Origin: Gemmatimonadales bacterium
Lineage (GTDB): Bacteria > Gemmatimonadota > Gemmatimonadetes > Gemmatimonadales > GWC2-71-9
Direction of reading: 5' to 3'
Assembly: GCA_035703525.1 (NCBI GenBank)
Contig: DASSYA010000005.1
Coordinates: 82,532 to 146,531 of the forward strand
Length of the DNA: 64,000 nucleotides
A program made the position numbers and the translations under genes. The notes under the pieces are model-generated. The model searched no databases. It saw only the letters and a list, made by a program, of their open reading frames with translations, and was not told the origin of the DNA. Below, piece after piece: positions 1 to 64,000 of the stretch. How positions within the stretch are numbered: the first letter of the stretch is position 1; every line of letters starts with the position of its first letter.

Positions 1-498
1 CACCTCGACGAGGACTGGGAGCCCACCGATAGCGTGCCCGCGGCCCAGGCCGGTCGTGCGCTCGAGGAGGCGGAGGATCGCTTCCTGCGGCTGGCAGCGG
101 AGTATGACAACTACCGGCGGCGGACCATCAAGGAGAAGGCCGAGTCGTTCGACCGTGGTGCGAGTGACTTCGCGGGACGATTGCTCGATGTGCTCGACGA
201 TTTCGATCGGTTGCTGACCAGCGACGTCGAAACCACCGACTACTCCACGTATCGATCGGCTGCCGAGTTGATCATCAAGAAGCTGTGCAAGGAGCTCGAG
301 GCCGGGGGGCTCACGCGGCTCGATCCGACCGGTGCCAGGTTCGATCCGGACGAGCAGGATGCCGTCGCTGTGGTCACGCCGGACGATCCCGCCCTCGACG
401 ACACCGTCAAGGCCACCTTCCAGTTCGGCTACGCCTTCCGTGGCACGGTGATCCGCCATGCCAAGGTCCAGGTCTGGTCGATCGACGGGTCCCTCTAA
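1..498 (+). CDS. grpE: Nucleotide exchange factor GrpE; 5' end runs off the window
   Basis: ORF 34..498 stays open in the same frame back to base 1 (HLDEDWEPTDS...). 'FLRLAAEYDNYRRRTIKEK' and the C-terminal 'FQFGYAFRGTVIRHAKV' are typical GrpE. dnaJ follows immediately. Confidence 0.9.
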   Translation, partial: HLDEDWEPTDSVPAAQAGRALEEAEDRFLRLAAEYDNYRRRTIKEKAESFDRGASDFAGRLLDVLDDFDRLLTSDVETTDYSTYRSAAELIIKKLCKELEAGGLTRLDPTGARFDPDEQDAVAVVTPDDPALDDTVKATFQFGYAFRGTVIRHAKVQVWSIDGSL

Positions 499-1590
<1,092 letters not shown>

Positions 1591-1615
1591 GCGCGACCGT
1601 CAGGTCGCGCTTCGG
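1591..1615. terminator. Candidate bidirectional stem-loop between convergent genes
   Basis: gcgcgacc-gtca-ggtcgcgc (8-bp perfect stem, 4-nt loop) followed by ttcgg. It starts 1 nt after the dnaJ stop and lies 45 nt from the stop of the minus-strand gene. Confidence 0.4.
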
Positions 1616-1659
1616 ATGTCGGCCGTTCCAGCCGCGGCCGCCGCGCTCCCCCAGGCCGC

Positions 1660-2328
1660 TCACGACACGAACCAGTCCGGATTGCGGTCGATGAACTTGT
1701 CGATCCAGACATCGATGAACGAGCGCCGTTCTCGCATCATGTACCACCACCCCATGGTGCTGATGATTGCGGCGCCGATGGTGTTCACGATCATGTCCCA
1801 CATGGTATCCGTCAGACCGGAGGGGTCGCCGAGCATCGGTTTCTGCATCACGGTCCCGAAGAACGAGTCCATGGCGAACTCGAAGATCTCCCACAACCCG
1901 CCGACCGCCACGGCGAAGATGAATGCGAAGAAGGCGACGAATCGAGGGGTCATCGAGAACGCGATCGCCCGGCTGGCGTTGAGCACATAGATCAGCAGGA
2001 ATCCGAGGATGCCCATGAGCAACCCGGATGTGCCGTGGAGCGCGATGTCCCACCACCAGAACCTGTCGTAGTAGCTGCGGACCTCTCCCAGGAACAGCGC
2101 GGCAAAGACGAACAGCAGTGCGAGCACCTGGAATTCCGGCGGGATCTGCACCACCAGGCGGTCGCTGAACACGGTGACGAGGAGGATCAGCAACGCGATC
2201 ATCATGATGAGGAACGCGCTCAGCCAGAGCCCCTTCGACACTACCACGACCAGGTCGATCGTCATCAAGGTGACGATGACGATCACGAGCCATCGCTTGA
2301 TCCTGGTCGCACCTTCGAGTTTCTCCAT
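1660..2328 (-). CDS. Polytopic integral membrane protein (family not assigned)
   Basis: 222-aa ORF with about 6 hydrophobic segments and acidic/aromatic motifs (WEIFEFAMDSFFG, TDTMWDMIVNTIGA). Composition looks coding, unlike the overlapping alternative frames. Confidence 0.6.
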   Translation of the reverse strand: MEKLEGATRIKRWLVIVIVTLMTIDLVVVVSKGLWLSAFLIMMIALLILLVTVFSDRLVVQIPPEFQVLALLFVFAALFLGEVRSYYDRFWWWDIALHGTSGLLMGILGFLLIYVLNASRAIAFSMTPRFVAFFAFIFAVAVGGLWEIFEFAMDSFFGTVMQKPMLGDPSGLTDTMWDMIVNTIGAAIISTMGWWYMMRERRSFIDVWIDKFIDRNPDWFVS

Positions 2329-2391
2329 GGCACCTTCGTGTGGCAGGTCAGTGAGGCGGCGCGCAAGATCTTCGGGCGTTCGGCTCGGCCC

Positions 2392-3069
2392 CTAGGAACC
2401 GGACAGCAGCTTCACCGCGTGGTCGGCGATGGCTTGCATCTGTCGCTCGCGTTCGCGTGCCCAGCGCGGCATCCGGATCCCGTTGGCGACGAAGGCGGCA
2501 ATGGCGAGTCCGCCGAACATGCCGACGAGGATCAGCGCCTTGCCGGGCTTGCCGGCGGCGGCAACCACGGCGCCCATGACCGCCGACATCCCGCCCATCA
2601 GGAACCCCATTCCGGTCAGGGCCATGGCATCGCCCTTGATCGTGCTCAAGCGGAGCTGCTCGCCGTGCGCGGTCGGTTCGACGCAGATGTGCAGGTTGCC
2701 CTGGGCCCACTCGCGGAGTCCGCCCGAAGCGGTCACGGTCCCCTGCGTCCCGAACGTCGACCGGAATTCGGCGATCAACTGTTCCCATTCCCGGTCGGTC
2801 GGGGCACGCGGCAGGTCGACGACCTGGGAGACGCCGATGGGCAGTCCCATCGATCGACGGATCCGGGCGGGCGCGCCGCGGGCCTCGAGGCTCGCGACGG
2901 CGTCCCTCACACGGGCCGGTTCGATGCCGGCTTCCTGGCCGATCTGCTGGAGTTGCTCAAGGGTCAGACCACTGGATTCGGTTGGCAGCGACTGGCCGGG
3001 GGTGCTGCCCGTGGTCGCCAGAGAGAAGATGTCGCGGACTTCGTCCTCGTCGTAGCGTCGTGTCGTCAT
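2392..3069 (-). CDS. Hypothetical protein: soluble N-terminal domain plus C-terminal membrane segments
   Basis: ORF 2392..3126; the likely start is the ATG at 3069 (MTTRRYDEDEV...). C-terminal Gly/Ala-rich hydrophobic stretches (LTGMGFLMGGMSAVMGAVVAAAG, LILVGMFGGLAIAAFVANG). No recognisable family. Confidence 0.5.
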   Translation of the reverse strand: MTTRRYDEDEVRDIFSLATTGSTPGQSLPTESSGLTLEQLQQIGQEAGIEPARVRDAVASLEARGAPARIRRSMGLPIGVSQVVDLPRAPTDREWEQLIAEFRSTFGTQGTVTASGGLREWAQGNLHICVEPTAHGEQLRLSTIKGDAMALTGMGFLMGGMSAVMGAVVAAAGKPGKALILVGMFGGLAIAAFVANGIRMPRWARERERQMQAIADHAVKLLSGS

Positions 3070-3359
3070 GGGGAACGAGTGTACCGGGGTGGGGGGGCTG
3101 GCGCTAGGCCGTGGCCGGGCCGCCATGCTCCGCTCCTAGTGGTGGTCCACCATCTCGACATCATGCGCGTCGCCATCCCGCCATCGAACCCCACGGGGGC
3201 ACTCCTCGCTCCTCCACGTCGTTGCAACACCGAATGTGTGCCGCGACCGACATCATTGCCTCGCAGGCAATCGAACTCGCCGCTGCGCGGCTCAGAACCG
3301 ATTCCCTGCTCGACAAGATGTCGGTCACATGCCTGATTCGACCACGTCTGGGCTACGCC

Positions 3360-4228
3360 TCACCCCTCTGCCCTCACCACCCTCATCCGCCACCACTCCC
3401 AGCACCCGAACAGGAACATGCCTGCCCCGAAGATCTGCATTCCAATCGGGTTGCGCGCCTCGAGGGTGGCGAGCACGATGAGCATGATGCCCCCGGCCAG
3501 GCGTCCAACAATGCGGCTCCGTTGAGTGCGCCTGGCGTAGAAGGCGCGTCCGATCGCGTAGCTCACGATGGCGAGGAGGAACGGCAGCAGCGCAGTCATG
3601 AAGATCGCCTTGACGATGGTTGACAACGAGAGCGCAAGCGTGGGTTCGAAGCCGCGCAGGTCGGCGGTGGTGACGCCGCGCGACTCGAGGACGGTGCGGA
3701 GACGGAGCCTGGTCCGACGGAGCCGTCCCTCGACCGCGCGCTCGGAGAGATCAAGACCCTCGGCGATCCGAGCGAGTGAATGGCCCGCGAAGTAGTGCGA
3801 CTCGATCAGGTAGCGGCCATCGGGCGGCAGCTCGGCCAGGGCGGCGTGGAGGATCGTGTGCTGTTCCCTGGTCTCGAGTGCGGCACCCTCATCCGGCGCC
3901 TGGAGTGTGCCGGCCGGGACGTGGTCGAGTGGGACACTGGGGCGGCGCCTGTGCTCGTTGAAGAGGATGTTCCGGGCCACGGTCCGGAGCCAGGCACCCG
4001 GCCGGTCGGGGACACCGCGGGAGGGCCAGTAGCGGATCGCACGTAGCCAGCTCTCCTGGGCGATATCGTCGGCGAGCTGCCGATCGCCGTGGGAGGCGCG
4101 AAGAAGGGAGGCGCGGAGGCGATCGGCCTCCTTCCGCGACGCCCCCAGGTCGGTGCCTCAGGCATCGCCTCGGGCAGGTCGCGCAGCATGGCGTGCCGTT
4201 CCGGGGTGAGGTCGGGATGGTCGGGCAT
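3360..4228 (-). CDS. ECF-type sigma-70 factor fused to three C-terminal transmembrane segments; reading frame interrupted near 4142-4157
   Basis: Region 4 (GHSLARIAEGLDLSERAVEGRLRRTRLRL) runs without a stop into three hydrophobic helices. Region 2 (DDIAQESWLRAIRYW...PGAWLRTVARNILFNEHRRR) is in the same frame upstream of the GTG at 3980. That frame is closed by TGA at 4158-4160 and has no ATG/GTG/TTG before 3980. The ATG at 4228 lies in another frame. Confidence 0.7.
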
Positions 4229-4415
4229 GGTGGAAGGTAAGGGGCCGCCCCTACACCTCGGCGGAGGCGGGTCGTGTCCGCCTCGCTGACGAGCGTATCC
4301 CCGCGTACATCATTCCCCGAGTGCCGGGCTTGTTCGGGAGGGTCTGGGGCGTCCGGGAGCGGTACCGGTTGGGTGTGGCTGGGGCTGATGTCACCAAGGC
4401 GAAGGCGATCCTTGG

Positions 4416-4901
4416 TTAGCCCCGCCGCGCGGCCTCGATGGTCGCGATATCGATCTTCACCATCTCCATCATCGCCTCGAACGCGCGCTTGGCCGCGGCA
4501 GGATCGGGGTCGGTAATCGCTTCCGTGAGCGCGATCGGCGTGATCTGCCAATTGAGCCCCCACCGGTCCTTGCACCAGCCGCAGGCACTCGCCTGGCCGC
4601 CGTTCTCGATGATCGCATTCCAGTAGCGATCGGTCTCCTCCTGATCGACCGTGGCGACCTGAAAGGAGAAGGCCTCGGTGTGCGGGAATGCCGGTCCGCC
4701 GTTGAGCCCGAGACACGGAATCCCCAGGACGGTGAACTCGACCGTCAGCACATCACCGGACTTGCCTGATGGATAGTCGCCGGGCGAGCGGTGAATCGCG
4801 CCCACCGCCGAATCGGGAAAGGTGTCGGCGTAGAATCGCGCCGCCGCTTCGGCGTCGCCGTTGAACCAGAGACAGATCGTGTTCCTGGCGGGTGTCGACA
4901 T
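4416..4901 (-). CDS. VOC-superfamily protein (PhnB / 3-demethylubiquinone-9 3-methyltransferase-domain type)
   Basis: 161 aa. 'ICLWFNGDAEAAARFYADTFPDS...VLTVEFTVLGIPCLGLNGGPAF...EAFSFQVATVDQEETDRYW...CGWCKDRWGLNWQI' matches the pattern I know for this family. Confidence 0.75.
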   Translation of the reverse strand: MSTPARNTICLWFNGDAEAAARFYADTFPDSAVGAIHRSPGDYPSGKSGDVLTVEFTVLGIPCLGLNGGPAFPHTEAFSFQVATVDQEETDRYWNAIIENGGQASACGWCKDRWGLNWQITPIALTEAITDPDPAAAKRAFEAMMEMVKIDIATIEAARRG

Positions 4902-4902
4902 G

Positions 4903-5349
4903 TCAGCTCTCCTGGGGTGCCACCGTTGCGGTGTACCGACGACTTGCCATCACGGCCAGCACGATTCCAGCCGCGACCTGTCCCCACACGGCGACGATAC
5001 GGAGCGTCGACGCAGGCACCTGCCGACTGATGAACCAGTGCACCCCCGCGCCGGCGAGCCATGCGCCGAACAACATCCAGAACATGGCGAGGGCAACGAT
5101 CCGGTACCGATCGCCCAGGACGCGACGGTCCCGCTTGTCGAGCCGTGCGCCCCAGACCACCAGGGCGATCCCGAGGAGGAGCTGCACGCCGACGGCCACC
5201 GTGCGAACCGTGCTGGCGTCGGGGTGAGTGATCGGGGTGATCAGCCAGTTGCCGGCGGTACCGGCGAGTACACAGCCGAACAGGATCAGGACCACTCCAC
5301 TGCCGGTGCGGATCTTCATCGGGACTCCCTGGTGAGGGGCAAGCGGCAT
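4903..5349 (-). CDS. Small membrane protein (4 predicted TM segments)
   Basis: Hydrophobic ORF. The start is at 5349 or, more likely, the ATG at 5319 (MKIRTGSGVVLILFG...). Its stop is 2 nt from the start of the downstream gene. No family assigned. Confidence 0.5.
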   Translation of the reverse strand: MPLAPHQGVPMKIRTGSGVVLILFGCVLAGTAGNWLITPITHPDASTVRTVAVGVQLLLGIALVVWGARLDKRDRRVLGDRYRIVALAMFWMLFGAWLAGAGVHWFISRQVPASTLRIVAVWGQVAAGIVLAVMASRRYTATVAPQES

Positions 5350-5395
5350 GCTCTCACGGAACTTGGCGTGCCGCTGCCGAGGCGCAAGGGGCAGT

Positions 5396-5920
5396 TCACC
5401 GCGTCAGGATCGACAGGTAAGCCTGCCACGGCCCGACCTCCGCACGATACTGTTTCGCCATCACACGGGCCACCTGGGCGATGTGGCCGAGGTCGTGGAC
5501 GACCCAGGTCGCGAGGAGTTGCTCCAGGGTCACGCGTCCGAAGGCCGGGTGTTCGCCGGTGAGCTGAAGTTGATCGAGGGTAAGACTCCATCCGATGAGC
5601 TCGGCGAGGTTGCGTGCCCGGAGTTCGCTGAACCGTGCGAGCAGCTCGTCGATCGACCGGCCATTGAGCGCGTTGATCGCCCCGACCCGGTCGAACGGCT
5701 CGAATCGCCGATCCGGGCCCTGCGCAAGGATGGTGCGGGCCCGGACCACCCAGTCGCTCTCCTCGGCGCCGATCAGGTGGGCCACAATCTCGACCGGGCT
5801 CCACGTGTCGTGTCCCTCGGTAGCGTGGAGCCAAGGCGTCGACAACCCCGAAAGCAGTTCGCGAAGCACGAGCGGCGTGCGTTCGAGTACCGCGGCGGCA
5901 TTGGTGAGGTCAAAGGGCAT
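5396..5920 (-). CDS. DinB-family (DinB_2-like) metal-dependent four-helix-bundle protein
   Basis: 174 aa with spaced His residues typical of DinB-like proteins (WSPVEIVAHLIGAEE...; VVHDLGHIAQVARV). Confidence 0.7.
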   Translation of the reverse strand: MPFDLTNAAAVLERTPLVLRELLSGLSTPWLHATEGHDTWSPVEIVAHLIGAEESDWVVRARTILAQGPDRRFEPFDRVGAINALNGRSIDELLARFSELRARNLAELIGWSLTLDQLQLTGEHPAFGRVTLEQLLATWVVHDLGHIAQVARVMAKQYRAEVGPWQAYLSILTR

Positions 5921-5939
5921 GGTGCGATCCTCCGGCTAC

Positions 5940-7670
5940 CTACTCAAGGGACTTCAACACCGCCACCGCCGCCTTCCGCACCCGCGCCTGCCCGGCCGCC
6001 ACCTCTGCCGTCAAGTCGAGGTGCGGCAGCGTCATCTCCGGGATCGCCGCGATCGCACCGATGTAGTAGTCGCGCCAGGCAGCAATGATGGTCTGCTGCA
6101 ACGCCGCCGAGTCGGCGGCTGCCGCGATTGCCGCCCGCGAGAGTGCTCCCTCCGCGGCAAGCCGCCGCTCGGCGATCCCCGCCATCTCGATGATCGCAGC
6201 ACGAGCATACGTCGGCTCGTTGCCAGCCGTCAGGATCAGCGAGCTCGCCAGTGCACAATTCCCCACGTGCTGCAGCTCGGCGGCGCTCACCATGTCGATT
6301 CGATCGAGATCGACGTGATAGTACTGGTCGGTGAAGTGCCACATCAGCAGTCCCGGAATCCCGGCGGAGAGGAACGGGGAGTGGTCGCTCCCCCCCTCGT
6401 AGGGGTTCGCCTTGACGACCCAGCTGCCGCCGGTGGCGAGTGACTGATCGACACACCGCTGCTTGACGAAGTCGTTGAAGTAGTGCGGCCAGATGTCCTT
6501 GGCCGTCATCCGTTGGCCTTCGCCCCACTCGGTGTGCTGGTCCTCACCACGCACCCAGATCTTCGATGGATCGGGCATCTTCTCGATCAGGAAGGTGCCG
6601 CCGGTGAGCGCCGTGTTCTCGCCCACCATGTCGAGCGACATTCCCCACTTGATTCCGCGCGCCCGCACCGAATCCTCCGAGATGTAGCGCCGCGTCTGGG
6701 TGATCTCGACGCCCCAGAGCATCGTGATGGTGCGCCCCGGATCGATCTCCCCGGCTCGAAGCATCACGGCCGCCGTCCGCGCCATCTCGGCGAGCAGGCC
6801 GACACCGGTCGCGTTGTCATTGGCGCCCGGCTCCTGCACATGGGCCGAATAGACGAACCGCTCCTCCGGCGCGATCGACCCGCGGATCTCCGCCACGACG
6901 GTCCGCTCCGGCCGCTCCTCGAAGACCGACTGCACGTCGACGTGGGCACGCACCGGCCCCTTCGCCATCGCGGCCAGGAGATGTTCCTTCGACTCGAGCG
7001 AGAGGAAGATCGTCCAGATCCTGTTCGTGCTGTCGAACGCCATCGACCGGAAATTGATCGCGGTGCGATTCTTCGACTGCTGGTTGTAGGCCGGCAGCGT
7101 CTGCGCCTGCAGGATACCGATCGCGCCCTCGGGGATGGCGGTGCGGCCACGGCGCGCACCCGGTGCCGGCGCATTGATGAACACGATCTTGCCGCGCACC
7201 TCCGGACTGCCCTCAGGGACGATCTCGGCGGTGACACCGCCCGTCGGGGTGGGCCACGAGTTCGACGCCAGCATGTTGTGGTTGGTCGACCACTGCTGGA
7301 GCGGGGTCGACTCGCCCTCGAGTGTGATCGAGGCATCGAGTGGCGACCAGGCCAGCCCGCGGAGCGGACGGGACTCGATGCGGTACGTCAATCGGTCGGA
7401 GGGCTTGGCGCGATCCTCGCGCACGTAGCCGGCCGCTTCGAGGAGCCCGGCCACCGTGTCGATTCCCGCATCGAAGCCGCGGCTCCCCGGGTCGCGGTAG
7501 AACCGCTGGACGTAGTCGACGGTCGTGAACGCCCGGTCACCCGAGAGGGTCTTCCTGATCGGTTCCGTGATCGGGGCGAACGCCGGGTTGGCTCGGACCG
7601 GGCTGGCCTGCTGGGCACAGGCGAGGGTCGGGATGAACGACAGGGCGACGAGCAGGCGGAGCAGGGACAC
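5940..7670 (-). CDS. Secreted M28-family metallopeptidase (aminopeptidase-like)
   Basis: N-terminal signal peptide (MSLLRLLVALSFIPTLACAQQ), M28 metal-ligand motifs 'HVQEPGANDNATGVGLLAEMAR' and 'EGGSDHSPFLSAGIPGL'. Confidence 0.85.
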   Translation of the reverse strand: MSLLRLLVALSFIPTLACAQQASPVRANPAFAPITEPIRKTLSGDRAFTTVDYVQRFYRDPGSRGFDAGIDTVAGLLEAAGYVREDRAKPSDRLTYRIESRPLRGLAWSPLDASITLEGESTPLQQWSTNHNMLASNSWPTPTGGVTAEIVPEGSPEVRGKIVFINAPAPGARRGRTAIPEGAIGILQAQTLPAYNQQSKNRTAINFRSMAFDSTNRIWTIFLSLESKEHLLAAMAKGPVRAHVDVQSVFEERPERTVVAEIRGSIAPEERFVYSAHVQEPGANDNATGVGLLAEMARTAAVMLRAGEIDPGRTITMLWGVEITQTRRYISEDSVRARGIKWGMSLDMVGENTALTGGTFLIEKMPDPSKIWVRGEDQHTEWGEGQRMTAKDIWPHYFNDFVKQRCVDQSLATGGSWVVKANPYEGGSDHSPFLSAGIPGLLMWHFTDQYYHVDLDRIDMVSAAELQHVGNCALASSLILTAGNEPTYARAAIIEMAGIAERRLAAEGALSRAAIAAAADSAALQQTIIAAWRDYYIGAIAAIPEMTLPHLDLTAEVAAGQARVRKAAVAVLKSLE

Positions 7671-7703
7671 GCAAGAACCTCGAGAGGAGGGACGAGTGGG
7701 CCA

Positions 7704-7751
7704 GAGATCCCTCGACTACGCGCCCTCCGGGCGCTCCGCTCGGGATGACTC
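7704..7751. repeat. REP-like nested palindromic element
   Basis: gagatccctcgac...gcgccc-tcc-gggcgc...tcgggatgactc: a central 6-bp/3-nt hairpin flanked by atccc/gggat pairing. It contains the 16-mer ctccgctcgggatgac (7734-7749), whose reverse complement recurs at 17852-17867. Confidence 0.5.
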
Positions 7752-7770
7752 CTTGGAACCGGCCGGAAAG

Positions 7771-7815
7771 CTACACCCTTCCGATCAACACTCCGAGCGT
7801 GCCGAGGTCGGGTTC
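7771..7815 (-). repeat. Orphan copy of the ppk 3' end (att-like direct repeat, left)
   Basis: 40/45 nt identical to 13086-13130 in the same orientation, starting exactly at the stop codon. The minus-strand reading is EPDLGTLGVLIGRV* versus EPDRGTHGVLIGRV* in ppk. Confidence 0.8.
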
Positions 7816-7820
7816 AGCTT

Positions 7821-8151
7821 GGTCTCTTTCGCAATCTGGTACCTCGCGGTAGACTGATTCAGACCCTGACAGGGGCCCTGCCGCCTCAGGTGCCCCGTTA
7901 TCGACCCAGGAGAGTCGTTATGCCCCCCCCCCGCTCAGCCATCAGCCGACGTCTCCACACTCCTCCTGGGCCTCCACGACCAACTCCTGGCGTTGACCCT
8001 CACCGAATCGCTCGCTCGGTCGTGTCGCGTGGTTGGTGTGGCCGCGTCCTGGAACGAATTCCACGACGCACTCGATGCTCATCACCCTTCGGTTGCACTG
8101 ATCGACATCCTCGTCGGTGCCGACCGTGTGATGCCCTATCTGGGAGCCATC
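7821..8151 (+). repeat. Direct repeat copy A (331 bp): regulator leader plus first ~230 nt of the regulator CDS
   Basis: Aligns base-for-base with 9518-9851, apart from the poly-C length (10 vs 13) and 6 substitutions that I counted by eye. Confidence 0.9.
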
Positions 8152-8277
8152 CAACTACTGCGAGGAAAATCAGGGCCCTGGTTGGCAGCAGCTGAACTGC
8201 GGTTGGAGCCCGCTGGGCTAAATCCCGACCGGAGCCGGGGTCTGCCGACTGGAGAGGCCCCGGCGTCCGGACGCTGA
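7920..8277 (+). pseudogene. Truncated duplicate of the LuxR-type response regulator (first part of receiver only, then unrelated tail)
   Basis: Same SD+ATG+poly-C start as the full gene. The receiver frame (..TLTESLARSCRVVGVAASWNEFHDALDAHHPSVALIDILVGADRVMPYLGAI) is identical up to 8151, then diverges and stops at 8277. No HTH domain. Confidence 0.65.
7923..7932 (+). repeat. Poly-C tract (10 nt) immediately after the ATG at 7920
   Basis: Counted directly: atg + 10 C + gctcag. The tract length is 3n+1, so the ATG frame is out of register with the receiver frame. Confidence 0.9.
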
Positions 8278-8301
8278 GCAACACGGCAATTTCACCGAGG
8301 G

Positions 8302-9456
8302 ATGATGATGCGATCGATGAGAACATTCGGAGCCAACATGGGCTGGGTCTGCGTCCTGCTTGCTGTCATGCCGTTAAGACTCGTGGCACAGGACCTTGAG
8401 ACGGTTCTGGACGGGAGCACCTCGATCATCAGCCGCTTCACGGCGATCGGAGTTGCGCAGTCCACGATACTGGTTCCCGATCAGGACGAGAATCGAGTGC
8501 TTCTGGTCAATAGTCGAGGAGGTGCGCACCTCTCATTTGGAAGGGAGGGGTCCGGGCCGGGTGAGTTCCGCCGGATCGGCCGGCTCGGCGCGTACGGCAC
8601 CGACGGATTCTGGGTCGAAGATCGAATGCAGATGCGACTCCACCTGATATCGCCAGATGCGAAGTCCCTGGGGGAGCGACCGATTCCGACGCGGATTGGG
8701 ACGCATGACGACAGATCAGGCGCCGACTTCATGAGCAATGCAGGGGTCCGTGCTGCCTACACCGACGGATTGATGCTCGTGGAGGTCTCCGCGCCCGGCG
8801 AGCGTGCGTTCAGTGCCAATTGGACTGGCCGATCGTCGTCCGGCGACGACGTTGCTTTCGCTCTCGTGGATTCGAGTGGGACTGTACGAAGGATCGCCGG
8901 TTGGCGTCGCGGGGTCCGCCGTTGTTTCGCATCGCCCACTGGAGTCACGATGCGAACGCCGCTCTGCGCTGATCCAATTGTCGAGGTGAGCCCGTCTGGC
9001 GACAGGGTCCTGTTCATCGAGGGCGATGCTGATGCAGGCAAGGGACGATCACGCCAGTTTCAGGTCGTTATAGTCGATCGAAAGGGAAGCCCGGTCAGGA
9101 CGAGCACGATTTCCTACGCTCCGCTCCGGATCTCCGCGACGGTCCGCGACAGCATGGTCGAGGGAGTGGCGAAGGTGTTCCCGCCGGACATGGCAAAGGC
9201 GATTCGCGCAGCTCCCGTTCCGGGGTTCTTCTACCCAGTACGCACGGCGGTTGTTGCGGATGACGGTTCATTCGCACTGGAAGTCTGGGATGCAGACTTC
9301 GATCACCGATACCGGATCTTCGGTAGTGACGGAATCGAACGCCCTTCTGTCACGTTGCCGAGTAGCGATACGGTAATCGGTATGACTGGCGTGTTCTATT
9401 ACGTGCTCCGAACCGACACGGATGGGATCCAGACCCTCCTGCGCGGCCGGCGATAG
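8302..9456 (+). CDS. Secreted NHL-like / 6-bladed beta-propeller-type protein, paralog 1
   Basis: Signal peptide (GWVCVLLAVMPLRLVAQD). The 'FGREGSGPGEFRRIGRL' motif is typical of NHL/6-bladed propeller blades. Paralogous to 10624..11685 (shared GxGPGE blade motif and C-terminal 'YYVLRTDTDG' vs 'WYVMRTDKDG'). Confidence 0.7.
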   Translation: MMMRSMRTFGANMGWVCVLLAVMPLRLVAQDLETVLDGSTSIISRFTAIGVAQSTILVPDQDENRVLLVNSRGGAHLSFGREGSGPGEFRRIGRLGAYGTDGFWVEDRMQMRLHLISPDAKSLGERPIPTRIGTHDDRSGADFMSNAGVRAAYTDGLMLVEVSAPGERAFSANWTGRSSSGDDVAFALVDSSGTVRRIAGWRRGVRRCFASPTGVTMRTPLCADPIVEVSPSGDRVLFIEGDADAGKGRSRQFQVVIVDRKGSPVRTSTISYAPLRISATVRDSMVEGVAKVFPPDMAKAIRAAPVPGFFYPVRTAVVADDGSFALEVWDADFDHRYRIFGSDGIERPSVTLPSSDTVIGMTGVFYYVLRTDTDGIQTLLRGRR

Positions 9457-9517
9457 TTCATGGCGGAAGTGGCAGTGACCAGGCTGCGCGTCTGTGGTGC
9501 TCGCTCGGGGTCGTCCC

Positions 9518-9851
9518 GGTCTCTTTCGCAATCTGGTACCTCGCGGTAGACTGATTCAGACCCTGACAGGGGCCCTGCCGCCTCAGGTGCCCCGTTATCG
9601 ACCCAGGAGAGTCGTTATGCCCCCCCCCCCCCGCTCAGCCATCAGCCGGCGTCTCCACACTCCTCCTGGGCCTCCACGACCAACTCCTGGCGTCGACCCT
9701 CACCGAATCGCTCGCTCGGTCGTGTCGCGTGGTTGGTGTGGCCGCGTCCTGGAACGAATTCCACGACGCACTCGATGCTCATCACCCTTCGGTTGCACTG
9801 ATTGATATCCTTGTCGGTGCCGACCGTGTGATGCCCTATCTGGGAGCCATC
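9518..9851 (+). repeat. Direct repeat copy B (334 bp)
   Basis: See copy A. It covers the leader, SD, ATG, poly-C tract and N-terminal receiver codons of the full-length regulator. Confidence 0.9.
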
Positions 9852-10274
9852 GTGACCCAATACAGGTCGACCGCTTTCATCCTCTGCACCGCCGATCTCG
9901 ATGATCTCCTGGTGGAGCGGGCACTGGTGGCGGGCGTGGCCGGTGTGCTGGGACATGACTGCACCGCGGAGCAATTGCTCTCGGTGATCCAGTCAACTCT
10001 CCAGGGGAATGCGTGGCCCGCTGGTGTCGGCCGGCCCGCGCTGGGGCATGCCGGCCGTCAGCGCCCGCTCGTCGCCATCACGGTCAGGCAACGTCAGGTA
10101 TTGGAACTCCTCTGGCAGGGATTGACACACAAGGAGATCGCCGAATTCCTTGGCCGCGGGATCAAGACGGTTGAGGGGATCGTGGGCAAGCTCCGGAGGG
10201 CTCACGGCTTGAAGCGAGGCGAAGTCGCGCCGTGGGAGGTGATGAGGAGGGGACGTCCCTCGGGCGGCGATTAG
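9617..10274 (+). CDS. Orphan LuxR/FixJ-family response regulator (atypical receiver + GerE-type HTH); ATG separated from the receiver frame by a +1 offset in a 13-nt poly-C tract
   Basis: AGGAGA at 9605-9610, 6 nt before the ATG at 9617. Receiver frame: STLLLGLHDQLL...VALIDILVG...AFILCTAD...; HTH: 'LTHKEIAEFLGRGIKTVEGIVGKLR'. The span is 658 nt (3n+1). The ORF track only recovers 9729..10274 from an internal GTG that would lack beta-strand 1. Confidence 0.8.
9620..9632 (+). repeat. Poly-C tract (13 nt) immediately after the ATG at 9617
   Basis: Counted directly: atg + 13 C + gctcag. 12 or 15 C would fuse the ATG to the receiver frame as MPPPPAQPSAGVSTLLLGLHD... Confidence 0.9.
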
Positions 10275-10623
10275 GGAAATAAGGTGGCGGGAGGGCCTAA
10301 TGCGCCGTCTATTGAGGTAGGTACCGAAAGCGCATGGTGTCGGGTGGATGTCGAGGCTCGCTGGACGATAGCCTCCTGGCGTGTGAGCCCGGCGCTTCGA
10401 CGGACTCTGTGATCGCAACGCTCACTGCCGCGTGGTCGGTGAGAACGGGGGTTCTGTGGACGGGAAGGATTTGTTGGGCACAACCGTGAGGTGTCGTTCT
10501 CCAAACGTGACGTGGCCGAGAGAACGACGTCTTGGTTGCAGGAGGGGAGTGCTCGCGTGTGTTCTCTTGAATGTCATCCAGCTGATGTCGGTTCACTCCC
10601 AGCGGGAATGCACCTCGAAGTGC

Positions 10624-11685
10624 ATGCCCTCGCGACGCCTGAGTGGTCCCTCGAGACTCAGCTTGCGCTCCCTGGTTGCATGGCTGGCCATTTGCTCCGT
10701 TCTGCCCTGCGCTCCGTCGCTCGCAGCCCAAACCGGGGCCCGCATGTATTTCGGAGAAAATGTGGAGTTCGGGTCGGTCCTCTTCGGAGCGGAGACGCCC
10801 AATCAGGGCCTCTGTGTGATCGATGGATCAGATCAAAAAATCCTTTGCTTCGATCGAGCGGGGAAGTTGCGGTTCTCCGTCGGCCGACGCGGCGAAGGGC
10901 CCGGCGAGTCGACCGGCTTGTACCGTCTGGCGGTCTCCCCAACCGGTCGGGTGTTCGGTCTCGATTTCGCCCGTCAAATGGTGAATGTCTACGACCCGGG
11001 TGGGAAATTCGAGCGCTCACTCCGCTTGCCGATCCCTTTCAGTCAGGTTCTCAGTTTTCTCGCGCCCACAGACTCGCTTCTGGTTCTAACCGCGACGGCC
11101 TTTGATGCCGGCCGGGCTTCGGATTTCGGTGTGCACACGTTCCGCGTGTCCGACTCCTTGGTCTATCTCACCTCGTTCGGCCCATTGCCAGAAACGAATG
11201 ATCGTCGGGTACTCTCGATGTTCGGCAGTGGGATAGCGACCCTGACGCCTCGTGGAACACTACTCTACTCACGGCGCTACCCGTATGACCTGTTCGAATT
11301 CAGTCTCGACGGGACACAGGTCCTCACGGTTCAGGGACCCGTCCATCTGACCACAAGCCTGGATGAGTTGATTGAAGTCAATCGATCTGCGACAAAGACC
11401 ACGTTCAGCTATGTCGGAGCAGAGAAGCCTGAACGCGTCGGTTCGGCCTACGATGGTGGCAACGGACGATGGTATGTGATGCGGACCGATAAGGATGGGC
11501 ACAAACTCTTCGATGTCTTCGACGCGCGAACGGGCCGGTGGCTTCCCAGTATCCCGTCCCCGATTCGTGATCCAGATCTCTCCCTTTTGGGAATGGACTT
11601 CAAGAACGGGTTCTATCTCGGCTCGACTCTCTGCGATGATGCGCCGTGTGTCCTCCGGGACCCGCTCAAGATCCGCGGTCCCTAA
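10624..11685 (+). CDS. Secreted NHL-like / 6-bladed beta-propeller-type protein, paralog 2
   Basis: ORF 10432..11685. The likely start is the ATG at 10624, giving signal peptide MPSRRLSGPSRLSLRSLVAWLAICSVLPCAPSLAAQ. Blade motif 'VGRRGEGPGESTGLYRLAVSPTGRVFGLD'. Confidence 0.65.
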   Translation: MPSRRLSGPSRLSLRSLVAWLAICSVLPCAPSLAAQTGARMYFGENVEFGSVLFGAETPNQGLCVIDGSDQKILCFDRAGKLRFSVGRRGEGPGESTGLYRLAVSPTGRVFGLDFARQMVNVYDPGGKFERSLRLPIPFSQVLSFLAPTDSLLVLTATAFDAGRASDFGVHTFRVSDSLVYLTSFGPLPETNDRRVLSMFGSGIATLTPRGTLLYSRRYPYDLFEFSLDGTQVLTVQGPVHLTTSLDELIEVNRSATKTTFSYVGAEKPERVGSAYDGGNGRWYVMRTDKDGHKLFDVFDARTGRWLPSIPSPIRDPDLSLLGMDFKNGFYLGSTLCDDAPCVLRDPLKIRGP

Positions 11686-11736
11686 CGCCGTGGTGGTGCA
11701 GTACCGCTCGACTCACCCGCAGTGAAGGAGAACTAC

Positions 11737-12174
11737 ATGTCCAGACTTCTGATCAGAATCGCAGCGACGTTGGCGCTGACGGTCGGTGGCGCCAACGCGA
11801 TCGGTGCGCAGGTACTGTCACCAGGTGTGGGAACTGGAGCTAGCGCCCAGGCACAAACGCCCAATGACTGCTTCTGGTTCTGTACCAACGTTCTTCATCC
11901 GATCGACGGGACCGTCATCGGACACCAATGCAACAACTATGGCTATGGCCACGTGGTACCGGAGCACGGCTTCTCCTGCATCGCGACCTCAGAATGGCGC
12001 ATCCTGGTGTCCGGGAATTTGTGTGACGGTCCGCTGGCAGTTCTCACCGCGGATGGAGTGCCGACCGTCCTTGCCAACGGGTGTTCACCGGGGAATGTGG
12101 CAGCCGCGTTCGCAACGGAAATGCCTTCTCACGGAGGGGTGATCGTAACCGCAAATAACTGGAGAGCAACATGA
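11737..12174 (+). CDS. Small secreted Cys-rich protein, paralog A (145 aa)
   Basis: AAGGAG at 11725-11730, 6 nt before the ATG at 11737. Signal peptide MSRLLIRIAATLALTVGGANAIGAQ. Six Cys including CFWFC. No family recognised. Confidence 0.6.
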   Translation: MSRLLIRIAATLALTVGGANAIGAQVLSPGVGTGASAQAQTPNDCFWFCTNVLHPIDGTVIGHQCNNYGYGHVVPEHGFSCIATSEWRILVSGNLCDGPLAVLTADGVPTVLANGCSPGNVAAAFATEMPSHGGVIVTANNWRAT

Positions 12175-12638
12175 TCCGTGTCATCATGCCACAACTGATC
12201 CTTGGGATCGTACTCGCTGCGGCTCCGGCCGCTGCTCAGTCGGTGCACCTCAGCTCCGGCTCCGGTGGAGCTACCGCGATGGCCCAGGTGCCACTGTGTG
12301 ACAAGTTCTGCGTGTGGCAGACCCACCCGAACACCGGAGACCCGATCGGCGTGGCATGCATCCAAGATGTGAATTCTCCTCCGAGCAATGAACAGCACGG
12401 GAGAGATTGTTCGACCTCCGGCTTCGACTGTTCCCTATTCCATCCCTGCCCGTTTGGAAGCGCGTTCGGCATTCTCCGCCCCGACCGCACGGTGCTGGCT
12501 TCTGGCACTGGTTGCAGCTGGACTCAATTCGTGGCGTTCTCCAATGAAAGGTCTGGTGTCGGTGGAACGATGCTTCCTCTACCAGGAGGCAGGCTTATCG
12601 TCGCATCTCCGCAACCTCCCGTCCTAGTCTCCGAGTAG
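12171..12638 (+). CDS. Small secreted Cys-rich protein, paralog B (155 aa)
   Basis: ATGA start/stop overlap with the preceding gene. Signal peptide ...LILGIVLAAAPAAAQS. It shares CxxxC...HPxxGxxIGxxC...HG..C...G.GCS spacing with paralog A. Confidence 0.6.
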   Translation: MIRVIMPQLILGIVLAAAPAAAQSVHLSSGSGGATAMAQVPLCDKFCVWQTHPNTGDPIGVACIQDVNSPPSNEQHGRDCSTSGFDCSLFHPCPFGSAFGILRPDRTVLASGTGCSWTQFVAFSNERSGVGGTMLPLPGGRLIVASPQPPVLVSE

Positions 12639-13085
12639 CATCTGGCGTGATAGGTAGGCTCAGGCGTGCCACGGGGTGCTTCGGTGTTTCTCAACGCCGA
12701 AGTCACTCCCTGGCATCGCTCGCCGACCGCCACCTGTAGGTCGCCTCTTGGTTCGATTGTCGCCGTGGAGTTCACCATTTGCTAGGTGAACAAGGCCGGG
12801 TATCGGACCCCAAGTCATCCAGTCGGTGGTGCCTGCCCCCCACCTGACGCCCGAATGACACCCGGTCACTTCATTCCATGGAGCGCACTCCGACCCCGAC
12901 CCCGATCCGGAACCTGTCAACGATTGTGAGACACGGGTGACCTTACATTTACTGTGCCCCCGCCGTGGCGAGCACGTCCGCCGTCGGGTTGATCCGGAAT
13001 CGACCGGAACGCTGATGTCGTTGACTTCGACGGGAGCTGGCTCCCTGAACTGAGGATGGGAGCCAGTGTCGCGGGAGGCCCACTT

Positions 13086-13130
13086 CTACACCCTCCCGAT
13101 CAACACCCCGTGCGTCCCGCGGTCGGGTTC
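13086..13130 (-). repeat. ppk 3' end = right-hand att-like direct repeat
   Basis: 40/45 identity to 7771-7815 (see that feature). Confidence 0.8.
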
Positions 13131-15227
13131 GCCCTGCTCCGGACGTCGCTGGTGGTAGCTGCCGTCGGGCAGCAGGTCCCACGCCTGGCGGTTGTCCTTG
13201 AGCATCAGCTCCAGCAACCGGCGCACCTCCGCCCGGTGACGCGGATCCTCGATCGGCACCGCCACCTCGACCCGACGCTCCAGGTTCCGCGGCATCCAGT
13301 CGGCCGACGAGATGTAGACCTCCTCCCGCCCACCGTTCCGGAACACCGCCGCACGTGAGTGTTCGAGGAACCGCCCCACGATCGAGATCACCCGGATGTT
13401 CTCGCTCACCCCCACGATCCCGGGCCTGAGGCAACAGATGCCCCGGATGATCAGGTCGACCTGCACCCCGGCCTGCGACGCCTCGTAGAGCGCATGAATC
13501 ACATCGCGATCCACCAGCGAATTCATCTTCGCCAGGATCCGACCCTGACGCCCGGCCCGCGCATGCTCGGTCTCTCGCCGGATCGCCGCCAGGACCTTCC
13601 GCTTGAGCCACCGTGGGGCCACGACCAGCTTCCGGAACTCCCCCGGGATCGCGAATCCCGTCAGCACATTGAACAGCCCCGACACGTCGGCCCCGATATC
13701 CTCATCGCAGGTCAGGAGCCCGAGGTCGGTATAGAGGCGTGCCGTCTTCGGGTTGTAGTTGCCGGTACCGACATGGACATAGCGCCGGATCGCGGTCCCC
13801 TCGCGCCGGACGATGAGGAGGATCTTCGCGTGCGTCTTGAGACCGGCATCGCCGTAGCTCACGTGCACACCGATCTCCTCGAAGCGCTTGGCCCACGAGA
13901 TGTTGTTCTCCTCGTCGAACCGCGCCTGCAACTCGATCAGCACCGCAACCTGCTTCCCCCGTTCGGCGGCATGCGCCAGCAAGCGCGCGATCTCGCCACC
14001 GGTCCGGTAGAGCGTGATCTTGATGGCCAGCACGTCAGGATCATCCGAGGCGACCGCGATCAATCGCTCGATCGAGGCGTCGAACGAATCGAACGGATGG
14101 TGCAGCAACAGGTCGCCCTCGCGGATCGCCTCGAAGATGTCACGGTGGTCGGCGAGCCGCTTCGGCACGCCCGGCACGAACGGCGGGTCCTTGAGCGCGG
14201 GCACGTCGAGCGCCGCAATCGCGTGGAGGGCGGTGGCATCGAGCAATCCCTCGACCTCGAAGATGTCGTCGCTGGTGAGTGCCAGACCCTCGCCGGCATG
14301 CGCCTCGTTGAACTCCTCGAGCAGCAGGTGCCGCATCGTGTCGGGCATCACCGGCTGCACCTCGATCCGCACCACCTCGCCGAACTTGCGGTTGCGCACC
14401 TCTTCCTGGATCAACTCCAGCAGGTCGTCGGCCTCGTCGTTGTCACCCTGACCGACCTCGAGATTGAGGTCGGTGTTGCGGGTGATCCGGAAGAAGTGGC
14501 TGCCCAGGATCGTGATCCCGGGGAAGAGCGCGTCGAGGTGCGCCTCGATCAGCAGCTCGAGCGGCAGGAACTGGTTGGCCGTGAGCAGCGGTACCCAGCG
14601 CGGCAGCAACTCGGGCACCTTGACGCGCGCGAACCGCGGCTCGCCCTGCTCGTCAAGCAGCGACACCGCGAGCGAGAGCGAGAGATTCGAGATATGCGGG
14701 AACGGGTGCGCCGGATCGACCGCGAGCGGCGTGAGCACCGGGTAGACATTCGCGAGGAAGTAGGCCGAGAGATGGGCGCGGTCGCGGTCGGGCAGGGCGG
14801 CCCAACTGTCGTGCAACACGATCCCGTGACGGGCGAGTGCCGGGACCAGGTCGAGCGTGAGGCATCGGCCGTGTTGCGCCACCATGCTCCGCGCCGTCTC
14901 GCGGATCGCGAGCAGTTGCTGGGCTGGCGGCATCGCATCGGCGACCTGCTCGCTGACGCGCGCAGCGACCTGCTCGCGGATGCCGGCCACGCGCACCTGG
15001 AAGAACTCGTCGAGGTTGCCCGAGAAGATGGCCAGGAACTTGATCCGTTCGAGGAGCGGGGTGCGCGGATCGAGCGCCTCGTGCAGCACGCGTCGATTGA
15101 ACTCCAGCCAGGACAACTCGCGGTTCTGGTAAAGTGCCGGATCGTGCAGATCGGGCGGTGTCGGTGCGGTTGCTGCCACCTCGTGCCGATCGCCGGGGCG
15201 TTCGGGCAACGATGTCGTCATCGCCAT
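13086..15227 (-). CDS. ppk: Polyphosphate kinase 1
   Basis: 713 aa. 'YQNRELSWLEFNRRVLHEA', 'RIKFLAIFSGNLDEFFQVRVAG' and C-terminal PLD-like domains ('THAKILLIVRRE', 'RFLEHSR') are characteristic of PPK1. Confidence 0.95.
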   Translation of the reverse strand: MAMTTSLPERPGDRHEVAATAPTPPDLHDPALYQNRELSWLEFNRRVLHEALDPRTPLLERIKFLAIFSGNLDEFFQVRVAGIREQVAARVSEQVADAMPPAQQLLAIRETARSMVAQHGRCLTLDLVPALARHGIVLHDSWAALPDRDRAHLSAYFLANVYPVLTPLAVDPAHPFPHISNLSLSLAVSLLDEQGEPRFARVKVPELLPRWVPLLTANQFLPLELLIEAHLDALFPGITILGSHFFRITRNTDLNLEVGQGDNDEADDLLELIQEEVRNRKFGEVVRIEVQPVMPDTMRHLLLEEFNEAHAGEGLALTSDDIFEVEGLLDATALHAIAALDVPALKDPPFVPGVPKRLADHRDIFEAIREGDLLLHHPFDSFDASIERLIAVASDDPDVLAIKITLYRTGGEIARLLAHAAERGKQVAVLIELQARFDEENNISWAKRFEEIGVHVSYGDAGLKTHAKILLIVRREGTAIRRYVHVGTGNYNPKTARLYTDLGLLTCDEDIGADVSGLFNVLTGFAIPGEFRKLVVAPRWLKRKVLAAIRRETEHARAGRQGRILAKMNSLVDRDVIHALYEASQAGVQVDLIIRGICCLRPGIVGVSENIRVISIVGRFLEHSRAAVFRNGGREEVYISSADWMPRNLERRVEVAVPIEDPRHRAEVRRLLELMLKDNRQAWDLLPDGSYHQRRPEQGEPDRGTHGVLIGRV

Positions 15228-15601
15228 TCCTCTCCGCGACGGCGCTCCGCCCCCGTCAACGCGGTGAGTGCGGTGCTCGCCAAGCCGATGATCAACCCAC
15301 CCCAGAAGGCGGGCCAGAAGCCATCAATCACGAACCCGAGCCCGAACGACTGCGAGAGTCGTGCCGTCGCGAGCAGCAGCAGCGCATTCACCACCAGCAT
15401 GAACAGCCCGAAGGTCAGCACGATCAGCGGGCAGGTCAGGATCGTGATCAACGGCTTGAGCAGCGCGTTGACCAGCGAGAAGACCAGGGCCACCCCGACC
15501 AGGGCGATCGGCTCGCCGGTCCAGTGAACGCCCGACACGAACGTCACCGCGACATAGAGCGCCAGTGTCGTGATCAGCAGGCGCACCACGAAGCGCTTCA
15601 T
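15218..15601 (-). CDS. Phage-holin-family (superfamily IV, 4-TM) membrane protein
   Basis: 127 aa. '[11 protein letters not shown]...[34 protein letters not shown]' matches the family pattern. Its stop overlaps the ppk start by 10 nt and its start overlaps the mnmA stop by 4 nt. Confidence 0.65.
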
Positions 15602-16674
15602 GCCGCGCTCGCGATCACGCCACCACCGAGGACCAGACCGTTGGGGCCGTAGCAGACCCCGGACTGCCCGGGCGCGATGGCACGGATCGGGACGTGCAGG
15701 TCGAAGGTCACGGCGTCGCCTCGCACCTGCCTGACGGTGGCGGGCACGGCCTGGCTGCGGTAGCGGAGTTGCACCTCACACTGATCGCCCTCGGCGAGCG
15801 GGGTGTCGACCAACCAGTTGCATTCCTCGAGTGTCACGACATCGCCCAGCAGCGCATCGGCATCGCCAACCACCACTTCCCGCGTCTCCGGCCGCACCCC
15901 CAGCACGTAGAGCGGTCGACTCCGGCCACCGGGGAGTCCGCGGCGCTGGCCAACGGTGTAGCCGGCGAAGCCGTCGTGCTCGCCCACCACGGTGCCATCG
16001 GCGGTGACGAGATGGCCGGGCGAGAGGGCGGGGGCATCGGCCGGCAGGTGCTGCTTGAGCACCTGCACATAATCCCCATCGGGAACGAAGCAGATCTCGA
16101 CGCTCTCCGGCTTGTCAGCGGTCACGAGGCCCGCTGCGCGTGCGGCATCCCGTGTCTCGGCCTTGGTCATCGTGCCGACCGGGGTCAGCATCCGTGCCAC
16201 CACGGCACGGTCGATCCCCCAGAGGAAGTAGCTCTGGTCCTTGTTCGCGTCGTCGCCGCGGAACAGTTGGCCACCCTCGGCGCGCGCGTAGTGTCCCGTC
16301 GCGAGCCAGTCGCACCCGAGGGCATCGGCGTGGGCGAGCAAGTCACGAAACTTGGTGAACGAGTTGCAGCGCACACAGGGGATCGGGGTCCGGCCGCTGG
16401 CATACTCCTCGACGAAGTCACGGATCACCCGATCGGAGAAGCGGTCCTCGAGATTGAGGACGTAGTGCGGGATCCCGAGCGTATGGGCGACGCTCTGGGC
16501 GTCGAAGATCGAATCGAGCGAGCAGCACGGGCGGTCGGGCACGTCCTCGCCGTGGCAGAAGAGCTTCATCGTGGCGCCGATGACCTCGTATCCCTGCTCG
16601 ACCAGCATCGCCGCCGCGAGCGACGAATCCACCCCGCCGCTCATCGCGACGAGGACCCGTCCCTTGTCAGGCAC
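15598..16674 (-). CDS. mnmA: tRNA 2-thiouridine(34) synthase MnmA
   Basis: PP-loop '[15 protein letters not shown]', catalytic Cys context '[13 protein letters not shown]', 'DQSYFLWG'. Confidence 0.95.
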
Positions 16675-17836
16675 GTCCGAGTGCCGTGCTGAGACCGCGC
16701 ACCTTCTCGACGATGCCGGGGAGGACCGCGATCACGCGTGCGATATCGGCGTCGGTGGTCTCATGCCCCATCGAGAACCGGATGGTCGAGAGCGCCATCG
16801 GACGGTCGACGCCCATCGCCACGAGGACATGGGACGGCTCGATGCTCCCGGTCGAGCATGCCGATCCACCCGAGCAGCAGATCCCCGCGAGGTCGAGATG
16901 CATCAGGAGCGATTCGGCATCGGTCCCCGGCATGCAGACCGAGAGCACATGCGGGGCACGCGGCGAGTCGGCAGCGTTGATGTGGAGGCCGGTGATCGCG
17001 GCTTGCAGCTCGGTCGCCAGTCGATCACGGAGTGCTCCGAGACGAGCGATGTGATGGTCGAGCTCGGCATGTGCGATCTGGGCGGCGCGACCCATCGCGA
17101 CGGCGCCCGCCACGTTCTCGGTGCCGGGCCGGATCCCGAACTGCTGACCGCCACCATGGATGATCGCCTCGATGAGCTTGCGGTTCCGGACGATCAGCGC
17201 GCCGACGCCCTTCGGCGCCCCGATCTTGTGGCCGCTCAGTGAACAGAGATCGGCGTGGATCGCCTCGAGGTCGATCGCGATCTTGCCGAAGGCCTGGACG
17301 GCATCGGTGTGCAATGGCACGCCGGCGGCGCGACATCGCGCGCCGATCTCCGCCATCGGCTGGATCACACCGGTTTCATTGTTGACCCACATCACCGACA
17401 CCAGACTGGGCTGCTCCAGGAGCACGCGGTCGAGGGCGTCCATGTCAAGGATGCCGTCGGTGCCCACCGGGAGGATCGTCTCGCGGCCACCGAGTCGGGT
17501 CACGGCGTGGGCCGACGCGAGGGCGGCCTTGTGCTCGATCGCGGTGGTCACCACATGCATCTCGCGACCGGCGGCCTTGGCGGCCATGGCGGCGCCGACG
17601 ATGGCGAGGTTATCGGCCTCGGTGCCGCCCGAGGTGAAGATCACCTGATTGGGCTGGACCCCGACCGCGGCGGCGAGTTCGCGCTTGGCCTGTTCGAGGC
17701 CGGCCCGGGCCCCGCGGCCCAAGCAGTGGGCGGAGGAGGGGTTCCCCCAGCTCTCCCGGAAGAACGGCAGCATCGCGTCGAGCACTTCGGCGCGAACGGG
17801 CGTGGTCGCGGCGTAATCGAGGTAGGTCGTGGTCAT
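16667..17836 (-). CDS. Cysteine desulfurase (NifS/IscS family, PLP-dependent)
   Basis: '[10 protein letters not shown]', '[13 protein letters not shown]', PLP-Lys '[16 protein letters not shown]', active-site '[10 protein letters not shown]'. Overlaps the mnmA start by 8 nt. Confidence 0.9.
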
Positions 17837-17851
17837 GGATGGAATTTAGCA

Positions 17852-18045
17852 CGTCATCCCGAGCGGAGGCGGCAACGCCGCCGGAGTCGGCCGAGCCGCG
17901 GCCGTCAGCCGAGCCGCGGCCGTCAGGCCGCGGTTTGCTGCGCGAATCGGAGGAGCAATGCCGAGCCGCGGGCGTCAGCCCGCGGTTTGGTGCGCGAATC
18001 GGCGGAGCGGAACCGCGGTGCGAGGCGAACACAGCCGCGGCTCGG
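17852..18045. repeat. Composite intergenic repeat array rich in CCGCGG palindromes
   Basis: The 18-mer gccgagccgcggccgtca occurs at 17889-17906 and 17907-17924, with a 1-mismatch copy at 17959-17976. A ~33-nt unit (g[gc]ccgcggttt.gtgcgcgaatcgg.ggagc) occurs at 17925 and 17977. An inverted partial copy gccgcggctcggc lies at 18033-18045. The array begins with the 16-mer gtcatcccgagcggag shared with 7734-7749. Confidence 0.6.
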
Positions 18046-18052
18046 CTTGCAG

Positions 18053-18769
18053 CTACAGGCTCCCCACCCCCATGGTCACCACATCAGCGACCGCGATGGT
18101 CTCCGGGGTCCAGAACCGCTCACCGTAGGCGACCCGGATCAGCGAGCCGGCATGGGCGTCCTGGGTCCGGACCAGGTCGAATAGTGGCTGCCCGGTGGGG
18201 TACAACTCGCCGCCCTGCACCGTGGAGCCATCCCACTGCGACTTGAAGCACGCCATCGCCTCGAGCTTCCGCTCGAATTGGGCCGAGGTGTCGACCACGA
18301 ACGATGGCTGCACCGGATCCTCGCGGTAGGCCATCGCGTAGATCACCTTCTCGGGACGGAACTTCTCGCCGTCGGCGGGATAGTTGGCGAGGCCTGCGAG
18401 GAAGCATGCGTCCCGCACCAGCTCGCTGGCGCGGCGATGATCGGGATGTCGACCGACAGGGTAGTGGGTGATGACGACCCGCGGACGATGCCGCCGGATC
18501 GCCTCGATCACGATGCGACGCATCGCGTGGGAGTTCTCGAGGTGCCCGTCGCCCAGGTCGAGCGATTCACGCGATGTCAGCCCCAGCACGCGCGCCGCCT
18601 CCGCCGCCTCGGCGGCCCGGATTTCCGGCGTGCCCTTGGTGCCGAGCTCACCGCGGGTCAGGTCGACGGTCGCGACGGTGTGGCCCTGATCGGCGGCCTT
18701 GGCGAGCGTGCCGCCCGCCAGCAGCTCGGCGTCGTCGGGATGGGCGAAGATGGCGAGGAGGGAGGTCAT
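18053..18769 (-). CDS. bshB1: PIG-L family deacetylase, BshB1-like (bacillithiol biosynthesis)
   Basis: Start chosen at the ATG at 18769 (MTSLLAIFAHPDDAELLAGGTLAK...DLTRGELGT...). The AHPDD and HxDH (HPDHRR) motifs belong to the LmbE/PIG-L fold. The BshB1 assignment rests on overall resemblance only. Confidence 0.7.
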   Translation of the reverse strand: MTSLLAIFAHPDDAELLAGGTLAKAADQGHTVATVDLTRGELGTKGTPEIRAAEAAEAARVLGLTSRESLDLGDGHLENSHAMRRIVIEAIRRHRPRVVITHYPVGRHPDHRRASELVRDACFLAGLANYPADGEKFRPEKVIYAMAYREDPVQPSFVVDTSAQFERKLEAMACFKSQWDGSTVQGGELYPTGQPLFDLVRTQDAHAGSLIRVAYGERFWTPETIAVADVVTMGVGSL

Positions 18770-18785
18770 GGCTGAAAGGTAGTGC

Positions 18786-18877
18786 GAGGTGGGTCCTGAG
18801 TCCTGCGAGGCGTCGCGATCACGGCCTCCGGCCCGCGGGAATGGATGCATGCAATCTCAGGACTCAGGACTCACCTC
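18786..18877. repeat. Heptad-repeat hairpin element H1
   Basis: The left arm gaggtgggtcctgagtcctgcgag pairs with the right arm ctcaggactcaggactcacctc (about 20 of 22 nt), with a ~46-nt loop. The arms are made of 7-nt units (gtcctga / ctcagga). The right arm ends at the permease D stop codon. Confidence 0.6.
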
Positions 18878-20124
18878 TACTCGTACCGCAGCGCCTCGAC
18901 CGGATCCATCCGCGCGGCGCGGGCGGCCGGCAGCATCCCGAAGACCAACCCGATCAGCACAGACGCCGTGACGGCCACCACCGCGCTCCAGATCGGTGGG
19001 CCGCTGTGGAACCCGAGGACGAGTTTGAGCAGCCCGCCGAGTCCCATGCCGACGGCGATGCCGAGCAGGCCGCCGAAACCGGTCAGCGTGCCGGCCTCGA
19101 CGAGGAACTGCAGCAGCACATCGCGGCGGGTGGCGCCGAGTGCCTTCCGGACACCGATCTCGCGGGTGCGGTCGGTGACCGAGACGGTCATGATCGCCAT
19201 CACGCCGATGCCACCCACCAGCAGCGCCACACTCGAGAGCGCGATCATCACCAGGAAGAACGCGGAGGTGAGCGAGTCGATCACGTCGAGGATCTGATCC
19301 TGCGTCAGCATGTCGAACGAGTTCGGCTGGCCGGGCCGGATGCCGCGATCGATCCGGAGTGCCGCCGTCGCCGCATCCTTCGCCTCGGCGACCGTGACGC
19401 CGCGATCGGCGATCACGGCGATGAAGAGCGAGTTCGTCTCGTCATACCGGAAGCTCGCGCGCGCGGCGCGGTACGGGACGATGCCGCCGTCCTCGGCACC
19501 CGGCGGTTGGAAGATGTTGGCCGGTTTCTGGTAGATGCCGATGATCGTGAAGGCACGTCCACCGATCCGCACCACCTGGCCCATCGGATCAAGTCGTCCG
19601 AAGAGTCGGTCGGCGACCTCGGTTTCCATCACCACGACCGGGGTGCCAGCGGTGAGTTCTGCTTGCGAGAAGAACCGTCCGCGCAGCAGGGTGCCGCCCT
19701 GCGCCTCGAGCACCAGATTGTCGGCGCCGTAGATCATCACGCCCTGCGTGGCGGCCCCCTTCGTCTCGATGCGCTGCTGGACCTGGACCCAGAGCCCGGC
19801 ATGCCGAATCTTTTCCGAGCGCGCAATCGCGCGCGCATCGGCTTCGCTGAGGACGGGGCGGATGCGCACCTCTGGCGGGAGGTTGTCCGGATTGAGTGGC
19901 ACCGACGAGAAGAAGCGCATCACATAGAAGGTCTGTGGCGAGGCATTCTCGACGGTCGCGAAGATCTGCGTCTTGATCCCCTCGACCAGCGATGCCATCA
20001 CCATCACGGTGCTGACCCCGATGACCACGCCGAGGATCGTGAGGGCACTCCGCAACTTGGCGGAGCGCATGCTGTCGAAGGCAAGCGCGACACCTTCGAC
20101 CACCGCACGCGAGCTGCGGAACAT
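18877..20124 (-). CDS. ABC transporter permease, MacB/FtsX type (permease D; B-like paralog)
   Basis: 415 aa: N-terminal TM, a large periplasmic domain, a C-terminal FtsX 3-TM bundle, ending ...RAARMDPVEALRYE. The N-terminus aligns with permease B. Confidence 0.85.
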   Translation of the reverse strand: MFRSSRAVVEGVALAFDSMRSAKLRSALTILGVVIGVSTVMVMASLVEGIKTQIFATVENASPQTFYVMRFFSSVPLNPDNLPPEVRIRPVLSEADARAIARSEKIRHAGLWVQVQQRIETKGAATQGVMIYGADNLVLEAQGGTLLRGRFFSQAELTAGTPVVVMETEVADRLFGRLDPMGQVVRIGGRAFTIIGIYQKPANIFQPPGAEDGGIVPYRAARASFRYDETNSLFIAVIADRGVTVAEAKDAATAALRIDRGIRPGQPNSFDMLTQDQILDVIDSLTSAFFLVMIALSSVALLVGGIGVMAIMTVSVTDRTREIGVRKALGATRRDVLLQFLVEAGTLTGFGGLLGIAVGMGLGGLLKLVLGFHSGPPIWSAVVAVTASVLIGLVFGMLPAARAARMDPVEALRYE

Positions 20125-21369
20125 CTACTCGGCTCCCAGGGCCACGATCGGGTCGAGCCTGGCCGCGCGGGCGGCGGGGTAGACGCCGAAGATGATCCCG
20201 GTGATGGCGCCGAGCACGAGGGCGATCCCGACCGACCAGCCGGTGACACGGGCGGGGAGCGGACTGAATGTGGCAACCAGCCAGGCGAGTCCCCAGCCGA
20301 CGGCGACGCCGAGGAGGCCGCCGAGAAACGAGAGGATCACGGTCTCGACGAGGAACTGTCGGCGAATGTCGCGGCGATTGGCGCCGAGTGCCTTCCGGAG
20401 TCCGATCTCGCGCGTCCGTTCGGAGACCGACATCAGCATGATGTTCATGATCACGATCCCGCCGACCACGATCCCGATGCAGACGACCGCCGGGATCACG
20501 GTGAAGAGCAGGGCGGTGAGCGAGGTCCAGAAGGCGATCAGTGCGTCGGCCTTGTCGACGGTGAAGTCGTTGTCCTGGCGGGGCCCGAGGCGGTGTGCCA
20601 GCCGCATCGCCTCCTCCGCCCGGCTCATGGCACCGTCGATCTCCTGGGGCGTGCGCATCTTGACCGAGACCACGGTGGCGCCGCGTCGCCCCCAGATCGA
20701 TTCGAACATGGGAAGCGGCAGTAGCACGAAGCCGTCAAAGGATTGACCGAGAGTCTTGCCCTTGGGGGCAACGACTCCAATGACCGTGAATTCGCGGCGC
20801 GCGATGCGCACCTTCTCGCCGATCGCGGACTCGGGTGTCCGGAAGAGCTTGTCGGCGACATCGAAGCCGACCACCGCGACCGGTCGGCGCCCCCGCATGT
20901 CGGCATCGCTGATCGGCACGCCGGCGAGCAGGGTGTAGTCCTGCACGATCAGGTAGGGGGGGGTGATCCCGAAGACGAGCACACTGCCGACCGTCTGGTT
21001 GCCCCGGACCACGTTGGCGGACGGGGTGGGCCAGCCCGACTGAAGGGCCACGGCCTCGGCATCGGGGAGCGCCGCGTCGACGTACGCGGCATCGCGGGCG
21101 GTGATGCGCGGGCGCTTGGCGAAGGCCCGGACCTGGTCGTCGGTCAGCAGGCCGACGGAGATCGGCGAGCGCCGGACCTGGAAGGCGTTGTTGCCGATGA
21201 TGGCCCCGGTGAGGTTCTCGCGGACGTAGGAGTTCATCCCCTGGATGACGGCGACCACGGCCACGAGAAACGCGACCGACACGATGATGCCGAGGAGAGT
21301 GAAGAAGCTGCGGAGCTTGGCCGAGGCGATGGTGGAGAGCGCCAGCCGCAGGGCTTCGGAGAGGGGCAT
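20125..21369 (-). CDS. ABC transporter permease, MacB/FtsX type (permease C; A-like paralog)
   Basis: Start at the ATG at 21369 (MPLSEALRLALSTIASAKLRSFFTLLG...); the upstream part of ORF 20125..21453 is translated hairpin repeat. The N-terminus aligns closely with permease A. Confidence 0.85.
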   Translation of the reverse strand: MPLSEALRLALSTIASAKLRSFFTLLGIIVSVAFLVAVVAVIQGMNSYVRENLTGAIIGNNAFQVRRSPISVGLLTDDQVRAFAKRPRITARDAAYVDAALPDAEAVALQSGWPTPSANVVRGNQTVGSVLVFGITPPYLIVQDYTLLAGVPISDADMRGRRPVAVVGFDVADKLFRTPESAIGEKVRIARREFTVIGVVAPKGKTLGQSFDGFVLLPLPMFESIWGRRGATVVSVKMRTPQEIDGAMSRAEEAMRLAHRLGPRQDNDFTVDKADALIAFWTSLTALLFTVIPAVVCIGIVVGGIVIMNIMLMSVSERTREIGLRKALGANRRDIRRQFLVETVILSFLGGLLGVAVGWGLAWLVATFSPLPARVTGWSVGIALVLGAITGIIFGVYPAARAARLDPIVALGAE

Positions 21370-21373
21370 GCTG

Positions 21374-21536
21374 GAAGATAGAAGTGAGACGTGAGAAGTG
21401 AGAAGGGAGAAGTGAGAAGCGTGCTGGGCCGGCTCGATGGGCGCCGCTCGCACTCTTCCTCACCTCTCACGTCTCCCTTCTCCCTTCTCCCTTCTCCCTT
21501 CTCACGTCTCACGTCTCACGTCTCACGTCTCACGTC
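21374..21536. repeat. Heptad-repeat hairpin element H2 (largest)
   Basis: The left arm holds purine-rich 7-mers (gaagtga gacgtga gaagtga gaaggga gaagtga). The right arm holds tandem tcccttc x4 then tcacgtc x5. The arms are complementary in several registers. The element sits between permeases C and B and ends at the permease B stop. Confidence 0.75.
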
Positions 21537-22797
21537 ATTCGTACCTGAGCGCCTCCACCGGATCGAGCCGTGCTGCCTTGTTGGCGGGATAGAGTCCGAA
21601 GAAGATCCCGGTGATCGCCGAGGCGATCAGGGCCATCACCACGGACCAGAGCGGGATCACGGCGGGCAGCGGGGTAAAGCTCCGGATCGCGAGCGCGATG
21701 AGCCCGCCGAGGATCATGCCGACGATGGCGCCCATCATGGTGAGGGTGGCCGCCTCGACGAGGAACTGGAAGAGGATCTCGCCACGCGTGGCGCCTAGCG
21801 CCTTCCGGATCCCGATCTCGCGGGTGCGTTCGGTGACGGAGATCATCATGATCGCGACCACGCCGACACCGCCGACCATGAGGCCGACGCTCGAGAGCAC
21901 CAGCATCACGAGGAAGAACCCGGCCGTCATCTGATTGAACGAGGCGAGGAACTGGTCCCCCGAGACCAGATCGAAGGTGTTCTCCTGGCCGGGCTTGAGG
22001 CCACGGTCGATCCGCAGCGCCATGGTGACCTCGTCCATCGCCTCGGCCTGGGAGGCTTCCTTGGTGGGGAAGACCATGATGCTGATCCAGCCGCGGTCGA
22101 AATTGCCGACTTTGGCGAAGGTGGTGTGCGGGATGATGAACTTCGGGTCCTTGTTGTCGGCGAACAGCTCGGCAGGATCCTCGTAGACGCCCACCACCGT
22201 GAACGGCAGGCCGAATATCTTGATCACCTTGCCGATCGGATCCCCGACCTCGATCAGGGCGTCGGCCGCACGCTGGTTGATCACCACGACGAAGCTGCCG
22301 AGCGCGGCATCGATGGCGCTGAAGTTGCGACCGGCGATGATCTCGCCACCCTCGACCCGCTGCCAGGTCGCGTCCATTCCCTGGACGCCGGTGTTCTCGA
22401 GGCGGCGATCCTTGTGGGTGATCGTCGAGATGCCGCCCTCGCGGACGTTCACGGCCTCGACCGCCGGGAGTTTCCGGATCAGGTCGGCCTCGTGGCGGGA
22501 GAGCCTGGGGCGTCGCCGCCATGGCGACATCTCGTCGCTGCCGTCGGAGATCTGGATCCCGTCGCGGAAGTAGCGCATCACCATGAACGACTTCGGTCCG
22601 GCGCGCGAGACGATATCGGTGACCCCGCTCTGGATGCCGGAGATCATCGATGCCATCGCGATGACCACCATGACGCCGATCGCGATCCCGAGGATGGTGA
22701 GCGAGGCGCGACTCTTGTTCGCGCGCACCGCATCGAAGGCGAGGGTGACGCCCTCGAGGGCTCGACTGACGAGGTTGCCGCGTCCGAGCGTGCTCAT
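21535..22797 (-). CDS. ABC transporter permease, MacB/FtsX type (permease B)
   Basis: 420 aa with the same architecture; ends ...KAARLDPVEALRYE. Its start directly abuts the permease A stop. Confidence 0.85.
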   Translation of the reverse strand: MSTLGRGNLVSRALEGVTLAFDAVRANKSRASLTILGIAIGVMVVIAMASMISGIQSGVTDIVSRAGPKSFMVMRYFRDGIQISDGSDEMSPWRRRPRLSRHEADLIRKLPAVEAVNVREGGISTITHKDRRLENTGVQGMDATWQRVEGGEIIAGRNFSAIDAALGSFVVVINQRAADALIEVGDPIGKVIKIFGLPFTVVGVYEDPAELFADNKDPKFIIPHTTFAKVGNFDRGWISIMVFPTKEASQAEAMDEVTMALRIDRGLKPGQENTFDLVSGDQFLASFNQMTAGFFLVMLVLSSVGLMVGGVGVVAIMMISVTERTREIGIRKALGATRGEILFQFLVEAATLTMMGAIVGMILGGLIALAIRSFTPLPAVIPLWSVVMALIASAITGIFFGLYPANKAARLDPVEALRYE

Positions 22798-24038
22798 CTA
22801 TTCCTGCCTCATCGCGGCAACGGGATCGAGCCGCGACGCCTGTCGGGCCGGCATGATGCCCGCGACCATGCCGACCAGGATGCCGAGCCCGACCCCGACG
22901 CCGATCGACCAGGGGGCGACGGCGGCCGGGAGGGGCGTGAACGCGGCGACGGCCATGGCGAGCAGCAGGCCGGCCCCGATGCCGAACAGCGCGCCGACCA
23001 CCGACAGCGTGGCCGATTCGACGACGAACTGGGCCATGATGTCGCTGCGCTTGGCGCCGAGGGCCTTGCGTACCCCGATCTCGGAGGTGCGCTCGGAGAC
23101 CGACATCAGCATGATGTTCATGATCACGATGCCACCGACCACCAGGGAAATGGCCACCAGGCCCGGGAGGGCAAGGAAGAGGATCGCCGAGATCTTCTCC
23201 CAGCCCGCGAGCGCGCCTTCGGCGGTCTCGAGGTAGAAGTTGTTCTCTTCGCCGGGCTTGAGCCCCCGGCGAGCGCGCATGAGGGCCGTCACTTCGTCCA
23301 TCGCCTCGCGCATCTGCGGGATGTCGTCGGTCTGGATCGTGAAGTCATCGATCACGCGCGGTCGGTTCACGAGGCGCCGGACCGGGGAGGTGATCGGCAC
23401 CACGGCAAACTTGTCGAGCGAGATGCCGAAGAGGGTCCCCTGCTCGGCGACCACGCCGATCACCCGATGCGGCAGCCCGCCGACCGAGATCATCTCGCCG
23501 AGCGGGTCCCGGCCATCGAAGAGCTTCTTCGCCAATTCGAAGCCGAGCACGACGACATTCGCGCCGACCTGCACCTCCTGCGGGGCGAAGGCCCGGCCCT
23601 CGGCGATGTCATAGTTCTTGATGGCAAAGTAGTCGGCATCGGTGGTCGACACCTGGATCTGTGCCGCCTCCCGGCCCTGCCAGCGGATCGTGAGCTGGTC
23701 AAAGCCCTGACGTGACATCCGCGCCGGAACCGTCACGCGCTCGCGCAGGAACTCGGCGTCCTCGTTGGTGATCCGCGGTCGACGGCTCCACTCGCGCCAC
23801 TGCTCGCCCTCGACGTCCCCCGTCATGATGTTGGGACGCTGGCGCACGTGAAAGGTGTTCACCCCGACGAGCGCCCCGGCGAACTTGTCGGTCATGTAGA
23901 CATTCATGCCCTGCACGATGGAGACGACCGCGATCAGGAAGGTCACGCCGATCATCACGCCGACCAGCGAGAAGAAGCTCTTGAGCTTCTGCGCGCGGAT
24001 GGAGGCGAGCGCGAGCCGGACCGCTTCGTAGAGCGGCA

Positions 24039-24039
<1 letters not shown>
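22798..24039 (-). CDS. ABC transporter permease, MacB/FtsX type (permease A)
   Basis: 413 aa, MPLYEAVRLALASIRAQKLKSFFSLVG... Its start overlaps the ATPase stop by 1 nt. Confidence 0.85.
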
Positions 24040-24751
<712 letters not shown>

Positions 24752-24755
<4 letters not shown>

Positions 24756-26014
24756 GACTTCTTCCCGGCCAGCGGCGACACCACCGGCCTGACCTTCGTC
24801 GAGTCGGTCAGGTCGCGGATGGCCTGGTAGCTTCCCGATACCACCGTCTCGCCCTCCTTGAGGCCCTCCAGGACCTCGAAGTGCTCGTCGCCGGTGATGC
24901 CCACCTTGACCGGCCGGAACATCGCGATACCGTTCTCGACCACGAACACGCCGAGTTCTTCCGGCACCTTGCTCTTCGTGGTGTCGACCAGCGGCGTGGT
25001 GGGGGCGGTGTCCCCGGTGGGCGTGCTGGCACGGGCCGTCAGCGCGATGATCGGGATGCTCAACACATCGGTGCGCTGATCGGTGATGATCCGGGCGGTC
25101 ATCGACAGGTCCGGGCGCACGTCCGGCGGCGGGTTCGTGAGGGTGACCTCCACCTCGAAGTCGACGGCGCGGTCCGTGCCCTGGCCAGTCGCCGACGCTG
25201 TCGCGGCGCTGTTGGCGATCTTCGTGACGTGGCCCACGAAGGTCGTGTCAGGGAAGGCATCGATCTCGACCGAGACCGAGTCACCGAGCGCGAGGCGGAC
25301 CACGTCAGTCTCGTCGACCTTGACCGTCGCCTGGATCACCGACAGGTCGGCGATCCGCATGAGCAGCCCGACGTCACGCGAGAACGTACCGGTCTGCGCG
25401 ACCTCGCCCTCCTCGACCGCGAGCCGGACCACGCGACCATCGATCGGCGCGTACAGGCGGGTCCGCGCCAGATTGTCCTTCGCTTCCTTGAGCGACGCCT
25501 CGCTCTGCTGGACCTGTGCCTCGCTCGAGTGGTAGACGGCCTCGGCCACATCGAAACTCTGCTGGGCCAGCTCGACGTCCTCCTGCGAGATCAGGTTGCC
25601 GGGCTGACGCTGCAGCTCCTTCGCACGGTCGAGACTGCGCCGCGCCTGATCCCGGTTGGCCCGCGCCTGGACGAGCGAGGCCTGCATCGAGGTGAGCGCC
25701 GCCGTCGCACGATCGACCGCCCCCTTGAACTGGACCTGGTCGAGTTCGATCAGGAGCTGCCCGCGGGTCACGAGGTCACCCTCCTTCACATGGATCTTGA
25801 GGATCCGGGCCGTCACCTCGGATTGCACATCGACCTGGCTCTTTGCCTCGATGTTTCCGCTGGCCGTGACGGCCGAAACGAGGTCGCGCTTCTGGACCTG
25901 CTCCATGCGCACCTCGACCTCGCCCTTGCCGCGGCTGTTGCCCACCATGGCGGCCCCGCCGACGATGACGACGATCGCGCCGATGATGAGTCCGATCTTT
26001 GCTCCACGAGACAT
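24752..26014 (-). CDS. Periplasmic adaptor (MacA/HlyD-family membrane fusion protein)
   Basis: Start at the ATG at 26014 ([20 protein letters not shown]: N-terminal TM anchor), then coiled-coil hairpin, lipoyl and beta-barrel regions ('[12 protein letters not shown]'). Overlaps the ATPase start by 4 nt. Confidence 0.85.
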
Positions 26015-26030
26015 CTGGATCCTCTTCCGG

Positions 26031-27560
26031 TCAGCGAATGGGACGGCCGACGGTGGCTTCAAGCCCCACGACGGCGGTGTGATAGTCGAACACGGCGGCG
26101 ACATAGTCGAACTCCGCCTGGGTCACGGCGTTCTGGGCATCGGCGATCTCGAGCGAGGTCCCGCTGCCGATGTCGAACCGTTGCTGCGCGAGACGGAGCC
26201 GCTCACCGGCCGCCGCCCGGTTGCTGTCCGCGATCGTGGCGGCCTGCCACGCGGTCTCGACCCCGAGCAGCCCGGACTGGATCTGCCCGTCGACATCGAT
26301 CCGACGCGCACGCAGCGCCTCCCGCGCGTCGTCTTCCTGCGCCCGGGCCGCCGAGACGGCTGCGGCGCGGCGGAACCCGTCGAAGATCGGCAGTGACACA
26401 CCGAACGAAATGCTCCATGGCTGCCTGGTGTAGCCGAACGGCCAGCCGGTGTTGCTGTCGCGGATCCGCTGCGCGACGTCCTGCTGCAGGGCCGTCCCGC
26501 TCGCATCGAGTCCGGCGAAGGCATTGCAGTCGTCGATGATCCCGCCGTTCGGCGCCGGATGCGGCGACGTGAGCCGCTCGAGGATCGCGTTCTGGAACCC
26601 GCAGTTCTGTGCCTGCCCCTTCGCACTCGACAAGGCGTTCGCGAGCAGCGGGTCGACACTGGTCGATTGCTGCGTGTAGCCCGAGATCCCCGTGCTGATC
26701 GAGAACGATGGCAGGTACTGCGCCTTGGCCGAGGTGACACCGATCGAGGCGGCCTCCTCCTGGGCGACCGCGGCCCGCAACTGCGGATTCTCCCCGTGGG
26801 CCTGGGCGCGCAACGTTGCCAGATCCCAGTGCGGAGCCGTCAGCGTGAAGCTGTCGGTCAGGCGCACCGAGGCGATGTCCGCGTCGGTCGGCATGCCCAT
26901 CCGTCGCAGCAGTTCGATCTTGGCATTGGTCGCCGCCTGCCGCGCCCGAAGCAACTGCACATCCGAGGCGCTCTTCGAGACCTCGGCCTGGCGCACGTCG
27001 ACCATCGTGCCGCGGCCGACCTGGAACCGCGCCTGCGTCTGCGTCAGGAACTGGACATTCCGCGCCACCTGCTGTTCGACCACCGCGACATTCGCCTCGG
27101 CCCGCAGCACCGCGAGATACTGCGAACTCACATCCGCCACCAGATTGACGCCGGCACCGGCGATATTCTCCTCCGTGGCCCGGCGCTGGGCCTTGCTCCG
27201 CTTCGGGGCAAGGAATTGGCCGTAACTGATGCCGAGGGACGCGCTGATGCTGTAACTCGACCCGAGCTGGGACGAGTTCCGGAACACCTGATTGGCAAAC
27301 GTCTGGCTCCCGGCTCTCGTATAGTTGATGCCGGCATTGCTGTTGATCGTCGGCAGGAGGCCACCATAGGCGGAACGGACGTCCGCATCGGCCGGGTCCT
27401 CATCATTGAGGAACTGGCGATAGGTCGGACTGTTCGCGCGAGCCAGCCGGATCGCATCGGCCAGTGAAAGTGCCCGAGGCACGTCCTGGGCCGGTGCCAG
27501 GGAAGGTCCGATCACGAGCGCACCAAGCGCTGCCAGCACAGGAATGAATCGACGCCGCAT
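26031..27560 (-). CDS. TolC-family outer membrane efflux protein
   Basis: Start at the ATG at 27560 (MRRRFIPVLAALGALVIGPSLAPAQD, signal peptide). Two repeated halves with the coiled-coil/beta pattern typical of OEP/TolC ('LSLADAIRLARANSP...'). Confidence 0.85.
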   Translation of the reverse strand: MRRRFIPVLAALGALVIGPSLAPAQDVPRALSLADAIRLARANSPTYRQFLNDEDPADADVRSAYGGLLPTINSNAGINYTRAGSQTFANQVFRNSSQLGSSYSISASLGISYGQFLAPKRSKAQRRATEENIAGAGVNLVADVSSQYLAVLRAEANVAVVEQQVARNVQFLTQTQARFQVGRGTMVDVRQAEVSKSASDVQLLRARQAATNAKIELLRRMGMPTDADIASVRLTDSFTLTAPHWDLATLRAQAHGENPQLRAAVAQEEAASIGVTSAKAQYLPSFSISTGISGYTQQSTSVDPLLANALSSAKGQAQNCGFQNAILERLTSPHPAPNGGIIDDCNAFAGLDASGTALQQDVAQRIRDSNTGWPFGYTRQPWSISFGVSLPIFDGFRRAAAVSAARAQEDDAREALRARRIDVDGQIQSGLLGVETAWQAATIADSNRAAAGERLRLAQQRFDIGSGTSLEIADAQNAVTQAEFDYVAAVFDYHTAVVGLEATVGRPIR

Positions 27561-27605
27561 GTTCCACCCTTCGGGGTCCCACAGGATCAGGAATGGTGCT
27601 CCACT

Positions 27606-30600
27606 GTGTCCAATTACGCCGACGTGACCGGTAAGTTTCAAGGTGGGACATCCACCCCTGCAGGCTCCGGCCTCTCGGCCTGGTTGGCCGTGGGGGCCGT
27701 CGTGATGCTGGTGGGTGAGGTCGCGTCGGCGCCGTCGTGGCCGCTGTTGGGATTGGGGGCGCTTGTCGCCCTGCTGGTGGCGGGATGGTCCTGGCGAGGC
27801 GGCTCGCCGAGCCGGTTCGGGGTGAGCGTGGCGCTCACCGTGATGGGAATGCTCCTCGCGACCGCGTCATTCCGGCTCTGGCAGCTCGCGGCGACCCCGG
27901 ACCGTTCGGTGCGCACGGCCTCGTCGGCCGTCGTCCAGGAACGCGATCGGTTGCTCGCGACGACGGTTGCGGGTGCCCGCCAGGCGGCGAGATATGCCCT
28001 GGACCGCGCCGCCAATGTCCCGGCTGGTCAGGTGCAGGATCTCGATGATCTCCTCGTCAGCAGCGACCTGGAGCTCGGCGTGGTGGTGCTCGGCGGTGAC
28101 ACCGTGATCGCCGTGGGTGGGGCACAGCGGACTCAGCCGATCGCCGAGGGGGTGGCAGCCGCCGTGGTCACGACGCCCTTCGTCCGGAGTCTGGTGGTGA
28201 CGGAACATCGGTCGCAGCGCGAGGCCCAGGTTGCCATCCTGCTCGATGCCTCCCCCGCAGTCCCGGTCGCCGGCCCCTCCCTCGCGACACGGTCGGGGTC
28301 GATCGGGTGGCACTGGGACAGCATGCCGCCGATCTCGACGTTCACCTCCCTCGCTGACGCCCGGGTTGCGGTGCAACGGGTGATGCGTCCGGCACCGCCG
28401 GCGGTCTCGGATCTTCGCCATCGCGAGGCGGCTCGTGCCAGATGGCTGGCCCTGACCGGTGTGCTGATCATCGCCGTGATTGCGCTTGCTTCGGGAGCGC
28501 CCGCGCTCGTTCGGCTCGGAGCGATGGTCCTGCCGCTCTGGGTCCTCGACCGCACGGGGCTGGTGCCCCCGGTCGTCGGGGGATTCGCCCTCAAGGCGCT
28601 GTTGATCGGGGTGGCGCTCCTCCTGCTCGCGGTGGCGCTCTGGCGCACACCCGCCCGGCGGAATCGCCTGGGCCTCATCGCCGCCGCCATCCTGCTCGCC
28701 ATGGCTCCGTTGCTGGTGATTGCCGCTGCCAGCCGACTCTCTCCACCCGCCGAGCCGGGAACCATGCTCACCTGGTTCGCGTGGCAGGCCGTGCTCGCAC
28801 TGGGGACGGCGGCGTACATGCTGCTCGCGGCTGCGCCGCTCCGTGGGGCCGACGATGCGGCGGCCTCAGGCCGGACGGCATGGCTGGCGACCGGAGTGGC
28901 TGTCCTGGTCGGGACGCTGGGGATCCTGGCCTGGCGTCCGGCCGCCCACCCGGGGGGAGTCGGCTGGCCGCTGTGGTATCTCCCCCTCTGGCTGCTCCCG
29001 GTCGGCCTGCTCCTGGCGGTGACCTCGCCGAGCGCTCGCCGGATCGCGATCACGACCACTGCGGTGGTGCTCGCGGTGCTCGCGGCGTGGGGTGCGTCGC
29101 TGGAGCAGCGGATCGCCGCCGCCAATGCAGACCTTGACGCGCTGGCGCTCCCGGTGGACTCGCTGGTGGAACAGCCCCTCCGCCAGCTCGCCGATTCGAT
29201 CCGTGCCCGGGATGTCCACCTCCTCCCCGACCTGTACGCGACGTGGCACGCCTCGGCGGTGCACGACCTCGACATTCCGACGCAACTCGCGATCTGGAGT
29301 GACAGCGCCGTGCGTGGCTGGGTGGCGCTGGACTCGCTGGCGGTGAGCTGGGACGACCTCAAGCGCCTGGTGGTGGAGGACCGCGGCACCGCAGACATCG
29401 TCTCGCTGGCGCGAGGTGCCGGACGTCACCATGTCCTGATCGTCCCCGTGGATCCGACCACCACGGTGACCGTCGTGGTCGGACCGAGATCGCGACTGGT
29501 TCGACCGACGCGGTTCGGTCGTCTGGTCGGCTGGCGATCACCCGCCGAACCGGCGTACCAGCTCACCAGCCCGGCCGCCGCACCCGACGTGGTTGCCAGC
29601 GCGTTCGTCCGGCGAGAGCGGTTCGTCCGCGCCGATCGACTGGTCCGAGCGGGAGATGCGCCCCGCGTGGTCCGGGCGACGATCACGATGTCGACTCCCC
29701 AGCCGTTCCTCATTCGTGCCGCGCTGATCGTGTTGCTGGACATCCTCCTCGTGCTGCTCGCGTGGGGGGGGGTCCATCGGATGATGGGGGCGATGCACGG
29801 GCCGGCGACCGCGGTGTTCCGGCGGTCGTACCAGCGCACCGTGGTCACCGCCCTGATCTCGTTCTTCGTGGTGCCTGCGGCGTTCTTCGCCGTGTGGTCC
29901 GCGCTGCGCCTCCGGCAGGAGGTCTCGCGGTCGCGCGCGGCCGACGCGAGTCGGGCCCTGATCTCCCTCGCCGACGACCCGGCGCTCGCAGCGCCGCGCA
30001 CCGGCCAGCCCACCCCCATCGACCTGGCGCTGATTGCCGACCGGGCCGGCGCCGAGTTCGGGCTCTACCGCCACGGGCGCCTCGTGGCCGGTTCGCTCGC
30101 CTTGATCGCGGATCTCGGCGTGCTCGCCCCGGTGCTCGATCCTGCCTTGTTGTCGGGGGGGGGGACGGAACCGCCGCCGCTCGCCCGTCCGATGCCCGAT
30201 GCCGATGTCCGCCTCTCGGCCGAGCGGCTCGATGACGAGGTTGCCATCGCGGCCGCGCTGCCAGGGGTGGACGTCCAGCTGGCCCGGGGGCAGGTCGATC
30301 TCGCCCTGCTCCTGCTCCTTGCGTCCCTCGGTGGCACCCTTGCGGCCCTCCTCGTCGCCCGGGCCGTCGCCCGGGCGCTCGGTCAGCCGATCGAACTGCT
30401 CCGCCAACGGGCGATCGCCATCGGCCGTCGACAGCCGGCGCCCCCGCTCCGACTGCCGCCGACCGAGTTCCAACCGGTGTTCGAGGCGATCAACCAGATG
30501 GAACGGGACCTCGGCGAGAGCGAGGCCCGCCTGGAGGAGGAGACCGCACGGACGGCACGCGTGGTGGCCTGGGGAGAGATGGCACGACAAGTCGCCCACG

Positions 30601-31232
30601 AGATCAAGAATCCGCTCACCCCGATGCGGCTCGGCTTGCAGCACCTTCGCCGGCTCGGGGCCGACGGACGTCCGGATCTGCCCGCCCAGGTCGATGCCAC
30701 CGTGGAACGGTTGCTGGTCGAGATCGATCGACTGGACCGGATTGCCCGCGCGTTTGCGCGCTTTGGTGCCCCCCAGCCGAGCGAGCGTGAGCCGTTGGCT
30801 GCCGTCGAGCTCCATGAGGTGGTGGGCGAGATCACCCAGCTCTTCACCCTCGGTGGCACGGGGCCGCAGGTGCGCGGGCCGGGTGAGGGACGGATGACGG
30901 TCTCGGCACGCCGTGAGGAGCTGGTGCAGGTGTTGCTGAACCTGGTCGACAACGCCCGGCAGGCCGGGGCACACCACATCGATGTCGAGGTCGGGCCGAG
31001 CGAGCTTCGCGTCCGGGATGACGGCCACGGGATGTCGGCGGAACAACTGGGTCGGATCTTCGAGCCCGCCTTTTCGACCACGACCAGTGGGACCGGGCTC
31101 GGGCTCGCCATTGTCCGGCGGATGGTCGAGGGGTGGGGTGCCTCGATCTCCGTGGCGAGCACGGAAGGGGTCGGGACTTCGTTCACCATCCGCTTCGCTG
31201 GCGCCTCAACCGCCGGAGGCTCACCCGCGTAG
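27606..31232 (+). CDS. Very large multi-pass sensor histidine kinase (NtrY-like HAMP-HisKA-HATPase C-terminus)
   Basis: 1208 aa. More than 10 hydrophobic segments in the first ~900 aa, a HAMP-like linker, H-box 'HEIKNPLTPM', N-box 'LLNLVDNARQA', 'VRDDGHGM' and 'GTGLGLAIV'. The start codon (GTG 27606) is uncertain. Confidence 0.85.
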   Translation: MSNYADVTGKFQGGTSTPAGSGLSAWLAVGAVVMLVGEVASAPSWPLLGLGALVALLVAGWSWRGGSPSRFGVSVALTVMGMLLATASFRLWQLAATPDRSVRTASSAVVQERDRLLATTVAGARQAARYALDRAANVPAGQVQDLDDLLVSSDLELGVVVLGGDTVIAVGGAQRTQPIAEGVAAAVVTTPFVRSLVVTEHRSQREAQVAILLDASPAVPVAGPSLATRSGSIGWHWDSMPPISTFTSLADARVAVQRVMRPAPPAVSDLRHREAARARWLALTGVLIIAVIALASGAPALVRLGAMVLPLWVLDRTGLVPPVVGGFALKALLIGVALLLLAVALWRTPARRNRLGLIAAAILLAMAPLLVIAAASRLSPPAEPGTMLTWFAWQAVLALGTAAYMLLAAAPLRGADDAAASGRTAWLATGVAVLVGTLGILAWRPAAHPGGVGWPLWYLPLWLLPVGLLLAVTSPSARRIAITTTAVVLAVLAAWGASLEQRIAAANADLDALALPVDSLVEQPLRQLADSIRARDVHLLPDLYATWHASAVHDLDIPTQLAIWSDSAVRGWVALDSLAVSWDDLKRLVVEDRGTADIVSLARGAGRHHVLIVPVDPTTTVTVVVGPRSRLVRPTRFGRLVGWRSPAEPAYQLTSPAAAPDVVASAFVRRERFVRADRLVRAGDAPRVVRATITMSTPQPFLIRAALIVLLDILLVLLAWGGVHRMMGAMHGPATAVFRRSYQRTVVTALISFFVVPAAFFAVWSALRLRQEVSRSRAADASRALISLADDPALAAPRTGQPTPIDLALIADRAGAEFGLYRHGRLVAGSLALIADLGVLAPVLDPALLSGGGTEPPPLARPMPDADVRLSAERLDDEVAIAAALPGVDVQLARGQVDLALLLLLASLGGTLAALLVARAVARALGQPIELLRQRAIAIGRRQPAPPLRLPPTEFQPVFEAINQMERDLGESEARLEEETARTARVVAWGEMARQVAHEIKNPLTPMRLGLQHLRRLGADGRPDLPAQVDATVERLLVEIDRLDRIARAFARFGAPQPSEREPLAAVELHEVVGEITQLFTLGGTGPQVRGPGEGRMTVSARREELVQVLLNLVDNARQAGAHHIDVEVGPSELRVRDDGHGMSAEQLGRIFEPAFSTTTSGTGLGLAIVRRMVEGWGASISVASTEGVGTSFTIRFAGASTAGGSPA

Positions 31233-31303
31233 AGAACGGTGAACCGTCTGGCGTCCGATTCCCGGGCGATCCGGCCGGTCGTCACACCTTCCGGAGATGG
31301 ATC

Positions 31304-31708
31304 ATGAAGGCTCGTCTGGCAGTTCTCTCGTCGTTGGCGCTCCTGGCTGCCCCGCTTGCGGCTCAGGGTGGTGGTGGCGGCATGCGTGGCAACCCGATGG
31401 CGATGCTCGAGGTCCCGGCAACGGGGACCCTCACCGAACAACTGACGCTCACCCCCGAGCAGGTCACCAAGGTCACCGCCCTGGCCGCGGCCTACGACAG
31501 CAACACGGTCAAGGACCGGGCGGCCGTGGCCAAGCTGCTCGAGGCCGGCGACATGCAGGCGCTCCGCGGCAACGAGTCGTTCACCAAGGTGCGCGAGGCC
31601 CGGACCAAGTTCGCGACCGACCTCAAGGCACTCCTGACTCCCGCTCAGGTCGCCAAGTACGATGAGCTCTATCCGGCTCGCGGCGGACGCCGCCCCGGCG
31701 GCAATTGA
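31304..31708 (+). CDS. Periplasmic Spy/CpxP-like LTXXQ-motif protein
   Basis: ATG at 31304. Signal peptide MKARLAVLSSLALLAAPLAAQ, two LTxxQ motifs (LTPEQVTKV; LTPAQVAKY), helical low-complexity composition. Confidence 0.6.
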   Translation: MKARLAVLSSLALLAAPLAAQGGGGGMRGNPMAMLEVPATGTLTEQLTLTPEQVTKVTALAAAYDSNTVKDRAAVAKLLEAGDMQALRGNESFTKVREARTKFATDLKALLTPAQVAKYDELYPARGGRRPGGN

Positions 31709-32271
31709 TGCACTCCCCTCGCGGCGGCGCGGTGTGGTTGAGCCTCGCCGTCGCGCTGGGGTGTTCGACACCGGCGGCCGATCGTTCCGATCCCGGCGCA
31801 CCTCCCGCCGACCAGCCCTCCTCCGTCGCGCGGCCGACGTCCCTCGCCGACATCCCACCGGGGGACACCCTCGGACTGGTCCGGCTGATGGAATCGTTGA
31901 TGGCCGATGGCGACGGTGCGCTCGCGCTGAGCGTGCGCCGGGACACGACGGTACCGGCGGTGCTGGTCGATCAGCCGCGGACACTCTCCCTCTGGCTCTA
32001 CGACGACCACCCGGTCAAGCTGGTGGCAAGCGAGACCGACGCCGAGGGTCGGATGACGGCGGAGACCCGGGTCTGGTTTCATGGTGGGGAGGTCTCGGTC
32101 GTCCAGGCGCCGTTCTCGCTCCATCTCTTCGATGGCGATCGCCTGGTCCTGACGACCGATGAAGGGATGATGCCGCTCGAGCCCACCGATCAGGTCCGGA
32201 TGCAACTCGAGCGCCGCATCATCGATTCGGTCAAGGCGCGGCTCGCCGTTTTCGGCGTCGCCTACCCCTAG
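31705..32271 (+). CDS. Hypothetical lipoprotein
   Basis: ATGA overlap with the previous gene. A lipobox-like 'LAVALGCS' follows a basic N-terminus. No family recognised. Confidence 0.5.
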   Translation: MMHSPRGGAVWLSLAVALGCSTPAADRSDPGAPPADQPSSVARPTSLADIPPGDTLGLVRLMESLMADGDGALALSVRRDTTVPAVLVDQPRTLSLWLYDDHPVKLVASETDAEGRMTAETRVWFHGGEVSVVQAPFSLHLFDGDRLVLTTDEGMMPLEPTDQVRMQLERRIIDSVKARLAVFGVAYP

Positions 32272-32289
32272 CCAGCCGGGAGATCATCG

Positions 32290-33327
32290 ATGCGTGCGAT
32301 CGGCTACGATGCATTCGCTGGTCCCCTCACCCTGCGCACTGTCGCTGATCCGATGCCACCGGACGACGGTGTCGTGATCCGGGTCGCGGCCACCGGCATC
32401 TGCCGGAGTGACTGGCACGGGTGGCAGGGACATGATCCGGACATCACGGCCTTTCCCCACATCCCCGGTCACGAGTTCGCCGGCACGATCGCAGCCGTCG
32501 GTCGCGAGGTGGACGGCTGGCAGGTCGGTGCGCGCGTGACCGTGCCGTTTGTGTGTGGGTGCGGTCAGTGCACACCCTGCCTCCGGGGCGATCAGCAGGT
32601 CTGCCTCCACCAGACGCAGCCAGGATTCACGCATTGGGGATCGTTCGCCGAGCTGGTGGTGGTTCACCACGCGACGACCAACCTGGTGGCGCTCCCCGAG
32701 ACGATCTCGATGACCACCGCCGCCTCGCTCGGCTGTCGATTTGCCACGTCCTTTCGCGCCATCACGGTCCAGGGACGGGTGCGCGAGGACCAATGGGTGG
32801 CCATCCACGGGACGGGCGGGGTCGGACTCTCGGCGGTGATGATCGCCGCCGCGCTCGGGGCGCGAGTCATTGCCATCGATGTCGATCCGATCGCACTCGC
32901 ACGTGCCACCGATCTGGGCGCCGAGCACCTCGTCCGCGCGGACCAGGTCGATGTGGTCAGCACGATTCGTGAGGTGACGGACGGCGGGGCAGATGTGAGT
33001 CTCGACACCTTGGGCTCGACCGCGACAGCCACCAACAGCGTGGCGTGCCTCCGAGTCCAGGGACGTCACGTCCAGGTCGGCCTGCTTGCCGGGATCGATC
33101 GTCGACCGCCGATGCCGATGGAACTGGTCATTGCGCGCGAACTGGAGCTGGTCGGCTCACACGGCATGGCAGCGCATCACTATCCGGCGATGCTGGCGAT
33201 GATCGCCGATGGGCGGCTGGCTCCTGAACGACTCATCGCGCGCACGGTACCGCTCGAACAGGCGCCGACGGAGCTGATCGCCCTCGGCGAGCGCGGGGCC
33301 GGGGGGATGGTGGTCGTCGTGATGTGA
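32290..33327 (+). CDS. Zinc-dependent alcohol dehydrogenase (MDR superfamily)
   Basis: 'GICRSDWHGW', 'GHEFAGTIAAVG', structural-zinc Cys cluster 'CGCGQCTPCLRGDQQVC' and Rossmann 'IHGTGGVGLSAV'. Confidence 0.9.
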   Translation: MRAIGYDAFAGPLTLRTVADPMPPDDGVVIRVAATGICRSDWHGWQGHDPDITAFPHIPGHEFAGTIAAVGREVDGWQVGARVTVPFVCGCGQCTPCLRGDQQVCLHQTQPGFTHWGSFAELVVVHHATTNLVALPETISMTTAASLGCRFATSFRAITVQGRVREDQWVAIHGTGGVGLSAVMIAAALGARVIAIDVDPIALARATDLGAEHLVRADQVDVVSTIREVTDGGADVSLDTLGSTATATNSVACLRVQGRHVQVGLLAGIDRRPPMPMELVIARELELVGSHGMAAHHYPAMLAMIADGRLAPERLIARTVPLEQAPTELIALGERGAGGMVVVVM

Positions 33328-33464
33328 CGTGAAGTGAGCCGGGAGACACGAGAAAGGAGACACGAGAAAGGAGGACGCAGAATCGATCGGCCATGGATCG
33401 CACAGCGTGTCAACTCGCTTCTCGCTGTTCGTCGCTCGGCTCTCACCGCTCGTTTCTCGTTCCC
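33324..33464. repeat. Heptad-repeat hairpin element H3 (imperfect)
   Basis: The left arm gtgacgtgaagtgag...gagacacgagaaag x2 is partly complementary to the right arm cgcttctcg...ctctcaccgctcgtttctcgttccc. Pairing is weaker than in H1/H2/H4. Confidence 0.4.
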
Positions 33465-33533
33465 GCGCAATTCCGCATCGCTGTGCGCGCTCCGGTACCC
33501 CTGGGGAGCCGACCTGCCCCCGATCATTGCGTC

Positions 33534-35066
33534 ATGCTCGCTCGCATCCGTTCCGCTACCGTGCTCGGTGTCGATGCCCTCGCGGTCGACGTCGAGATCG
33601 ACATTGCCAACGGGCTCCCCTCGTTCACGACGGTCGGCCTCCCGCTCGGCGCGGTGAAGGAGGGGCGTGAGCGTGTCGCGGCCGCGCTCGGCAATAGCGG
33701 CTACCAGCTCCCGCTCAGGCGGATCACCGTCAACCTCGCACCGGCCGATGTGCAGAAGCGCGGCGCGGCGTTCGACCTGCCGATCGCCATCGGGCTCCTC
33801 ACCGCCAGCGGTCAACTGGACACGCCCCCACTCGATCGCACCCTGCTGATGGGTGAGCTTGGACTCGAGGGCGATCTCCGACCGATCCGGGGCGCGCTCC
33901 CGGTTGCGCTCGCCGCGCGCGGCATGGGTTGCACCGAGCTCATCCTGCCCGCCGCCAACGTCGCGGAAGCGGCGGTAGTCGCGGGCGTGACGGTGCGGGG
34001 CGCGACAACCCTGGCGCAGGTGGCGGGGCATCTGGCGGGATCCGAGTCGTTGCCCTCCGAGCTGTCCGACCCGGAGTCGTTGCTGGGTCACGCACTGACG
34101 GATACTGCCGACTTCCGCGATGTAAAGGCCCAGGGGGCGGCGAAGCGGGCGCTCGAGGTCGCCGCCGCTGGGGCCCACAATGTGCTGATGATCGGTCCGC
34201 CCGGAACCGGCAAGACGATGCTCGCCCGTCGATTGCCGGGCATCCTGCCGTCGCTCTCGTTGGCCGAGGCGCTGGATGTCACACGGATTCATTCTGTCGC
34301 CGGATTGCTCCCGGCCGGGAAGGCGCTGGTGACCACGCGTCCGTTCCGGGCTCCGCATCACACCGTGAGCTACGCCGGCCTCATCGGTGGTGGCTCGATC
34401 CCGCGACCCGGCGAGGTGTCGCTGGCACATCATGGTGTGCTCTTCCTCGACGAAGTGGCGGAGCTTCCCCCCCACGTGCTGGAGGTGCTCCGGCAACCAC
34501 TCGAGGACGGGGCGGTGACCATCTCTCGCGCGGCGATGACCCTCAGCTATCCGGCACGATTCCTCTTTGTGGCAGCGATGAACCCGTGTCCGTGCGGGCA
34601 CGCTGGCGACCCACAACGCGCGTGCGGCTGTCCACCCCAGACCGTGCAGCGCTATCTCTCGCGGATCAGCGGGCCGCTGCTTGACCGGATGGACATTCAC
34701 CTGACGGTGCCGCCGGTGGCCTATGCCGATCTGTCAGGGAGCGGGCCGAACGAATCGAGCGGGACGATCCGGGCACGAGTCGAGGCGGCGCGGCTTCGCC
34801 AGCTCGAACGGTTTCGGGGCATCGACGGGATGTACGCCAATGCGCACATGGGGCCGCGCGAGCTCGCGAGGTTCGTGAAGATCGACGCCGCGACCGAAGT
34901 CATGCTCCGGCGTGCGATCGAACGGCTCGGCCTCTCGGCCCGGGCCTATCATCGAGTCCTCAAGCTGGCGCGAACGTTGGCCGACCTGACTGGCGACGGG
35001 GAGATCGGTCCCGGGCATGTGGCGGAAGCGGTGCAGTATCGGGTACTGGATCGAAGTGAGACGTGA
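33534..35066 (+). CDS. comM: Mg-chelatase-like AAA+ protein YifB/ComM
   Basis: Start at the ATG at 33534 (MLARIRSATVLGVDALAVDVEIDI...), Lon-like N-domain, Walker A 'GPPGTGKTMLARR', 'GVLFLDEVAE' and a C-terminal Mg-chelatase domain. Confidence 0.9.
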   Translation: MLARIRSATVLGVDALAVDVEIDIANGLPSFTTVGLPLGAVKEGRERVAAALGNSGYQLPLRRITVNLAPADVQKRGAAFDLPIAIGLLTASGQLDTPPLDRTLLMGELGLEGDLRPIRGALPVALAARGMGCTELILPAANVAEAAVVAGVTVRGATTLAQVAGHLAGSESLPSELSDPESLLGHALTDTADFRDVKAQGAAKRALEVAAAGAHNVLMIGPPGTGKTMLARRLPGILPSLSLAEALDVTRIHSVAGLLPAGKALVTTRPFRAPHHTVSYAGLIGGGSIPRPGEVSLAHHGVLFLDEVAELPPHVLEVLRQPLEDGAVTISRAAMTLSYPARFLFVAAMNPCPCGHAGDPQRACGCPPQTVQRYLSRISGPLLDRMDIHLTVPPVAYADLSGSGPNESSGTIRARVEAARLRQLERFRGIDGMYANAHMGPRELARFVKIDAATEVMLRRAIERLGLSARAYHRVLKLARTLADLTGDGEIGPGHVAEAVQYRVLDRSET

Positions 35067-35281
35067 GCATCGCCCGGCGATCTGCCTCAGGACTGGAGCG
35101 GCCGCCGCGACGCCGCCGCGATCGCCTCACTGGCGGGCAACGCTTCGGCCGTCCCCCAGTCCGCCACGATGACGCTGCCGGCGGCCGGTCTCGCGGGCCT
35201 CGCCGCGGCGCCACCCGGGGGAGCGGCACGCCGCCTGAGTCCCGGGACCCACGGCACCCCTCGCAGACTGGTCGGTGCGCT

Positions 35282-35698
35282 TCAGCGTCCCTCATCCACG
35301 GTGAGTTCGAGCACCACATCCCGGGTGGCACCGGCGGGGTCTGTCCCACGCAGTGTGATCCGGTGCCGCGTTCGCGCCGCGCTGGTGTCCACGACCACCC
35401 GGATCTCGCTATCCTCGCGACTGAGGATCATCGGGGGGCGGAACACGAGGACCACGCCGGGCGGGGTGGTGGCCGAGAAGGTGATCGGGTCGTCGAAGCC
35501 CGGCTCTCGCGTCGCGAGGAGTGTCAGCGCCAGGACCTCGCCCTGGCTGATGCGCTGCACGCCGCCTTCGCGGAGTGCGAGCGTGAACCGTGGCACGGGT
35601 GGAGGCGGGGGGGGGATGAGCGATGCCACCGGGGGATTGGTGCACGCGAGGGTGAGCATGCCCACCGCGATCGCCAGCCGCCGCGTCGTGCTAGTCAT
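35282..35698 (-). CDS. Small lipoprotein with Pro-rich linker
   Basis: ATG at 35698 (MTSTTRRLAIAVGMLTLACTN: lipobox), then PPPPPPVP and a beta-rich domain. Overlaps the arfB stop by 8 nt. Confidence 0.5.
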   Translation of the reverse strand: MTSTTRRLAIAVGMLTLACTNPPVASLIPPPPPPVPRFTLALREGGVQRISQGEVLALTLLATREPGFDDPITFSATTPPGVVLVFRPPMILSREDSEIRVVVDTSAARTRHRITLRGTDPAGATRDVVLELTVDEGR

Positions 35699-36122
35699 CG
35701 AGTCTCCTCCGATCCCGCTTGAGTGCCCCACGCGCCTTCTTCTCCTTGAGACGCCGTTCCCTGGACGCCCGGGTCGGCTTGGTCGGCCGACGTACCCGTG
35801 GCACCGCGAGCGCCCGTCGCAGGATGCCGCCCAGCCGCCCAATCGCCGCTTCGCGATTCTGCAACTGGCTCCGCTCCGATTGGGCCACCACCCGGAGTCT
35901 CCCCTCGCCGTGGAGCCGTGCGCCAAGTGTTTCCAGCAGACGTGTCCGCTGGGTCTCGTTCAGGGATGGTGAGTTCGCGATGTCGAACACGATCTCGATC
36001 CGGGTCGAGCTGGTGTTGACGTGTTGTCCCCCGGGACCGCTGCTCCGGGTCGCGCGGACCGTGAGCTCCGCCAGCGGGATCGCGAGTGCGGGCGTGACCT
36101 GGAGGGGATCGGGAAGCGCCAT
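35691..36122 (-). CDS. arfB: Alternative ribosome-rescue factor ArfB (peptidyl-tRNA hydrolase, RF-like GGQ domain)
   Basis: 'SSGPGGQHVNTSSTRIEIVFDI' GGQ motif plus a basic C-terminal tail (RRPTKPTRASRERRLKEKKARGALKRDRR). Size about 140 aa. Confidence 0.85.
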   Translation of the reverse strand: MALPDPLQVTPALAIPLAELTVRATRSSGPGGQHVNTSSTRIEIVFDIANSPSLNETQRTRLLETLGARLHGEGRLRVVAQSERSQLQNREAAIGRLGGILRRALAVPRVRRPTKPTRASRERRLKEKKARGALKRDRRRLDD

Positions 36123-36175
36123 GCTGGATGGTAGCCACCCGGACGTCTCTCCGCGAGGCATGATTAGCTTCCGGT

Positions 36176-36973
36176 ATGCCCGATACGGCCGATCTTTCTG
36201 CCCATCTCGCGTCGCTCGGACGCATGCTGCTGGGGTTCTCCGGCGGGATTGATTCGACGTTCCTTGCCGTCGTCGCCGCCCAGGCCGTCCCGCCGGGACA
36301 CTTTCTCGCCGTGATGGGGGTCTCGCCCTCGCTCGGTGCGGTCCAGCACGCTCATGCCCGTCAGATCGCAGCCGAGCACGGGATTCCGCTCCGCGAGATC
36401 GGGACCGATGAACTCGAGCACCCCGACTACCGAGCCAATCGGCTCGACCGCTGCTACTTCTGCAAGCAGACGCTCTGGCGCCATCTGGACGCGATCCGCG
36501 AGGCGGAGGGTTGGCAGGTGATCATCGACGGCACGAATGCCGATGATCTGGGTGAGCATCGACCCGGTCTCCAGGCCGGTCGCGAGGCCGCGATTCGATC
36601 GCCGCTGGCCGAGCTCGGCTGGCGGAAGTCCGAGATCCGCGAGGCGTCACGCGAATTGGGGATCGAGAGCTGGGATGCACCCGCGGCGCCGTGCCTTGCT
36701 TCTCGACTGACGCCGCACCTGACGGTGACGGCCGATCGTCTCGCCCAGGTCGGTCAGGCGGAGGCGTTCCTGCGGTCGCTCGGGGTCGCCGGCGACCTGC
36801 GAGTGCGGCACCTGGGATTCTCCGCTCGGATCGAGGTGGTCCCGGATCAGTTCGACCTGCTCGACGCGAACTGGTCCGCGATCACGGCACGCCTGGAGGC
36901 GCTCGGCTTCCTGGACACCGTGCGTGATCCGCGCGGGTATCGACGCGGCGCACTCACCACCTCGGGCAGCTGA
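36176..36973 (+). CDS. PP-loop ATP-pyrophosphatase, LarE-like (TIGR00268-type)
   Basis: 'LLGFSGGIDSTFLA' PP-loop, 'CYFCK' and 'PAAPCLASR' Cys motifs typical of the LarE-like family. No other lar genes are nearby. Confidence 0.7.
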   Translation: MPDTADLSAHLASLGRMLLGFSGGIDSTFLAVVAAQAVPPGHFLAVMGVSPSLGAVQHAHARQIAAEHGIPLREIGTDELEHPDYRANRLDRCYFCKQTLWRHLDAIREAEGWQVIIDGTNADDLGEHRPGLQAGREAAIRSPLAELGWRKSEIREASRELGIESWDAPAAPCLASRLTPHLTVTADRLAQVGQAEAFLRSLGVAGDLRVRHLGFSARIEVVPDQFDLLDANWSAITARLEALGFLDTVRDPRGYRRGALTTSGS

Positions 36974-36976
36974 CCC

Positions 36977-37606
36977 GTGCGGTGTCTCGGGCGCGTCATG
37001 GCGCTGTTGTTCCTGCTGGTGGTGTTGGCCGTGGGCTGGCTCTATCGCACGGAGATCACCCGCTATGTGCGCGGCATCGTCGATCCGATCTCGCTGGCGC
37101 GTCGGACCGGCACGCCCTCACCGGACGCCCTGGCGTCGGCCGAGGTCAAGGTGGGGATCCTCGCACGCGAACAGCCGGATTCGGTGCTCCTCACGGCAAG
37201 CGAGTTGGCGTCCCTGCTCAGCCACGGCCACAGCATTCTCGGCTTCCCCGGCCTCGACTCGATCAGCATCGAGCTCGGCGACCGCCGCGTCCGGGTTCGC
37301 ACGATGGTGAACACCGGCGTGCTTCCCGCGCGCATCCTGCAACTCTGGCCCGGTACACCCGCACCGTACGAGGAAGTGATCGCCGAGGGTGGGCTCGCGC
37401 CCGCCCGACCCGGGGTTGCCGAGTGGCAACTGGAGCGCGTGATCGTGCGGGGGATCCCGTTGCCCAGTGATGTTGTCGGTCGGCTGGTCGCGCAGGCGAC
37501 GGGGCAGGGCAGTGATGGGCGCATCACCCTGCCGCTCCCGAAGGACGTGCAGGGTTTCCGTGTCCGTCCCGAGGGTGTGGCGCTCTTCCGGAGCCCGGCC
37601 TCATGA
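36977..37606 (+). CDS. Membrane-anchored hypothetical protein
   Basis: N-terminal TM (VMALLFLLVVLAVGWLY) plus a ~180-aa soluble domain. Its stop overlaps the ATG of the NtrC-family gene (ATGA). Confidence 0.5.
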   Translation: MRCLGRVMALLFLLVVLAVGWLYRTEITRYVRGIVDPISLARRTGTPSPDALASAEVKVGILAREQPDSVLLTASELASLLSHGHSILGFPGLDSISIELGDRRVRVRTMVNTGVLPARILQLWPGTPAPYEEVIAEGGLAPARPGVAEWQLERVIVRGIPLPSDVVGRLVAQATGQGSDGRITLPLPKDVQGFRVRPEGVALFRSPAS

Positions 37607-38988
37607 GCGCGCACATCCTGGTGGTCGACGACGAGGAATCGATTCGAGCGGTCCTCCGCCAGATCCTTCGCTACGAAGGGTACGAGGTCAGCTCGGCCTC
37701 GTCCGGTGGCGAGGCGCTGCTCATGCATCGGGACCAGATGTTCGACCTGGTCATCCTGGACGTGAAGATGCAGGGGATCGACGGACTGGACACCCTCGCC
37801 CAGTTGCGCCAGGAGGTGCCGTCGGCGCGTGTCATCATGATCAGTGGTCACGCGACCATCGGGAATGCGGTGCAGGCCGTGAAGGAGGGCGCATTCGATT
37901 TCCTGGAGAAGCCCCTCGATGCGGATCGGCTGTTGGTGACCGTGGCGCGGGCCCTGGAACACCGGCGGCTGGTCGGCGAGAACGCGCGCCTCCGTGCGGG
38001 CCTGGCCACGGCCACGGACGAGGAGTTCATCATGGTGGGCGAGAGCCCCGAGCTCGCCGAGATCCGCGCGCTCGTGGCCCGGATTGCCCCGACCGATGCA
38101 CGGGTGCTCATCACGGGTGAGAACGGCAGCGGCAAGGAGCTGGTGGCGCGCGCGATCCATGCGGCCTCGTCCCGACGGGGCCGGGCGTTTGTCGAGGTGA
38201 ACTGTGCCGCGATCCCGCGCGAACTGGTGGAAAGCGAACTCTTCGGCCACGTCAAGGGGGCGTTCACCGGGGCCGTGTCGGCGCAGGACGGGAAGTTCGA
38301 TGCCGCCGATGGCGGGACACTCTTCCTCGACGAGATTGGCGACCTCGCCCTCGAGGCGCAGGCGAAGATCCTCCGTGCGCTGCAGGAGGGCGTGATCACT
38401 CGGGTGGGCGCGGCTCGATCGGTCAAGGTCGATGTCCGGGTCGTGGCCGCCACCAATCGGGACCTCTCGTCGGATATCGCCGCAGGGCGGTTCCGGGAGG
38501 ATCTCTACTACCGCCTCGCCGTGCTGCCGATCGACGTCCCCCCCCTTCGGAAGCGCCCGGTGGACATCCCGGACCTTGTGGCGCATTTCGTCCGGGTCCT
38601 CGGCTCCGGACCGGGCATGACCCCGAAGCCGTTCAGCGCCGGGGCCATCGCGGCGCTGCAGGCGCGACGCTGGTTCGGCAATGTGCGCGAGCTGCGGAAT
38701 GCGGTCGAGCGATTGCTGATCCTCTCCACCGGTCCGGAGGTCACCCTCGCGGATGTGGAGCGGGCGCTTCCCCGGGAGCTTGGACGCAACGTCGACCTGA
38801 TCGGTCTCGCGGAGACCGCGCCGGAGGGATCCTATCAGGCGTTCCTCGAGGAAGCCGAGCGCGCCTTCCTCGAGGTCCGGCTGTCGGAGCACGACTGGAA
38901 CGTCTCGGAGACGGCCCGCGCACTCGATATCCCGCGCTCGACCCTGCACACGAAGCTGGAACGACTCGGCATCGAACGGAGGCCATGA
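37603..38988 (+). CDS. Sigma-54-dependent response regulator (NtrC/NtrX family)
   Basis: REC (ILVVDDEESIR...DLVILDVKMQGIDG), AAA+ (GENGSGKELVARAIH, GAFTGA, 'LFLDEIGD', 'RFREDLYYRL') and a C-terminal Fis-type HTH. Confidence 0.95.
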   Translation: MSAHILVVDDEESIRAVLRQILRYEGYEVSSASSGGEALLMHRDQMFDLVILDVKMQGIDGLDTLAQLRQEVPSARVIMISGHATIGNAVQAVKEGAFDFLEKPLDADRLLVTVARALEHRRLVGENARLRAGLATATDEEFIMVGESPELAEIRALVARIAPTDARVLITGENGSGKELVARAIHAASSRRGRAFVEVNCAAIPRELVESELFGHVKGAFTGAVSAQDGKFDAADGGTLFLDEIGDLALEAQAKILRALQEGVITRVGAARSVKVDVRVVAATNRDLSSDIAAGRFREDLYYRLAVLPIDVPPLRKRPVDIPDLVAHFVRVLGSGPGMTPKPFSAGAIAALQARRWFGNVRELRNAVERLLILSTGPEVTLADVERALPRELGRNVDLIGLAETAPEGSYQAFLEEAERAFLEVRLSEHDWNVSETARALDIPRSTLHTKLERLGIERRP

Positions 38989-39458
38989 TGGCGGAAGACC
39001 GAGACTGGGATCGCGAGATGGCGAAGATCGACCGGTTGATGGGGAAGGAACCACCGTCGCCGAGTCCGGCACCCCGGCTACCGGGGGCCTCGAATGTCGC
39101 GGCCACGACGCGTGCCACCGAGCGGAACACCAGCGGGCCGGTCGCAAACGTGCCGGTGGCCGGTGGGGGACTCCGGGTGTGGCTCACGACCCTGCTCGGG
39201 CCCGTCGGGGTCGCCGCCCTCGTGATGTGGCCCTACGGCACCACCTGCGGCACCTGGCTGTGGGTGTACCTTCTCGGGGTGCTGGCCGTCTTCGGCGCCT
39301 CGCTCATGGCAATGCGGGCGGCCTGGCAACATCGGCGGCCGATGGCCATGGCCGTCGGTGTCCTGACCCTGATTGCCGCGCTCGGTCTGGCGGCGATGAT
39401 CGTGCTTCCTCGCGTCGGCTACGCGGCGGCAAGCCTCACCTGGACCTGTTCCACCTGA
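38985..39458 (+). CDS. Hypothetical membrane protein (3 TM segments, charged N-terminus)
   Basis: ATGA overlap with the NtrC-family gene stop. Pro/Ser-rich linker followed by hydrophobic segments. Confidence 0.5.
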   Translation: MMAEDRDWDREMAKIDRLMGKEPPSPSPAPRLPGASNVAATTRATERNTSGPVANVPVAGGGLRVWLTTLLGPVGVAALVMWPYGTTCGTWLWVYLLGVLAVFGASLMAMRAAWQHRRPMAMAVGVLTLIAALGLAAMIVLPRVGYAAASLTWTCST

Positions 39459-39476
39459 ACCCGAGTCGTTGATCTC

Positions 39477-40961
39477 ATGGCGAAGACCTACAAGAACTTC
39501 ATCGCTGGCGAGTGGGTGGCCCCTTCCACGGGCCGCCACTTCCAGAACCGGAACCCTGCCGATACCACTGACCTGATCGGTCGCTTCCCGGACTCCGGGA
39601 CGGACGACGTCAATGCGGCGGTCGCCTCGGCGCGTCGCGGCTTCGAGCTGTGGTCGAAGGTGCCGGCGCCGGCGCGGGGGGATGTACTGCGCCGGGTCGG
39701 CGACCTGATGTCCGCCCGGAAGGAACTGCTCGCCGACGCGATGACCCGCGAGATGGGCAAGGTGCTCACCGAGACGCGCGGGGACGTGCAGGAGGGAATC
39801 GATACCGCCTACTACGCCGCCACCGAAGGCCGGCGCCTGTTCGGTCACACGGTGCCGAGTGAGCTGCGACAGAAGTTCGCCATGAGCGTGCGGCGCCCGA
39901 TCGGGCCGTGCGGCCTCATCATGCCGTTCAATTTCCCGCTGGCGATCCCGACCTGGAAAGCGTTCCCGGCGCTCCTCTGTGGCAACAGCATCATCCTCAA
40001 GCCGTCGGAGGATGTCCCGCACACGGCGACCCTGCTGGTCGAGATCCTGCTCGAGGCGGGCTTGCCGCCCGAGGTGGTGCAACTGGTGCACGGTGCGGAG
40101 GAAGCAGGCCGTACGCTGGTGTCCCATCCGGACGTCCCGGTGATCTCGTTCACCGGTTCGACCGAGACCGGGTCGAAGATCGGCGAGGTGTGTGGTCGGA
40201 TGCACAAGCGCCTCTCGCTCGAGATGGGTGGCAAGAACGCCCAGATCGTCATGGAGGACGCCGACCTCGAGCTCGCCCTCGATGGGGTGCTCTGGGGGGC
40301 ATTCGGGACGACCGGGCAGCGCTGCACGGCGACGTCACGTCTGATCGTGCATCGCAAGGTCCACGACAAGCTCGTGGGGATGGTGGTCGATGCCGCCAGC
40401 AAGCTGACGTTGGGTGATGGTCGCCAGCCGAAGACCCAGGTCGGTCCGCTGATCCATGAGGCCGCGCGCGAGAAGGTCGAGCGCTATGTCGAGATCGGTC
40501 GGGAGCAGGGCGCCGAGCTGGCCCTGGGAGGTGCCCGGCCGCGCGGAAGCCGCACCGCCAACGGGTTCTTCTACAAGCCGACGATCTTCACCAACGTGAA
40601 GAAGGGCTCGCGGCTCGCGGTCGAGGAGATCTTCGGTCCGGTGTTGAGCGTGATTCGCGTCAACTCCTACGAGGACGCCGTGAAGGTGAACAACGAGGTG
40701 AAGTACGGTCTTTCCTCGGCGATCTACACGCAGGACGTGAATCGCGCGTTCCGGGCGATGGATGATCTGCAGAACGGCATCACCTACGTGAACGCCCCGA
40801 CCATCGGGGCGGAGGCCCACCTGCCGTTCGGCGGTGTGAAGCAGACCGGGAACGGGCATCGCGAGGGCGGCTGGGAAGTCTTCGAGTTCTACAGCGAGAC
40901 GAAGGTGAACTACGTCGACTTCTCGGGGACGCTCCAACGGGCACAGATCGACAACTACTGA
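39477..40961 (+). CDS. NAD(P)-dependent aldehyde dehydrogenase
   Basis: 494 aa. 'FTGSTETGSKI', catalytic 'LEMGGKNA' and 'GQRCTATSRL', 'EEIFGPVL'. Confidence 0.9.
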   Translation: MAKTYKNFIAGEWVAPSTGRHFQNRNPADTTDLIGRFPDSGTDDVNAAVASARRGFELWSKVPAPARGDVLRRVGDLMSARKELLADAMTREMGKVLTETRGDVQEGIDTAYYAATEGRRLFGHTVPSELRQKFAMSVRRPIGPCGLIMPFNFPLAIPTWKAFPALLCGNSIILKPSEDVPHTATLLVEILLEAGLPPEVVQLVHGAEEAGRTLVSHPDVPVISFTGSTETGSKIGEVCGRMHKRLSLEMGGKNAQIVMEDADLELALDGVLWGAFGTTGQRCTATSRLIVHRKVHDKLVGMVVDAASKLTLGDGRQPKTQVGPLIHEAAREKVERYVEIGREQGAELALGGARPRGSRTANGFFYKPTIFTNVKKGSRLAVEEIFGPVLSVIRVNSYEDAVKVNNEVKYGLSSAIYTQDVNRAFRAMDDLQNGITYVNAPTIGAEAHLPFGGVKQTGNGHREGGWEVFEFYSETKVNYVDFSGTLQRAQIDNY

Positions 40962-40968
40962 CGGTGGT

Positions 40969-41063
40969 GTCGGAAATCAGAAGTCGGAAGTCAGAGGTCG
41001 GGTGTCGGAGATCAGGGCACCACGGAGTCCCCTACTTCCGACTTCCGACTTCCGACTTCCATC
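40969..41063. repeat. Heptad-repeat hairpin element H4
   Basis: The left arm (ggaaatca gaagtcg gaagtca gaggtcg ggtgtcg gagatc) pairs with the right arm ctacttcc-gacttcc-gacttcc-gacttcc. gaagtcggaagtc / gacttccgacttc pair perfectly. Confidence 0.7.
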
Positions 41064-41130
41064 TTGCGCCCTGCCGCGCCGCGCCACTATCGTCCATCGT
41101 CACCAGCATGCATTTCGAAGGGACGGTGCG

Positions 41131-42003
41131 ATGCGCCCACTCCGGGTGGATGGACGTCGGTCTGGCGTCATGTCGGCCGACGAAGGCTCACTCGATCTCT
41201 ACCTCCAGGAGATCGGCCAGTACCCTCTCCTCACCAGGGACGACGAGCGATCGCTCAGTGCCCGAAGTCGCGCCGGCGATACGGATGCCTTCGAGACGCT
41301 GGTCCGGAGCAACCTCCGCTTCGTGGTCTCCGTCGCCAAGCGCTACCAGAACCAGGGCGTGTCCCTCGCGGACCTGATCAACGAGGGCAATCTCGGCCTG
41401 ATCCGCGCCGCCCAGAAGTTCGACGAGTCGCGGGGCATCAAGTTCATCTCATATGCGGTCTGGTGGATCCGGCAGGCGATGCTGCAGGCGCTGGCCGAGC
41501 AGTCACGCATCGTGCGGGTGCCACTCAACCGGGCCGGGGAGTTCCATCGGATCGGGCGACAGGCAGCCGCCCTCCGCCAGGAACTCGGTCGGGACCCGAC
41601 CGCGACGGAGATCGCCGAGGGTCTCGATCTCGATCTTCGGGTGGTCGAGGAGACGATGGTGATCAGCCAGTGGCATCTTTCGTTCGATGCTCCGGTCGCC
41701 ACCGACAACGACACCCGCCTCGGCGACCAGCTCGCCGATCAGTACGGGCGAGACCCGGATGCCGATACGATCGAGCACGCGCTGATCGACCAGATCGCGC
41801 AGTCGATCGACAGTCTCGGCGCCCGTCAGGCGAGGATCCTTCGGCTCTATTTCGGACTCGATGGGGCAGATCCACTCACCCTGGAGGAGATCGGTGCCCA
41901 TCTCGGGATCACCCGTGAGCGCGTCCGCCAGATCAAGGAGAAGGCGCTCTCGCGGTTGCGTGATGCCTCGGACGTGACGGCGCTCGCCTCGTTCCTCAGC
42001 TAG
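41131..42003 (+). CDS. Sigma-70 family RNA polymerase sigma factor (compact, with regions 1.2-4.2)
   Basis: 'LDLYLQEIGQYPLLTRDDE' (region 1.2), 'NLRFVVSVAKRY...LINEGNLGLIRAAQKFD...FISYAVWWIRQAM' (region 2), 'TLEEIGAHLGITRERVRQIKEKAL' (region 4.2). The start could be 41131 or 41170. Confidence 0.85.
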   Translation: MRPLRVDGRRSGVMSADEGSLDLYLQEIGQYPLLTRDDERSLSARSRAGDTDAFETLVRSNLRFVVSVAKRYQNQGVSLADLINEGNLGLIRAAQKFDESRGIKFISYAVWWIRQAMLQALAEQSRIVRVPLNRAGEFHRIGRQAAALRQELGRDPTATEIAEGLDLDLRVVEETMVISQWHLSFDAPVATDNDTRLGDQLADQYGRDPDADTIEHALIDQIAQSIDSLGARQARILRLYFGLDGADPLTLEEIGAHLGITRERVRQIKEKALSRLRDASDVTALASFLS

Positions 42004-42820
42004 GCGCTGGTGCGCGTGGCACGACGCGACTGATCGGCCCCGGCTCGGGGAAGGGCACGAACCGGAGTGCCACGCCATGGCGATCGGCGAGTCGAGCTGC
42101 ATCGGGATGCAGGACCTGACTCGAGGTCGACAGGATCCGCGCCAGGGTCGGGAAGTCGATCTGGTCGACCACGCGCGCGGCCGGATCGAGTCGCGGGTCG
42201 GTCTCCCGAAGGCCGCATTGCTTGAGGAAGTGACACTCGGTGGCGCCAAGTGCGGCCGCGAGTGCCACGGCGGTGATGTCGCTGCCGCCCCGACCAAGCG
42301 TTCGGAGCCGTGCGCGCTCGATCACCTGGAATCCCGCGACGACCGGCAAGGTTCCCCTCGCCAGCAGGCGCTTGAGCCGGGAGGTGCGGACCAGCGTCAG
42401 GGTGACCGCCCCGGCATGGTCCCGACCGCGGAGCCCCGCCTCCCGCGCATCGAGGGAAATCGCCGGGGACCCCAACCTCGTCAGGGCCGCGGCCATCAGG
42501 GCCGCCGTGACAATCTCCCCCGCTGCGATGGCACGCTCGGCTTCCACACCACCCGATGCCCCGCCCAGCGCCTCGCCGACATCCACCGCGAGCCGCGTCA
42601 ACTGGTCGGTCACACCTCGCCGTGCGCTGGTGACCACGACCACTTCCGCGCCGACGGCATGGGCGTGCACGTGCCGAGCGGCGAGTGCGATGCGATCGGG
42701 CGTGGCGAGGGCATCGCCGCCGAGCTTGAGCACGAGGAGCGGGCGCACCGGGACCGGGGCACCTTCGAGCGTGGCTGAGTGCTGCGGCAACATTCCCGCC
42801 TCCACGGGTGGTGGCGGCAT
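41996..42820 (-). CDS. Amino-acid-kinase-fold protein, aspartokinase-like, without ACT domains
   Basis: 'LLVLKLGGDAL', 'VVVVTSA', 'VVAGFQ', 'LGRGGSDITAVALAAAL'. About 270 aa, ending directly after the catalytic fold. The start could be 42820 or 42793. The rest of ORF 41996..43612 overlaps yajQ and is rejected. Confidence 0.65.
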   Translation of the reverse strand: MPPPPVEAGMLPQHSATLEGAPVPVRPLLVLKLGGDALATPDRIALAARHVHAHAVGAEVVVVTSARRGVTDQLTRLAVDVGEALGGASGGVEAERAIAAGEIVTAALMAAALTRLGSPAISLDAREAGLRGRDHAGAVTLTLVRTSRLKRLLARGTLPVVAGFQVIERARLRTLGRGGSDITAVALAAALGATECHFLKQCGLRETDPRLDPAARVVDQIDFPTLARILSTSSQVLHPDAARLADRHGVALRFVPFPEPGPISRVVPRAPAPS

Positions 42821-43036
42821 GCCGGATACAAGCACGCCCCCGGGCTGGTGCGCTCGGGGGCGGAATCTCCCTCGACGCTTTAGCACTTTGGTTCGGCACG
42901 GGGTGCCCGGCGGGTGCAAGTAGTCATAAGGAGACCGCCGTGGGGGGGAAGATGATCGGGTGCTGGTCGGGCGGCAAGGCGCGAGGATCCTCCCGCCCCT
43001 CTTGCTCTGGCCGCGCGGGTCCGATACCCTGCTGTC

Positions 43037-43540
43037 ATGGCCACTACATCCAGCTTCGATGTCTCCACTGGCGTGGAGATCCAGGAAGTCGACAACGCCG
43101 TGAATCAGGCGATCAAGGAGATCGCCTCCCGGTACGACTTCAAGGGCACCAACTGCACGATCGAGCTCGATCGTGAGCACGCGACGATTGCCGTGCACGC
43201 GGACGACGACTTCAAGATGGACGCCGTGGTCGACATCGTGAAGAGCAAGCTGATCAAGCGCGGCGTGCCGATCCGCAATCTCACGGTGGGCGAGCCGGTT
43301 CAGGCGTCGCTCGGGACGGTCCGTCGCACCCTCTCCCTCGCGCAGGGGATCCCGCAGGAGACCGCCAAGAAGATCCAGCGGGCCATCAAGGACGGTGGAT
43401 TCAAGAAGGTGCAGGCAGCGATCCAGGGTGAGGAATTGCGGGTGTCCTCGCCCTCCCGGGACGAGTTGCAGGCCGTGATGGCATTCCTGCGCGGCGAGGA
43501 CTTCGGCGTCGAACTCCAGTTCGGCAACTACCGAGGATGA
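43037..43540 (+). CDS. yajQ: YajQ-family (UPF0234) nucleotide / c-di-GMP-binding protein
   Basis: 167 aa. 'SFDVSTGVEIQEVDNAVNQAIKEIASRYDFKG' and 'LRVSSPSRDELQAVMAFLR' are hallmark YajQ patterns. Confidence 0.9.
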   Translation: MATTSSFDVSTGVEIQEVDNAVNQAIKEIASRYDFKGTNCTIELDREHATIAVHADDDFKMDAVVDIVKSKLIKRGVPIRNLTVGEPVQASLGTVRRTLSLAQGIPQETAKKIQRAIKDGGFKKVQAAIQGEELRVSSPSRDELQAVMAFLRGEDFGVELQFGNYRG

Positions 43541-44772
43541 CCGGTCAGGCGATCCGCGTTGCCGCCCTCTGGCTGGCACTCGGTTCGTGCATGCCGATCG
43601 AGGAGCCGACACTCCTGCCGGTGCCGGCCTCCGTCCAGCCTCCGATCCGGATCGGACTCGCCACCAGTGCGGCGGAAGTCACACTCTCGGGCCCGACCGG
43701 CCTCCTCCTGATCGATCCCGATGAGGGCATGGTCGAACAACTGGACGTCGACGACGCGGTGACCGTGGTGGCGCGTGGCGAGCGGGTGACCCTGACGGGG
43801 GGATCCGCCCCGCTAAGTCGTCGGCTGCTTCGGGTGGAGAGCGCCTCGCCCGGGGGCGTGGTCGACATTGATGGTCGACCGTACCGCGGCGCCGTCGAGC
43901 TCGATCGGGGTGCCGATGGCGTCCGGATCGTGAACGTCGTCGGGCTCGAGGACTATCTGGTCGGCGTCGTGAGTGCCGAGCTTGGGGCACGGCGACCTGA
44001 AGAGCTCGCCGCCGCGATGGCGCAGGCCGTGGTCGCGCGAACTTACGCGCTTCGGAATCGTGGCCGGTGGGATGCGGACGGCTTCGATCTGCTGGCCGGC
44101 GTCGCCTCACAGGTCTATCGCGGCGCCAGCGTCGAGGACGCCGTCTCGCGTGCTGCTGTCGACGCAACGGCGGGCGAAGTGCTGATGTATGATGATGATC
44201 TCATCGATGCCTTCTACTCCTCCACCTGTGGCGGCCATACCGAGGAAGGCAGTGCGGTCTTCGCGGGTGCGGACCGGCCCTACCTGCAGGCGCGGCCGGA
44301 CCTCGATCCAAGTGGGCGGGCGTGGTGTGCCATCTCGCCGCGCTTCCGTTGGACCCGGCGGTGGACCGGCGGGGAGCTGGCGACGGTGCTCCGCCGAACC
44401 TTGGCGGCCGAGGGACTCTCCACGGCGAGAGCGGCCGACTTGCGCGAAGTGCGGGTGCTGAACCGGACGCCGGCTGGGCACGTGGCGTCGCTGGAACTTG
44501 TCGGCCAGCGAGGCCGGACCACCGTCCAGGGGGCTGCCATCCGGCGTGTCCTTTCGCCCCCCACGGGCGGAATCCTCGAGAGCACCGACTTCACGGTCCG
44601 CATCGGGCGAACCGGCGGCCGGATCGAACGGCTCGAGATCGAGGGACAGGGGTTCGGGCATGGGGTGGGACTCTGCCAGTGGGGCGCGATCGGCCGGGCT
44701 CGTGCGGGACAGGGCTACGGCGAGATCCTGTTGAGCTACTTTCCGGGCACTGAGCTTCGACGTATCTACTGA
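43537..44772 (+). CDS. SpoIID/LytB-domain protein (peptidoglycan remodelling)
   Basis: 'AQAVVARTYALRN', 'QVYRG', 'YSSTCGGHTE', 'GHGVGLCQWGA'. Overlaps the yajQ stop. Confidence 0.85.
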   Translation: MTGQAIRVAALWLALGSCMPIEEPTLLPVPASVQPPIRIGLATSAAEVTLSGPTGLLLIDPDEGMVEQLDVDDAVTVVARGERVTLTGGSAPLSRRLLRVESASPGGVVDIDGRPYRGAVELDRGADGVRIVNVVGLEDYLVGVVSAELGARRPEELAAAMAQAVVARTYALRNRGRWDADGFDLLAGVASQVYRGASVEDAVSRAAVDATAGEVLMYDDDLIDAFYSSTCGGHTEEGSAVFAGADRPYLQARPDLDPSGRAWCAISPRFRWTRRWTGGELATVLRRTLAAEGLSTARAADLREVRVLNRTPAGHVASLELVGQRGRTTVQGAAIRRVLSPPTGGILESTDFTVRIGRTGGRIERLEIEGQGFGHGVGLCQWGAIGRARAGQGYGEILLSYFPGTELRRIY

Positions 44773-44791
44773 GCGCCATCCGGGAGAGCCG

Positions 44792-45796
44792 ATGACCGAA
44801 CGCCTTCGTCTGGGCATTGTGGGAGCAGGAGCGATCGTGCAGGTCGGCCATCTGCCGGCGCTCAGGAAGATCCGCGAGATCGAGGTCGTCGGGGTCTGCG
44901 ACAATGACATGGTCAAGGCGCGCGCGCTCGCGGACCGGTTCGGGATTCCGGATGTCTATCCCGACCTCGCCGAACTGGTGGAGCTGGGCGGCCTCGACGC
45001 GCTCCTGGTCTGCACGCCCAACCACCTCCACGAGTCCCACGTCCTCTCCGGATTGAGCGCCGGCCTGCATGTGCTGGCCGAACGGCCGCTGGCCCTGACG
45101 TCGAGCGGAGTCCAGCAGATCACTCGCGCGCAGCAGAAGCAGGATCGCATCGTGATGACCGGCGCCAATCATCGGTACCGTCCCGATGTCCAGACCATCC
45201 GCTCGTTCATCCAGAGCGGTGAACTGGGTGACCTCGAATCGATCCGGGCCTGGTGGTTCCTCTCGCGGGTCGGTCGAGGTTCGCTCGGGTGGCGGCAGCG
45301 ACGCGAACAGGCTGGGGGGGGGGCGATGTTCGACCTGGGCCACGCGCTCATCGACATGACGCTCTGGCTGGCCGGGTTCCCCGAGGTCGAGCGCGTGAGT
45401 GCCGTCTTCCCGGAGAAGGGGAAGGGGGTCGAGCCGAGCGGCACGGCGATGCTGGCCCTCAAGGGCGGCAGCGCGATTCACCTCGACGCCTCGTGGCGGT
45501 TCGTGGGCCCGGGCGAGCGCTTCGGGCTGTCGCTGCGCTCGTCCCGCGGGTCGGCCCGGATTGCGCCGCTCGCGGTGTGGCGGGAATTCCACGGCGTCGC
45601 GCAGGATGTCTCGACCGGCGGGGCCACCTCGCGCGAAACGCCGTTCCTGCTCGGCGTGCGCGCCCAGTGGGCGCATTTCGTCGCGGCGGTACTCGGCGAG
45701 GCCACGGCGCCATCGCTCGACGAGCAGCTCATCGGAATGCAGGTGATGAATGCGATCTACCAGTCGGCCGAGGCGGGCAAGGAAATCGCCCTGTGA
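44792..45796 (+). CDS. Gfo/Idh/MocA-family oxidoreductase
   Basis: N-terminal Rossmann 'LGIVGAGAIVQVGHLPAL', 'CTPNHLH', 'EKPLA'-like 'AERPLA'. Confidence 0.85.
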   Translation: MTERLRLGIVGAGAIVQVGHLPALRKIREIEVVGVCDNDMVKARALADRFGIPDVYPDLAELVELGGLDALLVCTPNHLHESHVLSGLSAGLHVLAERPLALTSSGVQQITRAQQKQDRIVMTGANHRYRPDVQTIRSFIQSGELGDLESIRAWWFLSRVGRGSLGWRQRREQAGGGAMFDLGHALIDMTLWLAGFPEVERVSAVFPEKGKGVEPSGTAMLALKGGSAIHLDASWRFVGPGERFGLSLRSSRGSARIAPLAVWREFHGVAQDVSTGGATSRETPFLLGVRAQWAHFVAAVLGEATAPSLDEQLIGMQVMNAIYQSAEAGKEIAL

Positions 45797-47022
45797 GTTC
45801 GGTCGTGCGACGGCTGCTCCTCGCCGTTGCATGCCTGGCCCTCCCGACCGCCCGCGGCGCGGCCCAGGCGCCGGTGGATCGGTACCAGGTGCTCCTGATG
45901 ACGATGGGCCCGGGCGCCGAGGTGTATGAGCGGTTCGGGCACAACGCGATTGTCATCGTGGACACGGTGGCCCACCGCGACTGGGTCTACAACTACGGGT
46001 CATTCGACTTCGCCGCCCCCGGGTTTGTCCGGCGATTCATCGAGGGGCGGCCGCGCTACTGGCTTGCGGTCGACAGCTGGGCGCACACGCTCGAGTCCTA
46101 CACACACTTCCAGCGCCGGGTCGAGGTGCAGGAGCTGGCGCTCCGCCCCGACCAGAAGGCGGAGCTCGCGTTTCGGCTCTCGGTCAACGCCCAACCCGAG
46201 AACCGCGAATACCTCTATGACTACTTCCGGGACAACTGCTCGACCCGTGTCCGCGACATGCTCGACCTGATCCTCGGTGGCGCCCTCGGTGCCGCGACGC
46301 AGGGCGTGCCGGGAGAAGGGACGCTTCGATTCCACATGGCGCGCTCGCTCACGAATGATGTCGCGATGTACCTTGGCATCCTGACCGTGATGGGTCCCAT
46401 GGCCGACCGACCGCTCGATCAATGGGACGAGATGTTCCTGCCCGAGAAGGTCCAGGCGCGCGTCCGCGAGCTGCGTGTGGCCGACGCCTCCGGGCGGATG
46501 GTGCCGCTGGTCACCCGGGAAGCCACGGTGGTCGATCTCGACGTCTACCGTGTCGAGGCCACCCCGCCGCGCTGGGCACTCCGATTCCTCGGCGCCGGGA
46601 CGCTCCTGGCTGCCGTGATCCTCACGGGGGTGATGGCGGGTGGGGCCGGAATCCTCGGACGGGTTGTCGCCGGCCTCTGGGCCCTGGTCGCCGGCCTGGC
46701 CGGCGTGGCGCTGCTCTATCTCTGGTTCGGAACCAACCACGTCGCCACGGCCGGCAACTGGAACCTGCTGATCCTCTCGCCCCTCAGCCTGCTGGTACCC
46801 GCGGCGCTGGCCAGACGAGAACGGGCACGCTGGGGGGGGGCGCTGGGCATGGTGGTGGGGGCGATGGCACTGCTGGGACTGGTCTTGGCCCACCTGCCCG
46901 GGATCACGCACCAGGTGAACCTGGAACCGGCCCTGCTCACCGTCCCGCCGACCCTGTCGGTGGCGGTGCTGAGCTGGCGGCTCAGCCGCCGACGCGCGAC
47001 AGCGCCGCCGTCGCCTCACTGA
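45793..47022 (+). CDS. DUF4105 (Lnb N-terminal periplasmic domain) membrane protein
   Basis: The GTG at 45793 overlaps the upstream stop (GTGA). Signal peptide, '[17 protein letters not shown]...WVYNYG.FDF', then 4-5 C-terminal TM segments. Confidence 0.7.
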
Positions 47023-47629
47023 AGCCGGGGGCGGCGCTCGCCGCCTCACGGTACGCCGCCGCGGCCCTCGGGCGATCCCCGGCGGCCTCGAAACCGAGTC
47101 CCCGACCGTAGGCGATCAGAGCGGTGATCGGGATCCCCCCCGCGATCGGGCGGGTCGCTCGGGCCCCAAGCTGAGGCTCGGCGGCCAACCGTGCCGTGAG
47201 GGCCACGATGGCATCGGCCAGCTTTTCCCGGCTGTCGATCGCCGGATCGCCCCGGATCACGGCGATCGGCTGGCCGGTCATGGCATCGATGATCCGGGCC
47301 TGGACCTTGATGTCACCGTACTGGTCAAGCAAGGACCCGACGACCAGATATCTGGCGCCGGCGGCCGTGGCGGCCGCCCTGGCGGCCCCGAGATCGACGC
47401 GACCCGGTCGGGTGGTCGAGGTGGGTTCGACCGAAACCGGGGCCGCGGAGGCGCCCAGCCCGGTGCGGAGCAGGTCGGTGAGCGCCCGGCCAATGGCCTG
47501 ATACTCATCCCGAGTGAGGCCGACCGAGCCATCGGTCTCGAAGCCACCGACCACGACCCCCGACTGCCCGGTCAGGGCGGCTGGGGCGCCGATGGCGAGG
47601 AGCGTGAGGATCGACAGGGTCGTACGCAT
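46982..47629 (-). CDS. Secreted protein with CsgG/LpoB-like alpha/beta domain plus short helical tail
   Basis: ATG at 47629 with a signal peptide ([22 protein letters not shown]). '[33 protein letters not shown]' resembles that fold class. The family call is tentative. Confidence 0.45.
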
Positions 47630-47685
47630 GGCCACTCCTGGTCCAGTGAGGTCGTCACCCATGGAGACGTCCGACCCCGAGGAGG

Positions 47686-47715
47686 TTGGACGTTCGGGTC
47701 CCACCAAGATATATT
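47686..47715 (+). promoter_or_regulatory. Candidate sigma-70-type promoter for rpmE-prfA
   Basis: TTGGAC (47686-47691), an 18-nt spacer, then TATATT (47710-47715), about 58 nt upstream of the rpmE ATG. By-eye match only. Confidence 0.3.
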
Positions 47716-47773
47716 CCCCGGCTATCGTGGCTCCGCACCGGGGCTACGGCGAATGCTCAGGAGAGATCCACAC

Positions 47774-47989
47774 ATGAAGCCGAATGTCCATCCTGTCTAT
47801 CAGGTCACCAAGGCGCACTGCCAGTGCGGCAATGCGTTCGAGACCCGCAGCACCGTGCCCGAGATCTCGGTCGAAGTCTGTGGCCAGTGCCACCCCTATT
47901 ATACCGGCAAGCAGCGCCTGATCGACACCGCCGGTCGGATCGACCGGTTCCGTCGGAAGTACGCCGCCACGGACTCGACCGCCAGCTGA
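47774..47989 (+). CDS. rpmE: 50S ribosomal protein L31 (type A, Zn-binding)
   Basis: '[22 protein letters not shown]...[26 protein letters not shown]'. Confidence 0.95.
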
Positions 47990-47992
47990 GCG

Positions 47993-49051
47993 ATGGATCA
48001 CCGACTCCGCCAGGCGCTCGCGCGGGCGGAGGAAGTCACCCGCGCGTTGGCCGACCCGGCCGTCGCATCGGACCCCGCCAGGCTCCAGTCACTCGGCCGC
48101 GAACACGCCCGGTTTCAGCCGATCGTGCGCGCGGCCGATGCCTTGCAGCGGCTTGAGCAGGAACTGGCCGGCGCCGTCGAGTTGAGCGAAGGGGCCGATC
48201 CCGAACTGGCGTCCATGGCCGCCGCCGAGCTCGGCCCGCTCCGCAGCCAAGTTGCCGCACTCACGGCCGAGCTCGCGGACCTGCTCGTCCCGCGTGATCC
48301 CCACGACGACCGCGACGCCATTCTCGAGATTCGTGCCGGGACGGGGGGGGACGAGGCGGGCTTGTTCGCCGCGGAGTTGCTCCGGATGTACACGCGATTC
48401 GCCGAGCGTCGTGGGCTCAGGGTCGAGGCGATCTCGGAAACCGAGGGTAATGTCGGTGGGATTCGCGAGGCGGTCGTCGCCATTCGCGGGCCGGAGGCCT
48501 TCGGGCTGCTCCGACGCGAGGCCGGGGTCCACCGGGTCCAGCGGGTGCCGGCCACCGAACAACAGGGGCGCATTCACACCTCGGCGGCCTCGGTGGCCGT
48601 CCTCCCGGAGGCCGAAGAGGTGGATGTGCGGATCGACCCCCAGGAGCTGCGGATCGATGTCTTCCGTTCGTCGGGACCGGGTGGCCAGAGCGTCAACACC
48701 ACCGACTCCGCGGTCCGGATCACGCACCTGCCCACGGGATTGGTGGTCTCGCAGCAGGACCAGAAATCGCAGTTGCAGAACAAGCTGAAGGCGATGGAAG
48801 TGCTCCGGGCGCGATTGCTCGACCGGATGATCGCGATCGCCGAGGCCGAGCGCTCGGCCTCGCGGAAGCAGATGGTCGGGGATGGTGATCGGTCGGCCAA
48901 GATCCGGACGTACAACTTCCCGCAGAGCCGGATCACGGATCACCGGATCGGGCTCTCGTTGCACAATTTGTCGGACGTCCTCGACGGCAGGATCGACGAA
49001 CTCGTGGTGGCGCTCCGACGGGCGTCACGAGAGGAATCCCAGGATGGCTGA
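47993..49051 (+). CDS. prfA: Peptide chain release factor 1
   Basis: PxT motif 'RVPATEQQGRIHTS' and GGQ motif 'SSGPGGQSVNTTDSAVRITHLPTG'. Confidence 0.95.
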   Translation: MDHRLRQALARAEEVTRALADPAVASDPARLQSLGREHARFQPIVRAADALQRLEQELAGAVELSEGADPELASMAAAELGPLRSQVAALTAELADLLVPRDPHDDRDAILEIRAGTGGDEAGLFAAELLRMYTRFAERRGLRVEAISETEGNVGGIREAVVAIRGPEAFGLLRREAGVHRVQRVPATEQQGRIHTSAASVAVLPEAEEVDVRIDPQELRIDVFRSSGPGGQSVNTTDSAVRITHLPTGLVVSQQDQKSQLQNKLKAMEVLRARLLDRMIAIAEAERSASRKQMVGDGDRSAKIRTYNFPQSRITDHRIGLSLHNLSDVLDGRIDELVVALRRASREESQDG

Positions 49052-49886
49052 GCTCACGATGCTGGCACGCGGCGACCTGACGCGCGAGGCCGCGGCGATG
49101 CTGCAGGCGGCGGGAGTCCCCGATGCCCGGCGCGAGGCCAGTCGGCTGTGGCGCGACCTGCTGGCCCCGGCGGATGGGCATGCGGGGGAAGGGGGGGGGA
49201 CGCTCCCGGCGCGGTACCTGGCCTGCGCCCGGCGCCGTGCGCTCGGCGAGCCACTCGCCTACGTCACCGGGTGGACGGGCTTCCGGCACCTCGTGCTGGG
49301 CACCGATCGTCGCGCCTTGATCCCGCGCCCCGAGACCGAGGGGCTGATTCCGCTGGCTATGCACAAGGTGCCGGCAGGGATGGTGGCCGACATCGGAACC
49401 GGGACCGGGGCTATCGCGTTGTCATTGGCACACGAGGGCCGGTACGATCGGGTGATCGCGATCGATTGCTCGTCACCCGCCCTGGCCCTGGCCGGGGAGA
49501 ATGCGGCACGCTGCGGGCTGCCGATCAGGTTCCTGGCCGGCGACCTCACCGCACCCCTGGGCGACGCCACGGTCGACCTGCTGGTCTCCAATCCGCCATA
49601 CCTTGCGGCGAAGGAGATGGATGCGCTCGATCCCTCGGTCCGTGACTGGGAGCCGGCCATGGCCCTTGATGGTGGTGTCGATGGGCTGGAGCCGTACCGC
49701 CGACTGTTGGCCGACGCGCCGCGCGTGCTCAGGCCCGGTGGCTGGATTGCGCTGGAGATCGACGCCCGACGTCCCGAGGAGACGGCCGCGCTCGCGGTGG
49801 GGACCGGGTGGTACGACGTCACCATTCACGATGACCTGTTTGGCCGTGCCCGCTACCTGTTGGCACGGCGGGAGATCATGTCATGA
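49044..49886 (+). CDS. prmC: Release-factor glutamine N5-methyltransferase PrmC
   Basis: The ATG at 49044 overlaps the prfA end. SAM motif 'VADIGTGTGAIAL' and catalytic 'LVSNPPY'. Confidence 0.9.
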   Translation: MAELTMLARGDLTREAAAMLQAAGVPDARREASRLWRDLLAPADGHAGEGGGTLPARYLACARRRALGEPLAYVTGWTGFRHLVLGTDRRALIPRPETEGLIPLAMHKVPAGMVADIGTGTGAIALSLAHEGRYDRVIAIDCSSPALALAGENAARCGLPIRFLAGDLTAPLGDATVDLLVSNPPYLAAKEMDALDPSVRDWEPAMALDGGVDGLEPYRRLLADAPRVLRPGGWIALEIDARRPEETAALAVGTGWYDVTIHDDLFGRARYLLARREIMS

Positions 49887-50233
49887 TCGACGAGAAGGCC
49901 CAGGATCTTGGCCGGATGATCGGCCAGTCGAATGAGTACCAGGCGCTCCGGCGTGCGGAGCAGGCGATGCGCGACGACCCCGCGGCGCAGCAGAAGCTCG
50001 AGTCGATTTCGCGCCTCACCCAGGAGTTCGATGCGCTGATGGCGAAGGGCGAGCAGCCGACCGAGGAACAGGCGGCCGACTACGAGACCACACTGCGCGA
50101 ATTCGAGATGTCGCCGGCGGGCCAGGGGTATCTCGTCGCGCGGACGAATGTCGACAAGCTGATGCAGCGAGTGAACAAGGCGATCGGCGATGGCATCGAG
50201 CGGGGCGCGACGAGCGGGATCATCACGCTCTGA
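49883..50233 (+). CDS. YlbF/YmcA-family (UPF0342) helical protein
   Basis: 116 aa, helical, resembling YlbF-family proteins. ATGA overlap with prmC. Family assignment is tentative. Confidence 0.55.
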   Translation: MIDEKAQDLGRMIGQSNEYQALRRAEQAMRDDPAAQQKLESISRLTQEFDALMAKGEQPTEEQAADYETTLREFEMSPAGQGYLVARTNVDKLMQRVNKAIGDGIERGATSGIITL

Positions 50234-50883
50234 TGCCACGCGGCCGCTTCGTGGTGCTCGAGGGGCCCGAAGGGGCCGGCAAGAGCACCATCACCGCCGG
50301 GATTGCCAGTCGGCTGCGGTCGCAGGGCGTGGAGCCGCTCCTGGTTCGTGAACCGGGCGGCACCGATGTCGCCGAGGCCCTTCGGCATCAATTGCTGGAT
50401 GCCGAGCGGATGTTCACGCCCGAGGCGGAGCTATTGTACATGGTGACGGCGCGGGCTGATCTGGTGGCGCGACGCATCCGGCCGGCGCTCGACGACGGCC
50501 AGGTGGTGATTTCCGACCGCTATGACCTCTCGACGTTTGCGTACCAGGGAGTTGGGCGCGGGGTGCCGAACGCCCAGATCGCTTGGATCAATCATGCCGC
50601 GACCGGAGGATTGGTCCCCGATGTGACGTTGGTGCTCGATCTGGATCCGGCAGTCGGGCGCGCCCGGCAGGCCTCCGCCGGGAAGGGAGCCGACCGGATG
50701 GAGCGCGAGAGCCTCGCGTTCCATGAACGGATCGCCGCGGCGTACCGTCTGGCAGAGGGGCCAGGGGTGTACCATCTGGACGCGAGTGCGTCTCCGGAGA
50801 CAGTGCTGAATGAGGCATGGGACGCCCTCGTGCGTGCCTTTCCCGATACGTTCCGGCCATGGCCGGAGGAGCAGTGGGCATGA
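50233..50883 (+). CDS. tmk: dTMP (thymidylate) kinase
   Basis: P-loop 'VVLEGPEGAGKST', 'DRY..S..AYQG', lid 'GKGADRME'. Confidence 0.9.
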   Translation: MPRGRFVVLEGPEGAGKSTITAGIASRLRSQGVEPLLVREPGGTDVAEALRHQLLDAERMFTPEAELLYMVTARADLVARRIRPALDDGQVVISDRYDLSTFAYQGVGRGVPNAQIAWINHAATGGLVPDVTLVLDLDPAVGRARQASAGKGADRMERESLAFHERIAAAYRLAEGPGVYHLDASASPETVLNEAWDALVRAFPDTFRPWPEEQWA

Positions 50884-52493
50884 CAGACGAAATCAGGACC
50901 AGGACCCCACATCGCTGGTGGATGGTGGCGCTGATCGCGGTGATCTCGTTCGGCAGTGGGGGCTGGTTGCTCCACGGGACCTCCGCCGATCCGGAGATGA
51001 CACCCGAGCAGCTCTTTGAACAGGTGCTGGGCGCCGTCCGGACCTATTACGTCGATTCCATGCCGACCGACACGCTGCTCCACAAGGCGACGGCCGGCAT
51101 GCTCGAACAGCTCGGTGACCCCTACTCGACCCTGCTCGAGGGCAAGGACTTCAGCGAACTCACCGAGCAGACCACCGGCAATTACGGTGGCCTCGGGATC
51201 CAGATCGATGTGCGCGACGGCTGGATCACCGTGGTGGCCCCCTTGCCGCAGACGCCGGCCGAACGTGCAGGGATCGAGGCAGGTGACCAGATCGTCACCG
51301 TGGCTGGCAAGTCGACCCAGGGCGTGAGCCAGGACGACGCACTCAAGATCCTCCGGGGGGCGCCCGGCACCGACGCGGTGATCCAGGTCCGTCGCCCGGG
51401 GTTCCCGGCGCTGTTGCCGTTCACGATCACGCGCGAGACGATCCACAACAAGTCGGTGCAGCCAGGGGTCCTGGTGACCCCGACGATCGGCATGGTCCGA
51501 CTCACCCCGGTGAGCGAAACGTCTGCCGAGGAACTCAAGGATGAAGTGGAGCGCCTCCGGCGGCAGGGGATGACGGGATTGATCCTCGACCTGCGTGGCA
51601 ACCCGGGTGGATTGCTTGATCAGGGTGTGGCGGTCTCGGACCTCTTCCTGGACAAGGGGCAGCAGATCGTCTCGACTCGGGGTCGCGCCGAGGGCACCTC
51701 GATGTCGTTTGCCGGCACCACCGACCAGGTCTGGCCGGAGATGCCGGTGGTGGTCCTGGCCGACCAGTGGACTGCCTCGGCCGCCGAGATCATCTCGGGG
51801 GCATTGCAGGACAACGACCGCGCCGTGGTGGTCGGAGTACCGACGTTCGGCAAGGGACTGGTGCAGTCGCTCTTCCGGCTCGGGTCCGACCGTGCGCTCA
51901 AGCTGACCACGGCGCGCTGGTACACGCCGAGTGGTCGGAGCATCCAGCGTGATGTGAAGAACGAGGCCGCGCAGGTCGCGGCGGTCCAGGCGATCGCGGC
52001 CGGCAATGACAGCACGGCGCTCGACTCGTTGCCCCAGCACAAGACGATCAGCGGACGGATCGTGCACGGTGGAGGGGGGATCGTCCCCGATCGCATCGTC
52101 CGGCTCGACACGCTGAGCGACGGCGAGCGCGCGTTCGCCCGGGCCGTTGCCGGCAACATCGCGGCGTATCGCGATGCGCTGGTGGCGGTGGCGCTCGACG
52201 CGAAGGAGCGGAAGACAGTGACCAGTGAGTCGTTCACGGTCACGGCGGCAATGCGGCAGGCGGTCTTCGACAAGCTGGCGGCGAAGGGTGTGATCCTGGG
52301 CGAGGCGGAGAAGGCCGGTGGGGCCACCCTGGTGGACGACCAGCTCGCGTACCAGGTGGCGCGGTACGTGTTCGGGCGCGAGCTCGAGCTCAAGCGTCAG
52401 GCGAGCGATGACCCGCAGGTGCAGGAGGCGATCCGGCTCCTCACCGCCGGGACCACGCCGCGGGCGTTGATGGCAGAGATCGTCGGGCGGTGA
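50880..52493 (+). CDS. S41-family C-terminal processing peptidase (with PDZ domain)
   Basis: The ATG at 50880 overlaps the tmk stop. TM anchor, PDZ 'AERAGIEAGDQIVTVAG', 'LILDLRGNPGGLL', 'TASAAEIISGALQD', 'TFGKGLVQS'. Confidence 0.9.
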   Translation: MTDEIRTRTPHRWWMVALIAVISFGSGGWLLHGTSADPEMTPEQLFEQVLGAVRTYYVDSMPTDTLLHKATAGMLEQLGDPYSTLLEGKDFSELTEQTTGNYGGLGIQIDVRDGWITVVAPLPQTPAERAGIEAGDQIVTVAGKSTQGVSQDDALKILRGAPGTDAVIQVRRPGFPALLPFTITRETIHNKSVQPGVLVTPTIGMVRLTPVSETSAEELKDEVERLRRQGMTGLILDLRGNPGGLLDQGVAVSDLFLDKGQQIVSTRGRAEGTSMSFAGTTDQVWPEMPVVVLADQWTASAAEIISGALQDNDRAVVVGVPTFGKGLVQSLFRLGSDRALKLTTARWYTPSGRSIQRDVKNEAAQVAAVQAIAAGNDSTALDSLPQHKTISGRIVHGGGGIVPDRIVRLDTLSDGERAFARAVAGNIAAYRDALVAVALDAKERKTVTSESFTVTAAMRQAVFDKLAAKGVILGEAEKAGGATLVDDQLAYQVARYVFGRELELKRQASDDPQVQEAIRLLTAGTTPRALMAEIVGR

Positions 52494-53311
52494 CCGCACC
52501 GGCGGTCGCGGTGGTGGGCGCGGGGCGCGTCGGGCTGTCGCTCGCACGCGCCCTCGTCGCATCCGGGCGCGAGGTGACGGTGCTCGGCCGGGAGGATTCC
52601 GATTGGGCGTCTGCCATCGCCACCACCTCGATCGTGTTGTTGACGGTCCCCGATGATGCGCTGGAGATGGTTGCCGATCGGCTCGTGGCATCCGGTGCCA
52701 TCACGGCGGCGCATGTCGTGTTGCACACGGCCGGGTCACGCAATCGCGGTGCGCTGGCAGCGTTGGATGGTACCGGGGCCGCGCTGGGATCGGTGCATCC
52801 GTTGCAGAGCTTCAGTGATCCCGCGGGCAGCCCCGCGCTGCTGCGTGGCTGTCCCGCGATTGTCGAGGGTGACGCGCGCGCGATCGACGCAGCGGAGGTG
52901 TTGGCGCGTCGGCTGGAGATGGCGCCGGTGCTGCGCGTGACCGGAGAGGCGAAGGCGCGGTACCACGCCGCGGCGGTGCTGGTCTCCAACTATCTGGTGG
53001 TGCTGGCCGACATGGCGACGCGATTGGCAGAGGATGCCGGCCTGGAGAGCGACACATCGTTGTTCGCGCCGTTGATGCGGCAGACGGTCGCGGCGCTGGA
53101 GTCAGGCGATCCCGCGAGTGTGCTCACGGGACCGATTCGACGCGGTGACGCCGCGACGGTGGCACGTCACATCGCGGCACTCGATGGCGAGGCGCTGGAG
53201 GTCTACCGGGTGTTGGGGCGTGCGACGCTTGCGCTGGCGACGCGTGCGGGGTTGGATGCTGAACAGGCCAAACGACTCAGGATGGCGCTCGTTTCCGGCG
53301 GCAATCGATAG
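52490..53311 (+). CDS. Rossmann-fold NAD(P)-binding protein, DUF2520-type
   Basis: 'VAVVGAGRVGLSLARAL' dinucleotide-binding motif plus a helical C-terminal domain. The family call rests on overall pattern. Confidence 0.55.
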   Translation: MTAPAVAVVGAGRVGLSLARALVASGREVTVLGREDSDWASAIATTSIVLLTVPDDALEMVADRLVASGAITAAHVVLHTAGSRNRGALAALDGTGAALGSVHPLQSFSDPAGSPALLRGCPAIVEGDARAIDAAEVLARRLEMAPVLRVTGEAKARYHAAAVLVSNYLVVLADMATRLAEDAGLESDTSLFAPLMRQTVAALESGDPASVLTGPIRRGDAATVARHIAALDGEALEVYRVLGRATLALATRAGLDAEQAKRLRMALVSGGNR

Positions 53312-53459
53312 TGACGAGTTGACGGACGAACACACCTGCGGGGCGTGCATATCGCGGCCAACAGGTGTACCTCTTGAAAGATCCTGAACATCCTCGGATC
53401 CCCTGACCGGAGCCTCGCCATGAACGCCCCCCCCCTCGACCACTCGTAGTCTGATTGCG

Positions 53460-54821
53460 GTGATCTGCCCGTGGGTGGCTCTGCTCGCCATCGTTGGATG
53501 TGATCAACCCGTTGGTGTCGATGGTGATCTTGGTGGTCCAGCCACCACGCCCAGTTTTTCCCTCGTCAACGATCCAACCGACATCGCAGTCTGTGGCGGC
53601 CCGGGGTTGGTCAACAATGACCGCAACGGGATCGATCGCACCTGTCTGCTGCAGGGCAACATCGGGTTGAATTTCAATCTCGCGAATGGAGTGTCCAAAT
53701 TGAACATCCTCCCCGCGATGGAACCAGGGAACCTCTTCCTGAAAGACTTGACCTCAATGCCCCTCTTGTCCGAGGTGTCATCGGGTGGAGTCCCATTCAA
53801 CGTGCACGGCTTGTCAGGTTCCAATCAATACTGCGGGGATACTCCAGGGGGCAGCGGCGGCCACGTACTCCGAGTGGATATCTGGCCGGCAAGCGATCCC
53901 GCGTGCAATAGCGGTGGCTCGGGCACCCTGAGGGAGATCGCGGCCCACGAGATGTCGCATGTCCTCGGTTGGAACGGCGGCCATGGCGGCTCACCGGATG
54001 CGGCAAACTCATTCACCGTCGGATGTGCAGCCTTCATCGACATCGGTACGGTGCCGCTGAGCTCAGCGGCGTGCCGCCATGACGTCGAGGCACTCTTCCG
54101 CGCAAAGGCCAGTACCTCAGGATGGACGCTCCCGGCGACATACGCCTATTCGCCGATTCTCTGGACTACCGATGCGCCGAGTTCCGCCTCGGTGGCGGTT
54201 GGCGCCACATCCCAGGTCGACATCACCCAATGGCTTGGGACCACCGGTGCGTCGGTCTCCCGGGGAAATTCCAGTGTCAGCTGGTTCTCCGGCGATACAT
54301 CCCGCTTCACCGTTACTTCCAGTGGCGAACTGGCAGGCCAGTCCGTCGGATCGGCCAAGCTCTACCTCAAGGCGCCCGCCTCGACGGCGGGATACACCAT
54401 CTGGACACCCTTCACGGTCAATGGCGATTCGCTCACGGTTCAGGTCAGTCCACCCGCCTATGTCGTCACCTCGGACCAGACTCCAATCACGTCCGAGGGG
54501 TATCACACCTTCACATCACATGTCGGCGATCCGGGATCGAGTCGCGTCTGGTCGGTTGACGACAGCAGGACGATTTACACCGTGCCGGACACGACGTTTT
54601 CAACTCCGGGCAACGAAGCGATCATCTGGGTCGGAGCAGGCTCCTATACCCTCCGATTTGGGGTCCTAGGCTCCTACCAGGACATCCCCGGGTGCACCGG
54701 CGGTGGCGATGGGTATGCCGCTCAACTCCCACAATCGAAGACGTCGACCGGTATCCAGAAGAAGCCCACGGGGCCGGTGCCGAATGCCGTGGAGGGGTGT
54801 CCACCGGGCGGGGACCAATAG
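53460..54821 (+). CDS. Lipoprotein with zincin HExxH motif (metzincin-like variant) and Big_2-like Ig domain(s)
   Basis: GTG start. Lipobox 'LLAIVGCD'. 'IAAHEMSHVLGWNGGH' is encoded at 53946-53984. A Big_2-like stretch 'VSWFSGDTSRFTVTSSGELAGQSVGSAKLYLKA'. No family assigned. Confidence 0.6.
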   Translation: MICPWVALLAIVGCDQPVGVDGDLGGPATTPSFSLVNDPTDIAVCGGPGLVNNDRNGIDRTCLLQGNIGLNFNLANGVSKLNILPAMEPGNLFLKDLTSMPLLSEVSSGGVPFNVHGLSGSNQYCGDTPGGSGGHVLRVDIWPASDPACNSGGSGTLREIAAHEMSHVLGWNGGHGGSPDAANSFTVGCAAFIDIGTVPLSSAACRHDVEALFRAKASTSGWTLPATYAYSPILWTTDAPSSASVAVGATSQVDITQWLGTTGASVSRGNSSVSWFSGDTSRFTVTSSGELAGQSVGSAKLYLKAPASTAGYTIWTPFTVNGDSLTVQVSPPAYVVTSDQTPITSEGYHTFTSHVGDPGSSRVWSVDDSRTIYTVPDTTFSTPGNEAIIWVGAGSYTLRFGVLGSYQDIPGCTGGGDGYAAQLPQSKTSTGIQKKPTGPVPNAVEGCPPGGDQ

Positions 54822-55769
54822 ATGCGGGCAGCAACCGTGGTGCTCACGCTGCTTGCGCTCTCGGCCTGCTCGGGGACGCCGAGCGGGCCTGGCGCGGGAG
54901 GCGGAGGACCAACGGGGAGCATCTACATCACTTGGAATGCGGAGGGCGACGCGCGCCCGCAAGTCTATCGCGTCTCGGTTCCAGATGGCAACTACGAGCA
55001 GGTGGTAGTCCCCTATCACTCTATCGGTCCGGATTTCGATGTCGATCACGACGGTTCGGGATTGCTATTCCAACCGCCGGCACCGAAACTGGCGTGGATG
55101 CCCGGGTTTGATCCAAGTCGACTGGTGGAACCTGTGAAGAACGGCTACCGACTGTCGCCCAGGATCTCACCCGACCTGAACTCCATTGCGAGTGTCATCG
55201 TTGAGCAGTTCATCCCACGCGAGATCCGGATCCTCGACATGCGGACCGGGGTCGAACGACTCATCGGCACGATGCCGCGCGATGGGGGATACAGCCTTGA
55301 TCACTGGTTCGCCGGCGGCGACTCACTGCTGGTCTCGTGGTCCGGATTTCTCGGCAGGCAGGAGTACTACATTGCCCAGGCCGACGGCTCGGGGGTCACG
55401 CCATTTGACTTTCCCCTCGAACGCCATGCGTCATACTTGGCAATCTCCCCGGACGAACGCCGACTGGCGATCTCGAATCCGCGGATCAGCGACTCATTGG
55501 GCTATGCAACCGATACCATCCAGATTGCCGACATCAACCCGCCGCGCCTGGTGCGGAGCCTCGGGCTCCCATACCGGGTGGGCCAACTCGCGTGGTCTCC
55601 CGACGGCCGGTATCTGGCCCACATCGGGGCAGGATCCTACATCGAGGACGGCAAGACCACGGTCAGGGTCCTTGAGATCATCGACGTTGAATCCGGCGAA
55701 CGGACCGCACTGATAACTATCCAGGATCCCGGAACGTTCGCCCGCCGGGTCAGGTGGGCGCGGAACTAG
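54822..55769 (+). CDS. Lipoprotein with TolB/PD40-like beta-propeller repeats
   Basis: The ATG directly follows the upstream stop. Lipobox 'LLALSACSG'. PD40-like 'ISPDERRLAIS' and 'LAWSPDGRYLAHIG'. Confidence 0.6.
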   Translation: MRAATVVLTLLALSACSGTPSGPGAGGGGPTGSIYITWNAEGDARPQVYRVSVPDGNYEQVVVPYHSIGPDFDVDHDGSGLLFQPPAPKLAWMPGFDPSRLVEPVKNGYRLSPRISPDLNSIASVIVEQFIPREIRILDMRTGVERLIGTMPRDGGYSLDHWFAGGDSLLVSWSGFLGRQEYYIAQADGSGVTPFDFPLERHASYLAISPDERRLAISNPRISDSLGYATDTIQIADINPPRLVRSLGLPYRVGQLAWSPDGRYLAHIGAGSYIEDGKTTVRVLEIIDVESGERTALITIQDPGTFARRVRWARN

Positions 55770-55869
55770 ACGGGGCCGGACCAGGCGGCTGGTGGCTGTT
55801 AACCTGGCACGGCGCGAGGGGTTGGACGAGGCCGGGGTCGAGCGTCTGCGTGGGGCCTTGGGCTAGCCC

Positions 55870-56526
55870 CTACGGCCGCTGGTCGATCACCCGCACACCC
55901 TTGGGCACGCTGAACTCGAACGTGCTCGCCGGGATCGTCGTGTTGGTGCGGATCCGTGACAGCGTCAGGTGCCGGACAAAGAGCTTCTCGTCGATGTCGA
56001 ACTTCCGGGGCAGGGAACTCGCCCGATCGATCCAGAGCGTGGCTCGCCGGAACGGCATCGTCGGCGTGAGCGGCTCGAGCAGCAGCACGTCGGCCTTGGC
56101 GCCCTCGAGCTGGTCCTCGCGCACATACGTCACCCGGTACTTCTCGAGGGGTCGCTCGAGGAACCAACCGAGCAGGTCGTACTCGTAGACCGGCCCGGCC
56201 GGCATCGGCATCCGCATCACCTGACCCGGGCTCTCCGAGGGGTTGTAGAACCAGGCGTGCTGCCCATCGAGCACGAATGCCGTCTCCTTCGGATCGCTGA
56301 AGCGCATGGCGAACCGATTGCCCATCTGGTAGAGCGTGCCGCGCGCCTCGGGCTGGTCGATGCGTGGATCCTCGAGCTTCTGCCGGAAATCGGCGCGGAA
56401 CGAGGTGAGCGTCTGGTACACCCGTGCCGCACGGGTGATGACACTCTCGGCCGACGGGGAGGCTTGCGCCGATGCGCCGACCGGTCCCAGCAGCGTCAGG
56501 GCCAGCATCGCACGACGCAGCATCAC
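55870..56526 (-). CDS. LolA-like outer-membrane lipoprotein carrier protein
   Basis: Signal peptide. 'FRADFRQ...G.LY......FAMRF...' pattern typical of the LolA fold. Overlaps the DAHP synthase stop by 4 nt. Confidence 0.7.
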
Positions 56527-57563
56527 GCCGCCGCCGCCGCGTGCGTCACGACGCCGCGACCGATCACCTCGGCGATCGCCGCCACCTCACGCATGGTCCG
56601 TTCGAACTGCTCGGGATAAAGCGACTGCGCACCATCGGAGAGCGCCCGTTCCGGATTCGGATGCATCTCGATCAGGAGGCCATCGGCGCCGGCCGCAATG
56701 GCGGCACGCGCCATCGGCGGCACAAGATCCCGGTGCCCGGTGCCATGGCTCGGATCGGCGACGATCGGCAGGTGCGAGAGACCGTGTACCACCGCGATCG
56801 CCGCGAGGTCGAAGAGATTGCGTGTGGTGGTGTCGAACGACCGCACGCCGCGCTCGCAGAGGATCACGTTCGGATTCCCATCGGCCAGGATGTATTCGGC
56901 CGAGAGGAGCAGCTCGGGAATCGTGGCGGAGAGGCCGCGCTTGAGGAGCACCGGCTTCTGCAACTTGCCACATTCCTTGAGCAGCGAATAGTTCTGCATG
57001 TTGCGGGCACCGATCTGGATGATGTCGGCGGTGGCCGCGACGAGCTCGAGCTGATTCGGATCCATCGCCTCGGTGATGATCAGGAGTCCGGTCTCGCGCC
57101 GCGCCATGGCGAGGAGTTCGAGGCCCTGCCGGCCAAGCCCCTGGAAGGCATAGGGGGAGGAGCGCGGCTTGAACGCCCCGGCCCGGAGCACGGTGGCGCC
57201 GGCCGCCTTGACCTGGCGCGCGGCCGTGAGGATCTGCTCCTCCGTCTCGACCGAGCACGGCCCCGCCATCACCACGACTTCCCGACCGCCGATGCACGAG
57301 CCATCCGGCAACTCGACTCGGGTCGGTTCCGCCTTCCACTCCCGTGAGACCTGCTTGTAGGGCTTCGAGACGTGGATCACCTCGGCGACACCCGAGAGGC
57401 CATCGAACCGGGCACCATCGACCCGGCCGTCGTTGCCGACCAGGCCGACGGTGGTCCGCTGGCGTCCCGGCATCGGCCGCCCCTCGTAGCCCATGGATTG
57501 GATGATCTCGACCACGGTGCGGATTTCCGCCTCGCTGGCGCCCTGCTTCATCACGATCAGCAT
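56523..57563 (-). CDS. 3-deoxy-7-phosphoheptulonate (DAHP) synthase, type I-beta with N-terminal ferredoxin-like regulatory domain
   Basis: '[26 protein letters not shown]' regulatory domain, then 'AGPCSVE', '[13 protein letters not shown]', 'IGARNMQN', 'KRG', 'DPSH'. Confidence 0.9.
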
Positions 57564-57587
57564 CAGAGTGGTCCTGTCAGTACGTGG

Positions 57588-60500
57588 TCAGGCAGCGCCC
57601 GCGTGCTCACCGAGCCGGACGCCCACAATCGTGGAGACGCCGGGCTCCTGCATGGTGACACCGTAGACACTGTCGGCGGACTGCATCGTCCGCGGGTTGT
57701 GGGTGATGACGATGAACTGCGTCTGGGCCTTGAACTCGTCGAGGAGCTTGAGGAACCGCCCGACATTGGCGTCGTCGAGCGGGGCATCGACCTCGTCCAT
57801 GAGGCAGAACGGGCTCGGCTTGGTCAGGTAGATCGAGAAGAGCAGCGACGAGGCGACCAGCGTCCGCTCGCCGGACGACAGCAGGTGGATCCGCTGCGTC
57901 CGCTTGCCGCGAGGCGCCGCATGGATCTCGATCTCCGATTCGAGGGGATCGTCGGGATCGGTCAGCTTGAGGTCACACTCACCGCCACCGAACAGCGTCT
58001 GGAAGACGTTGGTGAAGTTGGTCCGGACGGCAGTGAAGGTCTCGAGGAAGAGGGCCTTCGCGGTGCCATCGATCTCGCGGATCGCCTGCAGGAGGGTCTG
58101 TCGCGCGGCGACCAGGTCGTCGCGTTGGGCCTGCATGAACTCGAGCCGCTTCGATTCCTCCGCGTGCTCCTCCATGGCGAGCGGATTGACGATGCCGATC
58201 GCCTCGAGTGCCGTGGTGATCCGCTCGGATTCGTCCTGCAGGGTCTCCAGGTCGGCATCGACATCGGGCGCAATCGCCACCAACTCGTCGAACGGCTGCT
58301 TCCATTCGGTCTCGACGCGCTCGACCACGCGCCGTCGCTCCGCCTTCGCCTCGGTGAAGCTGATGGCGAGGCCGTGGTGCTCCTCGCTCCGCGCCTCGAG
58401 TTCGTGACGGGTGGTGTTGAGCGCCAGCTCGGCCGCATGCAATCGTTGCTGTGCCGCCTGCAGGGTGCCGTTCGCCTCACCCGCGGCAGTCTCGAGCGCG
58501 ACCAGGGCCGCCGCCCGTTCGTCCCGACCGCTCTGCCACTGCAACCGTTCGGCATCGAGCGCATGCGCATCCTGCTCGAGCCGCTCGATTTCCTGGACCC
58601 GGGTCGCCTCGGTCTGGTCGGCCTCGGCGATGATCCGGGTGGCGCGCTCGATCGTGGCCGTTGCCGCACGCAGGCGCGCAGCGACATGGGCCTCCTGCAC
58701 TTGCCACTCGCTCCGCGCCTCGCGGGCCCGTTCCTGTTCCGCCTCGACGTCGGTGAGAGCCAGGCGTGCGGCGCCGAGTGTGTCGTCCAGTTCCGTCCGC
58801 TGCCGCCCGCCCTGGTCGAGCAGCGTCACGACCTCCTCGCGTCGCATCGCGGCGGCGGCCTGACGCTCGGTGAGCCGGCCCAGTTGCGCCTCGAGTTCAC
58901 CGAGTTCGCGATCCAGGTTCGCGAGCCGACGCGCGAGATCTTCCCGGGCCGCGACCGATTGCCGTTCCTGTTCCCGCAACGCCGCCGCGTGCTGTTCCGT
59001 CTCGCTCGCTGCCTGCTCCATCACCGCAAGCTCGCGTGCGGTCGCGATGCGCGTCTCGTCGGCGGCGGCAACTGTTGCTGTGGTCCGCGTGATGTTCCGG
59101 GACAGTTCCTGGAGCTCGGCGCGTCGTCGGAGCGGTCCGGTGGTAGTCCCCGGGCCGGTGAGCCAGATCGAGCCATTGGCGCGGCGGACCCCACGCCCCG
59201 TGTCGAGTGGCGTCGTCCCGCCAATGATCGCGGCAACCCAGGGCTCCGCGATCGGTTCGACCTTGAGGCGTGCGTCGATCGCCCCGTTCCCGGCCTCCGG
59301 GCCCGGTTGCACGGGGAGCAGGATCAGGGTGCCCGGCTGCTCGGCCTGATGCCACGCCTGGATCCGGGCAATGGTGTCGTTGTCCTTGACCAGAATGGCG
59401 TGGATGAACTCACCGAGCAGTTGCTCGGCGAGCGCGGCCTCATCTCCGTCGACGGTGATGACGTCGGCGAGCGTCCCGATCACGCCGTCGCCGAACTCCT
59501 CTCGACGCGCCAAGAGGGCCGCGGCGGCGGGTGCGACGCCGACCCGGTCGCGCTCGAGCGCCTGGAGCGCACTCTGTCGTGCCGTGAGGGTGGCGAGTTC
59601 CTCCTCGAGCGCGCGACGTTCCGCGACCTCGCGCGCCTCGCGATCGCGGGTCTCCCGCAGCTTGAGACGGGCCTGCTCGGCCGCCGCGGCCCCATGCCGC
59701 GCGTCATCGGCGTGTCGTTCGGCAACCGCCCGTGCCTCGACCAGTCGCTCGGCGGTCGACTGCCGGTCGTCCTGCAACTGCGCCTGGTGCGCCAGCTCGT
59801 CGGTGCACCGCGCCTGCAGCGAGGCCAGTTCCCCATCGAGGGCCGTGCGCTCGCCCTCGAGTTGCCGATGCCGCTCCGCGTGCTGCTGCAGTTCCTGCTC
59901 GGTGCGCCGCACCAGATCCCGCGACGTCGCGACGCGCTCGCGCCCGGCCTGCTCGACGGCGTTCCGGCCGGCGAGTTCCGCCTGGATGCGTTCGGCCTCC
60001 TGCTCGGCGGCGTGATGATCGATGGTGGCCGCTTCGAGGTCCTGACGGGCCTGCTGTCGACGCTGCTGCAACTGCTCCCGCTCGGTCATCGCGCGCTGCC
60101 GGCGCTCGGCGGCGTTGGCGATTCGCTCGGCGGCGACCGCGAGATCACCCTCGAGCTTCCCGAGCTCCAGTCGTGCCGCCGCGAGGTCCTCGACCACGGC
60201 ACTCCGGTGCCGTTCCGCGGCATCGCGGCCCTCGGCGGCCGTCTCCCGCTCGGCGTCGCACGCGGCAAGCTGCTCCCGCAACCGGGGGAGCTGGCTGGTC
60301 AGCTCGGTGTGGCGCGCTTCCCAGCTCGCGGCATCCTCGGCGAGTTGCACAAGCTGGCGCTGTGCCAGGGCGATGGTCACCGCGAAGCGCTCCTCGGAGA
60401 GCGCCTTGTGGCGCTCGGCCTTGCCCTTCTGGCGCGCGAGGGACCGCAGCTGCGACTGGATCTCGGCCAGCAAGTCCTCGAGCCGTTGGAGGTCGGCCCC

Positions 60501-61079
60501 GGTCTCCTCCAGTCGTCGCGACGTGGCGTGACGACGATCGCGATAGAGCCCGACGCCCGCTGCCTCCTCGAACAGGGAACGGCGTTCGTCGGCGCGATCG
60601 GAAAGCAGCAGATCGATCAGCTTCGCTTCGATCACCACCCCGGCATCGCCACCGAGTCCGGTGCCGCGAAGCAGGTCCTGGATGTCGCGGAGGCGGACGT
60701 TGGTCCGGTTCAGGAGGTAATCACTCTGCCCGCTCCGGGAGAGCCGGCGAGTGATCACGACCTCGGTGAACGGCGTCGGCAATTGGCCATCACTGTTGTC
60801 GAGATAGAGCGAGACTTCCGTGACGTTCACCGGTCGCCGACCGGCGGCACCCTGGAAGATGACGTCTTCCATCTTGCCGCCACGGAGCAGGCGGGCGGAT
60901 TGCTCGCCGAGCACCCAACGGACCGCATCGGAGACATTCGACTTGCCGCACCCGTTCGGTCCGACGATGGCAGTCACGCCACCCTCGAAATCGAGGGTCA
61001 CGGTGTCGGCGAACGACTTGAAGCCGGAAAGTTCCAGCTTGGAAAGCTTCATGGTGTGGGAGGGGACGGGGTTCGGCAC
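57588..61079 (-). CDS. smc: Chromosome segregation protein SMC
   Basis: 1163 aa. Walker A 'GPNGCGKSN', long Glu/Ala/Arg/Leu coiled coils with a central hinge, C-terminal signature 'LLSSGERTLVASSLLFSIY' and Walker B 'FCLMDEVDAPLD'. Confidence 0.95.
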   Translation of the reverse strand: MPNPVPSHTMKLSKLELSGFKSFADTVTLDFEGGVTAIVGPNGCGKSNVSDAVRWVLGEQSARLLRGGKMEDVIFQGAAGRRPVNVTEVSLYLDNSDGQLPTPFTEVVITRRLSRSGQSDYLLNRTNVRLRDIQDLLRGTGLGGDAGVVIEAKLIDLLLSDRADERRSLFEEAAGVGLYRDRRHATSRRLEETGADLQRLEDLLAEIQSQLRSLARQKGKAERHKALSEERFAVTIALAQRQLVQLAEDAASWEARHTELTSQLPRLREQLAACDAERETAAEGRDAAERHRSAVVEDLAAARLELGKLEGDLAVAAERIANAAERRQRAMTEREQLQQRRQQARQDLEAATIDHHAAEQEAERIQAELAGRNAVEQAGRERVATSRDLVRRTEQELQQHAERHRQLEGERTALDGELASLQARCTDELAHQAQLQDDRQSTAERLVEARAVAERHADDARHGAAAAEQARLKLRETRDREAREVAERRALEEELATLTARQSALQALERDRVGVAPAAAALLARREEFGDGVIGTLADVITVDGDEAALAEQLLGEFIHAILVKDNDTIARIQAWHQAEQPGTLILLPVQPGPEAGNGAIDARLKVEPIAEPWVAAIIGGTTPLDTGRGVRRANGSIWLTGPGTTTGPLRRRAELQELSRNITRTTATVAAADETRIATARELAVMEQAASETEQHAAALREQERQSVAAREDLARRLANLDRELGELEAQLGRLTERQAAAAMRREEVVTLLDQGGRQRTELDDTLGAARLALTDVEAEQERAREARSEWQVQEAHVAARLRAATATIERATRIIAEADQTEATRVQEIERLEQDAHALDAERLQWQSGRDERAAALVALETAAGEANGTLQAAQQRLHAAELALNTTRHELEARSEEHHGLAISFTEAKAERRRVVERVETEWKQPFDELVAIAPDVDADLETLQDESERITTALEAIGIVNPLAMEEHAEESKRLEFMQAQRDDLVAARQTLLQAIREIDGTAKALFLETFTAVRTNFTNVFQTLFGGGECDLKLTDPDDPLESEIEIHAAPRGKRTQRIHLLSSGERTLVASSLLFSIYLTKPSPFCLMDEVDAPLDDANVGRFLKLLDEFKAQTQFIVITHNPRTMQSADSVYGVTMQEPGVSTIVGVRLGEHAGAA

Positions 61080-61090
61080 GAAAGCGCCTG

Positions 61091-61108
61091 CCTCGCCCGT
61101 GGGCGAGG
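61091..61108 (-). terminator. Candidate stem-loop between the SPOR-protein gene and smc
   Basis: cctcgcc-cgtg-ggcgagg (7-bp stem), 39 nt after the upstream stop. No clear U-tract. Confidence 0.3.
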
Positions 61109-61146
61109 TGGCGCCGGAATCCCGAAAGATAGCAGGACGGCTGGGG

Positions 61147-62607
61147 TCAGGGCTCGCCGGATCCTGGGGTGGTCACGAAGTAGGGCCGACCCAGCCGCCG
61201 TCCATCGGCATCCGCCGCTTCGCGGGTCGGATATGGCCCCACCACGACCCGAAATCCCTCGCCAGGTGCCTTCGGATCGAGGACCTTGGCCCGGAACCCG
61301 ATTTCGGTGAGTTGGCGGGCAAAGGCCCGAGCATACTCCATGTTCTGGGAGGACGAGACCTGGATGAAGACCCGCTCCGCGGCAGCGGCGGCGGTGCTGT
61401 CGGGAGAGGTCGCGGCGTCGTCAGCCCCCTCGTCGCTGGCGAGCGTCCCGGCGGAGTCGGTGGCCGCTGGGGTATCCGCCAGGTCGGGTGTGTCACCGAT
61501 CGGGGCGGTTCCCGAGGCCGGCACCCATGGCAATTGCAGGAATCGATCCTTGGCGGCCCCGGCCAGCCGCGTCCGCGCCGTGGGTGGCGAGGACATGATA
61601 TCCCACGCCACGATGTCTTCGCCCGAGCGCACCACGAGTGTCCGGCCACCGCTCACCAGCGGCAGGTCCTCGGCCCAGGGCGCCTGGATCGTGGCCACCC
61701 GCTCCTGGCGAACAAGATCGATGAGCCAGAGTGAATCCCCAGCGGTAGGGCGGGCCAGGAGCCAGCGTCCCGAGCGGTCGGGCCGCAACTCCTTGGCCGA
61801 TCCGGGGAGCGCCAGCGTGGCGAGCTCGTTCCATCCGAATCGGTCGAGGAAGACCAGGTCGCCGCGCGCTCGTGCGACGTACAACCGATGCGCGGATGGC
61901 GAGAACGCGCTGGTGATCGGCATGCCCTTGAGCCGGATGAACTCGGGCGGGGTCTCATCGCTGGGGTGGACGACCACCAGGCCGCTGTCGGTCGTGATCA
62001 CCTGGACATCCCCGAACCAGCTCGAGGCCAGCTCGCCGGCCGGGACACGGAAACTCCGGACGATGCCATCCTCGTTCCGGACCTCGAGTCGCTGGCCGGC
62101 CGCGGTATAGGCCGCGAGGCCGGGTGAGAGGCCGGGGGCTCGCACCAGTCGGGCATCATTGCCCGGCACCCGATCGCCCTTCAGGACGGTCGCGGTCCGG
62201 CCACGAAAGATCACCGGGCGTCCGGTCGAGTCGATCGCGAGGACGGAGCCATCGGCGGTGCCGGTAATGCGGCGCACATCGGTCAGGTAGGTCCGCTCGC
62301 GGCGTGCGAGCAGGTCGAGTCCGATGACCTCACCCTCCGCATCGACCGCGTACACCATCCGGTCGTCGAGGTCGGTGCCGAGGGCCCGAACGATCGGGGC
62401 CATGCGGCCACGCATCTCCCAATCGAGTGGGGTGAGGGACCGGGCCTGATACAGCTGGGCGACCCCGCCCTCGGCCGGGAGCCGGAGCAACGACCCCTCG
62501 TCCGGGATGCCGGTCGGCAACTCTCGTGGTCCCCGGAGCGGCACATCGCCGCCACAGCCCGCGAGGACGGCGAGGGCGAGCAGGCCGAGTCGTGTTCCCC
62601 CCCCCAC
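61147..62607 (-). CDS. Lipoprotein with beta-propeller-like middle region and C-terminal SPOR (peptidoglycan-binding) domain
   Basis: The GTG at 62607 overlaps the upstream TAG by 1 nt. 'GGGTRLGLLALAVLAGCGG' lipobox. C-terminal 'VFIQVSSSQNMEYARAFARQL...GFRVVVGPYPTREAADA' is SPOR-like. The rest of ORF 61147..62997 overlaps the upstream gene. Confidence 0.7.
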   Translation of the reverse strand: MGGGTRLGLLALAVLAGCGGDVPLRGPRELPTGIPDEGSLLRLPAEGGVAQLYQARSLTPLDWEMRGRMAPIVRALGTDLDDRMVYAVDAEGEVIGLDLLARRERTYLTDVRRITGTADGSVLAIDSTGRPVIFRGRTATVLKGDRVPGNDARLVRAPGLSPGLAAYTAAGQRLEVRNEDGIVRSFRVPAGELASSWFGDVQVITTDSGLVVVHPSDETPPEFIRLKGMPITSAFSPSAHRLYVARARGDLVFLDRFGWNELATLALPGSAKELRPDRSGRWLLARPTAGDSLWLIDLVRQERVATIQAPWAEDLPLVSGGRTLVVRSGEDIVAWDIMSSPPTARTRLAGAAKDRFLQLPWVPASGTAPIGDTPDLADTPAATDSAGTLASDEGADDAATSPDSTAAAAAERVFIQVSSSQNMEYARAFARQLTEIGFRAKVLDPKAPGEGFRVVVGPYPTREAADADGRRLGRPYFVTTPGSGEP

Positions 62608-64000
62608 TAGTAGGTCGGTCCGAGGGAGATGGTCCAGAATGCCGAGGTGCCGGGACGCTGGATCGGCTTGGCGTAGTCGAACCGCAGGATCAGGAACCCG
62701 AAGAGGTTGGTACGGAGGGAGCCGCCCCACGAGCGGAGCGGGGTGCGCACGGTGATCGGGGACTCGCCGGGCTCCCGACCCCGGAGCTTGACCACGCTGC
62801 GGCTGTCCCAGGCCACGCCCGCATCGTAGAACACCGCCGCCTCGACCGGGGGGAGGAAGCGGGGCGACCAGTCGTAGAGGGGGGAGAGCAACGGGACGCG
62901 TACCTCGGCGTTGAACACGGCGAGCGACGTCCCGACGAGCTGGTCGAGTGCGCCACAGCCGGTGATCGAATTGGCCTCGCCGCTGGCGGTGAGGCATTCG
63001 TTCCGCCGGAACGATCCGGAGGTATACCCGCGGATCAGGTCGGGATAGCCGAGGAACTGGGTGAAACGATCGGCCTCGGACCCCGTGCGTCCGAAATAGA
63101 GCAGGCGGGTCGCGAGCGTGACGGGCCCGGCGAGCTTGTCGTAGCGCCGATAGTCGCCGGTGAGCTGGGTGTAGTTCCAGCCGCCGAGACTCTGCGAGAT
63201 CGAGAAGCGGGCGCGGCGACCGAGCATCGGGCCGACGAAGCCGTAGAGGGTGTTGTCATCCACGATCGCCAGGGACGGCTGCACGAAGCCGGTCGTCTCG
63301 ATCCCCTGTCGGGTGACCTTCGGGTCACGGGTGTAGATCCCGCTGATCGGATCGAAGTATTCGTCGAGCCGGATGATGGCATCGTCCACCAGGGTGCCGG
63401 AGAGTGCGAGTTCGATCCGGCGGAATCGCGAGATCGGATAGGCGGCCTGCGCGAACGCCGAACGGAGCACGATCCGTCGCACATCGGTGCGGAGCACGTT
63501 CTCGGGACTGTCCTGCACCGCGAACACGCCGCTCCCCTGGTAGAAGAAGTACGGTTCCTGCTGGACCCCGACGGCCCAGTTGAGGCGCTTCGAGATATTG
63601 CTGTACGCGGCGAGGATCTGGGCCTCCTCGATCCGGCCGTTGACATAGCCGGAGAAGAGCAGCTGGTGGTCGCCGAGCATGTCGGAGAGGGAGATCGCGG
63701 TCCCGCCGAAGACGCCGCGCCCGAAGTTGTCGCGCGTGTAGCCGATCGACGGGCGCGCCACGAAGTCGGGCGAGAACCCGACGTGATAGGGCCGCTCGGT
63801 GAAGCTGCTCGTGTCGGGCAATCCGAGGGAGGCGGAATCATTGAGTGCCTGGATGCTGAGCATCGGCGGTGGTCGGAGCGAATCGACCAGCACGCCGAGC
63901 GAGTCGGCTTGTCGGAGCCGACCGTCGGGGGAGACATAGATCGCGCCGCCGCCGGTCGAATTGACCGTGACCGTCGTGTCCCGGGGAGTCTCGGGTGCGG
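62607..64000 (-). CDS. Omp85/BamA-like outer-membrane beta-barrel protein; N-terminus beyond the window end
   Basis: The frame stays open upstream of the listed start through to base 64000 (...TVNSTGGGAIYVSPDGRLRQADSLGVLVD...). Alternating beta-strand pattern. C-terminal 'FLILRFDYAKPI...FWTISLGPTY' ends in an aromatic residue, as in OMP barrels. Confidence 0.65.
   Translation of the reverse strand, partial: APETPRDTTVTVNSTGGGAIYVSPDGRLRQADSLGVLVDSLRPPPMLSIQALNDSASLGLPDTSSFTERPYHVGFSPDFVARPSIGYTRDNFGRGVFGGTAISLSDMLGDHQLLFSGYVNGRIEEAQILAAYSNISKRLNWAVGVQQEPYFFYQGSGVFAVQDSPENVLRTDVRRIVLRSAFAQAAYPISRFRRIELALSGTLVDDAIIRLDEYFDPISGIYTRDPKVTRQGIETTGFVQPSLAIVDDNTLYGFVGPMLGRRARFSISQSLGGWNYTQLTGDYRRYDKLAGPVTLATRLLYFGRTGSEADRFTQFLGYPDLIRGYTSGSFRRNECLTASGEANSITGCGALDQLVGTSLAVFNAEVRVPLLSPLYDWSPRFLPPVEAAVFYDAGVAWDSRSVVKLRGREPGESPITVRTPLRSWGGSLRTNLFGFLILRFDYAKPIQRPGTSAFWTISLGPTY

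Follow-up and report, generated by a model that had tools for sequence, protein, structure and literature searches.

The region between ppk and the gene for an M28 peptidase in this Gemmatimonadales bacterium behaves like a "replacement" flexible island without an integrase, which fills the ppk–M28 gap in one Gemmatimonadales clade. The island is composed of a LuxR-type regulator beside M28 and of interchangeable genes for secreted-looking proteins toward ppk. It is bracketed by a duplicated ppk 3′ end, and this repeat pair is taken as an inherited feature of the locus and not as the scar of a recent 5.3-kb integration. We thus read the repeat as the edge of an old, fast-changing cassette common to related soil bacteria, rather than as the border of a recent foreign insertion; the model as a whole is put forward tentatively, with a confidence slightly short of even.

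A second copy of the ppk 3′ end

The window, that is, the whole 64-kb stretch of DNA that was analyzed and to which all positions refer, carries an intact ppk on the minus strand (13086–15227). Its product of 713 amino acids comprises the four Pfam domains of a complete PPK1 (PP_kinase_N, middle, C_1 and C), and is 94% identical to the ppk products of the contigs L001 and L002. The last 45 nt of the gene (13086–13130) constitute the resident repeat. An orphan ppk 3′ end that includes the stop codon is located at 7771–7815, also on the minus strand. The initial annotation had described the two as a same-orientation match of 40/45, sharply limited at the stop codon and after 45 nt, with three of the five differences synonymous, and our analysis reproduces this description in full. 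The copies, in direct orientation, are identical at 40 of 45 positions and read on the minus strand as EPDLGTLGVLIGRV (orphan) and EPDRGTHGVLIGRV (resident), with three synonymous and two non-synonymous differences; the similarity ends no more than 1–2 nt past the stop codon on one side and at −45 on the other, beyond which the next 9 nt match at 5/9, which is noise. The longest identical run is 11 nt.

The match is far above chance, as the genomic background is 12.6 ± 3.1 matches, and no other 45-mer on either strand of the 64-kb window reaches 28/45. Because the independent Logan contig L081 (SRR25158252) carries the same copy base for base, the orphan is not an assembly artefact. It matches the clade consensus ppk tail at 41/45, and the tail of L093 equally well. 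Its synonymous states (GGC, GGA and GGA, against three times GGG in the resident tail) are all found in other alleles of the clade, and only two changes are private to it, both of them non-synonymous. The orphan is a genuine second copy of this clade's ppk 3′ end.

On its distal side, the orphan is separated from the leader of the conserved M28 peptidase gene (5940–7670, minus strand; PF04389) by a lineage-specific REP-like hairpin insertion of about 63 nt (7706–7768), which is missing from L082, L084, L093 and L089; a motif related to this hairpin occurs at 17853–17870. The M28 gene of the window is 96% identical in nucleotide sequence to that of L082, and 82–84% to those of L084, L093 and L089. 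The side facing ppk begins with a 39-nt intergenic segment (7816–7854; GTCTACCG...) that is colinear with the regulator–M28 spacers of the relatives.

At the opposite boundary, the slot next to ppk (12639–13085) had been regarded as non-coding, in agreement with the lack of any Pfam or PHROG match in its six-frame fragments, but its last ~95 nt look like a conserved ppk flank. This stretch (12990–13085, minus strand) is 78% identical in L093 despite the different cargo there. It is predicted to form terminator-like hairpins with stems at 13037–13045/13058–13066 and 13072–13078/13092–13098, the second of which would span the stop codon, and its conservation suggests a ppk 3′ flank or terminator that is not part of the cargo. 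The remaining spacer (12639–12989) has no Pfam or PHROG match in six-frame fragments and is 100% identical in L082. Recombinase remnants, which the initial annotation had considered possible in this slot, were absent from 12620–13090 in six-frame searches against Pfam and PHROG.

Cargo, regulator and composition of the island

The DNA between the repeats was claimed to be less GC-rich than its surroundings and to carry accessory-type genes, and both measures of composition bear this out. Its GC content is 0.57–0.64 as compared with 0.65–0.70 in the flanks, and the GC3 of the island genes is 0.63–0.73 as compared with 0.82–0.91 in the flanking genes. A low GC3 (0.60–0.79) marks the cassettes in all five loci measured, namely those of the window, L001, L002, L004 and L084. 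The reported absence of a recombinase is likewise upheld: a search of the open reading frames and six-frame fragments of the island (7771–13085) against Pfam, NCBIfam and PHROG revealed no recombinase, phage or mobile-element domain, and Rfam yielded no match in the island.

All cargo genes lie on the plus strand. Adjacent to the spacer are two genes for Cys-rich proteins of 155 (12171–12638; GC3 0.65) and 150 amino acids (11722–12174; GC3 0.66), each with a signal-peptide-like N-terminus and neither with a match in Pfam or NCBIfam. They are preceded by a gene for a 6-bladed beta-propeller protein (10432–11685; GC3 0.67) that is DUF5128-like (PF17170, E = 2.9e-7) and has a GEGPGE motif; its true start is probably downstream of 10432. 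The fourth cargo gene (8302–9456) encodes a protein of 384 amino acids whose N-terminus is signal-peptide-like and which shows a weak propeller-like match (DUF5128, E = 0.037). This protein is nearly unique to the genome, the best other match among 5.8e9 proteins being 27% identical, and exact-protein look-ups found no match for it or for two versions of the regulator.

The regulator (9617–10274, plus strand) is a LuxR/GerE-type response regulator with Pfam matches to GerE, Sigma70_r4_2 and Response_reg, and is the only island gene conserved among the relatives, with orthologues in L002, L084 and L093 at 63–65% amino acid identity. Its identity of 68–70% to others at the nucleotide level had suggested a foreign (xenologous) replacement; this idea was dropped because ppk and M28 likewise place the window as the outgroup, and because in every pair the regulator has diverged about twice as fast as ppk. 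A C13 tract (9620–9632) directly after the ATG at 9617 puts this codon out of frame with the receiver reading frame, and the ORF as listed begins at the GTG at 9729.

The position of the poly-C tract at the regulator start codon is kept between genomes while its length varies. As read from assemblies, which may carry errors in such tracts, the lengths are C10 and C13 in the window (both out of frame), C13 in L093, C22 in L082 and C16 in L084–86, where the tract is in frame from a TTG start. Simple-sequence contingency loci, such as those of Neisseria or Haemophilus, switch by homopolymer phase variation. A tract of 10–22 C directly after the start, predicted to set the reading frame and differing in length between strains, resembles such loci and may act as one; unlike them, it belongs to environmental Gemmatimonadales, and its lengths are those of assemblies alone.

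The segment between the ppk repeats is not uniform, because it contains an internal direct repeat, R, a 333-nt duplication whose copies (7821–8151 and 9518–9851, plus strand) are 96–98% identical. Copy A consists of a promoter, the C10 tract (7923–7932) and a regulator N-terminus broken off at 8151; copy B holds the promoter, poly-C tract and first ~73 codons of the regulator itself. A third copy of the ppk tail between the two modules (9468–9518), which would mean tandem accretion, was sought there, and only a 7/8 trace was seen at 9505–9512.

The locus in related genomes

All comparison sequences are MAGs or metagenome contigs. The order ppk, low-GC3 cassette, LuxR-type regulator and M28 recurs in L084/L085/L086, in L093 and on the M28 side of L082, and the ppk side of the island position is also seen in L001, L002 and L004. 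Four lineages share the layout of ppk tail, cargo, regulator, 68 nt, 39 nt, a tail-like 45 nt, 40 nt and M28. These spacers are exactly equal in length in the window, L084 and L093, apart from the extra 63-nt REP insertion in the window, and the first segment is shortened to 32 nt in L082. The 39-nt segment is of equal length in the window, L082, L084 and L093, with 59–64% identity, and is recognisable in L089. Overall, the segments beside the orphan are 59–68% identical between the window and the J-type alleles, as against the 41/45 of the orphan with the tail consensus.

By ordinary search, no orphan is recognisable in L084/L085, L093 or the M28 side of L082. Relatives with the same gene order and no orphan repeat had been named beforehand as evidence against site-specific integration, and this is essentially the state of these loci. 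Fixed by their flanks, however, the 45-mers at the orphan position match the relatives' own ppk tails at 26/45, 25/45 and 21/45, and this register is the best-scoring offset in each intergenic region. The empirical P values (2e-4 to 7e-3 per allele, 5.5e-5 combined, and 2e-3 without the last 15 nt) are optimistic, since the test was devised after a GGTGTA motif and the equal lengths had been noticed. The relation appears only in the flank-fixed register; when the relatives' spacers were compared with the ppk tail by ordinary local alignment, nothing significant emerged. In L089, a contig nested within the clade, the final 15 nt of the tail copy persist with 12/15 matches. Because relatives keep a decayed tail copy at the exact same position, the ppk-end duplication bracketing the cassette seems, from these alignments, to be an ancestral feature of the locus, which is compatible with an ancient e14/icd-like insertion.

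An empty site, in which ppk would be followed directly by the REP hairpin and M28, had been predicted, and none was encountered: in no relative's locus does ppk adjoin M28 without a cassette. The order-wide ancestral neighbour of ppk is instead the gene at 499–1590 (plus strand, 363 amino acids, convergent with ppk), which lies here 11.5 kb from ppk and whose homologue adjoins it in about 22 Gemmatimonadales loci, with a gap of 10–100 nt in most. No orphan tail was found in the relatives fetched via ppk, among which the L001, L002, L004 and L005 contigs end inside the cassette, short of its far edge. A scan of a metagenome collection for the tail motif GTGTTGATCGGNAGGGTGTAG gave a single match by chance, in the unrelated 50%-GC contig L083; because the JGI contig of L082 was not recovered there, this collection does not cover the lineage.

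The cargo turns over between closely related genomes. L001 and L093 have flanks that are 94% identical and cargo without similarity, and the cargo of the window has no homologue above ~40% local identity in the relatives, whose own cargo includes DsbA-like proteins. No recombinase or mobile-element gene was found in the scanned cargo of L003, L005, L020, L024 and L084, nor any recombinase among the precomputed Pfam matches for the cargo of L082, L084/85 and L093.

L082 is a mosaic with respect to the window, with blocks of 99.6%, 95% and 97.8% identity. It is 99.6% identical over window positions 17889–9620 and 95–98% identical beyond, with the breakpoint, possibly an assembly chimera, at the C22 tract. 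Its intergenic allele groups with the other branch (79% identity to L084 in the 39-nt segment) though its M28 is 96% window-like. The pattern reflects either a history scrambled by recombination or a chimeric assembly joined at the C22 tract.

Origin of the repeat and its significance

The following sequence of events would account for these observations. In a single early duplication, an ancestral cassette may have joined ppk 45 nt before its stop codon, with regeneration of the gene end. Because no genome shows the pre-insertion state, this step is purely inferential, and its mechanism, e14/icd-like or illegitimate insertion, is no longer recoverable. The locus would have been inherited since, with the cargo swapped by homologous recombination in the conserved flanks, for which mosaic identity as in L082 is the expected outcome. 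In the lineage of the window, the orphan would then have been brought back into line with a ppk tail, through short-patch gene conversion or unequal exchange. This accounts for a fresh stretch of exactly 45 nt next to 39-nt and 68-nt segments that share only 59–68% identity with the relatives. Duplication R would later have brought in or bracketed the gene of the 384-amino-acid protein. The repeat itself, with its five mismatches and identical runs of at most 11 nt, would have no current function and represent a decaying scar.

For the well-kept copy in this lineage, we favour gene conversion from a ppk tail as the explanation. Conversion would not work, however, on a copy already decayed to ~55% identity, so the lineage must have kept its copies similar continuously or obtained a fresh copy from an unsampled lineage; repeated regeneration of the repeat by site-specific recombination would be an at least equally simple explanation of the fresh copy. 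A tandem duplication followed by deletion was also considered as the source of the orphan and rejected, as the deletion would have to end exactly at the stop codon, and the in-register vestige of the relatives would be left unexplained.

The alternative that survives best, although we consider it unlikely, is that the entire distal portion of the island was imported, together with an orphan that matches the ppk tail of the donor, by homologous or homology-facilitated illegitimate recombination. The five mismatches would then mainly represent donor–recipient ppk divergence and not decay. The 11% divergence between orphan and resident tail equals that of ppk between species (11–13%), the three synonymous differences are existing polymorphisms of the clade, the intergenic allele of the window is an outlier with respect to L082, L084 and L093, and the identity to L082 is mosaic, all as import would predict. 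It merely shifts the problem, however, as the donor would itself need a fresh repeat, and searches of genome, metagenome and protein collections revealed no donor. The window is also the outgroup of the clade in core genes such as ppk and M28, so that vertical descent may suffice to explain its divergent intergenic region.

Somewhat less probable is a mobilisable island, whose tail copies would be attL and attR, whose recombinase would act in trans and which would supply a substitute ppk end, the fresh repeat reflecting a recent excision and re-integration or a swap. Its precedent in E. coli is e14, which, together with phage 21, is described as integrating into the icd 3′ end (PMC6379469; Hill et al. 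1989 as cited there). As in e14/icd, a coding gene is interrupted near its 3′ end, the insert supplies a substitute end that keeps the gene intact, and the displaced or duplicated end is left as a pseudo-fragment at the other side, with the result that direct repeats including the stop codon, derived from the target, lie exactly at the gene end and at both island boundaries. The atypical DNA between the repeats, the different cargo of close relatives at the same site, the restriction of the refreshed stretch to exactly 45 nt amid diverged DNA, and the presence in the orphan of allele states known from the rest of the clade, which a copy derived from another host would be expected to show, all fit this explanation. 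By contrast, e14 has an integrase gene of its own and is found in some strains but not in others at a defined att site, whereas neither the ppk island nor the relatives' cargo that was scanned or had precomputed Pfam matches contains an integrase, and neither an empty site nor a presence/absence polymorphism was found. The repeats are imperfect, with no identical run beyond 11 nt, and in three lineages the island is accompanied by no more than a vestige of the repeat. The cargo is not phage-like, and the ~95 nt after the resident stop codon are conserved across species with different cargo. Of the site-specific integration proposed in the initial annotation, the genuine ppk-end copy, the atypical accessory DNA and the lack of a recombinase stand, and the discrete, recent, att-delimited 5.3-kb unit is not supported.

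The homology of L089 on both sides of the orphan position, with no ppk or regulator upstream of its M28, raises the quite improbable alternative of a microhomology-seeded templated patch. Break repair would have copied the ppk tail upstream of M28 in an event unrelated to the island boundaries, with a native ATCGCGCGGGTGTAT motif, similar to the final 15 nt of ppk, serving as primer. L089 indeed has a 39-nt gap exactly at the tail-like stretch, and its native 15-mer matches the tail end at 12/15. Nevertheless, L089 is nested in the island clade (M28 nucleotide identity of 85–86% to L084/L093 and 83% to the window, with 89% between L084 and L093), so its state is more simply derived by island loss and a 39-nt deletion, and more distant M28 orthologues sit in a different operon without such an upstream region. 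A selected element in the divergent M28/regulator control region, mimicking the ppk stop-codon hairpin or pairing as RNA with transcripts that run into the ppk 3′ end, is very improbable: the orphan is far better conserved than the flanking intergenic DNA and both copies could fold into a hairpin whose loop holds the stop codon, but relatives let the orphan decay, Rfam has no match, and both private changes are non-synonymous, so that the orphan is under no coding constraint.

The island thus resembles most closely the replacement flexible genomic islands defined by Lopez-Perez, Martin-Cuadrado and Rodriguez-Valera 2014 (PMC4033161), which occupy a fixed position between conserved flanks and differ in content even between very similar genomes. 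The ppk island lies at the same position in the window, L082, L084/85 and L093, its contents are unrelated between L001 and L093, and exposed or secreted-looking cargo, atypical composition and the absence of mobility genes are common to both kinds of island. Homologous exchange of such islands leaves mosaic identity at their borders, to which the mosaic of L082 may be likened, with the proviso that its breakpoint is possibly an assembly chimera. Bracketing by a duplicated gene end, as seen for the ppk island, is not part of the description of replacement islands, which carry glycosylation clusters in place of the beta-propellers and Cys-rich small proteins of unknown families found here; nor are they headed by a regulator that has a poly-C tract.

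What looks like a textbook att footprint can therefore mislead, as a duplicated gene end around low-GC accessory DNA may be an inherited and mostly decayed feature of a hypervariable locus and no sign of a recent mobile element. The locus documents a replacement-type flexible island in the little-studied Gemmatimonadota, of which the regulator and its poly-C tract are the conserved parts, and behind which genes for secreted-looking proteins are swapped between near-identical genomes. It is doubtful that the repeats are the working sites of an integrase-less cassette exchange, in which a recombinase acting in trans would remove and insert alternative sets of secreted-protein genes at the last 45 nt of ppk, restoring the gene end each time, and a poly-C phase-variable regulator would gate cassette expression. 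If true, with repeats that are still active, a housekeeping gene would here harbour a novel type of site for cassette exchange.

The duplicated ppk end

The complete PPK1 gene, ppk, occupies 13086-15227 on the minus strand. Its last 45 nt (13086-13130), comprising the 14 final codons and the stop codon, recur in direct orientation at 7771-7815 with 40/45 identical positions. Of the five differences between this orphan copy and the resident tail, three are synonymous and the other two are amino-acid substitutions (R to L, H to L). At a chance level of 12.6 ± 3.1 matches per 45-mer in the genomic background, no other 45-mer on either strand of the 64 kb matches the tail at 28 or more positions. 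The orphan and its surroundings are base-for-base identical in L081, an independent short-read contig (Logan SRR25158252) that breaks inside a repeat 35 nt beyond the orphan region. The repeat described in the initial annotation is thus confirmed, and the orphan is a real feature.

That annotation interpreted the repeat as att-like, the footprint of a 5.3-kb foreign segment integrated at the ppk 3' end without an integrase. The GC content is indeed lower between the repeats (0.57-0.64 versus 0.65-0.70 outside; GC3 0.63-0.73 in internal genes versus 0.82-0.91 in flanking genes), and neither Rfam matches nor domains of recombinases, phages or mobile elements occur in the segment. Six-frame translation of the DNA beside ppk (12620-13090) yielded no recombinase remnant, and no tRNA gene is found in the window. 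An ordinary search, however, found the same gene order with no second tail copy in the relatives L082, L084/L085 and L093, contrary to the proposed integration. A real duplication of the ppk end bracketing accessory DNA stands, but not a recent 5.3-kb integration; the feature appears old and inherited.

The spacers between the M28 peptidase gene (5940-7670, minus strand) and the adjoining LuxR/GerE-type regulator are colinear to the base in the window, L084 and L093. Counted from a poly-C tract, they comprise 68 nt, 39 nt starting with GTCTACCG, 45 nt, and 40 nt to the M28 start, with two exceptions: a 63-nt REP-like hairpin enlarges the last segment in the window, and the first segment of L082 measures 32 rather than 68 nt. 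The in-register 45-mers match their own ppk tails at 26/45 (L093), 25/45 (L084) and 21/45 (L082) positions, and this offset scores best in each intergenic region, the runners-up being 22, 21 and 19, respectively. Against all 45-mers of these genomes, the empirical P values are 2e-4 to 7e-3 for single alleles and 5.5e-5 for the three jointly (2e-3 without the last 15 nt), in a test devised after the pattern had already been seen. Gapped local alignment of the relatives' spacers to the ppk tail is not significant by itself. In L089, nested in the clade, ppk and the regulator are lost upstream of M28; what remains there is the 39-nt segment and, across a 39-nt deletion, the final 15 nt of the copied tail, which agree with the tail at 12/15 positions. 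Because of the in-register vestiges and the L089 remnant, we conclude that a ppk-tail copy at the orphan position is probably ancestral to the clade and has decayed in most lineages.

The REP-like element is an imperfect palindrome (GTCATCCCGAGCGGAGCGCCCGGAGGGCGC...GGGATC; 7706-7768) inserted in the M28 leader of this lineage only, and is flanked on both sides by similar short sequences, CTTTCCGGCC and TCTCTGGCCC. A REP-related motif is located at 17853-17870, within a block of 99.6% identity to L082 and about 20-35 nt from the block's end.

The 68-nt and 39-nt segments of the window are 59-68% identical to those of L084 and L093, whereas its orphan matches the clade tail consensus at 41/45 positions; therefore, only the ppk-homologous stretch was renewed. 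Such ppk-limited renewal is the signature of exchange between copies, by gene conversion, unequal exchange or a site-specific process. The three synonymous differences of the orphan are allele states present in L001, L002, L084 or L093, while the resident tail, common to the window and L082, carries three derived GGG codons. By these states, the ppk allele from which the orphan was copied some time ago was either ancestral-like or foreign, and the orphan has acquired two non-synonymous changes since.

Gene conversion within the inherited repeat pair is the explanation that we rank first, if tentatively. It is unlikely that the renewed stretch came with a distal allele imported from a lineage outside the sample. 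Somewhat less probable again are att sites that are still active, with a recombinase acting in trans. The layout is similar to that of e14 and phage 21 at icd, in which the incoming DNA brings a substitute 3' end and a pseudo-fragment stays behind (PMC6379469). The locus differs from integrase-driven islands in having no recombinase and no empty site, and the relatives' islands carry only a vestige of the repeat. In the literature searched, ppk is nowhere reported as a target of integration. A patch templated by microhomology is more doubtful still, and a selected regulatory role for the orphan is very improbable.

Cassette replacement next to ppk

The genes between the repeats are all plus-strand genes and converge with ppk. 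They encode a truncated regulator N-terminus (ending at 8151), a 384-aa protein (8302-9456), the LuxR/GerE-type response regulator (ending at 10274), a DUF5128-like six-bladed beta-propeller (ending at 11685), and a pair of small proteins rich in Cys (11722-12174 and 12171-12638). The N-termini of the 384-aa protein and of both Cys-rich proteins resemble signal peptides. Between the last gene and ppk lie 447 non-coding nt. Among 5.8 billion proteins, no relative of the 384-aa protein exceeds 27% identity. By eye in an alignment, the receivers of the regulator (9633-10274) and of all its orthologues (L002, L084 and L093) have HD in place of the usual acidic pair and His in place of the conserved Lys (VLGHD).

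The segment is not uniform, as it contains a 333-nt direct repeat, R (7821-8151, copy A, and 9518-9851, copy B), whose copies are 96-98% identical and differ by five substitutions and a 3-nt difference in poly-C length. R includes the promoter region of the regulator, the poly-C tract and the first ~73 codons, and brackets the 384-aa gene; copy A is the truncated regulator ahead of that gene. This layout suggests either a circular piece inserted by a single crossover or an unequal exchange. Since the start of the orphan tail is still traceable, at 7/8 bases, just upstream of copy B (9505-9512), the tail copy predates the duplication of R.

Throughout the Gemmatimonadales, the group of the source organism, a convergent 363-aa gene (homologue of 499-1590) follows ppk in about 22 loci, at a distance of 10-100 nt in most of them versus 11.5 kb in the window. 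Other lineages carry insertions at the same spot: a chromate-resistance set (ChrB and ChrA) in L020 (12083-16628), an FGE-sulfatase-like gene in L024 (12323-13324), and an uncharacterised 576-aa gene in L003. No recombinase domain occurs among the scanned cargo proteins of these insertions. Given their variety, gene gain across the order has a general hotspot at the convergent ppk junction.

Every genome of the window's own clade has a convergent, low-GC3 cassette with the same kinds of genes directly after ppk. The full interval reads ppk, genes of 754, 372, 231 (DsbA-like), 87 and 52 aa, regulator and M28 in L084/L085, and M28, regulator, genes of 318, 390, 141, 379 and 140 aa and ppk in L093. 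Only the regulator is conserved between the islands (63-65% aa identity); their cargo is unrelated. Ppk of the window is 94% identical (aa) to that of L001 and L002. L001 (12160-16628) and L093 (9817-15245) share ppk and mnmA flanks with 94% identity, but their cargo after ppk is entirely unrelated, consisting of a GWxTD-like 857-aa protein, a 419-aa propeller and a thioredoxin-like protein in L001, and, in L093, of five ORFs of small or medium size, none with a Pfam match. This difference is a rapid cassette replacement. More distant M28 orthologues (73-79%) are located in another, conserved operon, and in L090 (3-1082) M28 adjoins a protein that by eye resembles Cas3, near the 363-aa gene; in the clade, the space that separates ppk from the 363-aa gene thus holds M28 and variable cargo.

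Like replacement flexible genomic islands as defined in PMC4033161, the locus has a fixed position, carries unrelated cargo in genomes that are nearly identical, lacks mobility genes, and is atypical in composition. On the other side of ppk, a 127-aa ORF (15218-15601), assigned to PF04020 by the precomputed annotation of the relatives, overlaps both the mnmA end and the ppk start. Because of this double overlap and its conservation in L082, L084 and L085, mnmA, the ORF and ppk probably belong to a single operon.

L082 and the poly-C tracts

The Ppk protein of L082 is identical to that of the window, and the two loci are 99.6% identical from 17889 to the poly-C tract of copy B (9620). Beyond this tract, the intergenic allele of L082 is a different one, and its M28 gene is 95-96% identical; L082 lacks copy A, the 384-aa gene and the DinB-like gene (5396-5920). 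The alignment of L082 (1-16994) to the window (940-20151) consists of identity blocks of 95.3%, 99.6% (17889-9620), 95.0% and 97.8%, and one breakpoint falls exactly at the C22 tract of L082, beside a 36-nt loss of the RBS and start codon of the regulator. The mosaic is either a real recombination, of which the border identities are suggestive, or a chimeric assembly join at the C22 tract, which could also account for them.

The poly-C tract directly follows the start codon of the regulator (ATG, or TTG/GTG), with a conserved position and a variable length: C10 in copy A (7920-7932, including the start codon), C13 in copy B (9617-9632, likewise), C22 in L082 (10441-10462), C16 in L084-L086 (about 9795-9811 in L084; 1-16 in L086), and C13 in L093 (about 9990-10002). 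These lengths are read from assemblies, in which homopolymer errors are possible, and several short-read contigs end at the tract. In copies A and B, the ATG is shifted by one base relative to the reading frame of the receiver domain; a tract of C9 or C12 would restore the frame, giving MPPP(P)AQPSAGVSTLLLGLHD, and in L084 the TTG start is in frame. C/G homopolymers of at least 9 nt are over-represented in the window, with 11 tracts and 19 overlapping 9-mer matches versus ~2 expected from shuffles. The others lie at 752-761, 29764-29772, 30155-30164, 35607-35615, 45314-45323, 46832-46840, 49191-49199, 53427-53435 (directly after an ATG) and 62597-62605.

No histidine kinase gene adjoins the regulator, which, judged from its sequence, may be an atypical, non-phosphorylated receiver. 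Its poly-C tract looks like a candidate phase-variable contingency switch, and is a more promising lead than the duplication of the ppk end.

What the first reader, a model, noticed from the sequence alone, without database searches (positions are those of the whole stretch)
7816..12638. System-level hypothesis: a switchable island encoding an extracellular propeller plus Cys-rich protein module
Taken together, the island contains (i) an orphan atypical LuxR regulator whose translation depends on poly-C length. It contains (ii) a second copy of that regulator's leader and switch region placed before propeller 1. It contains (iii) two secreted propellers and (iv) two coupled Cys-rich secreted proteins. 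All are on one strand with short gaps. The hexamer GGTACC or its GTACC core recurs in the shared leader (9535-9540, 7838-7843), upstream of propeller 2 (10319-10324) and upstream of the first Cys-rich gene (about 11701-11705). That recurrence may be coincidence. A plausible reading is a horizontally acquired, stochastically expressed surface or secreted module for antagonism, adhesion or predation. I know of no described system with this composition.
Basis: inference. Interest (0 to 1): 0.72.

Follow-up and report, generated by a model that had tools for sequence, protein, structure and literature searches.

The report
Variable secreted propeller and cysteine-rich cassette
Between two housekeeping genes of a Gemmatimonadales bacterium lies a fast-changing gene cassette: a regulator that starts with a run of C's, followed by secreted propeller proteins and a pair of previously undescribed cysteine-rich proteins. 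The same gene set recurs in other lineages, but its function and any on/off switching are unproven.

Summary
The core set, regulator, propeller 2, Cys1 and Cys2, is a conserved module. The propeller-Cys1-Cys2 triad recurs in the same order in at least four other lineages, at different chromosomal sites. Once it follows a response regulator that also begins MCPPPP, encoded by a C-run.

In related genomes the site between the M28 peptidase gene and ppk always holds the orthologous regulator, followed by different cargo. That cargo always includes an NHL-type propeller plus a small cysteine-rich or thioredoxin-like secreted protein. So this is an old, hypervariable cassette locus, not a one-off acquisition.

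The switch idea needs correcting. Intact homologues read NTG-TGC-(CCC)n in frame. This window keeps that phase (13 C) but has TTA where the start codon should be, and an out-of-frame ATG. Full-length translation from a canonical start therefore needs a tract of 3n C's.

The tract is clearly mutable: 10, 13 and 22 C in near-identical DNA. It is also conserved as a homopolymer. However, every length seen is in the same phase, so no ON/OFF polymorphism was observed.

GGTACC is common across the whole window and is not conserved in orthologous leaders. The function of the module is unknown.

The parts
7771..7824 (-). Remnant copy of the 3' end of ppk. It would encode DQAEPDLGTLGVLIGRV*, and it sits at the left edge of the island.
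   Evidence: 54-nt direct repeat of 13086-13139 at 83% identity. Local alignment score 65 against a shuffle mean of 17.5 and maximum of 31. Not detectable in L001, L005 or L006.
7808..8151 (+). Repeat copy 1: leader, ATG at 7920, C10 at 7923-7932, and the first 76 codons of the regulator. This is a truncated duplicate; its regulator-frame ORF ends at 8275-8277.
   Evidence: Both non-synonymous differences between the two copies are derived in copy 1 when compared with the homologues.
8302..9456 (+). Propeller 1: a secreted, highly divergent NHL/DUF5128-like propeller of 384 aa.
   Evidence: Signal peptide by inspection. Weak DUF5128 match (E=0.037). Shares the GxGxGPGEF blade with propeller 2 and other locus propellers. 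Absent from L001.
9505..9616 (+). Leader of the full-length regulator. It is conserved with L001, L005 and L006 (block CGGTAGACT..TCAGAC.TGACAG) and carries a Shine-Dalgarno sequence AGGAGA.
   Evidence: Five-sequence alignment.
9617..10274 (+). Orphan NarL/FixJ-type response regulator gene. ATG is at 9617 and C13 at 9620-9632. The REC plus HTH frame is offset by one base from the ATG, and the codon that is the in-frame start in homologues is TTA (9615-9617).
10275..10291 (+). Conserved 17-nt block GGAAATAAGGTGGCGGG immediately after the regulator stop codon. It marks the boundary beyond which cargo differs between genomes.
   Evidence: Identical in L005, L006 and L008 at the same position; the sequences diverge directly after it.
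10624..11685 (+). Propeller 2: a secreted six-bladed NHL-type propeller of 353 aa, and the first gene of the conserved triad.
   Evidence: Pfam DUF5128 E=2.9e-7. AlphaFold2 pTM 0.66; best PDB matches are the Brat NHL domain (E=4e-13) and BF0058 (4raa). Orthologues at 34-40% identity directly precede Cys1/Cys2 homologues.
11737..12174 (+). Cys1: a secreted cysteine-rich protein of 145 aa. It has 6 Cys, one fewer than its homologues at the conserved positions.
   Evidence: Good Shine-Dalgarno sequence GAAGGAG at 11724-11730.
12171..12638 (+). Cys2: a secreted cysteine-rich paralogue of 155 aa with 7 conserved Cys. It is translationally coupled to Cys1 through an ATGA overlap.
13034..13066 (.). 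GC-rich hairpin between the cargo and the ppk stop codon; a likely terminator for the convergent transcripts.
   Evidence: Shared with L006. Predicted folding energy -27 kcal/mol for 13030-13086.

Best explanation
SHOWN.

The region is one allele of a hypervariable chromosomal cassette locus in a Gemmatimonadales lineage. The locus is fixed between the M28 peptidase gene and ppk.

Its constant part has three pieces: a conserved leader, an orphan NarL-type response regulator, and a 17-nt block just after the regulator's stop codon. The regulator's receiver domain lacks the acidic pair and the conserved Lys. Its codons 2-6 (Cys-Pro4-5) are encoded by a length-variable poly-C run.

The variable part is cargo. 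It always includes at least one secreted NHL-type six-bladed propeller and at least one small secreted cysteine-rich or thioredoxin-like protein.

In this window the cargo is the operon propeller 2, Cys1, Cys2. That triad is a portable module found in the same order in at least four other lineages, at other chromosomal sites.

A 1.7-kb extra unit sits upstream of it. This unit is a truncated regulator duplicate plus propeller 1, and it arose by partial duplication or inter-allele recombination.

In this genome the regulator cannot be translated in frame from a canonical start. The ancestral TTG is now TTA, and the same base change created an ATG one base out of frame.

INFERRED.

The regulator activates the downstream cargo operon.

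Slipped-strand changes in the C-run (to 12 or 15 C here) would restore translation from the new ATG. That makes the tract a potential contingency switch.

The three cargo proteins are exported by Sec and folded oxidatively. They then act together outside the cytoplasm, probably as a propeller bound to a Cys1/Cys2 heterodimer.

The rapid replacement of cargo between close relatives points to a role in recognition or antagonism between cells. That last step is a guess.
For: Same site, same regulator, different cargo. This holds in L005, L006 (=L007) and L008. ppk is 93-96% identical, mnmA 91-92% and M28 82-83%. The regulator is only 63-66% identical, and the cargo is non-orthologous.

Sharp cargo boundary after the 17-nt block.

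Conserved module.
- L018 has regulator, propeller, Cys1-like and Cys2-like genes.
- L011/L013, L014 and L021 carry the triad.
- L017 and L020 carry the Cys pair.

Cys family. There are 12 hits among 1.84 billion representatives, with 7 conserved Cys.

Propeller fold.

Intact homologues start (T/A)TG TGC (CCC)n. The corrected window ORF is covered 100% by them, and correcting the frame extends the REC match from profile position 25 to position 7.

The homopolymer itself is conserved. CCC is only 27% of Pro codons in the flanking housekeeping genes, yet all Pro codons of the tract are CCC in three divergent lineages.

The tract is mutable. It has 10, 13 and 22 C in sequences whose surrounding DNA is 98-99.7% identical.

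Assembly error is unlikely. The other eleven G/C runs of 8-10 nt, apart from the two island tracts and the one at 53427, all lie inside intact long open reading spans.

A related module (L011 and L013) has G8 against G9 inside a TTGACA-N16/17-TACTGT promoter-like spacer.
Against: No frame-switching length variant was seen. All tract differences are multiples of 3.

In this lineage the start codon is lost in both window copies. In L001 the Shine-Dalgarno and start region is deleted. The regulator may therefore simply be dying.

No regulator is visible next to the triad in L011/L013. There the promoter-like site sits directly upstream, though only about 140 nt of upstream sequence is available.

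No binding site, transcript or protein data exist.

The Cys-rich proteins of the other locus alleles (L005, L006, L008) show no detectable homology to Cys1/Cys2 (hhalign probability 0.7%). The 'common theme' across alleles therefore rests on shared features, not on homology.

The AlphaFold2 model of Cys2 is poor (pLDDT 54), so it gives no structural clue to function.
Confidence: 0.55

Rival explanations
1. Decaying regulator. The poly-C run is only a mutational hotspot. In this lineage the regulator is a pseudogene, with its start codon lost, and the cargo is expressed constitutively or under another regulator. There is no adaptive switching.
For: TTG has become TTA in both window copies. L001 lacks the Shine-Dalgarno and start region. 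Copy 1 is truncated. No ON/OFF length polymorphism was seen.
Against: The 218-codon frame is otherwise intact and identical in L001. The homopolymer is maintained against codon usage in lineages sharing only about 30% protein identity. The same base change that destroys TTG creates a strong ATG with good Shine-Dalgarno spacing, one slippage step away from ON.
Confidence: 0.3
2. Recoding rather than mutation. Ribosomes start at the ATG (GTG in homologues) and shift +1 on the slippery CCC-C run, or RNA polymerase slips on the run. A fraction of full-length regulator would then be made from a tract of 3n+1 without any DNA change.
For: Every tract seen is 3n+1 relative to the (A/G)TG, which lies 6-7 nt after the Shine-Dalgarno sequence. 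From general knowledge, CCC-C is a known +1-prone site and poly-proline stalls ribosomes.
Against: In L005, L006 and L018 an ordinary in-frame TTG or ATG start two bases upstream explains the phase without any recoding. L018 uses ATG with the same short Shine-Dalgarno spacing. There is no slow or stop codon directly after the tract in the window.
Confidence: 0.08
3. The Pro run is a protein-level feature. An N-terminal poly-proline stalling motif would make the regulator's level depend on elongation factor P, as with CadC in E. coli. The homopolymer and its length changes would be by-products.
For: The MCPPPP(P)A N-terminus is conserved in L005, L006 and L018. Length changes occur in whole codons.
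Against: This does not explain the exclusive use of CCC, when CCG is 66% of Pro codons in the flanking genes. It also does not explain the window's lost start codon.
Confidence: 0.15
4. Homopolymer miscalls in the assemblies. The true tract would be 12 C and the gene simply ON.
For: Long C-runs are error-prone. The L008 contig breaks next to the tract. The C22 and leader deletion in L001 could be a graph artefact.
Against: The other eleven G/C runs of 8-10 nt in the window lie in intact long ORFs. Two independent copies in the window are both in the 3n+1 phase, which is also the phase of the intact homologues.
Confidence: 0.07
5. The island is the remnant of an integrative element that inserted into the 3' end of ppk, and the cargo genes are passenger genes.
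For: A 54-nt, 83%-identical duplicate of the ppk 3' end lies at the left edge. The island has low GC and low GC3. The triad occurs at other sites, once beside an IS transposase.
Against: There is no integrase, transposase or tRNA in or beside the island. The duplicate is not detectable in L001, L005 or L006, although they carry the locus at the same site. The regulator is vertically conserved with the flanks.
Confidence: 0.2

Closest known systems
Bordetella bvgS C-run frameshift phase variation (own knowledge: Stibitz et al. 1989)
   Same: A run of C's inside a two-component regulatory gene whose frame decides whether a set of secreted or surface proteins is made.
   Different: There the run is 6 C, internal to the sensor kinase, and ON/OFF variants have been shown experimentally. 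Here it is 10-22 C at codons 2-6 of an orphan regulator with a degenerate receiver, and no frame-switching variant has been seen.
Campylobacter jejuni flgR/flgS homopolymer mutations (review PMC8355987)
   Same: A response regulator switched off by indels in short homopolymers.
   Different: Those are A/T tracts shorter than 7, described there as mostly non-reversible. The target is flagellar genes, not an adjacent secreted cassette.
DUF5128 / TolB-like six-bladed propellers of Bacteroidota (for example BF0058, PDB 4raa)
   Same: Same Pfam family for propeller 2 and the same predicted NHL-type fold. They are exported, occur in paralogue clusters, and have unknown function.
   Different: The partners here are a new cysteine-rich family and a response regulator. 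Sequence identity is very low (11-17%).
Methylamine dehydrogenase (propeller heavy subunit plus disulfide-rich light subunit)
   Same: A periplasmic propeller of about 350-390 aa encoded with a small, Cys- and Trp-rich secreted partner.
   Different: There is no sequence match between the Cys family and any PDB chain. That propeller has seven blades, not six. No mauG, mauD or mauE-like maturation genes are present. This is an analogy only.
Variable cassette loci bounded by conserved genes (capsule or O-antigen loci, bacteriocin/immunity islets)
   Same: Conserved flanks and a sharp boundary, with non-homologous cargo in close relatives. An 8.3-kb block is 99.6% identical between strains that differ by 2-5% elsewhere.
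   Different: The cargo type (propeller plus Cys-rich pair) and the built-in regulator with a C-run are not described for such loci.

Membership tests
NarL/FixJ-type response regulator | C-terminal LuxR/GerE helix-turn-helix | tested here: inconclusive
   GerE scores 22.9-23.3 bits against a cut-off of 23.5. Sigma70_r4_2 scores 26.4-26.9 bits against a cut-off of 25.7. NCBIfam UhpA, MadR, MctR and NarL models match at E 1e-6 to 5e-10 but far below their equivalog cut-offs.
NarL/FixJ-type response regulator | Receiver domain with an acidic pair, a phospho-acceptor Asp, a Thr/Ser and a Lys | tested here: not met
   Response_reg scores 25.5 bits against a cut-off of 30.2. The DD pair is replaced by L-H and the Lys by His in the window, L005 and L006. 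The L018 regulator has all of these residues.
NarL/FixJ-type response regulator | Cognate histidine kinase encoded nearby | tested here: not met
   No kinase lies between M28 and ppk or in the flanks of the window, L005 or L006.
Simple-sequence contingency (phase-variable) locus | Homopolymer of at least 8-9 nt in the 5' coding region or promoter | tested here: met
   C13 starts 3 nt after the ATG. Homologues have C12-C16 at codons 2-6.
Simple-sequence contingency (phase-variable) locus | Tract length differs between near-identical sequences | tested here: met
   10, 13 and 22 C, with 98-99.7% identity around the tract.
Simple-sequence contingency (phase-variable) locus | Length variants that change the reading frame (ON and OFF alleles) | tested here: not met
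   All observed lengths are in one phase: 10, 13, 13, 16 and 22, plus 12+A in L018. The sample is only six tracts.
Simple-sequence contingency (phase-variable) locus | Length heterogeneity within one population | not testable with these tools
   This needs the raw reads.
DUF5128 / NHL six-bladed beta-propeller | Pfam match above the gathering score | tested here: met
   Propeller 2 scores 30.4 bits against a cut-off of 22.9. Propeller 1 scores only 13.6 bits and does not pass.
DUF5128 / NHL six-bladed beta-propeller | Six-bladed NHL-like fold | tested here: met
   Propeller 2 model: pTM 0.66. Brat NHL domain E=4e-13, TM-score 0.57/0.69. BF0058 (4raa) E=1.3e-8. The model is of moderate confidence (pLDDT 65). 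Propeller 1 was not modelled.
TTQ amine dehydrogenase (MauB/MauA) | Light subunit homologous to MauA, with MauG/D/E maturation genes | tested here: not met
   The profile of 11 family members finds no PDB chain below E=0.68. No such genes are in the island.
Integrative genomic island | Flanking direct repeats derived from the target gene | tested here: met
   7771-7824 matches 13086-13139 at 83% identity.
Integrative genomic island | Integrase or recombinase, or a tRNA target | tested here: not met
   None among the ORFs of 7671-13085. There is no tRNA in the window.
Known anti-phage defence systems | Match to a PADLOC model | tested here: not met
   No hit for the propellers or the Cys proteins. 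The regulator gives only weak HTH-level hits.

The most novel reading that the evidence does not exclude
A previously undescribed kind of diversifying extracellular module in Gemmatimonadota. It would consist of an NHL-type propeller that works with a heterodimer of two disulfide-rich proteins from a new family. The module would be carried as exchangeable cassettes at a fixed chromosomal site and gated by an orphan pseudo-receiver regulator. That regulator's conserved poly-C start acts as a heritable, reversible switch. The module would serve strain-level antagonism or recognition.
Probability: 0.2. Interest if true: 0.75.

Novelty: new variant of a known kind. Interest (0 to 1): 0.55.

Why it matters
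Gemmatimonadota are abundant in soils and waters but almost unstudied genetically. This locus offers three things.

1. A new family of secreted cysteine-rich proteins that always travels as a coupled pair behind a propeller. This gives a first functional partner for the large DUF5128/NHL propeller expansions, whose role is unknown.
2. A natural cassette-exchange site with a sharp, conserved boundary. Such a site is useful for studying how strain-specific secreted repertoires turn over.
3. A candidate simple-sequence switch in a phylum where phase variation has not, to my knowledge, been described. Its state can be read directly from metagenomic reads.

If the switch and a role in antagonism were confirmed, this would extend contingency-locus biology from host-associated pathogens to free-living environmental bacteria.

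Tried and rejected
- GGTACC as a regulatory motif. It occurs 19 times in the window against 4.9 expected, and is not conserved in the orthologous leaders of L001, L005 and L006. Rejected.
- Shared motifs between the regulator-cargo intergenic regions of five loci. Only the 17-nt block after the stop codon is shared.
- Homology between Cys1/Cys2 and the Cys-rich proteins of L006. hhalign probability is 0.7%; no homology detected.
- Pfam, NCBIfam and PADLOC scans of the Cys proteins and of all 11 family members. Nothing found.
- PDB sequence profile search. Nothing below E=0.68.
- AlphaFold2 model of Cys2. pLDDT is 54, and Foldseek found no match with E below 0.6.
- The two long proteins hit by the Cys profile (P0016, P0021). 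The matches fall in Ig-like or filamin repeats of adhesin-like proteins and are probably spurious.
- Amine-dehydrogenase analogy. No support.
- Rfam scan of 7000-13500 and a tRNA scan of the window. Nothing found.
- Plasmid collection searched with Cys2. No match.
- Metagenome scan with the regulator profile. It returned only an unrelated NarL-type regulator with its own kinase (L009).
- Two exact look-ups of the 181-aa regulator ORF. Not on record.
- Literature searches for DUF5128, NVEALA, and Gemmatimonadetes phase variation. Nothing relevant beyond general phase-variation reviews.
- sigma-70 promoter scan of the island. No sites.
- Propeller alignment that included locus-derived sequences.

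Full report
**What is in the window.**

The stretch 7671-13085 lies between an M28 peptidase gene (5940-7670, minus strand) and ppk (13086-15227, minus strand). GC falls to 0.58-0.63 here, against about 0.67 around it. Third-position GC is 0.64-0.73, against 0.85-0.88 in ppk, M28 and mnmA.

All island genes are on the plus strand:
- a truncated regulator copy (repeat 7808-8151);
- propeller 1 (8302-9456);
- the full regulator (ATG at 9617, stop at 10274);
- propeller 2 (10624-11685; I chose this ATG because it gives a signal peptide, as in the homologues);
- Cys1 (11737-12174);
- Cys2 (12171-12638, overlapping Cys1 by ATGA).

The repeat is 96-98% identical over 344 nt. It contains the leader, the ATG, the C-run (10 against 13 C) and the first 76 codons of the regulator.

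**The regulator.**

With 12 C the ATG opens a 218-aa protein with a receiver domain and a LuxR-type helix-turn-helix. Correcting the frame extends the receiver match from profile position 25 to position 7. The best NCBIfam matches are NarL/UhpA-type regulators.

Two intact homologues cover 100% of the corrected protein at 65-66% identity. They are P0008 (220 aa) and P0009 (219 aa), and they begin MCPPPPPAKQ and MCPPPPAHQ. The corrected frame is therefore the real gene.

In an alignment with NarL, this clade keeps the acceptor Asp and the Thr. It has Leu-His in place of the acidic pair and His in place of the conserved Lys. No kinase gene is nearby. 'Orphan and atypical' is a fair description.

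**The C-run, re-read by comparison.**

The homologues read as follows:
- L005: TTG TGC (CCC)5 GCT, with 16 C.
- L006: TTG TGC (CCC)4 GCC, with 13 C.
- L018, a far more distant regulator (about 30% identity over its C-terminal half, and with a typical receiver): ATG TGC CCC CCC CCC CCA GCT, with 12 C. It also starts MCPPPPA.

The window reads TTA TGC (CCC)4 GCT. It has the same phase and 13 C, but TTA stands where the start codon should be. The same G-to-A change creates ATG one base out of frame (TT ATG C...). Both window copies share this. No other canonical start exists in the open frame, which begins at 9567.

But the present OFF state comes from a substitution, not from a change in tract length.

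The tract is clearly unstable. It has 10 and 13 C in the two window copies and 22 C in L001, while the surrounding DNA is 98-99.7% identical.

It is also maintained as a homopolymer. CCC is only 27% of Pro codons in the flanking genes and CCG is 66%, yet the tract is pure C in lineages that share only about 30% protein identity.

Against a working switch, all six tracts are in the same phase, so no ON/OFF pair has been seen. In L001 the Shine-Dalgarno and start region is missing, although that contig could be mis-assembled at the run.

A general homopolymer error in the window is unlikely. Apart from the two island tracts and the run at 53427, the other eleven G/C runs of 8-10 nt all sit inside intact long reading frames.

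**The locus in relatives.**

L005, L006 (the same contig as L007, an NCBI MAG) and L008 (a Gemmatimonadales MAG) are relatives of the window organism. Their ppk is 93-96% identical, mnmA 91-92% and M28 82-83%. The regulator sits at the same place between M28 and ppk in all three. It is only 63-66% identical, and the cargo differs:
- L006: a 318-aa protein, then propeller 390, a Cys-rich protein of 141 aa (7 Cys), propeller 379, and a Cys-rich protein of 140 aa (7 Cys).
- L005: a Cys-rich protein of 87 aa (6 Cys), a DsbA/thioredoxin-like protein, propeller 372, and a 754-aa protein.
- L008: propeller 378 and a CxxC lipoprotein. It also has an uncalled small ORF for a 75-aa secreted peptide with 7 Cys.

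The sequences are identical for 17 nt after the regulator stop codon (GGAAATAAGGTGGCGGG) and then diverge abruptly.

The propellers are all distant paralogues. They share little beyond the GxGxGPGEF blade.

**L001, the same species.**

L001 lacks the 1.7-kb unit made of the truncated regulator copy and propeller 1. It is 99.6% identical to the window from the C-run to 17889, but only 95-98% identical on either side. This points to a recent recombinational exchange whose left end is at the tract.

**The cargo module.**

Cys1 alone finds only itself in the word-indexed search. An exhaustive profile search with Cys1 and Cys2 finds a small family: 12 proteins with E<=1e-3 among 1.84 billion representatives. 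Most are 125-157 aa with 7 conserved Cys, and they fall into a Cys1-like and a Cys2-like subfamily.

Their genomic contexts are consistent:
- L011-L013: propeller (40% identity to propeller 2), Cys1-like (44%), Cys2-like (43%). dUTPase and argG genes follow, so this is a different chromosomal site.
- L014: the C-terminal end of a propeller, then Cys1-like and Cys2-like.
- L018: groEL, response regulator, propeller (38%), Cys1-like, Cys2-like.
- L021: propeller (34%), Cys1-like, Cys2-like, then an IS transposase.
- L017: the Cys pair, followed by further propeller and Cys-rich genes.
- L020: the Cys pair only.

Wherever the upstream side can be seen, a propeller 2-type gene directly precedes the pair. 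In L018 the regulator with the C-run start is there as well.

In L011 and L013 the triad has a TTGACA-N16/17-TACTGT promoter-like site. Its spacer holds G8 in one sample and G9 in the other, with identical flanks. This is a second hint of simple-sequence control, but it rests on only two contigs.

**What the proteins are.**

Propeller 2 passes the Pfam DUF5128 threshold. Its AlphaFold2 model (pLDDT 65, pTM 0.66) matches NHL six-bladed propellers (Brat, E=4e-13). It also matches the Bacteroides exported protein BF0058. Propeller 1 is too divergent to pass.

The Cys family has no match in Pfam, NCBIfam, PADLOC or PDB sequences. Its model is poor (pLDDT 54, all-beta) and finds nothing.

The signal peptides, the translational coupling of Cys1 and Cys2, the odd number of conserved Cys, and the thiol-oxidoreductase genes in sister alleles all fit an oxidatively folded, extracytoplasmic complex. 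That is inference.

**Other points checked.**

GGTACC is four times over-represented across the whole window (19 sites against 4.9 expected). The leader copy is CCGGTAT, CCGGTTT and CCGGTTC in the orthologous leaders, so it is not a signal.

A 54-nt copy of the ppk 3' end (83% identical) lies at 7771-7824. It fits an old insertion or rearrangement at the end of ppk. However, there is no integrase and no tRNA, and the other genomes lack a detectable copy.

**Verdict.**

The anatomy is confirmed. The system-level idea passes its own co-occurrence test for regulator, propeller 2, Cys1 and Cys2.

The 'island' is better described as an allele of an old hypervariable cassette locus that carries a portable three-gene module.

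The switch is plausible, because the homopolymer is conserved and hypermutable at the start of the regulator gene. It is unproven, and in this genome it is entangled with a start-codon substitution. A decaying regulator is the main rival.

Function is unknown. A secreted propeller plus disulfide-rich heterodimer involved in strain-level interactions is my best guess, at low confidence.

Noticed in passing
window 53420-53435 and ORF 53460-54821: A second low-GC islet (0.62-0.63 at 53-56 kb) holds ATG AAC G followed by C9, one base out of frame with a 453-aa secreted protein that has an HExxH motif. With C8 the ATG would give a proper lipoprotein signal peptide, MNAPPSTTRSLIAVICPWVALLAIVGC. This is the only other G/C run in the window that sits at the very 5' end of an open frame. 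A TolB-like lipoprotein gene (54822-55769) follows.
   Followed up: partly
window 7771-7824 and 13086-13139: There is a 54-nt, 83%-identical duplicate of the last 17 codons and stop of ppk at the far edge of the island. It is not detectable at the same place in L001, L005 or L006.
   Followed up: partly
window 10275-10291; L005 10664-10680; L006 10661-10677; L008 607-623: The 17-nt block GGAAATAAGGTGGCGGG directly after the regulator stop is identical in four genomes whose regulators are only 63-66% identical. Homology ends abruptly after it. It may be a cassette junction or a regulatory site.
   Followed up: partly
L011 56-63 and L013 98-106: The homologous propeller-Cys1-Cys2 operon of another lineage has a TTGACA ... 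TACTGT promoter-like site. Its spacer contains G8 in one sample and G9 in another, with identical flanks.
   Followed up: partly
window 9620-17889 against L001 7884-16153: An 8.3-kb block is 99.6% identical between two strains that are 95-98% identical on both sides. The block covers the regulator body, propeller 2, Cys1, Cys2, ppk, a membrane protein gene, mnmA and part of a cysteine desulfurase gene. Its left breakpoint is exactly at the C-run. This is either recent recombination or a chimeric metagenome contig.
   Followed up: partly
L001 7854-7896: L001 has C22 and lacks about 35 nt of leader, including the Shine-Dalgarno sequence and the start codon. Its leader otherwise resembles the L005/L006 type rather than the window type.
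   Followed up: partly
whole window: GGTACC (the KpnI site) occurs 19 times, against 4.9 expected from dinucleotide-preserving shuffles, and none of 100 shuffles reached 19. The cause is unknown and may be codon-driven.
   Followed up: no
L008 about 2450-2680: An uncalled small ORF encodes a 75-aa secreted peptide with 7 Cys (MFGMGKRPLRVV...CIGPP). It lies between a CxxC lipoprotein gene and ppk.
   Followed up: no
L007 (= L006), record title: The NCBI MAG that carries this locus is labelled 'Actinomycetales bacterium'. Its ppk, mnmA and M28 are 82-93% identical to those of the window, and its ppk, mnmA and regulator are 80-95% identical to those of a Gemmatimonadales MAG (L008). The contig is probably mis-binned or mislabelled.
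   Followed up: no
L004 6178-11056 and 13949-20757: The contig with the 30%-identical propeller P0003 carries several further secreted propeller paralogues and many small ORFs of unknown function, but no Cys1/Cys2 homologue.
   Followed up: partly

Follow-up and report, generated by a model that had tools for sequence, protein, structure and literature searches.

What separates the start codon from the reading frame of a response-regulator gene whose second codon opens a run of 13 C? The window analysed here is a stretch of 64,000 nucleotides from a Gemmatimonadales bacterium, and in it a Shine-Dalgarno sequence, an ATG and a C13 run follow one another directly, with the ATG one base off the frame of the receiver domain. 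The initial annotation proposed that the length of the tract uncouples the start from the gene, as in phase-variable contingency loci. Whether the run is a switch, a site of recoding, a miscalled sequence, a mere leader or a bystander of another lesion is the question that we address below.

Layout of the regulator gene and its start region

The features of the regulator gene in the window are the following.

9545-9552, plus strand: GGTAGACT, the sole upstream motif that is invariant in all five alleles of the allele alignment
9603-9610, plus strand: Shine-Dalgarno region CCAGGAGA, with AGGAGA at 9605-9610, 4 nt before the TTA (TTG) and 6 nt before the ATG (GTG)
9615-9617, plus strand: TTA codon in the receiver frame, where the orthologues have their TTG start; the derived base is the A at 9617
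9617-9619, plus strand: ATG (GTG in the orthologues) from the same G-to-A change, in the CCC frame, one base off the receiver frame
9620-9632, plus strand: C13 tract, read in the receiver frame as the final C of TGC (Cys) and four CCC (Pro)
9617-9805, plus strand: out-of-frame, Pro/Arg-rich ORF of 62 aa, MPPPPRSAISRRLHTPPG, the expected product of ribosomes starting at the ATG
9615-10274, plus strand: atypical NarL/LuxR-type response-regulator frame of 219 codons and a stop, without a canonical start (by homology, Pfam and profile)
9729-9731, plus strand: GTG, the first in-frame canonical start, used by one pipeline for a 181-aa call
9852-9854, plus strand: internal GTG with GGGAG upstream at 5-nt spacing, the start of the 140-aa call (P0002)

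Re-reading of 9605-9632 gives AGGAGA (9605-9610), GTCG, TT, ATG (9617-9619), C13 and then GCTCAG (GCTCAGCC), which confirms the arrangement described in the initial annotation. Its further readings of this region are also correct: the 62-aa product of the ATG ends at 9805; the receiver frame, which reads ESLCPPPPAQPSAGVSTLLLGLHDQLL, is open from 9567, after the TGA at 9564-9566, and a start-codon scan finds no ATG, GTG or TTG in it from there up to the GTG at 9729; a truncated upstream copy of the gene carries C10 (7923-7932); and C12 or C15 here, or C9 in that copy, is the length that couples the ATG to the receiver.

Further upstream, the letters TAGACT within GGTAGACT may represent a -10 element, while a sigma-70 consensus scan detected no promoter in this region. 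The same scan recorded a terminator-like hairpin at 9505-9519, after an inserted gene for a 384-aa protein. A search of Rfam over 7600-10500 returned 0 matches at E <= 1. Pairing of the Shine-Dalgarno sequence with a downstream CUCCUGG was considered and dropped, since the fold is not conserved (z = -2.2 in the window but +0.15 in the orthologous locus L001).

The encoded protein falls just under the Pfam cut-offs for both of its domains, with 25.6 bits for Response_reg (cut-off 30.2) and 23.0 bits for GerE (cut-off 23.5). The family profile aligns over its full length with the structures of VraR, DevR, DesR and NarL (E = 5e-23 to 8e-19) and shows the receiver and GerE-type HTH in the order of NarL/FixJ (LuxR-type HTH) regulators. 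Judged from its residues, the receiver is atypical. The phosphorylation pocket is incomplete: it has the phospho-acceptor Asp (Asp64) and Thr86, but His-Asp as its acidic pair and, throughout the clade, His (GHD) in place of the conserved Lys; in more distant members the acidic pair is Pro-x. Among the immediate neighbours in the window, in the orthologous loci L001 and L002 and in a second strain of the species (L006) there is no histidine kinase gene; the neighbours are an M28 peptidase, beta-propeller-like secreted proteins, small ORFs and ppk.

Orthologues and the probable ancestral start

A word-indexed search of 5.8 billion clustered proteins identified only two orthologue clusters, P0001 and P0003, which are 64-66% identical to the regulator frame over the full length, and an exhaustive profile search added only four further representatives below E = 1e-30. 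The regulator family is very small and lineage-specific. Both P0001 and P0003 are syntenic with the window, lying between an opposite-strand M28 peptidase gene and ppk, and their N-termini read MCPPPP(P)A (MCPPPPAHQSSGVPTVLLGLHDQ and MCPPPPPAKQSSGVPTVLLGLHDQ). More distant members of the family often begin Met-Pro-Pro (P0022 and P0025; MPPASPTEPTILLALPD and MPPVPAAVPTVVLALPD). Scans for more alleles recovered, among genome contigs, only the L001 contig again and the contig of a Gemmatimonadales MAG that ends 54 nt past the tract site and, among metagenomes, only a 29%-identical regulator. The labels of the nearest records disagree, being 'Gemmatimonadales' for L004 and 'Actinomycetales' for L001.

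The DNA of the orthologues places a different codon at the site of the window's TTA. L001 reads AGGAGG-tctt-TTG-TGC and then 12 more C, a run of C13 in all, and L002 reads AGGAGG-tcac-TTG-TGC and then 15 more, C16 in all; a second sample (L007) has C16 again. The window, L001 and L002 share the motif CCAGGAG, which L006 lacks. TTA stands in both copies of the window and TTG at the same site in L001 and L002, where the receiver frame has no canonical start besides it; the window copies and L006 have none at all. The TTG is thus probably the start that the orthologues use, and the 'strong' Shine-Dalgarno sequence noticed by the initial annotation is the ancestral Shine-Dalgarno sequence of this TTG start.

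In every allele that keeps the Shine-Dalgarno sequence (both window copies, L001 and L002), an ATG or GTG also abuts the run in the CCC frame at a spacing of 6 nt. Because this spacing is the more favourable one and because distant members begin Met-Pro-Pro, the abutting xTG may be the older start and the TTG a later rescue of a +1 change in the tract.

A second strain and the substitution patterns

The second strain, L006, is a JGI metagenome contig that is 99.76% identical to the window over 6.6 kb rightwards of the run and 95-98% identical leftwards. Its run is preceded by CCCTGTTTTGG and reads TTTTGG-C22, a 3n+1 length whose count comes from a short-read metagenome contig and is uncertain by at least one base. 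About 35-41 nt, including the Shine-Dalgarno sequence and the start, are missing from L006, which has no in-frame canonical start; its nearest TTG (5879) needs one more C.

Between L001 and L002, the 32 codons from the run to 9729 show 10 synonymous and 4 non-synonymous differences in the receiver frame, third positions accounting for 11 of the 15 base changes, whereas the same 32 codons read in the CCC (ATG/GTG) frame show 1 synonymous and 12 non-synonymous differences (12-18 across the orthologue comparisons). These codons evolve as coding sequence in the receiver frame, and translation must therefore enter that frame at or before the run. The ORF in the CCC frame was also considered as an alternative gene and rejected: its length is 62, about 29 or 7 codons, stopping after 7 codons in L002, and its substitutions are almost all non-synonymous.

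Within the species, the regulator genes of the window and L006 differ at five nucleotides, all of them synonymous, so that the 213-residue products from the run to the stop are identical. The probability of an all-synonymous set is about 0.002, or 0.023 when three clustered sites are counted as one event. The complete copy has thus been under purifying selection until recently and is probably not long dead. A dead gene was one of the two alternatives that the initial annotation asked to see excluded, and in its old form it is unlikely given that all differences are synonymous.

All five of these differences lie downstream of 9729, which means that they do not by themselves prove translation of the first 32 codons. 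This leaves some room for an N-terminally truncated regulator that starts at GTG 9729 or GTG 9852, with the tract as a mere 5' leader in this species. These starts are the choice of the gene callers (products of 181 and 140 aa), and GTG 9852 has a good Shine-Dalgarno-like sequence, GGGAG, at 5 nt. However, there is no Shine-Dalgarno sequence before 9729, and the products would be without beta1-alpha1 or would hold only half of the receiver fold. Profile positions 11-13 align to residues 3-6 of the VraR, DevR and NarL structures, and a start at GTG 9729 therefore removes beta1 and most of alpha1, in agreement with the earlier claim that beta-strand 1 would be cut off. Moreover, the 32 upstream codons are strongly constrained in the orthologues, and in the window lineage this part has diverged less than the protein as a whole, at about 7 of 38 residues compared with about 35% overall. 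We give this truncated product the least credence of the readings discussed here.

Repeat copies and the variable island

The regulator's 5' end occurs twice in the window, and the elements of this duplication are the following.

7822-8153, plus strand: repeat copy 1, with the same upstream region, TTA/ATG at 7918-7922 and C10 at 7923-7932, after which it breaks off
8302-9456, plus strand: gene for a 384-aa secreted protein between the repeat copies, without a Pfam match and absent from strain L006
9522-9853, plus strand: repeat copy 2, the 5' part of the complete gene (pairwise alignment of the copies)

The direct repeat is about 332 bp long, and its copies differ by five substitutions and by the 3-nt difference in the run. 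After the run, copy 1 retains 74 codons of the receiver frame (7933-8153). Its two private substitutions both replace family-invariant residues, turning Gly into Asp (7949) and Ser into Leu (7994), and this truncated fragment is decaying.

In the window, the orthologue loci and L006, a variable island separates the M28 peptidase gene from ppk. L006 is without the duplication, and its identity to the window shifts from 95% to 99.76% exactly at the run. In another sample (L011), a DsbA-like gene and a small ORF precede the 384-codon gene, and homology to the window begins at 8146, at the end of copy 1. Exact-protein look-ups with the M28 peptidase, the 384-aa protein, a 313-aa protein and ppk returned contigs that end at the repeat borders, or only L006. 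Recombination or deletion within the variable island seems to have produced the repeated 5' ends of the regulator.

Long C/G runs: chance or miscall

Could the C13 run be a chance feature of a high-GC genome, or an error? The window contains 19 matches to C9, compared with 1.98 +/- 2.1 in dinucleotide-preserving shuffles, an enrichment of long C/G runs of about ten-fold, and a long C run occurs at exactly this site in every related locus recovered. The C13 run is more than chance.

Apart from the tract itself, 11 runs of at least 8 are present in the window, and all but one, at 53427, lie within an open frame that spans them and has coding-type GC3. A G10 run in dnaJ (752-761), for instance, has Pfam domains on both sides, and a G8 run lies in an open frame that reads EIRAGTGGDEAGLF; those at 30155 and 45314 are among the in-frame runs. 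Since these long runs lie in open frames, homopolymers are not systematically miscalled in this assembly, and we rejected a systematic homopolymer error; the sequencing error that the initial annotation had listed for exclusion is to that extent unlikely. The exception is a second run at a 5' end (ATG 53420 with C9), which is C9 in one assembly and C10 in another of the same strain. We considered it as proof of a genome-wide 'one C too many' and rejected this, because the tract is C9/C10 and the short signal peptides of the orthologues fit GTG 53460, so that the tract at 53427-53435 may lie in a 5' UTR.

A local artefact at the regulator is a separate matter. Under this reading the DNA would really carry ATG-C12 (or TTG-TGC-C12), with an intact gene. 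No platform reads runs of 13 or more easily; related contigs break at or near the region (L004, L010 and L011), and same-strain Logan contigs end before the tract; the 100 bases before the run are identical in the two copies, so that polishing reads could be mis-assigned; and the C22 count of L006 is especially uncertain. Against this, the other runs of 8-10, except 53427, are in spanning open frames with coding-type GC3, the 3n+1 class of the tract matches independent assemblies from other projects, and the key base, the A at 9617, is present in both copies and is not a homopolymer call at all. We regard an artefact as very improbable.

Tract length, mutability and reading frame

The lengths of the run at this site are C10 in copy 1, C13 in the complete window gene, C13 in L001, C16 in L002 and C22 in L006. 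Since C13 and C22 occur in strains that are 99.76% identical downstream, the run is hypermutable. Nevertheless, all five alleles are of the class 3n+1; no frame-changing length occurs among them, and all differences are multiples of 3. Without a frame constraint this would have a chance of about (1/3)^4 = 1.2%, a figure to be read with caution, as the tract is carried by three lineages only, too few for strong comparative statistics. A Cys (or Gly) codon ends on the first C of the run, which makes 3n+1 the in-frame length. Going by the orthologues' TTG-TGC-CCC, 3n+1 is probably the ancestral in-frame length (Met-Cys-Pro4-5) and not an OFF length.

This changes the central interpretation of the initial annotation. 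The 3n+1 length of both copies had been taken as a sign of an OFF state, and the tract length as the cause of the uncoupling; in the light of the orthologues the first is not borne out, and the second gives way to the TTG to TTA substitution, which both removes the start from the receiver frame and creates the ATG. The idea of a slippage-prone contingency tract stands as far as the mutable length at one site is concerned (10, 13, 16 or 22), but fails in that no change off a multiple of 3 was found. The comparison of tract lengths in relatives that it had proposed likewise shows lengths that vary, all within one frame class that is in frame with the orthologues' TTG.

The same facts bear on whether the locus is a working phase-variable one, in which the ATG would be the start, the C run would slip by one, C12 or C15 would be ON, the consensus would be an OFF majority and switching itself would be selected. 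As in such loci, a hypermutable simple repeat lies in the 5' coding region. Its lengths are C13 and C22 in near-identical strains and C10 and C13 in the two copies, and both strains are one C away from an in-frame start (the window by one C less for the ATG, L006 by one C more for TTG 5879). A gene that is ON from time to time should show the purifying selection that is seen on the coding frame, long C/G runs abound in the genome, the one at 53427 differing by one base between same-strain assemblies, and there are precedents in bvgS (PMC1891110) and glpK (10.1101/717272). However, alleles that move the ORF in and out of frame are lacking among the five, all being 3n+1, and protein collections contain no in-frame ATG variant, in that no 218-219-aa 'MPPPPAQ...' protein is found among the 5.8 billion clustered proteins. 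In addition, the ATG is owed to a point mutation of this strain, so that the switch would be new and accidental and not an inherited design. A working phase switch is therefore a doubtful reading, although one that we take seriously.

Discussion

The reading that we prefer, with a probability of roughly one half (about 0.5), is that the window carries a recently startless, OFF allele of a hypermutable coding run whose length is held in frame. The ancestral layout, as kept in the two orthologues, would be a Shine-Dalgarno sequence, 4 nt, TTG, TGC and (CCC)n, encoding Met-Cys-Pro4-5-Ala. The run would mutate fast by slipped-strand mispairing, and only the lengths that keep the frame (10, 13, 13, 16 and 22) would survive. 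In the strain of the window, one G-to-A transition would then have turned TTG into TTA and removed the sole in-frame start. The orthologues' TTG overlaps a GTG of the next frame, and a new ATG thus arises together with the loss of the start: by the change from TTGTG to TTATG, the overlapping GTG would have become a strong decoy that feeds ribosomes into the 62-codon frame. The regulator would now be OFF or nearly so, its only output coming from the spontaneous +1 slip of tRNA-Pro on CCC-C at about 1%. Since purifying selection on the reading frame is still visible within the species, the lesion is likely to be recent.

A way back would also be at hand. Contraction of the run by one C, to C12, would couple the ATG, a better-spaced and better start than the lost one, to the receiver and yield MPPPPAQPS..., so that slippage of the run could revert the lesion. 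Slippage of RNA polymerase on the run would be a weaker route of return (PMC5574713). We considered transcriptional slippage as the main rescue as well and down-weighted it, since the run is long enough but consists of C and not of A or T; in E. coli and Buchnera, all homopolymer-run insertions were found in A/T runs, and G/C runs are reported not to be slippage-prone (PMC5574713).

The two independent losses of the start, in the window and in L006, together with a coding sequence still under purifying selection, make a simple 'broken gene' reading uncomfortable and leave room for non-standard expression. The boldest form of it would be a conserved programmed +1 ribosomal frameshift, in which ribosomes start at the xTG that abuts the run, stall on poly-proline and shift when the peptidyl-tRNA-Pro slips on CCC-C; the family as a whole would then be expressed by an obligatory +1 slip on the poly-CCC run directly after its start codon. 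Several features agree with it. All five alleles read (CCC)n-C-GC in frame with an upstream start codon, the start lies 6 nt after the Shine-Dalgarno sequence in the window, L001 and L002, and the change from GTG to ATG would be conservative under such a model. The coding sequence is conserved even though the window and L006 lack an in-frame start, the wider family begins Met-Pro-Pro, and no context is known to be more shift-prone than CCC-C at codon 2 (PMC4519876).

Compared with frameshifting of the prfB type, the slippery site is present, as four to seven consecutive CCC-C sites, but the need for a shift in all orthologues is not, because L001 and L002 have an in-frame TTG that makes it needless. 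Neither is there a known stimulator: the run is followed in the 0 frame by the common codon CGC, a stop follows one codon later only in L002 and is not conserved, Rfam gave nothing and the folds are unconserved. In L006 both the Shine-Dalgarno sequence and the abutting start are missing. A ribosome that has slipped once would still be on CCC-C and could slip again, and the measured slip efficiency is about 1% (PMC4519876). We consider such a frameshift, and with it the obligatory slip as the family's mode of expression, improbable. If it were true, the run would be a sensor of EF-P or tRNA-Pro m1G37 capacity that sets the level of the regulator; alternatively, the run and the overlapping TTG/GTG starts would be a device that buffers frame changes.

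How does this locus compare with known systems? The closest known case is bvgS of Bordetella pertussis, a high-GC bacterium in which a C6/C7 tract decides whether the full-length protein is made and in which many other long C/G tracts lie within envelope and lipoprotein genes or close to them (PMC1891110). In both cases a poly-C run lies inside the coding region of a two-component regulator gene of a high-GC bacterium. However, the alleles of bvgS differ by one C and thereby switch the frame, and its run is internal, whereas here the frame is kept and the run occupies codons 2-6; the break from the start codon here is a point substitution, and the host belongs to an uncultured environmental lineage. 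In Campylobacter jejuni, flgR and flgS carry A/T tracts shorter than 7, and mutations in them, described as largely non-reversible and seen under strong selection, turn a response regulator off (PMC8355987). They share with our gene a homopolymer in a response-regulator gene, but not the long, conserved tract at the start codon. With bvgS and flgR/flgS as examples, homopolymer-based phase variation of two-component regulators is already known (PMC1891110; PMC8355987). The 7C tract of glpK in Mycobacterium tuberculosis is a reversible frameshift in a coding poly-C run of another high-GC species, one that is not a classical organism of phase variation, with plus-one and minus-one variants observed directly (10.1101/717272). 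Unlike this short, internal run in a metabolic gene, the tract described here is in a regulator gene and no plus-one or minus-one variants were observed.

Two further comparisons concern decoding and frame maintenance. To our knowledge, no natural gene depends on a +1 slip of tRNA-Pro at its second codon. In E. coli reporters, the spontaneous +1 slip of tRNA-Pro on CCC-C beside the start codon, in the EF-P / m1G37 system, is an error process of about 1% (PMC4519876). The context AUG-CCC-C of the window is of this kind, and a +1 slip there enters the receiver frame, but unlike a gene that relies on the slip, the orthologues need none. As in coding repeats that preserve the frame, the length changes here are multiples of three, with 3 to 7 N-terminal Pro. 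Such repeats usually have units of a triplet or longer, whereas here the run is mononucleotide and its frame would be held by selection alone, which is less usual.

The locus is thus a hypermutable coding homopolymer at the 5' end of a regulator gene and not a demonstrated contingency locus. At the first codons of a regulator in an uncultured high-GC lineage, it provides a long poly-C tract (13-22 nt) with a conserved position and a hypervariable length. It also illustrates how a single genome can mislead when it shows a 'start codon plus out-of-frame homopolymer', since here the length is conserved in frame and the lesion is a neighbouring point mutation. If the tract does not switch and is not decoded with a shift, the locus would be a clean natural example of selection that holds hypermutable coding repeats in frame, and one in which overlapping starts (TTGTG) are shown to alter the tract lengths that are permissible. 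If the tract does switch, or is decoded with a shift, contingency or recoding control would extend to environmental bacteria and to atypical orphan response regulators.

Repeat copies and variable island

The 332-bp direct repeat of the regulator's 5' end (7822-8153 and 9522-9853) flanks the 384-codon gene for a secreted protein. This gene is absent from the second strain of the window's species (metagenome contig L006), and in sample SRR30616678, where homology to the window begins at 8146, it is preceded by other genes, namely a DsbA-like gene and a small ORF. Between the M28 peptidase gene and ppk lies an island whose set of genes is different in each relative. When the window is aligned with L006, an abrupt change in identity coincides exactly with the C tract. 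A 45-nt stretch (7771-7815) located upstream of repeat copy 1 matches at 91% a stretch that adjoins ppk at its 3' end in the syntenic orthologous locus L001 (11246-11290), and it may be a small dispersed element. A hairpin is placed 3' of the inserted 384-codon gene, directly before repeat copy 2:

9505-9519, terminator-like hairpin, TCGGGGTCGTCCCGG, then a T-rich tail

Contigs of related assemblies end either a short distance past the tract site or some 26-28 nt inside the repeat (position 1 of L004; the ends of L010 and L011). Such contig ends indicate that the locus is systematically hard to assemble and under-represented in public protein sets.

Motifs complementary to the Shine-Dalgarno region

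Within the first 25 codons of the regulator lie two motifs, CTCCTGG / CCTCCTGG, at 9660-9668 and 9684-9690, which are complementary to CCAGGAG of the SD region (9603-9610) and pair with this region in the predicted fold (z = -2.2). Neither motif is conserved in L001.

Other long C/G homopolymers in the window

The window is enriched about ten-fold in long C/G homopolymers: C9 matches number 19, where about 2 would be expected. Except for the regulator tracts and a tract at 53427, all of the long runs are read in frame as stretches of Gly or Pro, several of them at the N-termini of lipoproteins. Examples are:

752-761, 30155-30164, 45314-45323, 35607-35615 and 62597-62605, long C/G runs
62607 downwards, minus strand, GTG start followed by G8, MGGGTRLGLLALAVLAGC
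35607-35615, minus strand, Pro run a few residues past the lipobox Cys

The run at 53427 is a second 5'-end poly-C tract, in the region 53409-53462:

53427-53435, C9, in the order GGAG, 7 nt, ATG (53420), AAC, G, C9
53460-54821, long lipoprotein-like ORF with a GTG start, open from 53424, reading ..RSLIAVICPWVALLAIVGC..

The frame of the ATG at 53420 ends at a TAG (53447), and only C8 or C11 would join this ATG in frame to the lipoprotein-like ORF. In two further assemblies of this strain, with identical flanks, the tract is C9 and C10, a length polymorphism of one base. The start at GTG 53460 agrees with the short signal peptides of the orthologues, so the tract may be part of a 5' UTR. Alternatively, it may be a stronger candidate for a contingency locus than the regulator tract.

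Follow-up and report, generated by a model that had tools for sequence, protein, structure and literature searches.

The 64,000-nucleotide stretch of DNA from a Gemmatimonadales bacterium that we analysed (the window) carries, on its + strand, two small overlapping genes that encode members of one cysteine-rich protein family, here called A and B. Gene A (positions 11737-12174) runs from an ATG at 11737 to a TGA at 12172-12174 and encodes 145 amino acids; gene B (12171-12638) runs from an ATG at 12171 to a TAG at 12636-12638 and encodes 155. Both open reading frames were found where the initial annotation had placed them. They share the ATGA at 12171-12174, a start/stop overlap that points to the translational coupling proposed there. 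Each gene is preceded by its own putative Shine-Dalgarno site, AAGGAG 6 nt upstream of A (11725-11730) and GGAGAG 4 nt upstream of B (12161-12166), the latter inside the 3' end of A. On contig L001, which belongs to the same lineage as the window, AAGGAG also lies upstream of the A gene, and GGAGCG occupies the place of the B site.

Both products carry a predicted Sec-type signal peptide. As read from the sequence, each N-terminus has a basic n-region, a hydrophobic h-region and an AxA-Q end (...ANAIGAQ in A and ...PAAAQ in B), in agreement with the earlier reading that both signal peptides end in AQ. In A, the predicted signal peptide (residues ~1-24) leads into a Gly/Ala/Gln linker up to residue 41, followed by the cysteine core (residues 45-116; 11869-12084) and a variable tail (117-145). 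B is built along the same lines, with a predicted signal peptide at residues ~1-22, a cysteine core at 43-115 (12297-12515) and a poorly conserved tail at 126-155.

The pair closes an island of low GC content, downstream of two genes for secreted β-propellers, which bears out its earlier description as the last genes of the island. Between ~7,800 and 12,900, GC content is 0.57-0.62, against 0.65-0.70 in the flanks, and GC3 of the island genes is 0.64-0.73, against 0.88 for the flanking genes on the - strand, ppk (13086-15227) and an M28 peptidase gene (5940-7670). This contrast points to a foreign origin or to very different codon usage. The nearer propeller gene (10624-11685, + strand) encodes a secreted, six-bladed NHL-repeat β-propeller of 353 amino acids, counted from the signal-peptide Met and assigned from Pfam DUF5128, NHL domains in the PDB and synteny. 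The farther one (8302-9456, + strand) encodes a more distant secreted paralog, recognised as an open reading frame and by Pfam. A gap of 51 nt separates the nearer propeller gene from A, and a promoter and terminator scan of the island predicted no terminator between the genes of the module. By this arrangement, A and B are the last two cistrons of an operon-like unit in the order NHL propeller, A, B. Transcript evidence consists of two short contigs, and one of them, from a metatranscriptome, spans 11694-11844; DNA from sludge, soil and wastewater, assembled independently, also carries the A and B genes. A search of the whole window against Rfam gave no match.

The initial annotation recognised no family for the two proteins, and the databases agree: A, B and the 11 family members have no match in Pfam, NCBIfam, PADLOC or PHROGs, and the family profile has none among PDB sequences (best E 0.22), so that no known-family match arose anywhere in the databases searched. 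The best Pfam match of A (E 0.27, 11.5 bits) is at chance level and is the sole one at E <= 1 across the 11 members; its best NCBIfam match has E 0.095, and B has no match of any kind in either collection. AlphaFold2 models of the single chains, built from 11-row alignments, are poor (pLDDT 59.1 for A and 49.8 for B). Both low-confidence models agree on a β-hairpin that holds Cys1-3, four further strands and a C-terminal helix, and Foldseek searches with them against the PDB gave best E-values of 1.7 and 0.54 at TM <= 0.29, nothing significant, although with models of this quality a fold shared with a solved structure may have escaped notice. The weak top Foldseek hits of B were propeller blades, a lead that we discarded when the family profile proved dissimilar to that of the neighbouring propeller (0.4 % probability). 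Our literature search on DUF5128, and on NHL repeats with cysteine-rich proteins in Gemmatimonadetes, returned nothing relevant. Orphan families are common in metagenomes. Judged by these searches, A and B are an undescribed protein family that no known family or described system matches.

What holds the family together is a scaffold of seven cysteines. They are found at residues 43, 47, 63, 80, 87, 93 and 115 of B; the corresponding positions of A are 45, 49, 65, 81, 88, 96 and 116, of which position 88 is not a cysteine in the window. The scaffold is conserved across 15 sequences with the fifth cysteine of A as the exception (Arg in the window, Gly in L001). Written as C-x3/4-C-x11-17-C-x6-26-C-x4-14-C-x2-9-C-x10-26-C after a signal peptide in a protein of 100-160 amino acids, the family pattern is matched by B and all homologs, and by the A of the window except at Arg88. 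Applied to 3,393 open reading frames, it picks up only 2 outside the family, and 0-3 in shuffled sequences. The shared scaffold that the initial annotation described is thus conserved, with variable loops and tails, and a loss of the pattern in homologs, which it had named as a ground for refutation, was not seen; the number of cysteines, on the other hand, is an odd seven and not six, and by this comparison seven is the ancestral pattern. Two further features accompany the scaffold: a Trp-Phe between Cys1 and Cys2 that is invariant in A-types, and an Ala/Gln-rich motif (..AQAQxP / ..AMAQVP) conserved just before Cys1. Fungal hydrophobins, secreted proteins of about 100 residues with an invariant cysteine pattern, free loops and often tandem paralogs, resemble A and B in small size, secretion, fixed cysteine spacing, variable loops and tandem arrangement. 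The two groups are not homologous, however, and A and B differ in being bacterial, in having seven rather than eight cysteines and in their obligate link to a propeller.

The fifth cysteine varies in nature. Codon 88 of A (11998-12000) reads CGC (Arg) in the window, TGC (Cys) in other populations and GGC (Gly) in L001. A natural C/T polymorphism at position 11998 switches between Arg88 and Cys88: the base is C in sequencing runs X1 and X4 and T in X2, X3 and P0001, the last of which is 99 % identical to the A of the window and carries Cys88. Because this cysteine comes and goes among near-identical strains, a structural internal disulfide is unlikely there. The variation among Arg, Cys and Gly marks Cys5 as the probable odd one out, either free or engaged in a dispensable bridge between subunits; the odd number could equally reflect a free thiol or a metal ligand.

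A and B had been called paralogs, and they prove to be so. BLASTP aligns them at E 8e-5, and profiles built from six A-type and seven B-type sequences align in hhalign at 98.9 % probability (E 2.6e-17, 111 columns) with every cysteine in register, well above chance; the three motif pairings that had been drawn between the two proteins are all correct on this alignment. Relative to the L001 orthologs, which keep the same overlap and share 85 % (A) and 76 % (B) nucleotide identity, A has a dN/dS of 0.13 over the whole gene and B one of 0.26; in the cysteine cores the ratio falls to 0.046 and 0.097, and it is higher in the tails and signal peptides. The cysteine cores are where purifying selection is focused. 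A reading of A and B as spurious open reading frames is ruled out by these ratios together with the conservation. In a neighbour-joining tree, A-types and B-types separate (bootstrap 0.855) into clades with similar internal branching, which suggests an old duplication followed by joint inheritance. The pair of locus L014 groups by itself outside both clades, as could result from an independent duplication or from long-branch attraction.

So far the family has been found in Gemmatimonadota only, and it is extremely rare. The combined A and B profile, run exhaustively with HMMER against 1.84 billion cluster representatives, returned only 9 members, all of 127-157 amino acids, at E-values from 2.6e-71 to 4.1e-5. 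Apart from near-identical copies, word-indexed searches of 5.8 billion proteins yielded a single B ortholog, 74 % identical. Protein A has no counterpart in 185,579 reference species genomes, and neither protein was found in viral contigs. A profile of the propeller recovered 12 loci in reference genomes, almost all from Gemmatimonadota or Longimicrobiales, and a very diverged A/B pair follows the propeller in only one of them, L014, a Gemmatimonadota metagenome-assembled genome. This pair was missed by HMMER, found by its cysteine spacing and confirmed by hhalign (93.6 % probability, E 2.1e-7). The window's own sequence is present in many metagenomes from sludge, wastewater, bioreactors and soil.

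Gene order ties the pair to its propeller. The upstream propeller scores 30.4 bits against Pfam DUF5128 (cutoff 22.9), and the profile of its clade matches NHL domains of the PDB at E 8.5e-25, with 6 matched stretches in Thin; it is an NHL-type propeller whose nearest solved relatives are the binding domains of TRIM proteins and Thin. The likeness to DUF5128/BF3164-type propellers (PF17170) and to the solved NHL domains of eukaryotic TRIM-NHL proteins belongs to this partner and not to A or B. Seven lineages have sequence context, namely the window together with L001-L004, L005, L007, L010, L012, L013 and L014. In 7 of 7, the B-type gene comes immediately after the A-type gene. Five of them (represented by the window, L001, L007, L010 and L013 among their loci) keep the 4-nt overlap, which is GTGA in L010 and sequence-confirmed as ATGA in the window and L001 only; elsewhere the two genes are separated by 17 nt (L005), ~65 nt (L012) or 40 nt (L014). 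In every case in which the upstream sequence is available, the gene 22-51 nt 5' of the pair encodes a secreted propeller from a single clade, and the order propeller-A-B recurs in L003, L005, L007, L010, L013 and L014. Among the matches listed, the surroundings of 80 NHL propellers that are more distant, 550 kb in all, contain no family member, which makes the link of A and B specific to one propeller clade. Regulator and propeller genes are the only neighbours of the pair in the island and related contigs, where we found no leader-cleaving transporter and no candidate immunity gene. On this synteny, propeller, A and B are a three-gene module, with the pair apparently inseparable from one clade of NHL propellers. 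In L013, an IS-type transposase fragment (2286-2672), called from weak HTH_21 and rve matches below the Pfam thresholds, lies ~390 nt 3' of the pair, consistent with the module being mobile.

Other propellers of the NHL/DUF5128-like type also have small neighbours. A crude filter on raw gene calls, for open reading frames of 74-170 amino acids with a signal peptide and at least 6 cysteines, brought up genes unrelated to A and B that share loci with such propellers; most directly adjoin one, and 18 of 19 hits lie on the propeller strand. They include L012:2274-2762, L019:11738-12034, L024:9426-9650, L026:303-800, L042:1568-2035, L045:5066-5323, L059:1225-1452, L071:6486-6719, L092:6121-6357, L097:2842-3339, and L099:1812-2303 and 5970-6218. 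The cysteine-rich neighbour in L026, which contains CHGYC...HPTGSRC, was considered as a distant relative of A and B and rejected at 0.5 % probability. Within the reach of such a filter, these hits suggest a general pairing of NHL/DUF5128-like propellers with variable, cysteine-rich secreted partners. Bacteroidota DUF5128 members are often found beside small secreted proteins. In L016, L017 and L023 (Longimicrobiales and Gemmatimonadota), at least three paralogous propeller genes of ~400-450 amino acids stand in tandem arrays, and their products have similar C-terminal ends. Secreted propellers seem to be a large and expanding gene family in the phylum.

Upon examination of the sequence between the two propeller genes of the island, we found a gene for a LuxR-type response regulator (9617-10274, + strand; assigned from Pfam, its sequence and comparison with L005) that begins with a homopolymer. 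Its ATG at 9617 is followed by a tract of 13 C (9620-9632) that breaks the reading frame; 12 or 15 C restore it, and reading with 12 C recovers a nearly complete receiver domain. The L005 regulator, at 30 % identity and in the same gene order, has an in-frame 12-C tract at its start. The tract is 13 C long in the window and 22 C in L002; it has 12 C in L005 and 10 C in a duplicated copy, and at this site the short-read assemblies of three runs either differ or break off. This spread of lengths and the assembly breaks fit an ON/OFF switch by slipped-strand mispairing. In the assembled contigs, the gene has the marks of a contingency gene, namely a homopolymer in its 5' coding region, a length that varies between strains and lengths that switch the frame, and from these sequences it looks like a conserved slipped-strand switch. 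The regulator precedes the propeller in two lineages only, that of the window (and L002) and L005; L014 has a second propeller in its place.

The region of the regulator is also duplicated. A direct repeat of ~330 bp (7820-8150 and 9520-9850) comprises its upstream region and 5' part, each copy with a poly-C tract of its own, that of the first being the 10 C at 7923-7932. The copies flank the farther propeller gene (8302-9456), which is missing from the related and otherwise near-identical contig L002, and in contigs of runs X1-X3 the left flank is joined directly to the regulator copy.

How might these genes work together? We tentatively favour, at a little under an even chance, a reading in which A and B form a 1:1 complex, each with three internal disulfides plus an odd cysteine, and act with the propeller as an extracytoplasmic binding factor under the control of a phase-variable regulator. 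Once exported, A and B would each fold as a small β-rich domain held by three internal disulfides, leaving Cys5 as the odd cysteine. Coupled translation would supply equal amounts of the two proteins for the 1:1 complex, which may be bridged through the odd cysteines, a bridge that would not be essential. Together with the co-encoded secreted NHL propeller, a presumed protein-binding scaffold, this complex would make up a periplasmic or extracellular binding factor. The module would be an accessory, horizontally acquired trait. In two lineages or more, the LuxR-type regulator probably turns its expression on and off, as slippage in the regulator's 5' poly-C tract breaks and restores the reading frame. 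Its most likely role would be in interactions at the cell surface or outside the cell, such as aggregation, adhesion or antagonism, rather than in core metabolism. The initial annotation had put forward a two-subunit extracellular factor that might be a toxin, a bacteriocin-like protein, an adhesin or a ligand pair, and the two-subunit part of that idea gains support from the gene order conserved in seven lineages, the 4-nt overlap kept in five of them and the parallel divergence of the A and B clades.

The same gene order could be read differently, A and B being cysteine-rich substrates of the propeller, much like precursors of a modifying enzyme. The propeller would then be that enzyme, or a maturation factor, and the active molecules would be the products it releases or modifies. 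The tight propeller-A-B synteny is compatible with such a division of labour, the unrelated cysteine-rich open reading frames beside other propellers, 18 of 19 on the same strand, fit a conserved enzyme with variable substrates, and the Ala/Gln-rich motif before Cys1 could be a processing site. Yet the NHL domains of the type matched here are binding scaffolds and we found no catalytic motif in the propeller; A and B already have ordinary signal peptides, and the module has no further conserved gene for a maturase, a protease or a transporter. We regard this reading as improbable.

About equally improbable, in our estimate, is that A and B together are a binary secreted toxin or a large bacteriocin that damages competitors, with the propeller as carrier, receptor-binding part or protection factor. 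Two co-translated secreted paralogs with fast-evolving tails, an accessory, low-GC, patchy and IS-linked distribution and an apparently phase-variable regulator next door are all what such a system might look like. Class IIb bacteriocins, for example, are encoded by two adjacent small genes whose exported products are needed together, typically in equal amounts, and A and B resemble them in being two adjacent small genes with exported products. Here the resemblance stops. A and B are 3-4 times larger and cysteine-rich, and neither their size nor their seven-cysteine domain is like that of known two-peptide bacteriocins. They carry Sec signal peptides instead of double-glycine leaders, and the defining companions of class IIb systems, a dedicated ABC exporter with a peptidase domain and an immunity gene, are absent from the island and from the related contigs. 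PADLOC and PHROGs are blank for both proteins, and their cysteine cores are under strong purifying rather than diversifying selection.

The pair could also owe its adjacency to duplication history alone, A and B being non-interacting monomers that are redundant or specialised. Being homologous, each could bind the propeller separately, and the L014 pair groups together as it would after a separate duplication. Against this, no lineage has lost either type, their order never changes and in most lineages the stop codon of one gene overlaps the start codon of the next, and each type has a conserved signature of its own, whereas redundant copies would often be lost; we consider independent paralogs distinctly unlikely.

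A precedent for a propeller joined to a small partner exists in methylamine and aromatic amine dehydrogenases, in which a periplasmic β-propeller and a small (~100-130 amino acids), β-rich, multi-disulfide light chain form one complex. The likeness lies in a propeller gene beside a gene for a small cysteine-rich protein; the differences are that A and B have no sequence similarity to the light chain, and that there is one small protein with 12 cysteines there and two paralogs with seven here. A redox enzyme, with the propeller as large subunit and A and/or B as disulfide-knotted small subunit bearing a Cys- or Trp-derived cofactor or a metal, might make sense of this likeness, of the invariant Trp-Phe in A-types and of the conserved odd cysteine, but we hold it to be very improbable by this comparison: 11 of 11 members lack a match to any Pfam family, the amine dehydrogenase light chain included, RR occurs in only 2 of 11 N-termini and gives no consistent twin-arginine (Tat) signal, no cofactor-maturation genes lie nearby, so that none of the marks of a MauA-like light chain is found in A and B, the propeller is a six-bladed NHL type and not the seven-bladed quinoprotein partner, and Cys5 of A is dispensable in nature.

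Returning to the binding-factor reading, if it is correct, the locus encodes a protein family and a three-gene extracytoplasmic module described in no database. What is new would be the undescribed family and the gene arrangement, not a mechanism. A and B would then be a testable obligate heterodimer derived from ancient paralogs on a fixed seven-cysteine scaffold, and the module may offer a first way into the function of DUF5128/NHL propellers, whose families are large and uncharacterised. The Gemmatimonadota are a widespread and barely cultured phylum, and the lineage of the window is common in wastewater sludge; the apparent poly-C switch would exemplify control by a contingency locus in a bacterium that is environmental and not pathogenic. 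The module is a good experimental target on three counts: A and B are strictly paired, their scaffold has an odd cysteine, and they are tied specifically to one propeller clade that is uncharacterised. More speculatively, and in our view unlikely, the module may be the best-defined member of a wider, unrecognised bacterial class in which a secreted NHL/DUF5128-type propeller is combined with one or two small, secreted, fast-evolving cysteine-rich partners as receptor and ligand or as carrier and effector; in Gemmatimonadota it would be switched by a slipping poly-C tract in its own regulator, with A and B as an obligate heterodimer of a new disulfide-rich fold.

Homopolymers are enriched beyond the regulator. 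The window has 14 G/C tracts of at least 8 nt, against a mean of 5.3 under a first-order Markov model, and 5 of at least 10 nt, against 0.45 expected. The longer ones lie at 752, 7923, 9620, 30155 and 45314, and the others at 20956, 29764, 35607, 38538, 46832, 48343, 49191, 53427 and 62597. Such an excess may mark further phase-variable genes in this genome, the alternative being homopolymer errors in the assembly. Several of the tracts, for example those at 35607, 45314 and 53427, are located at or just before start codons.
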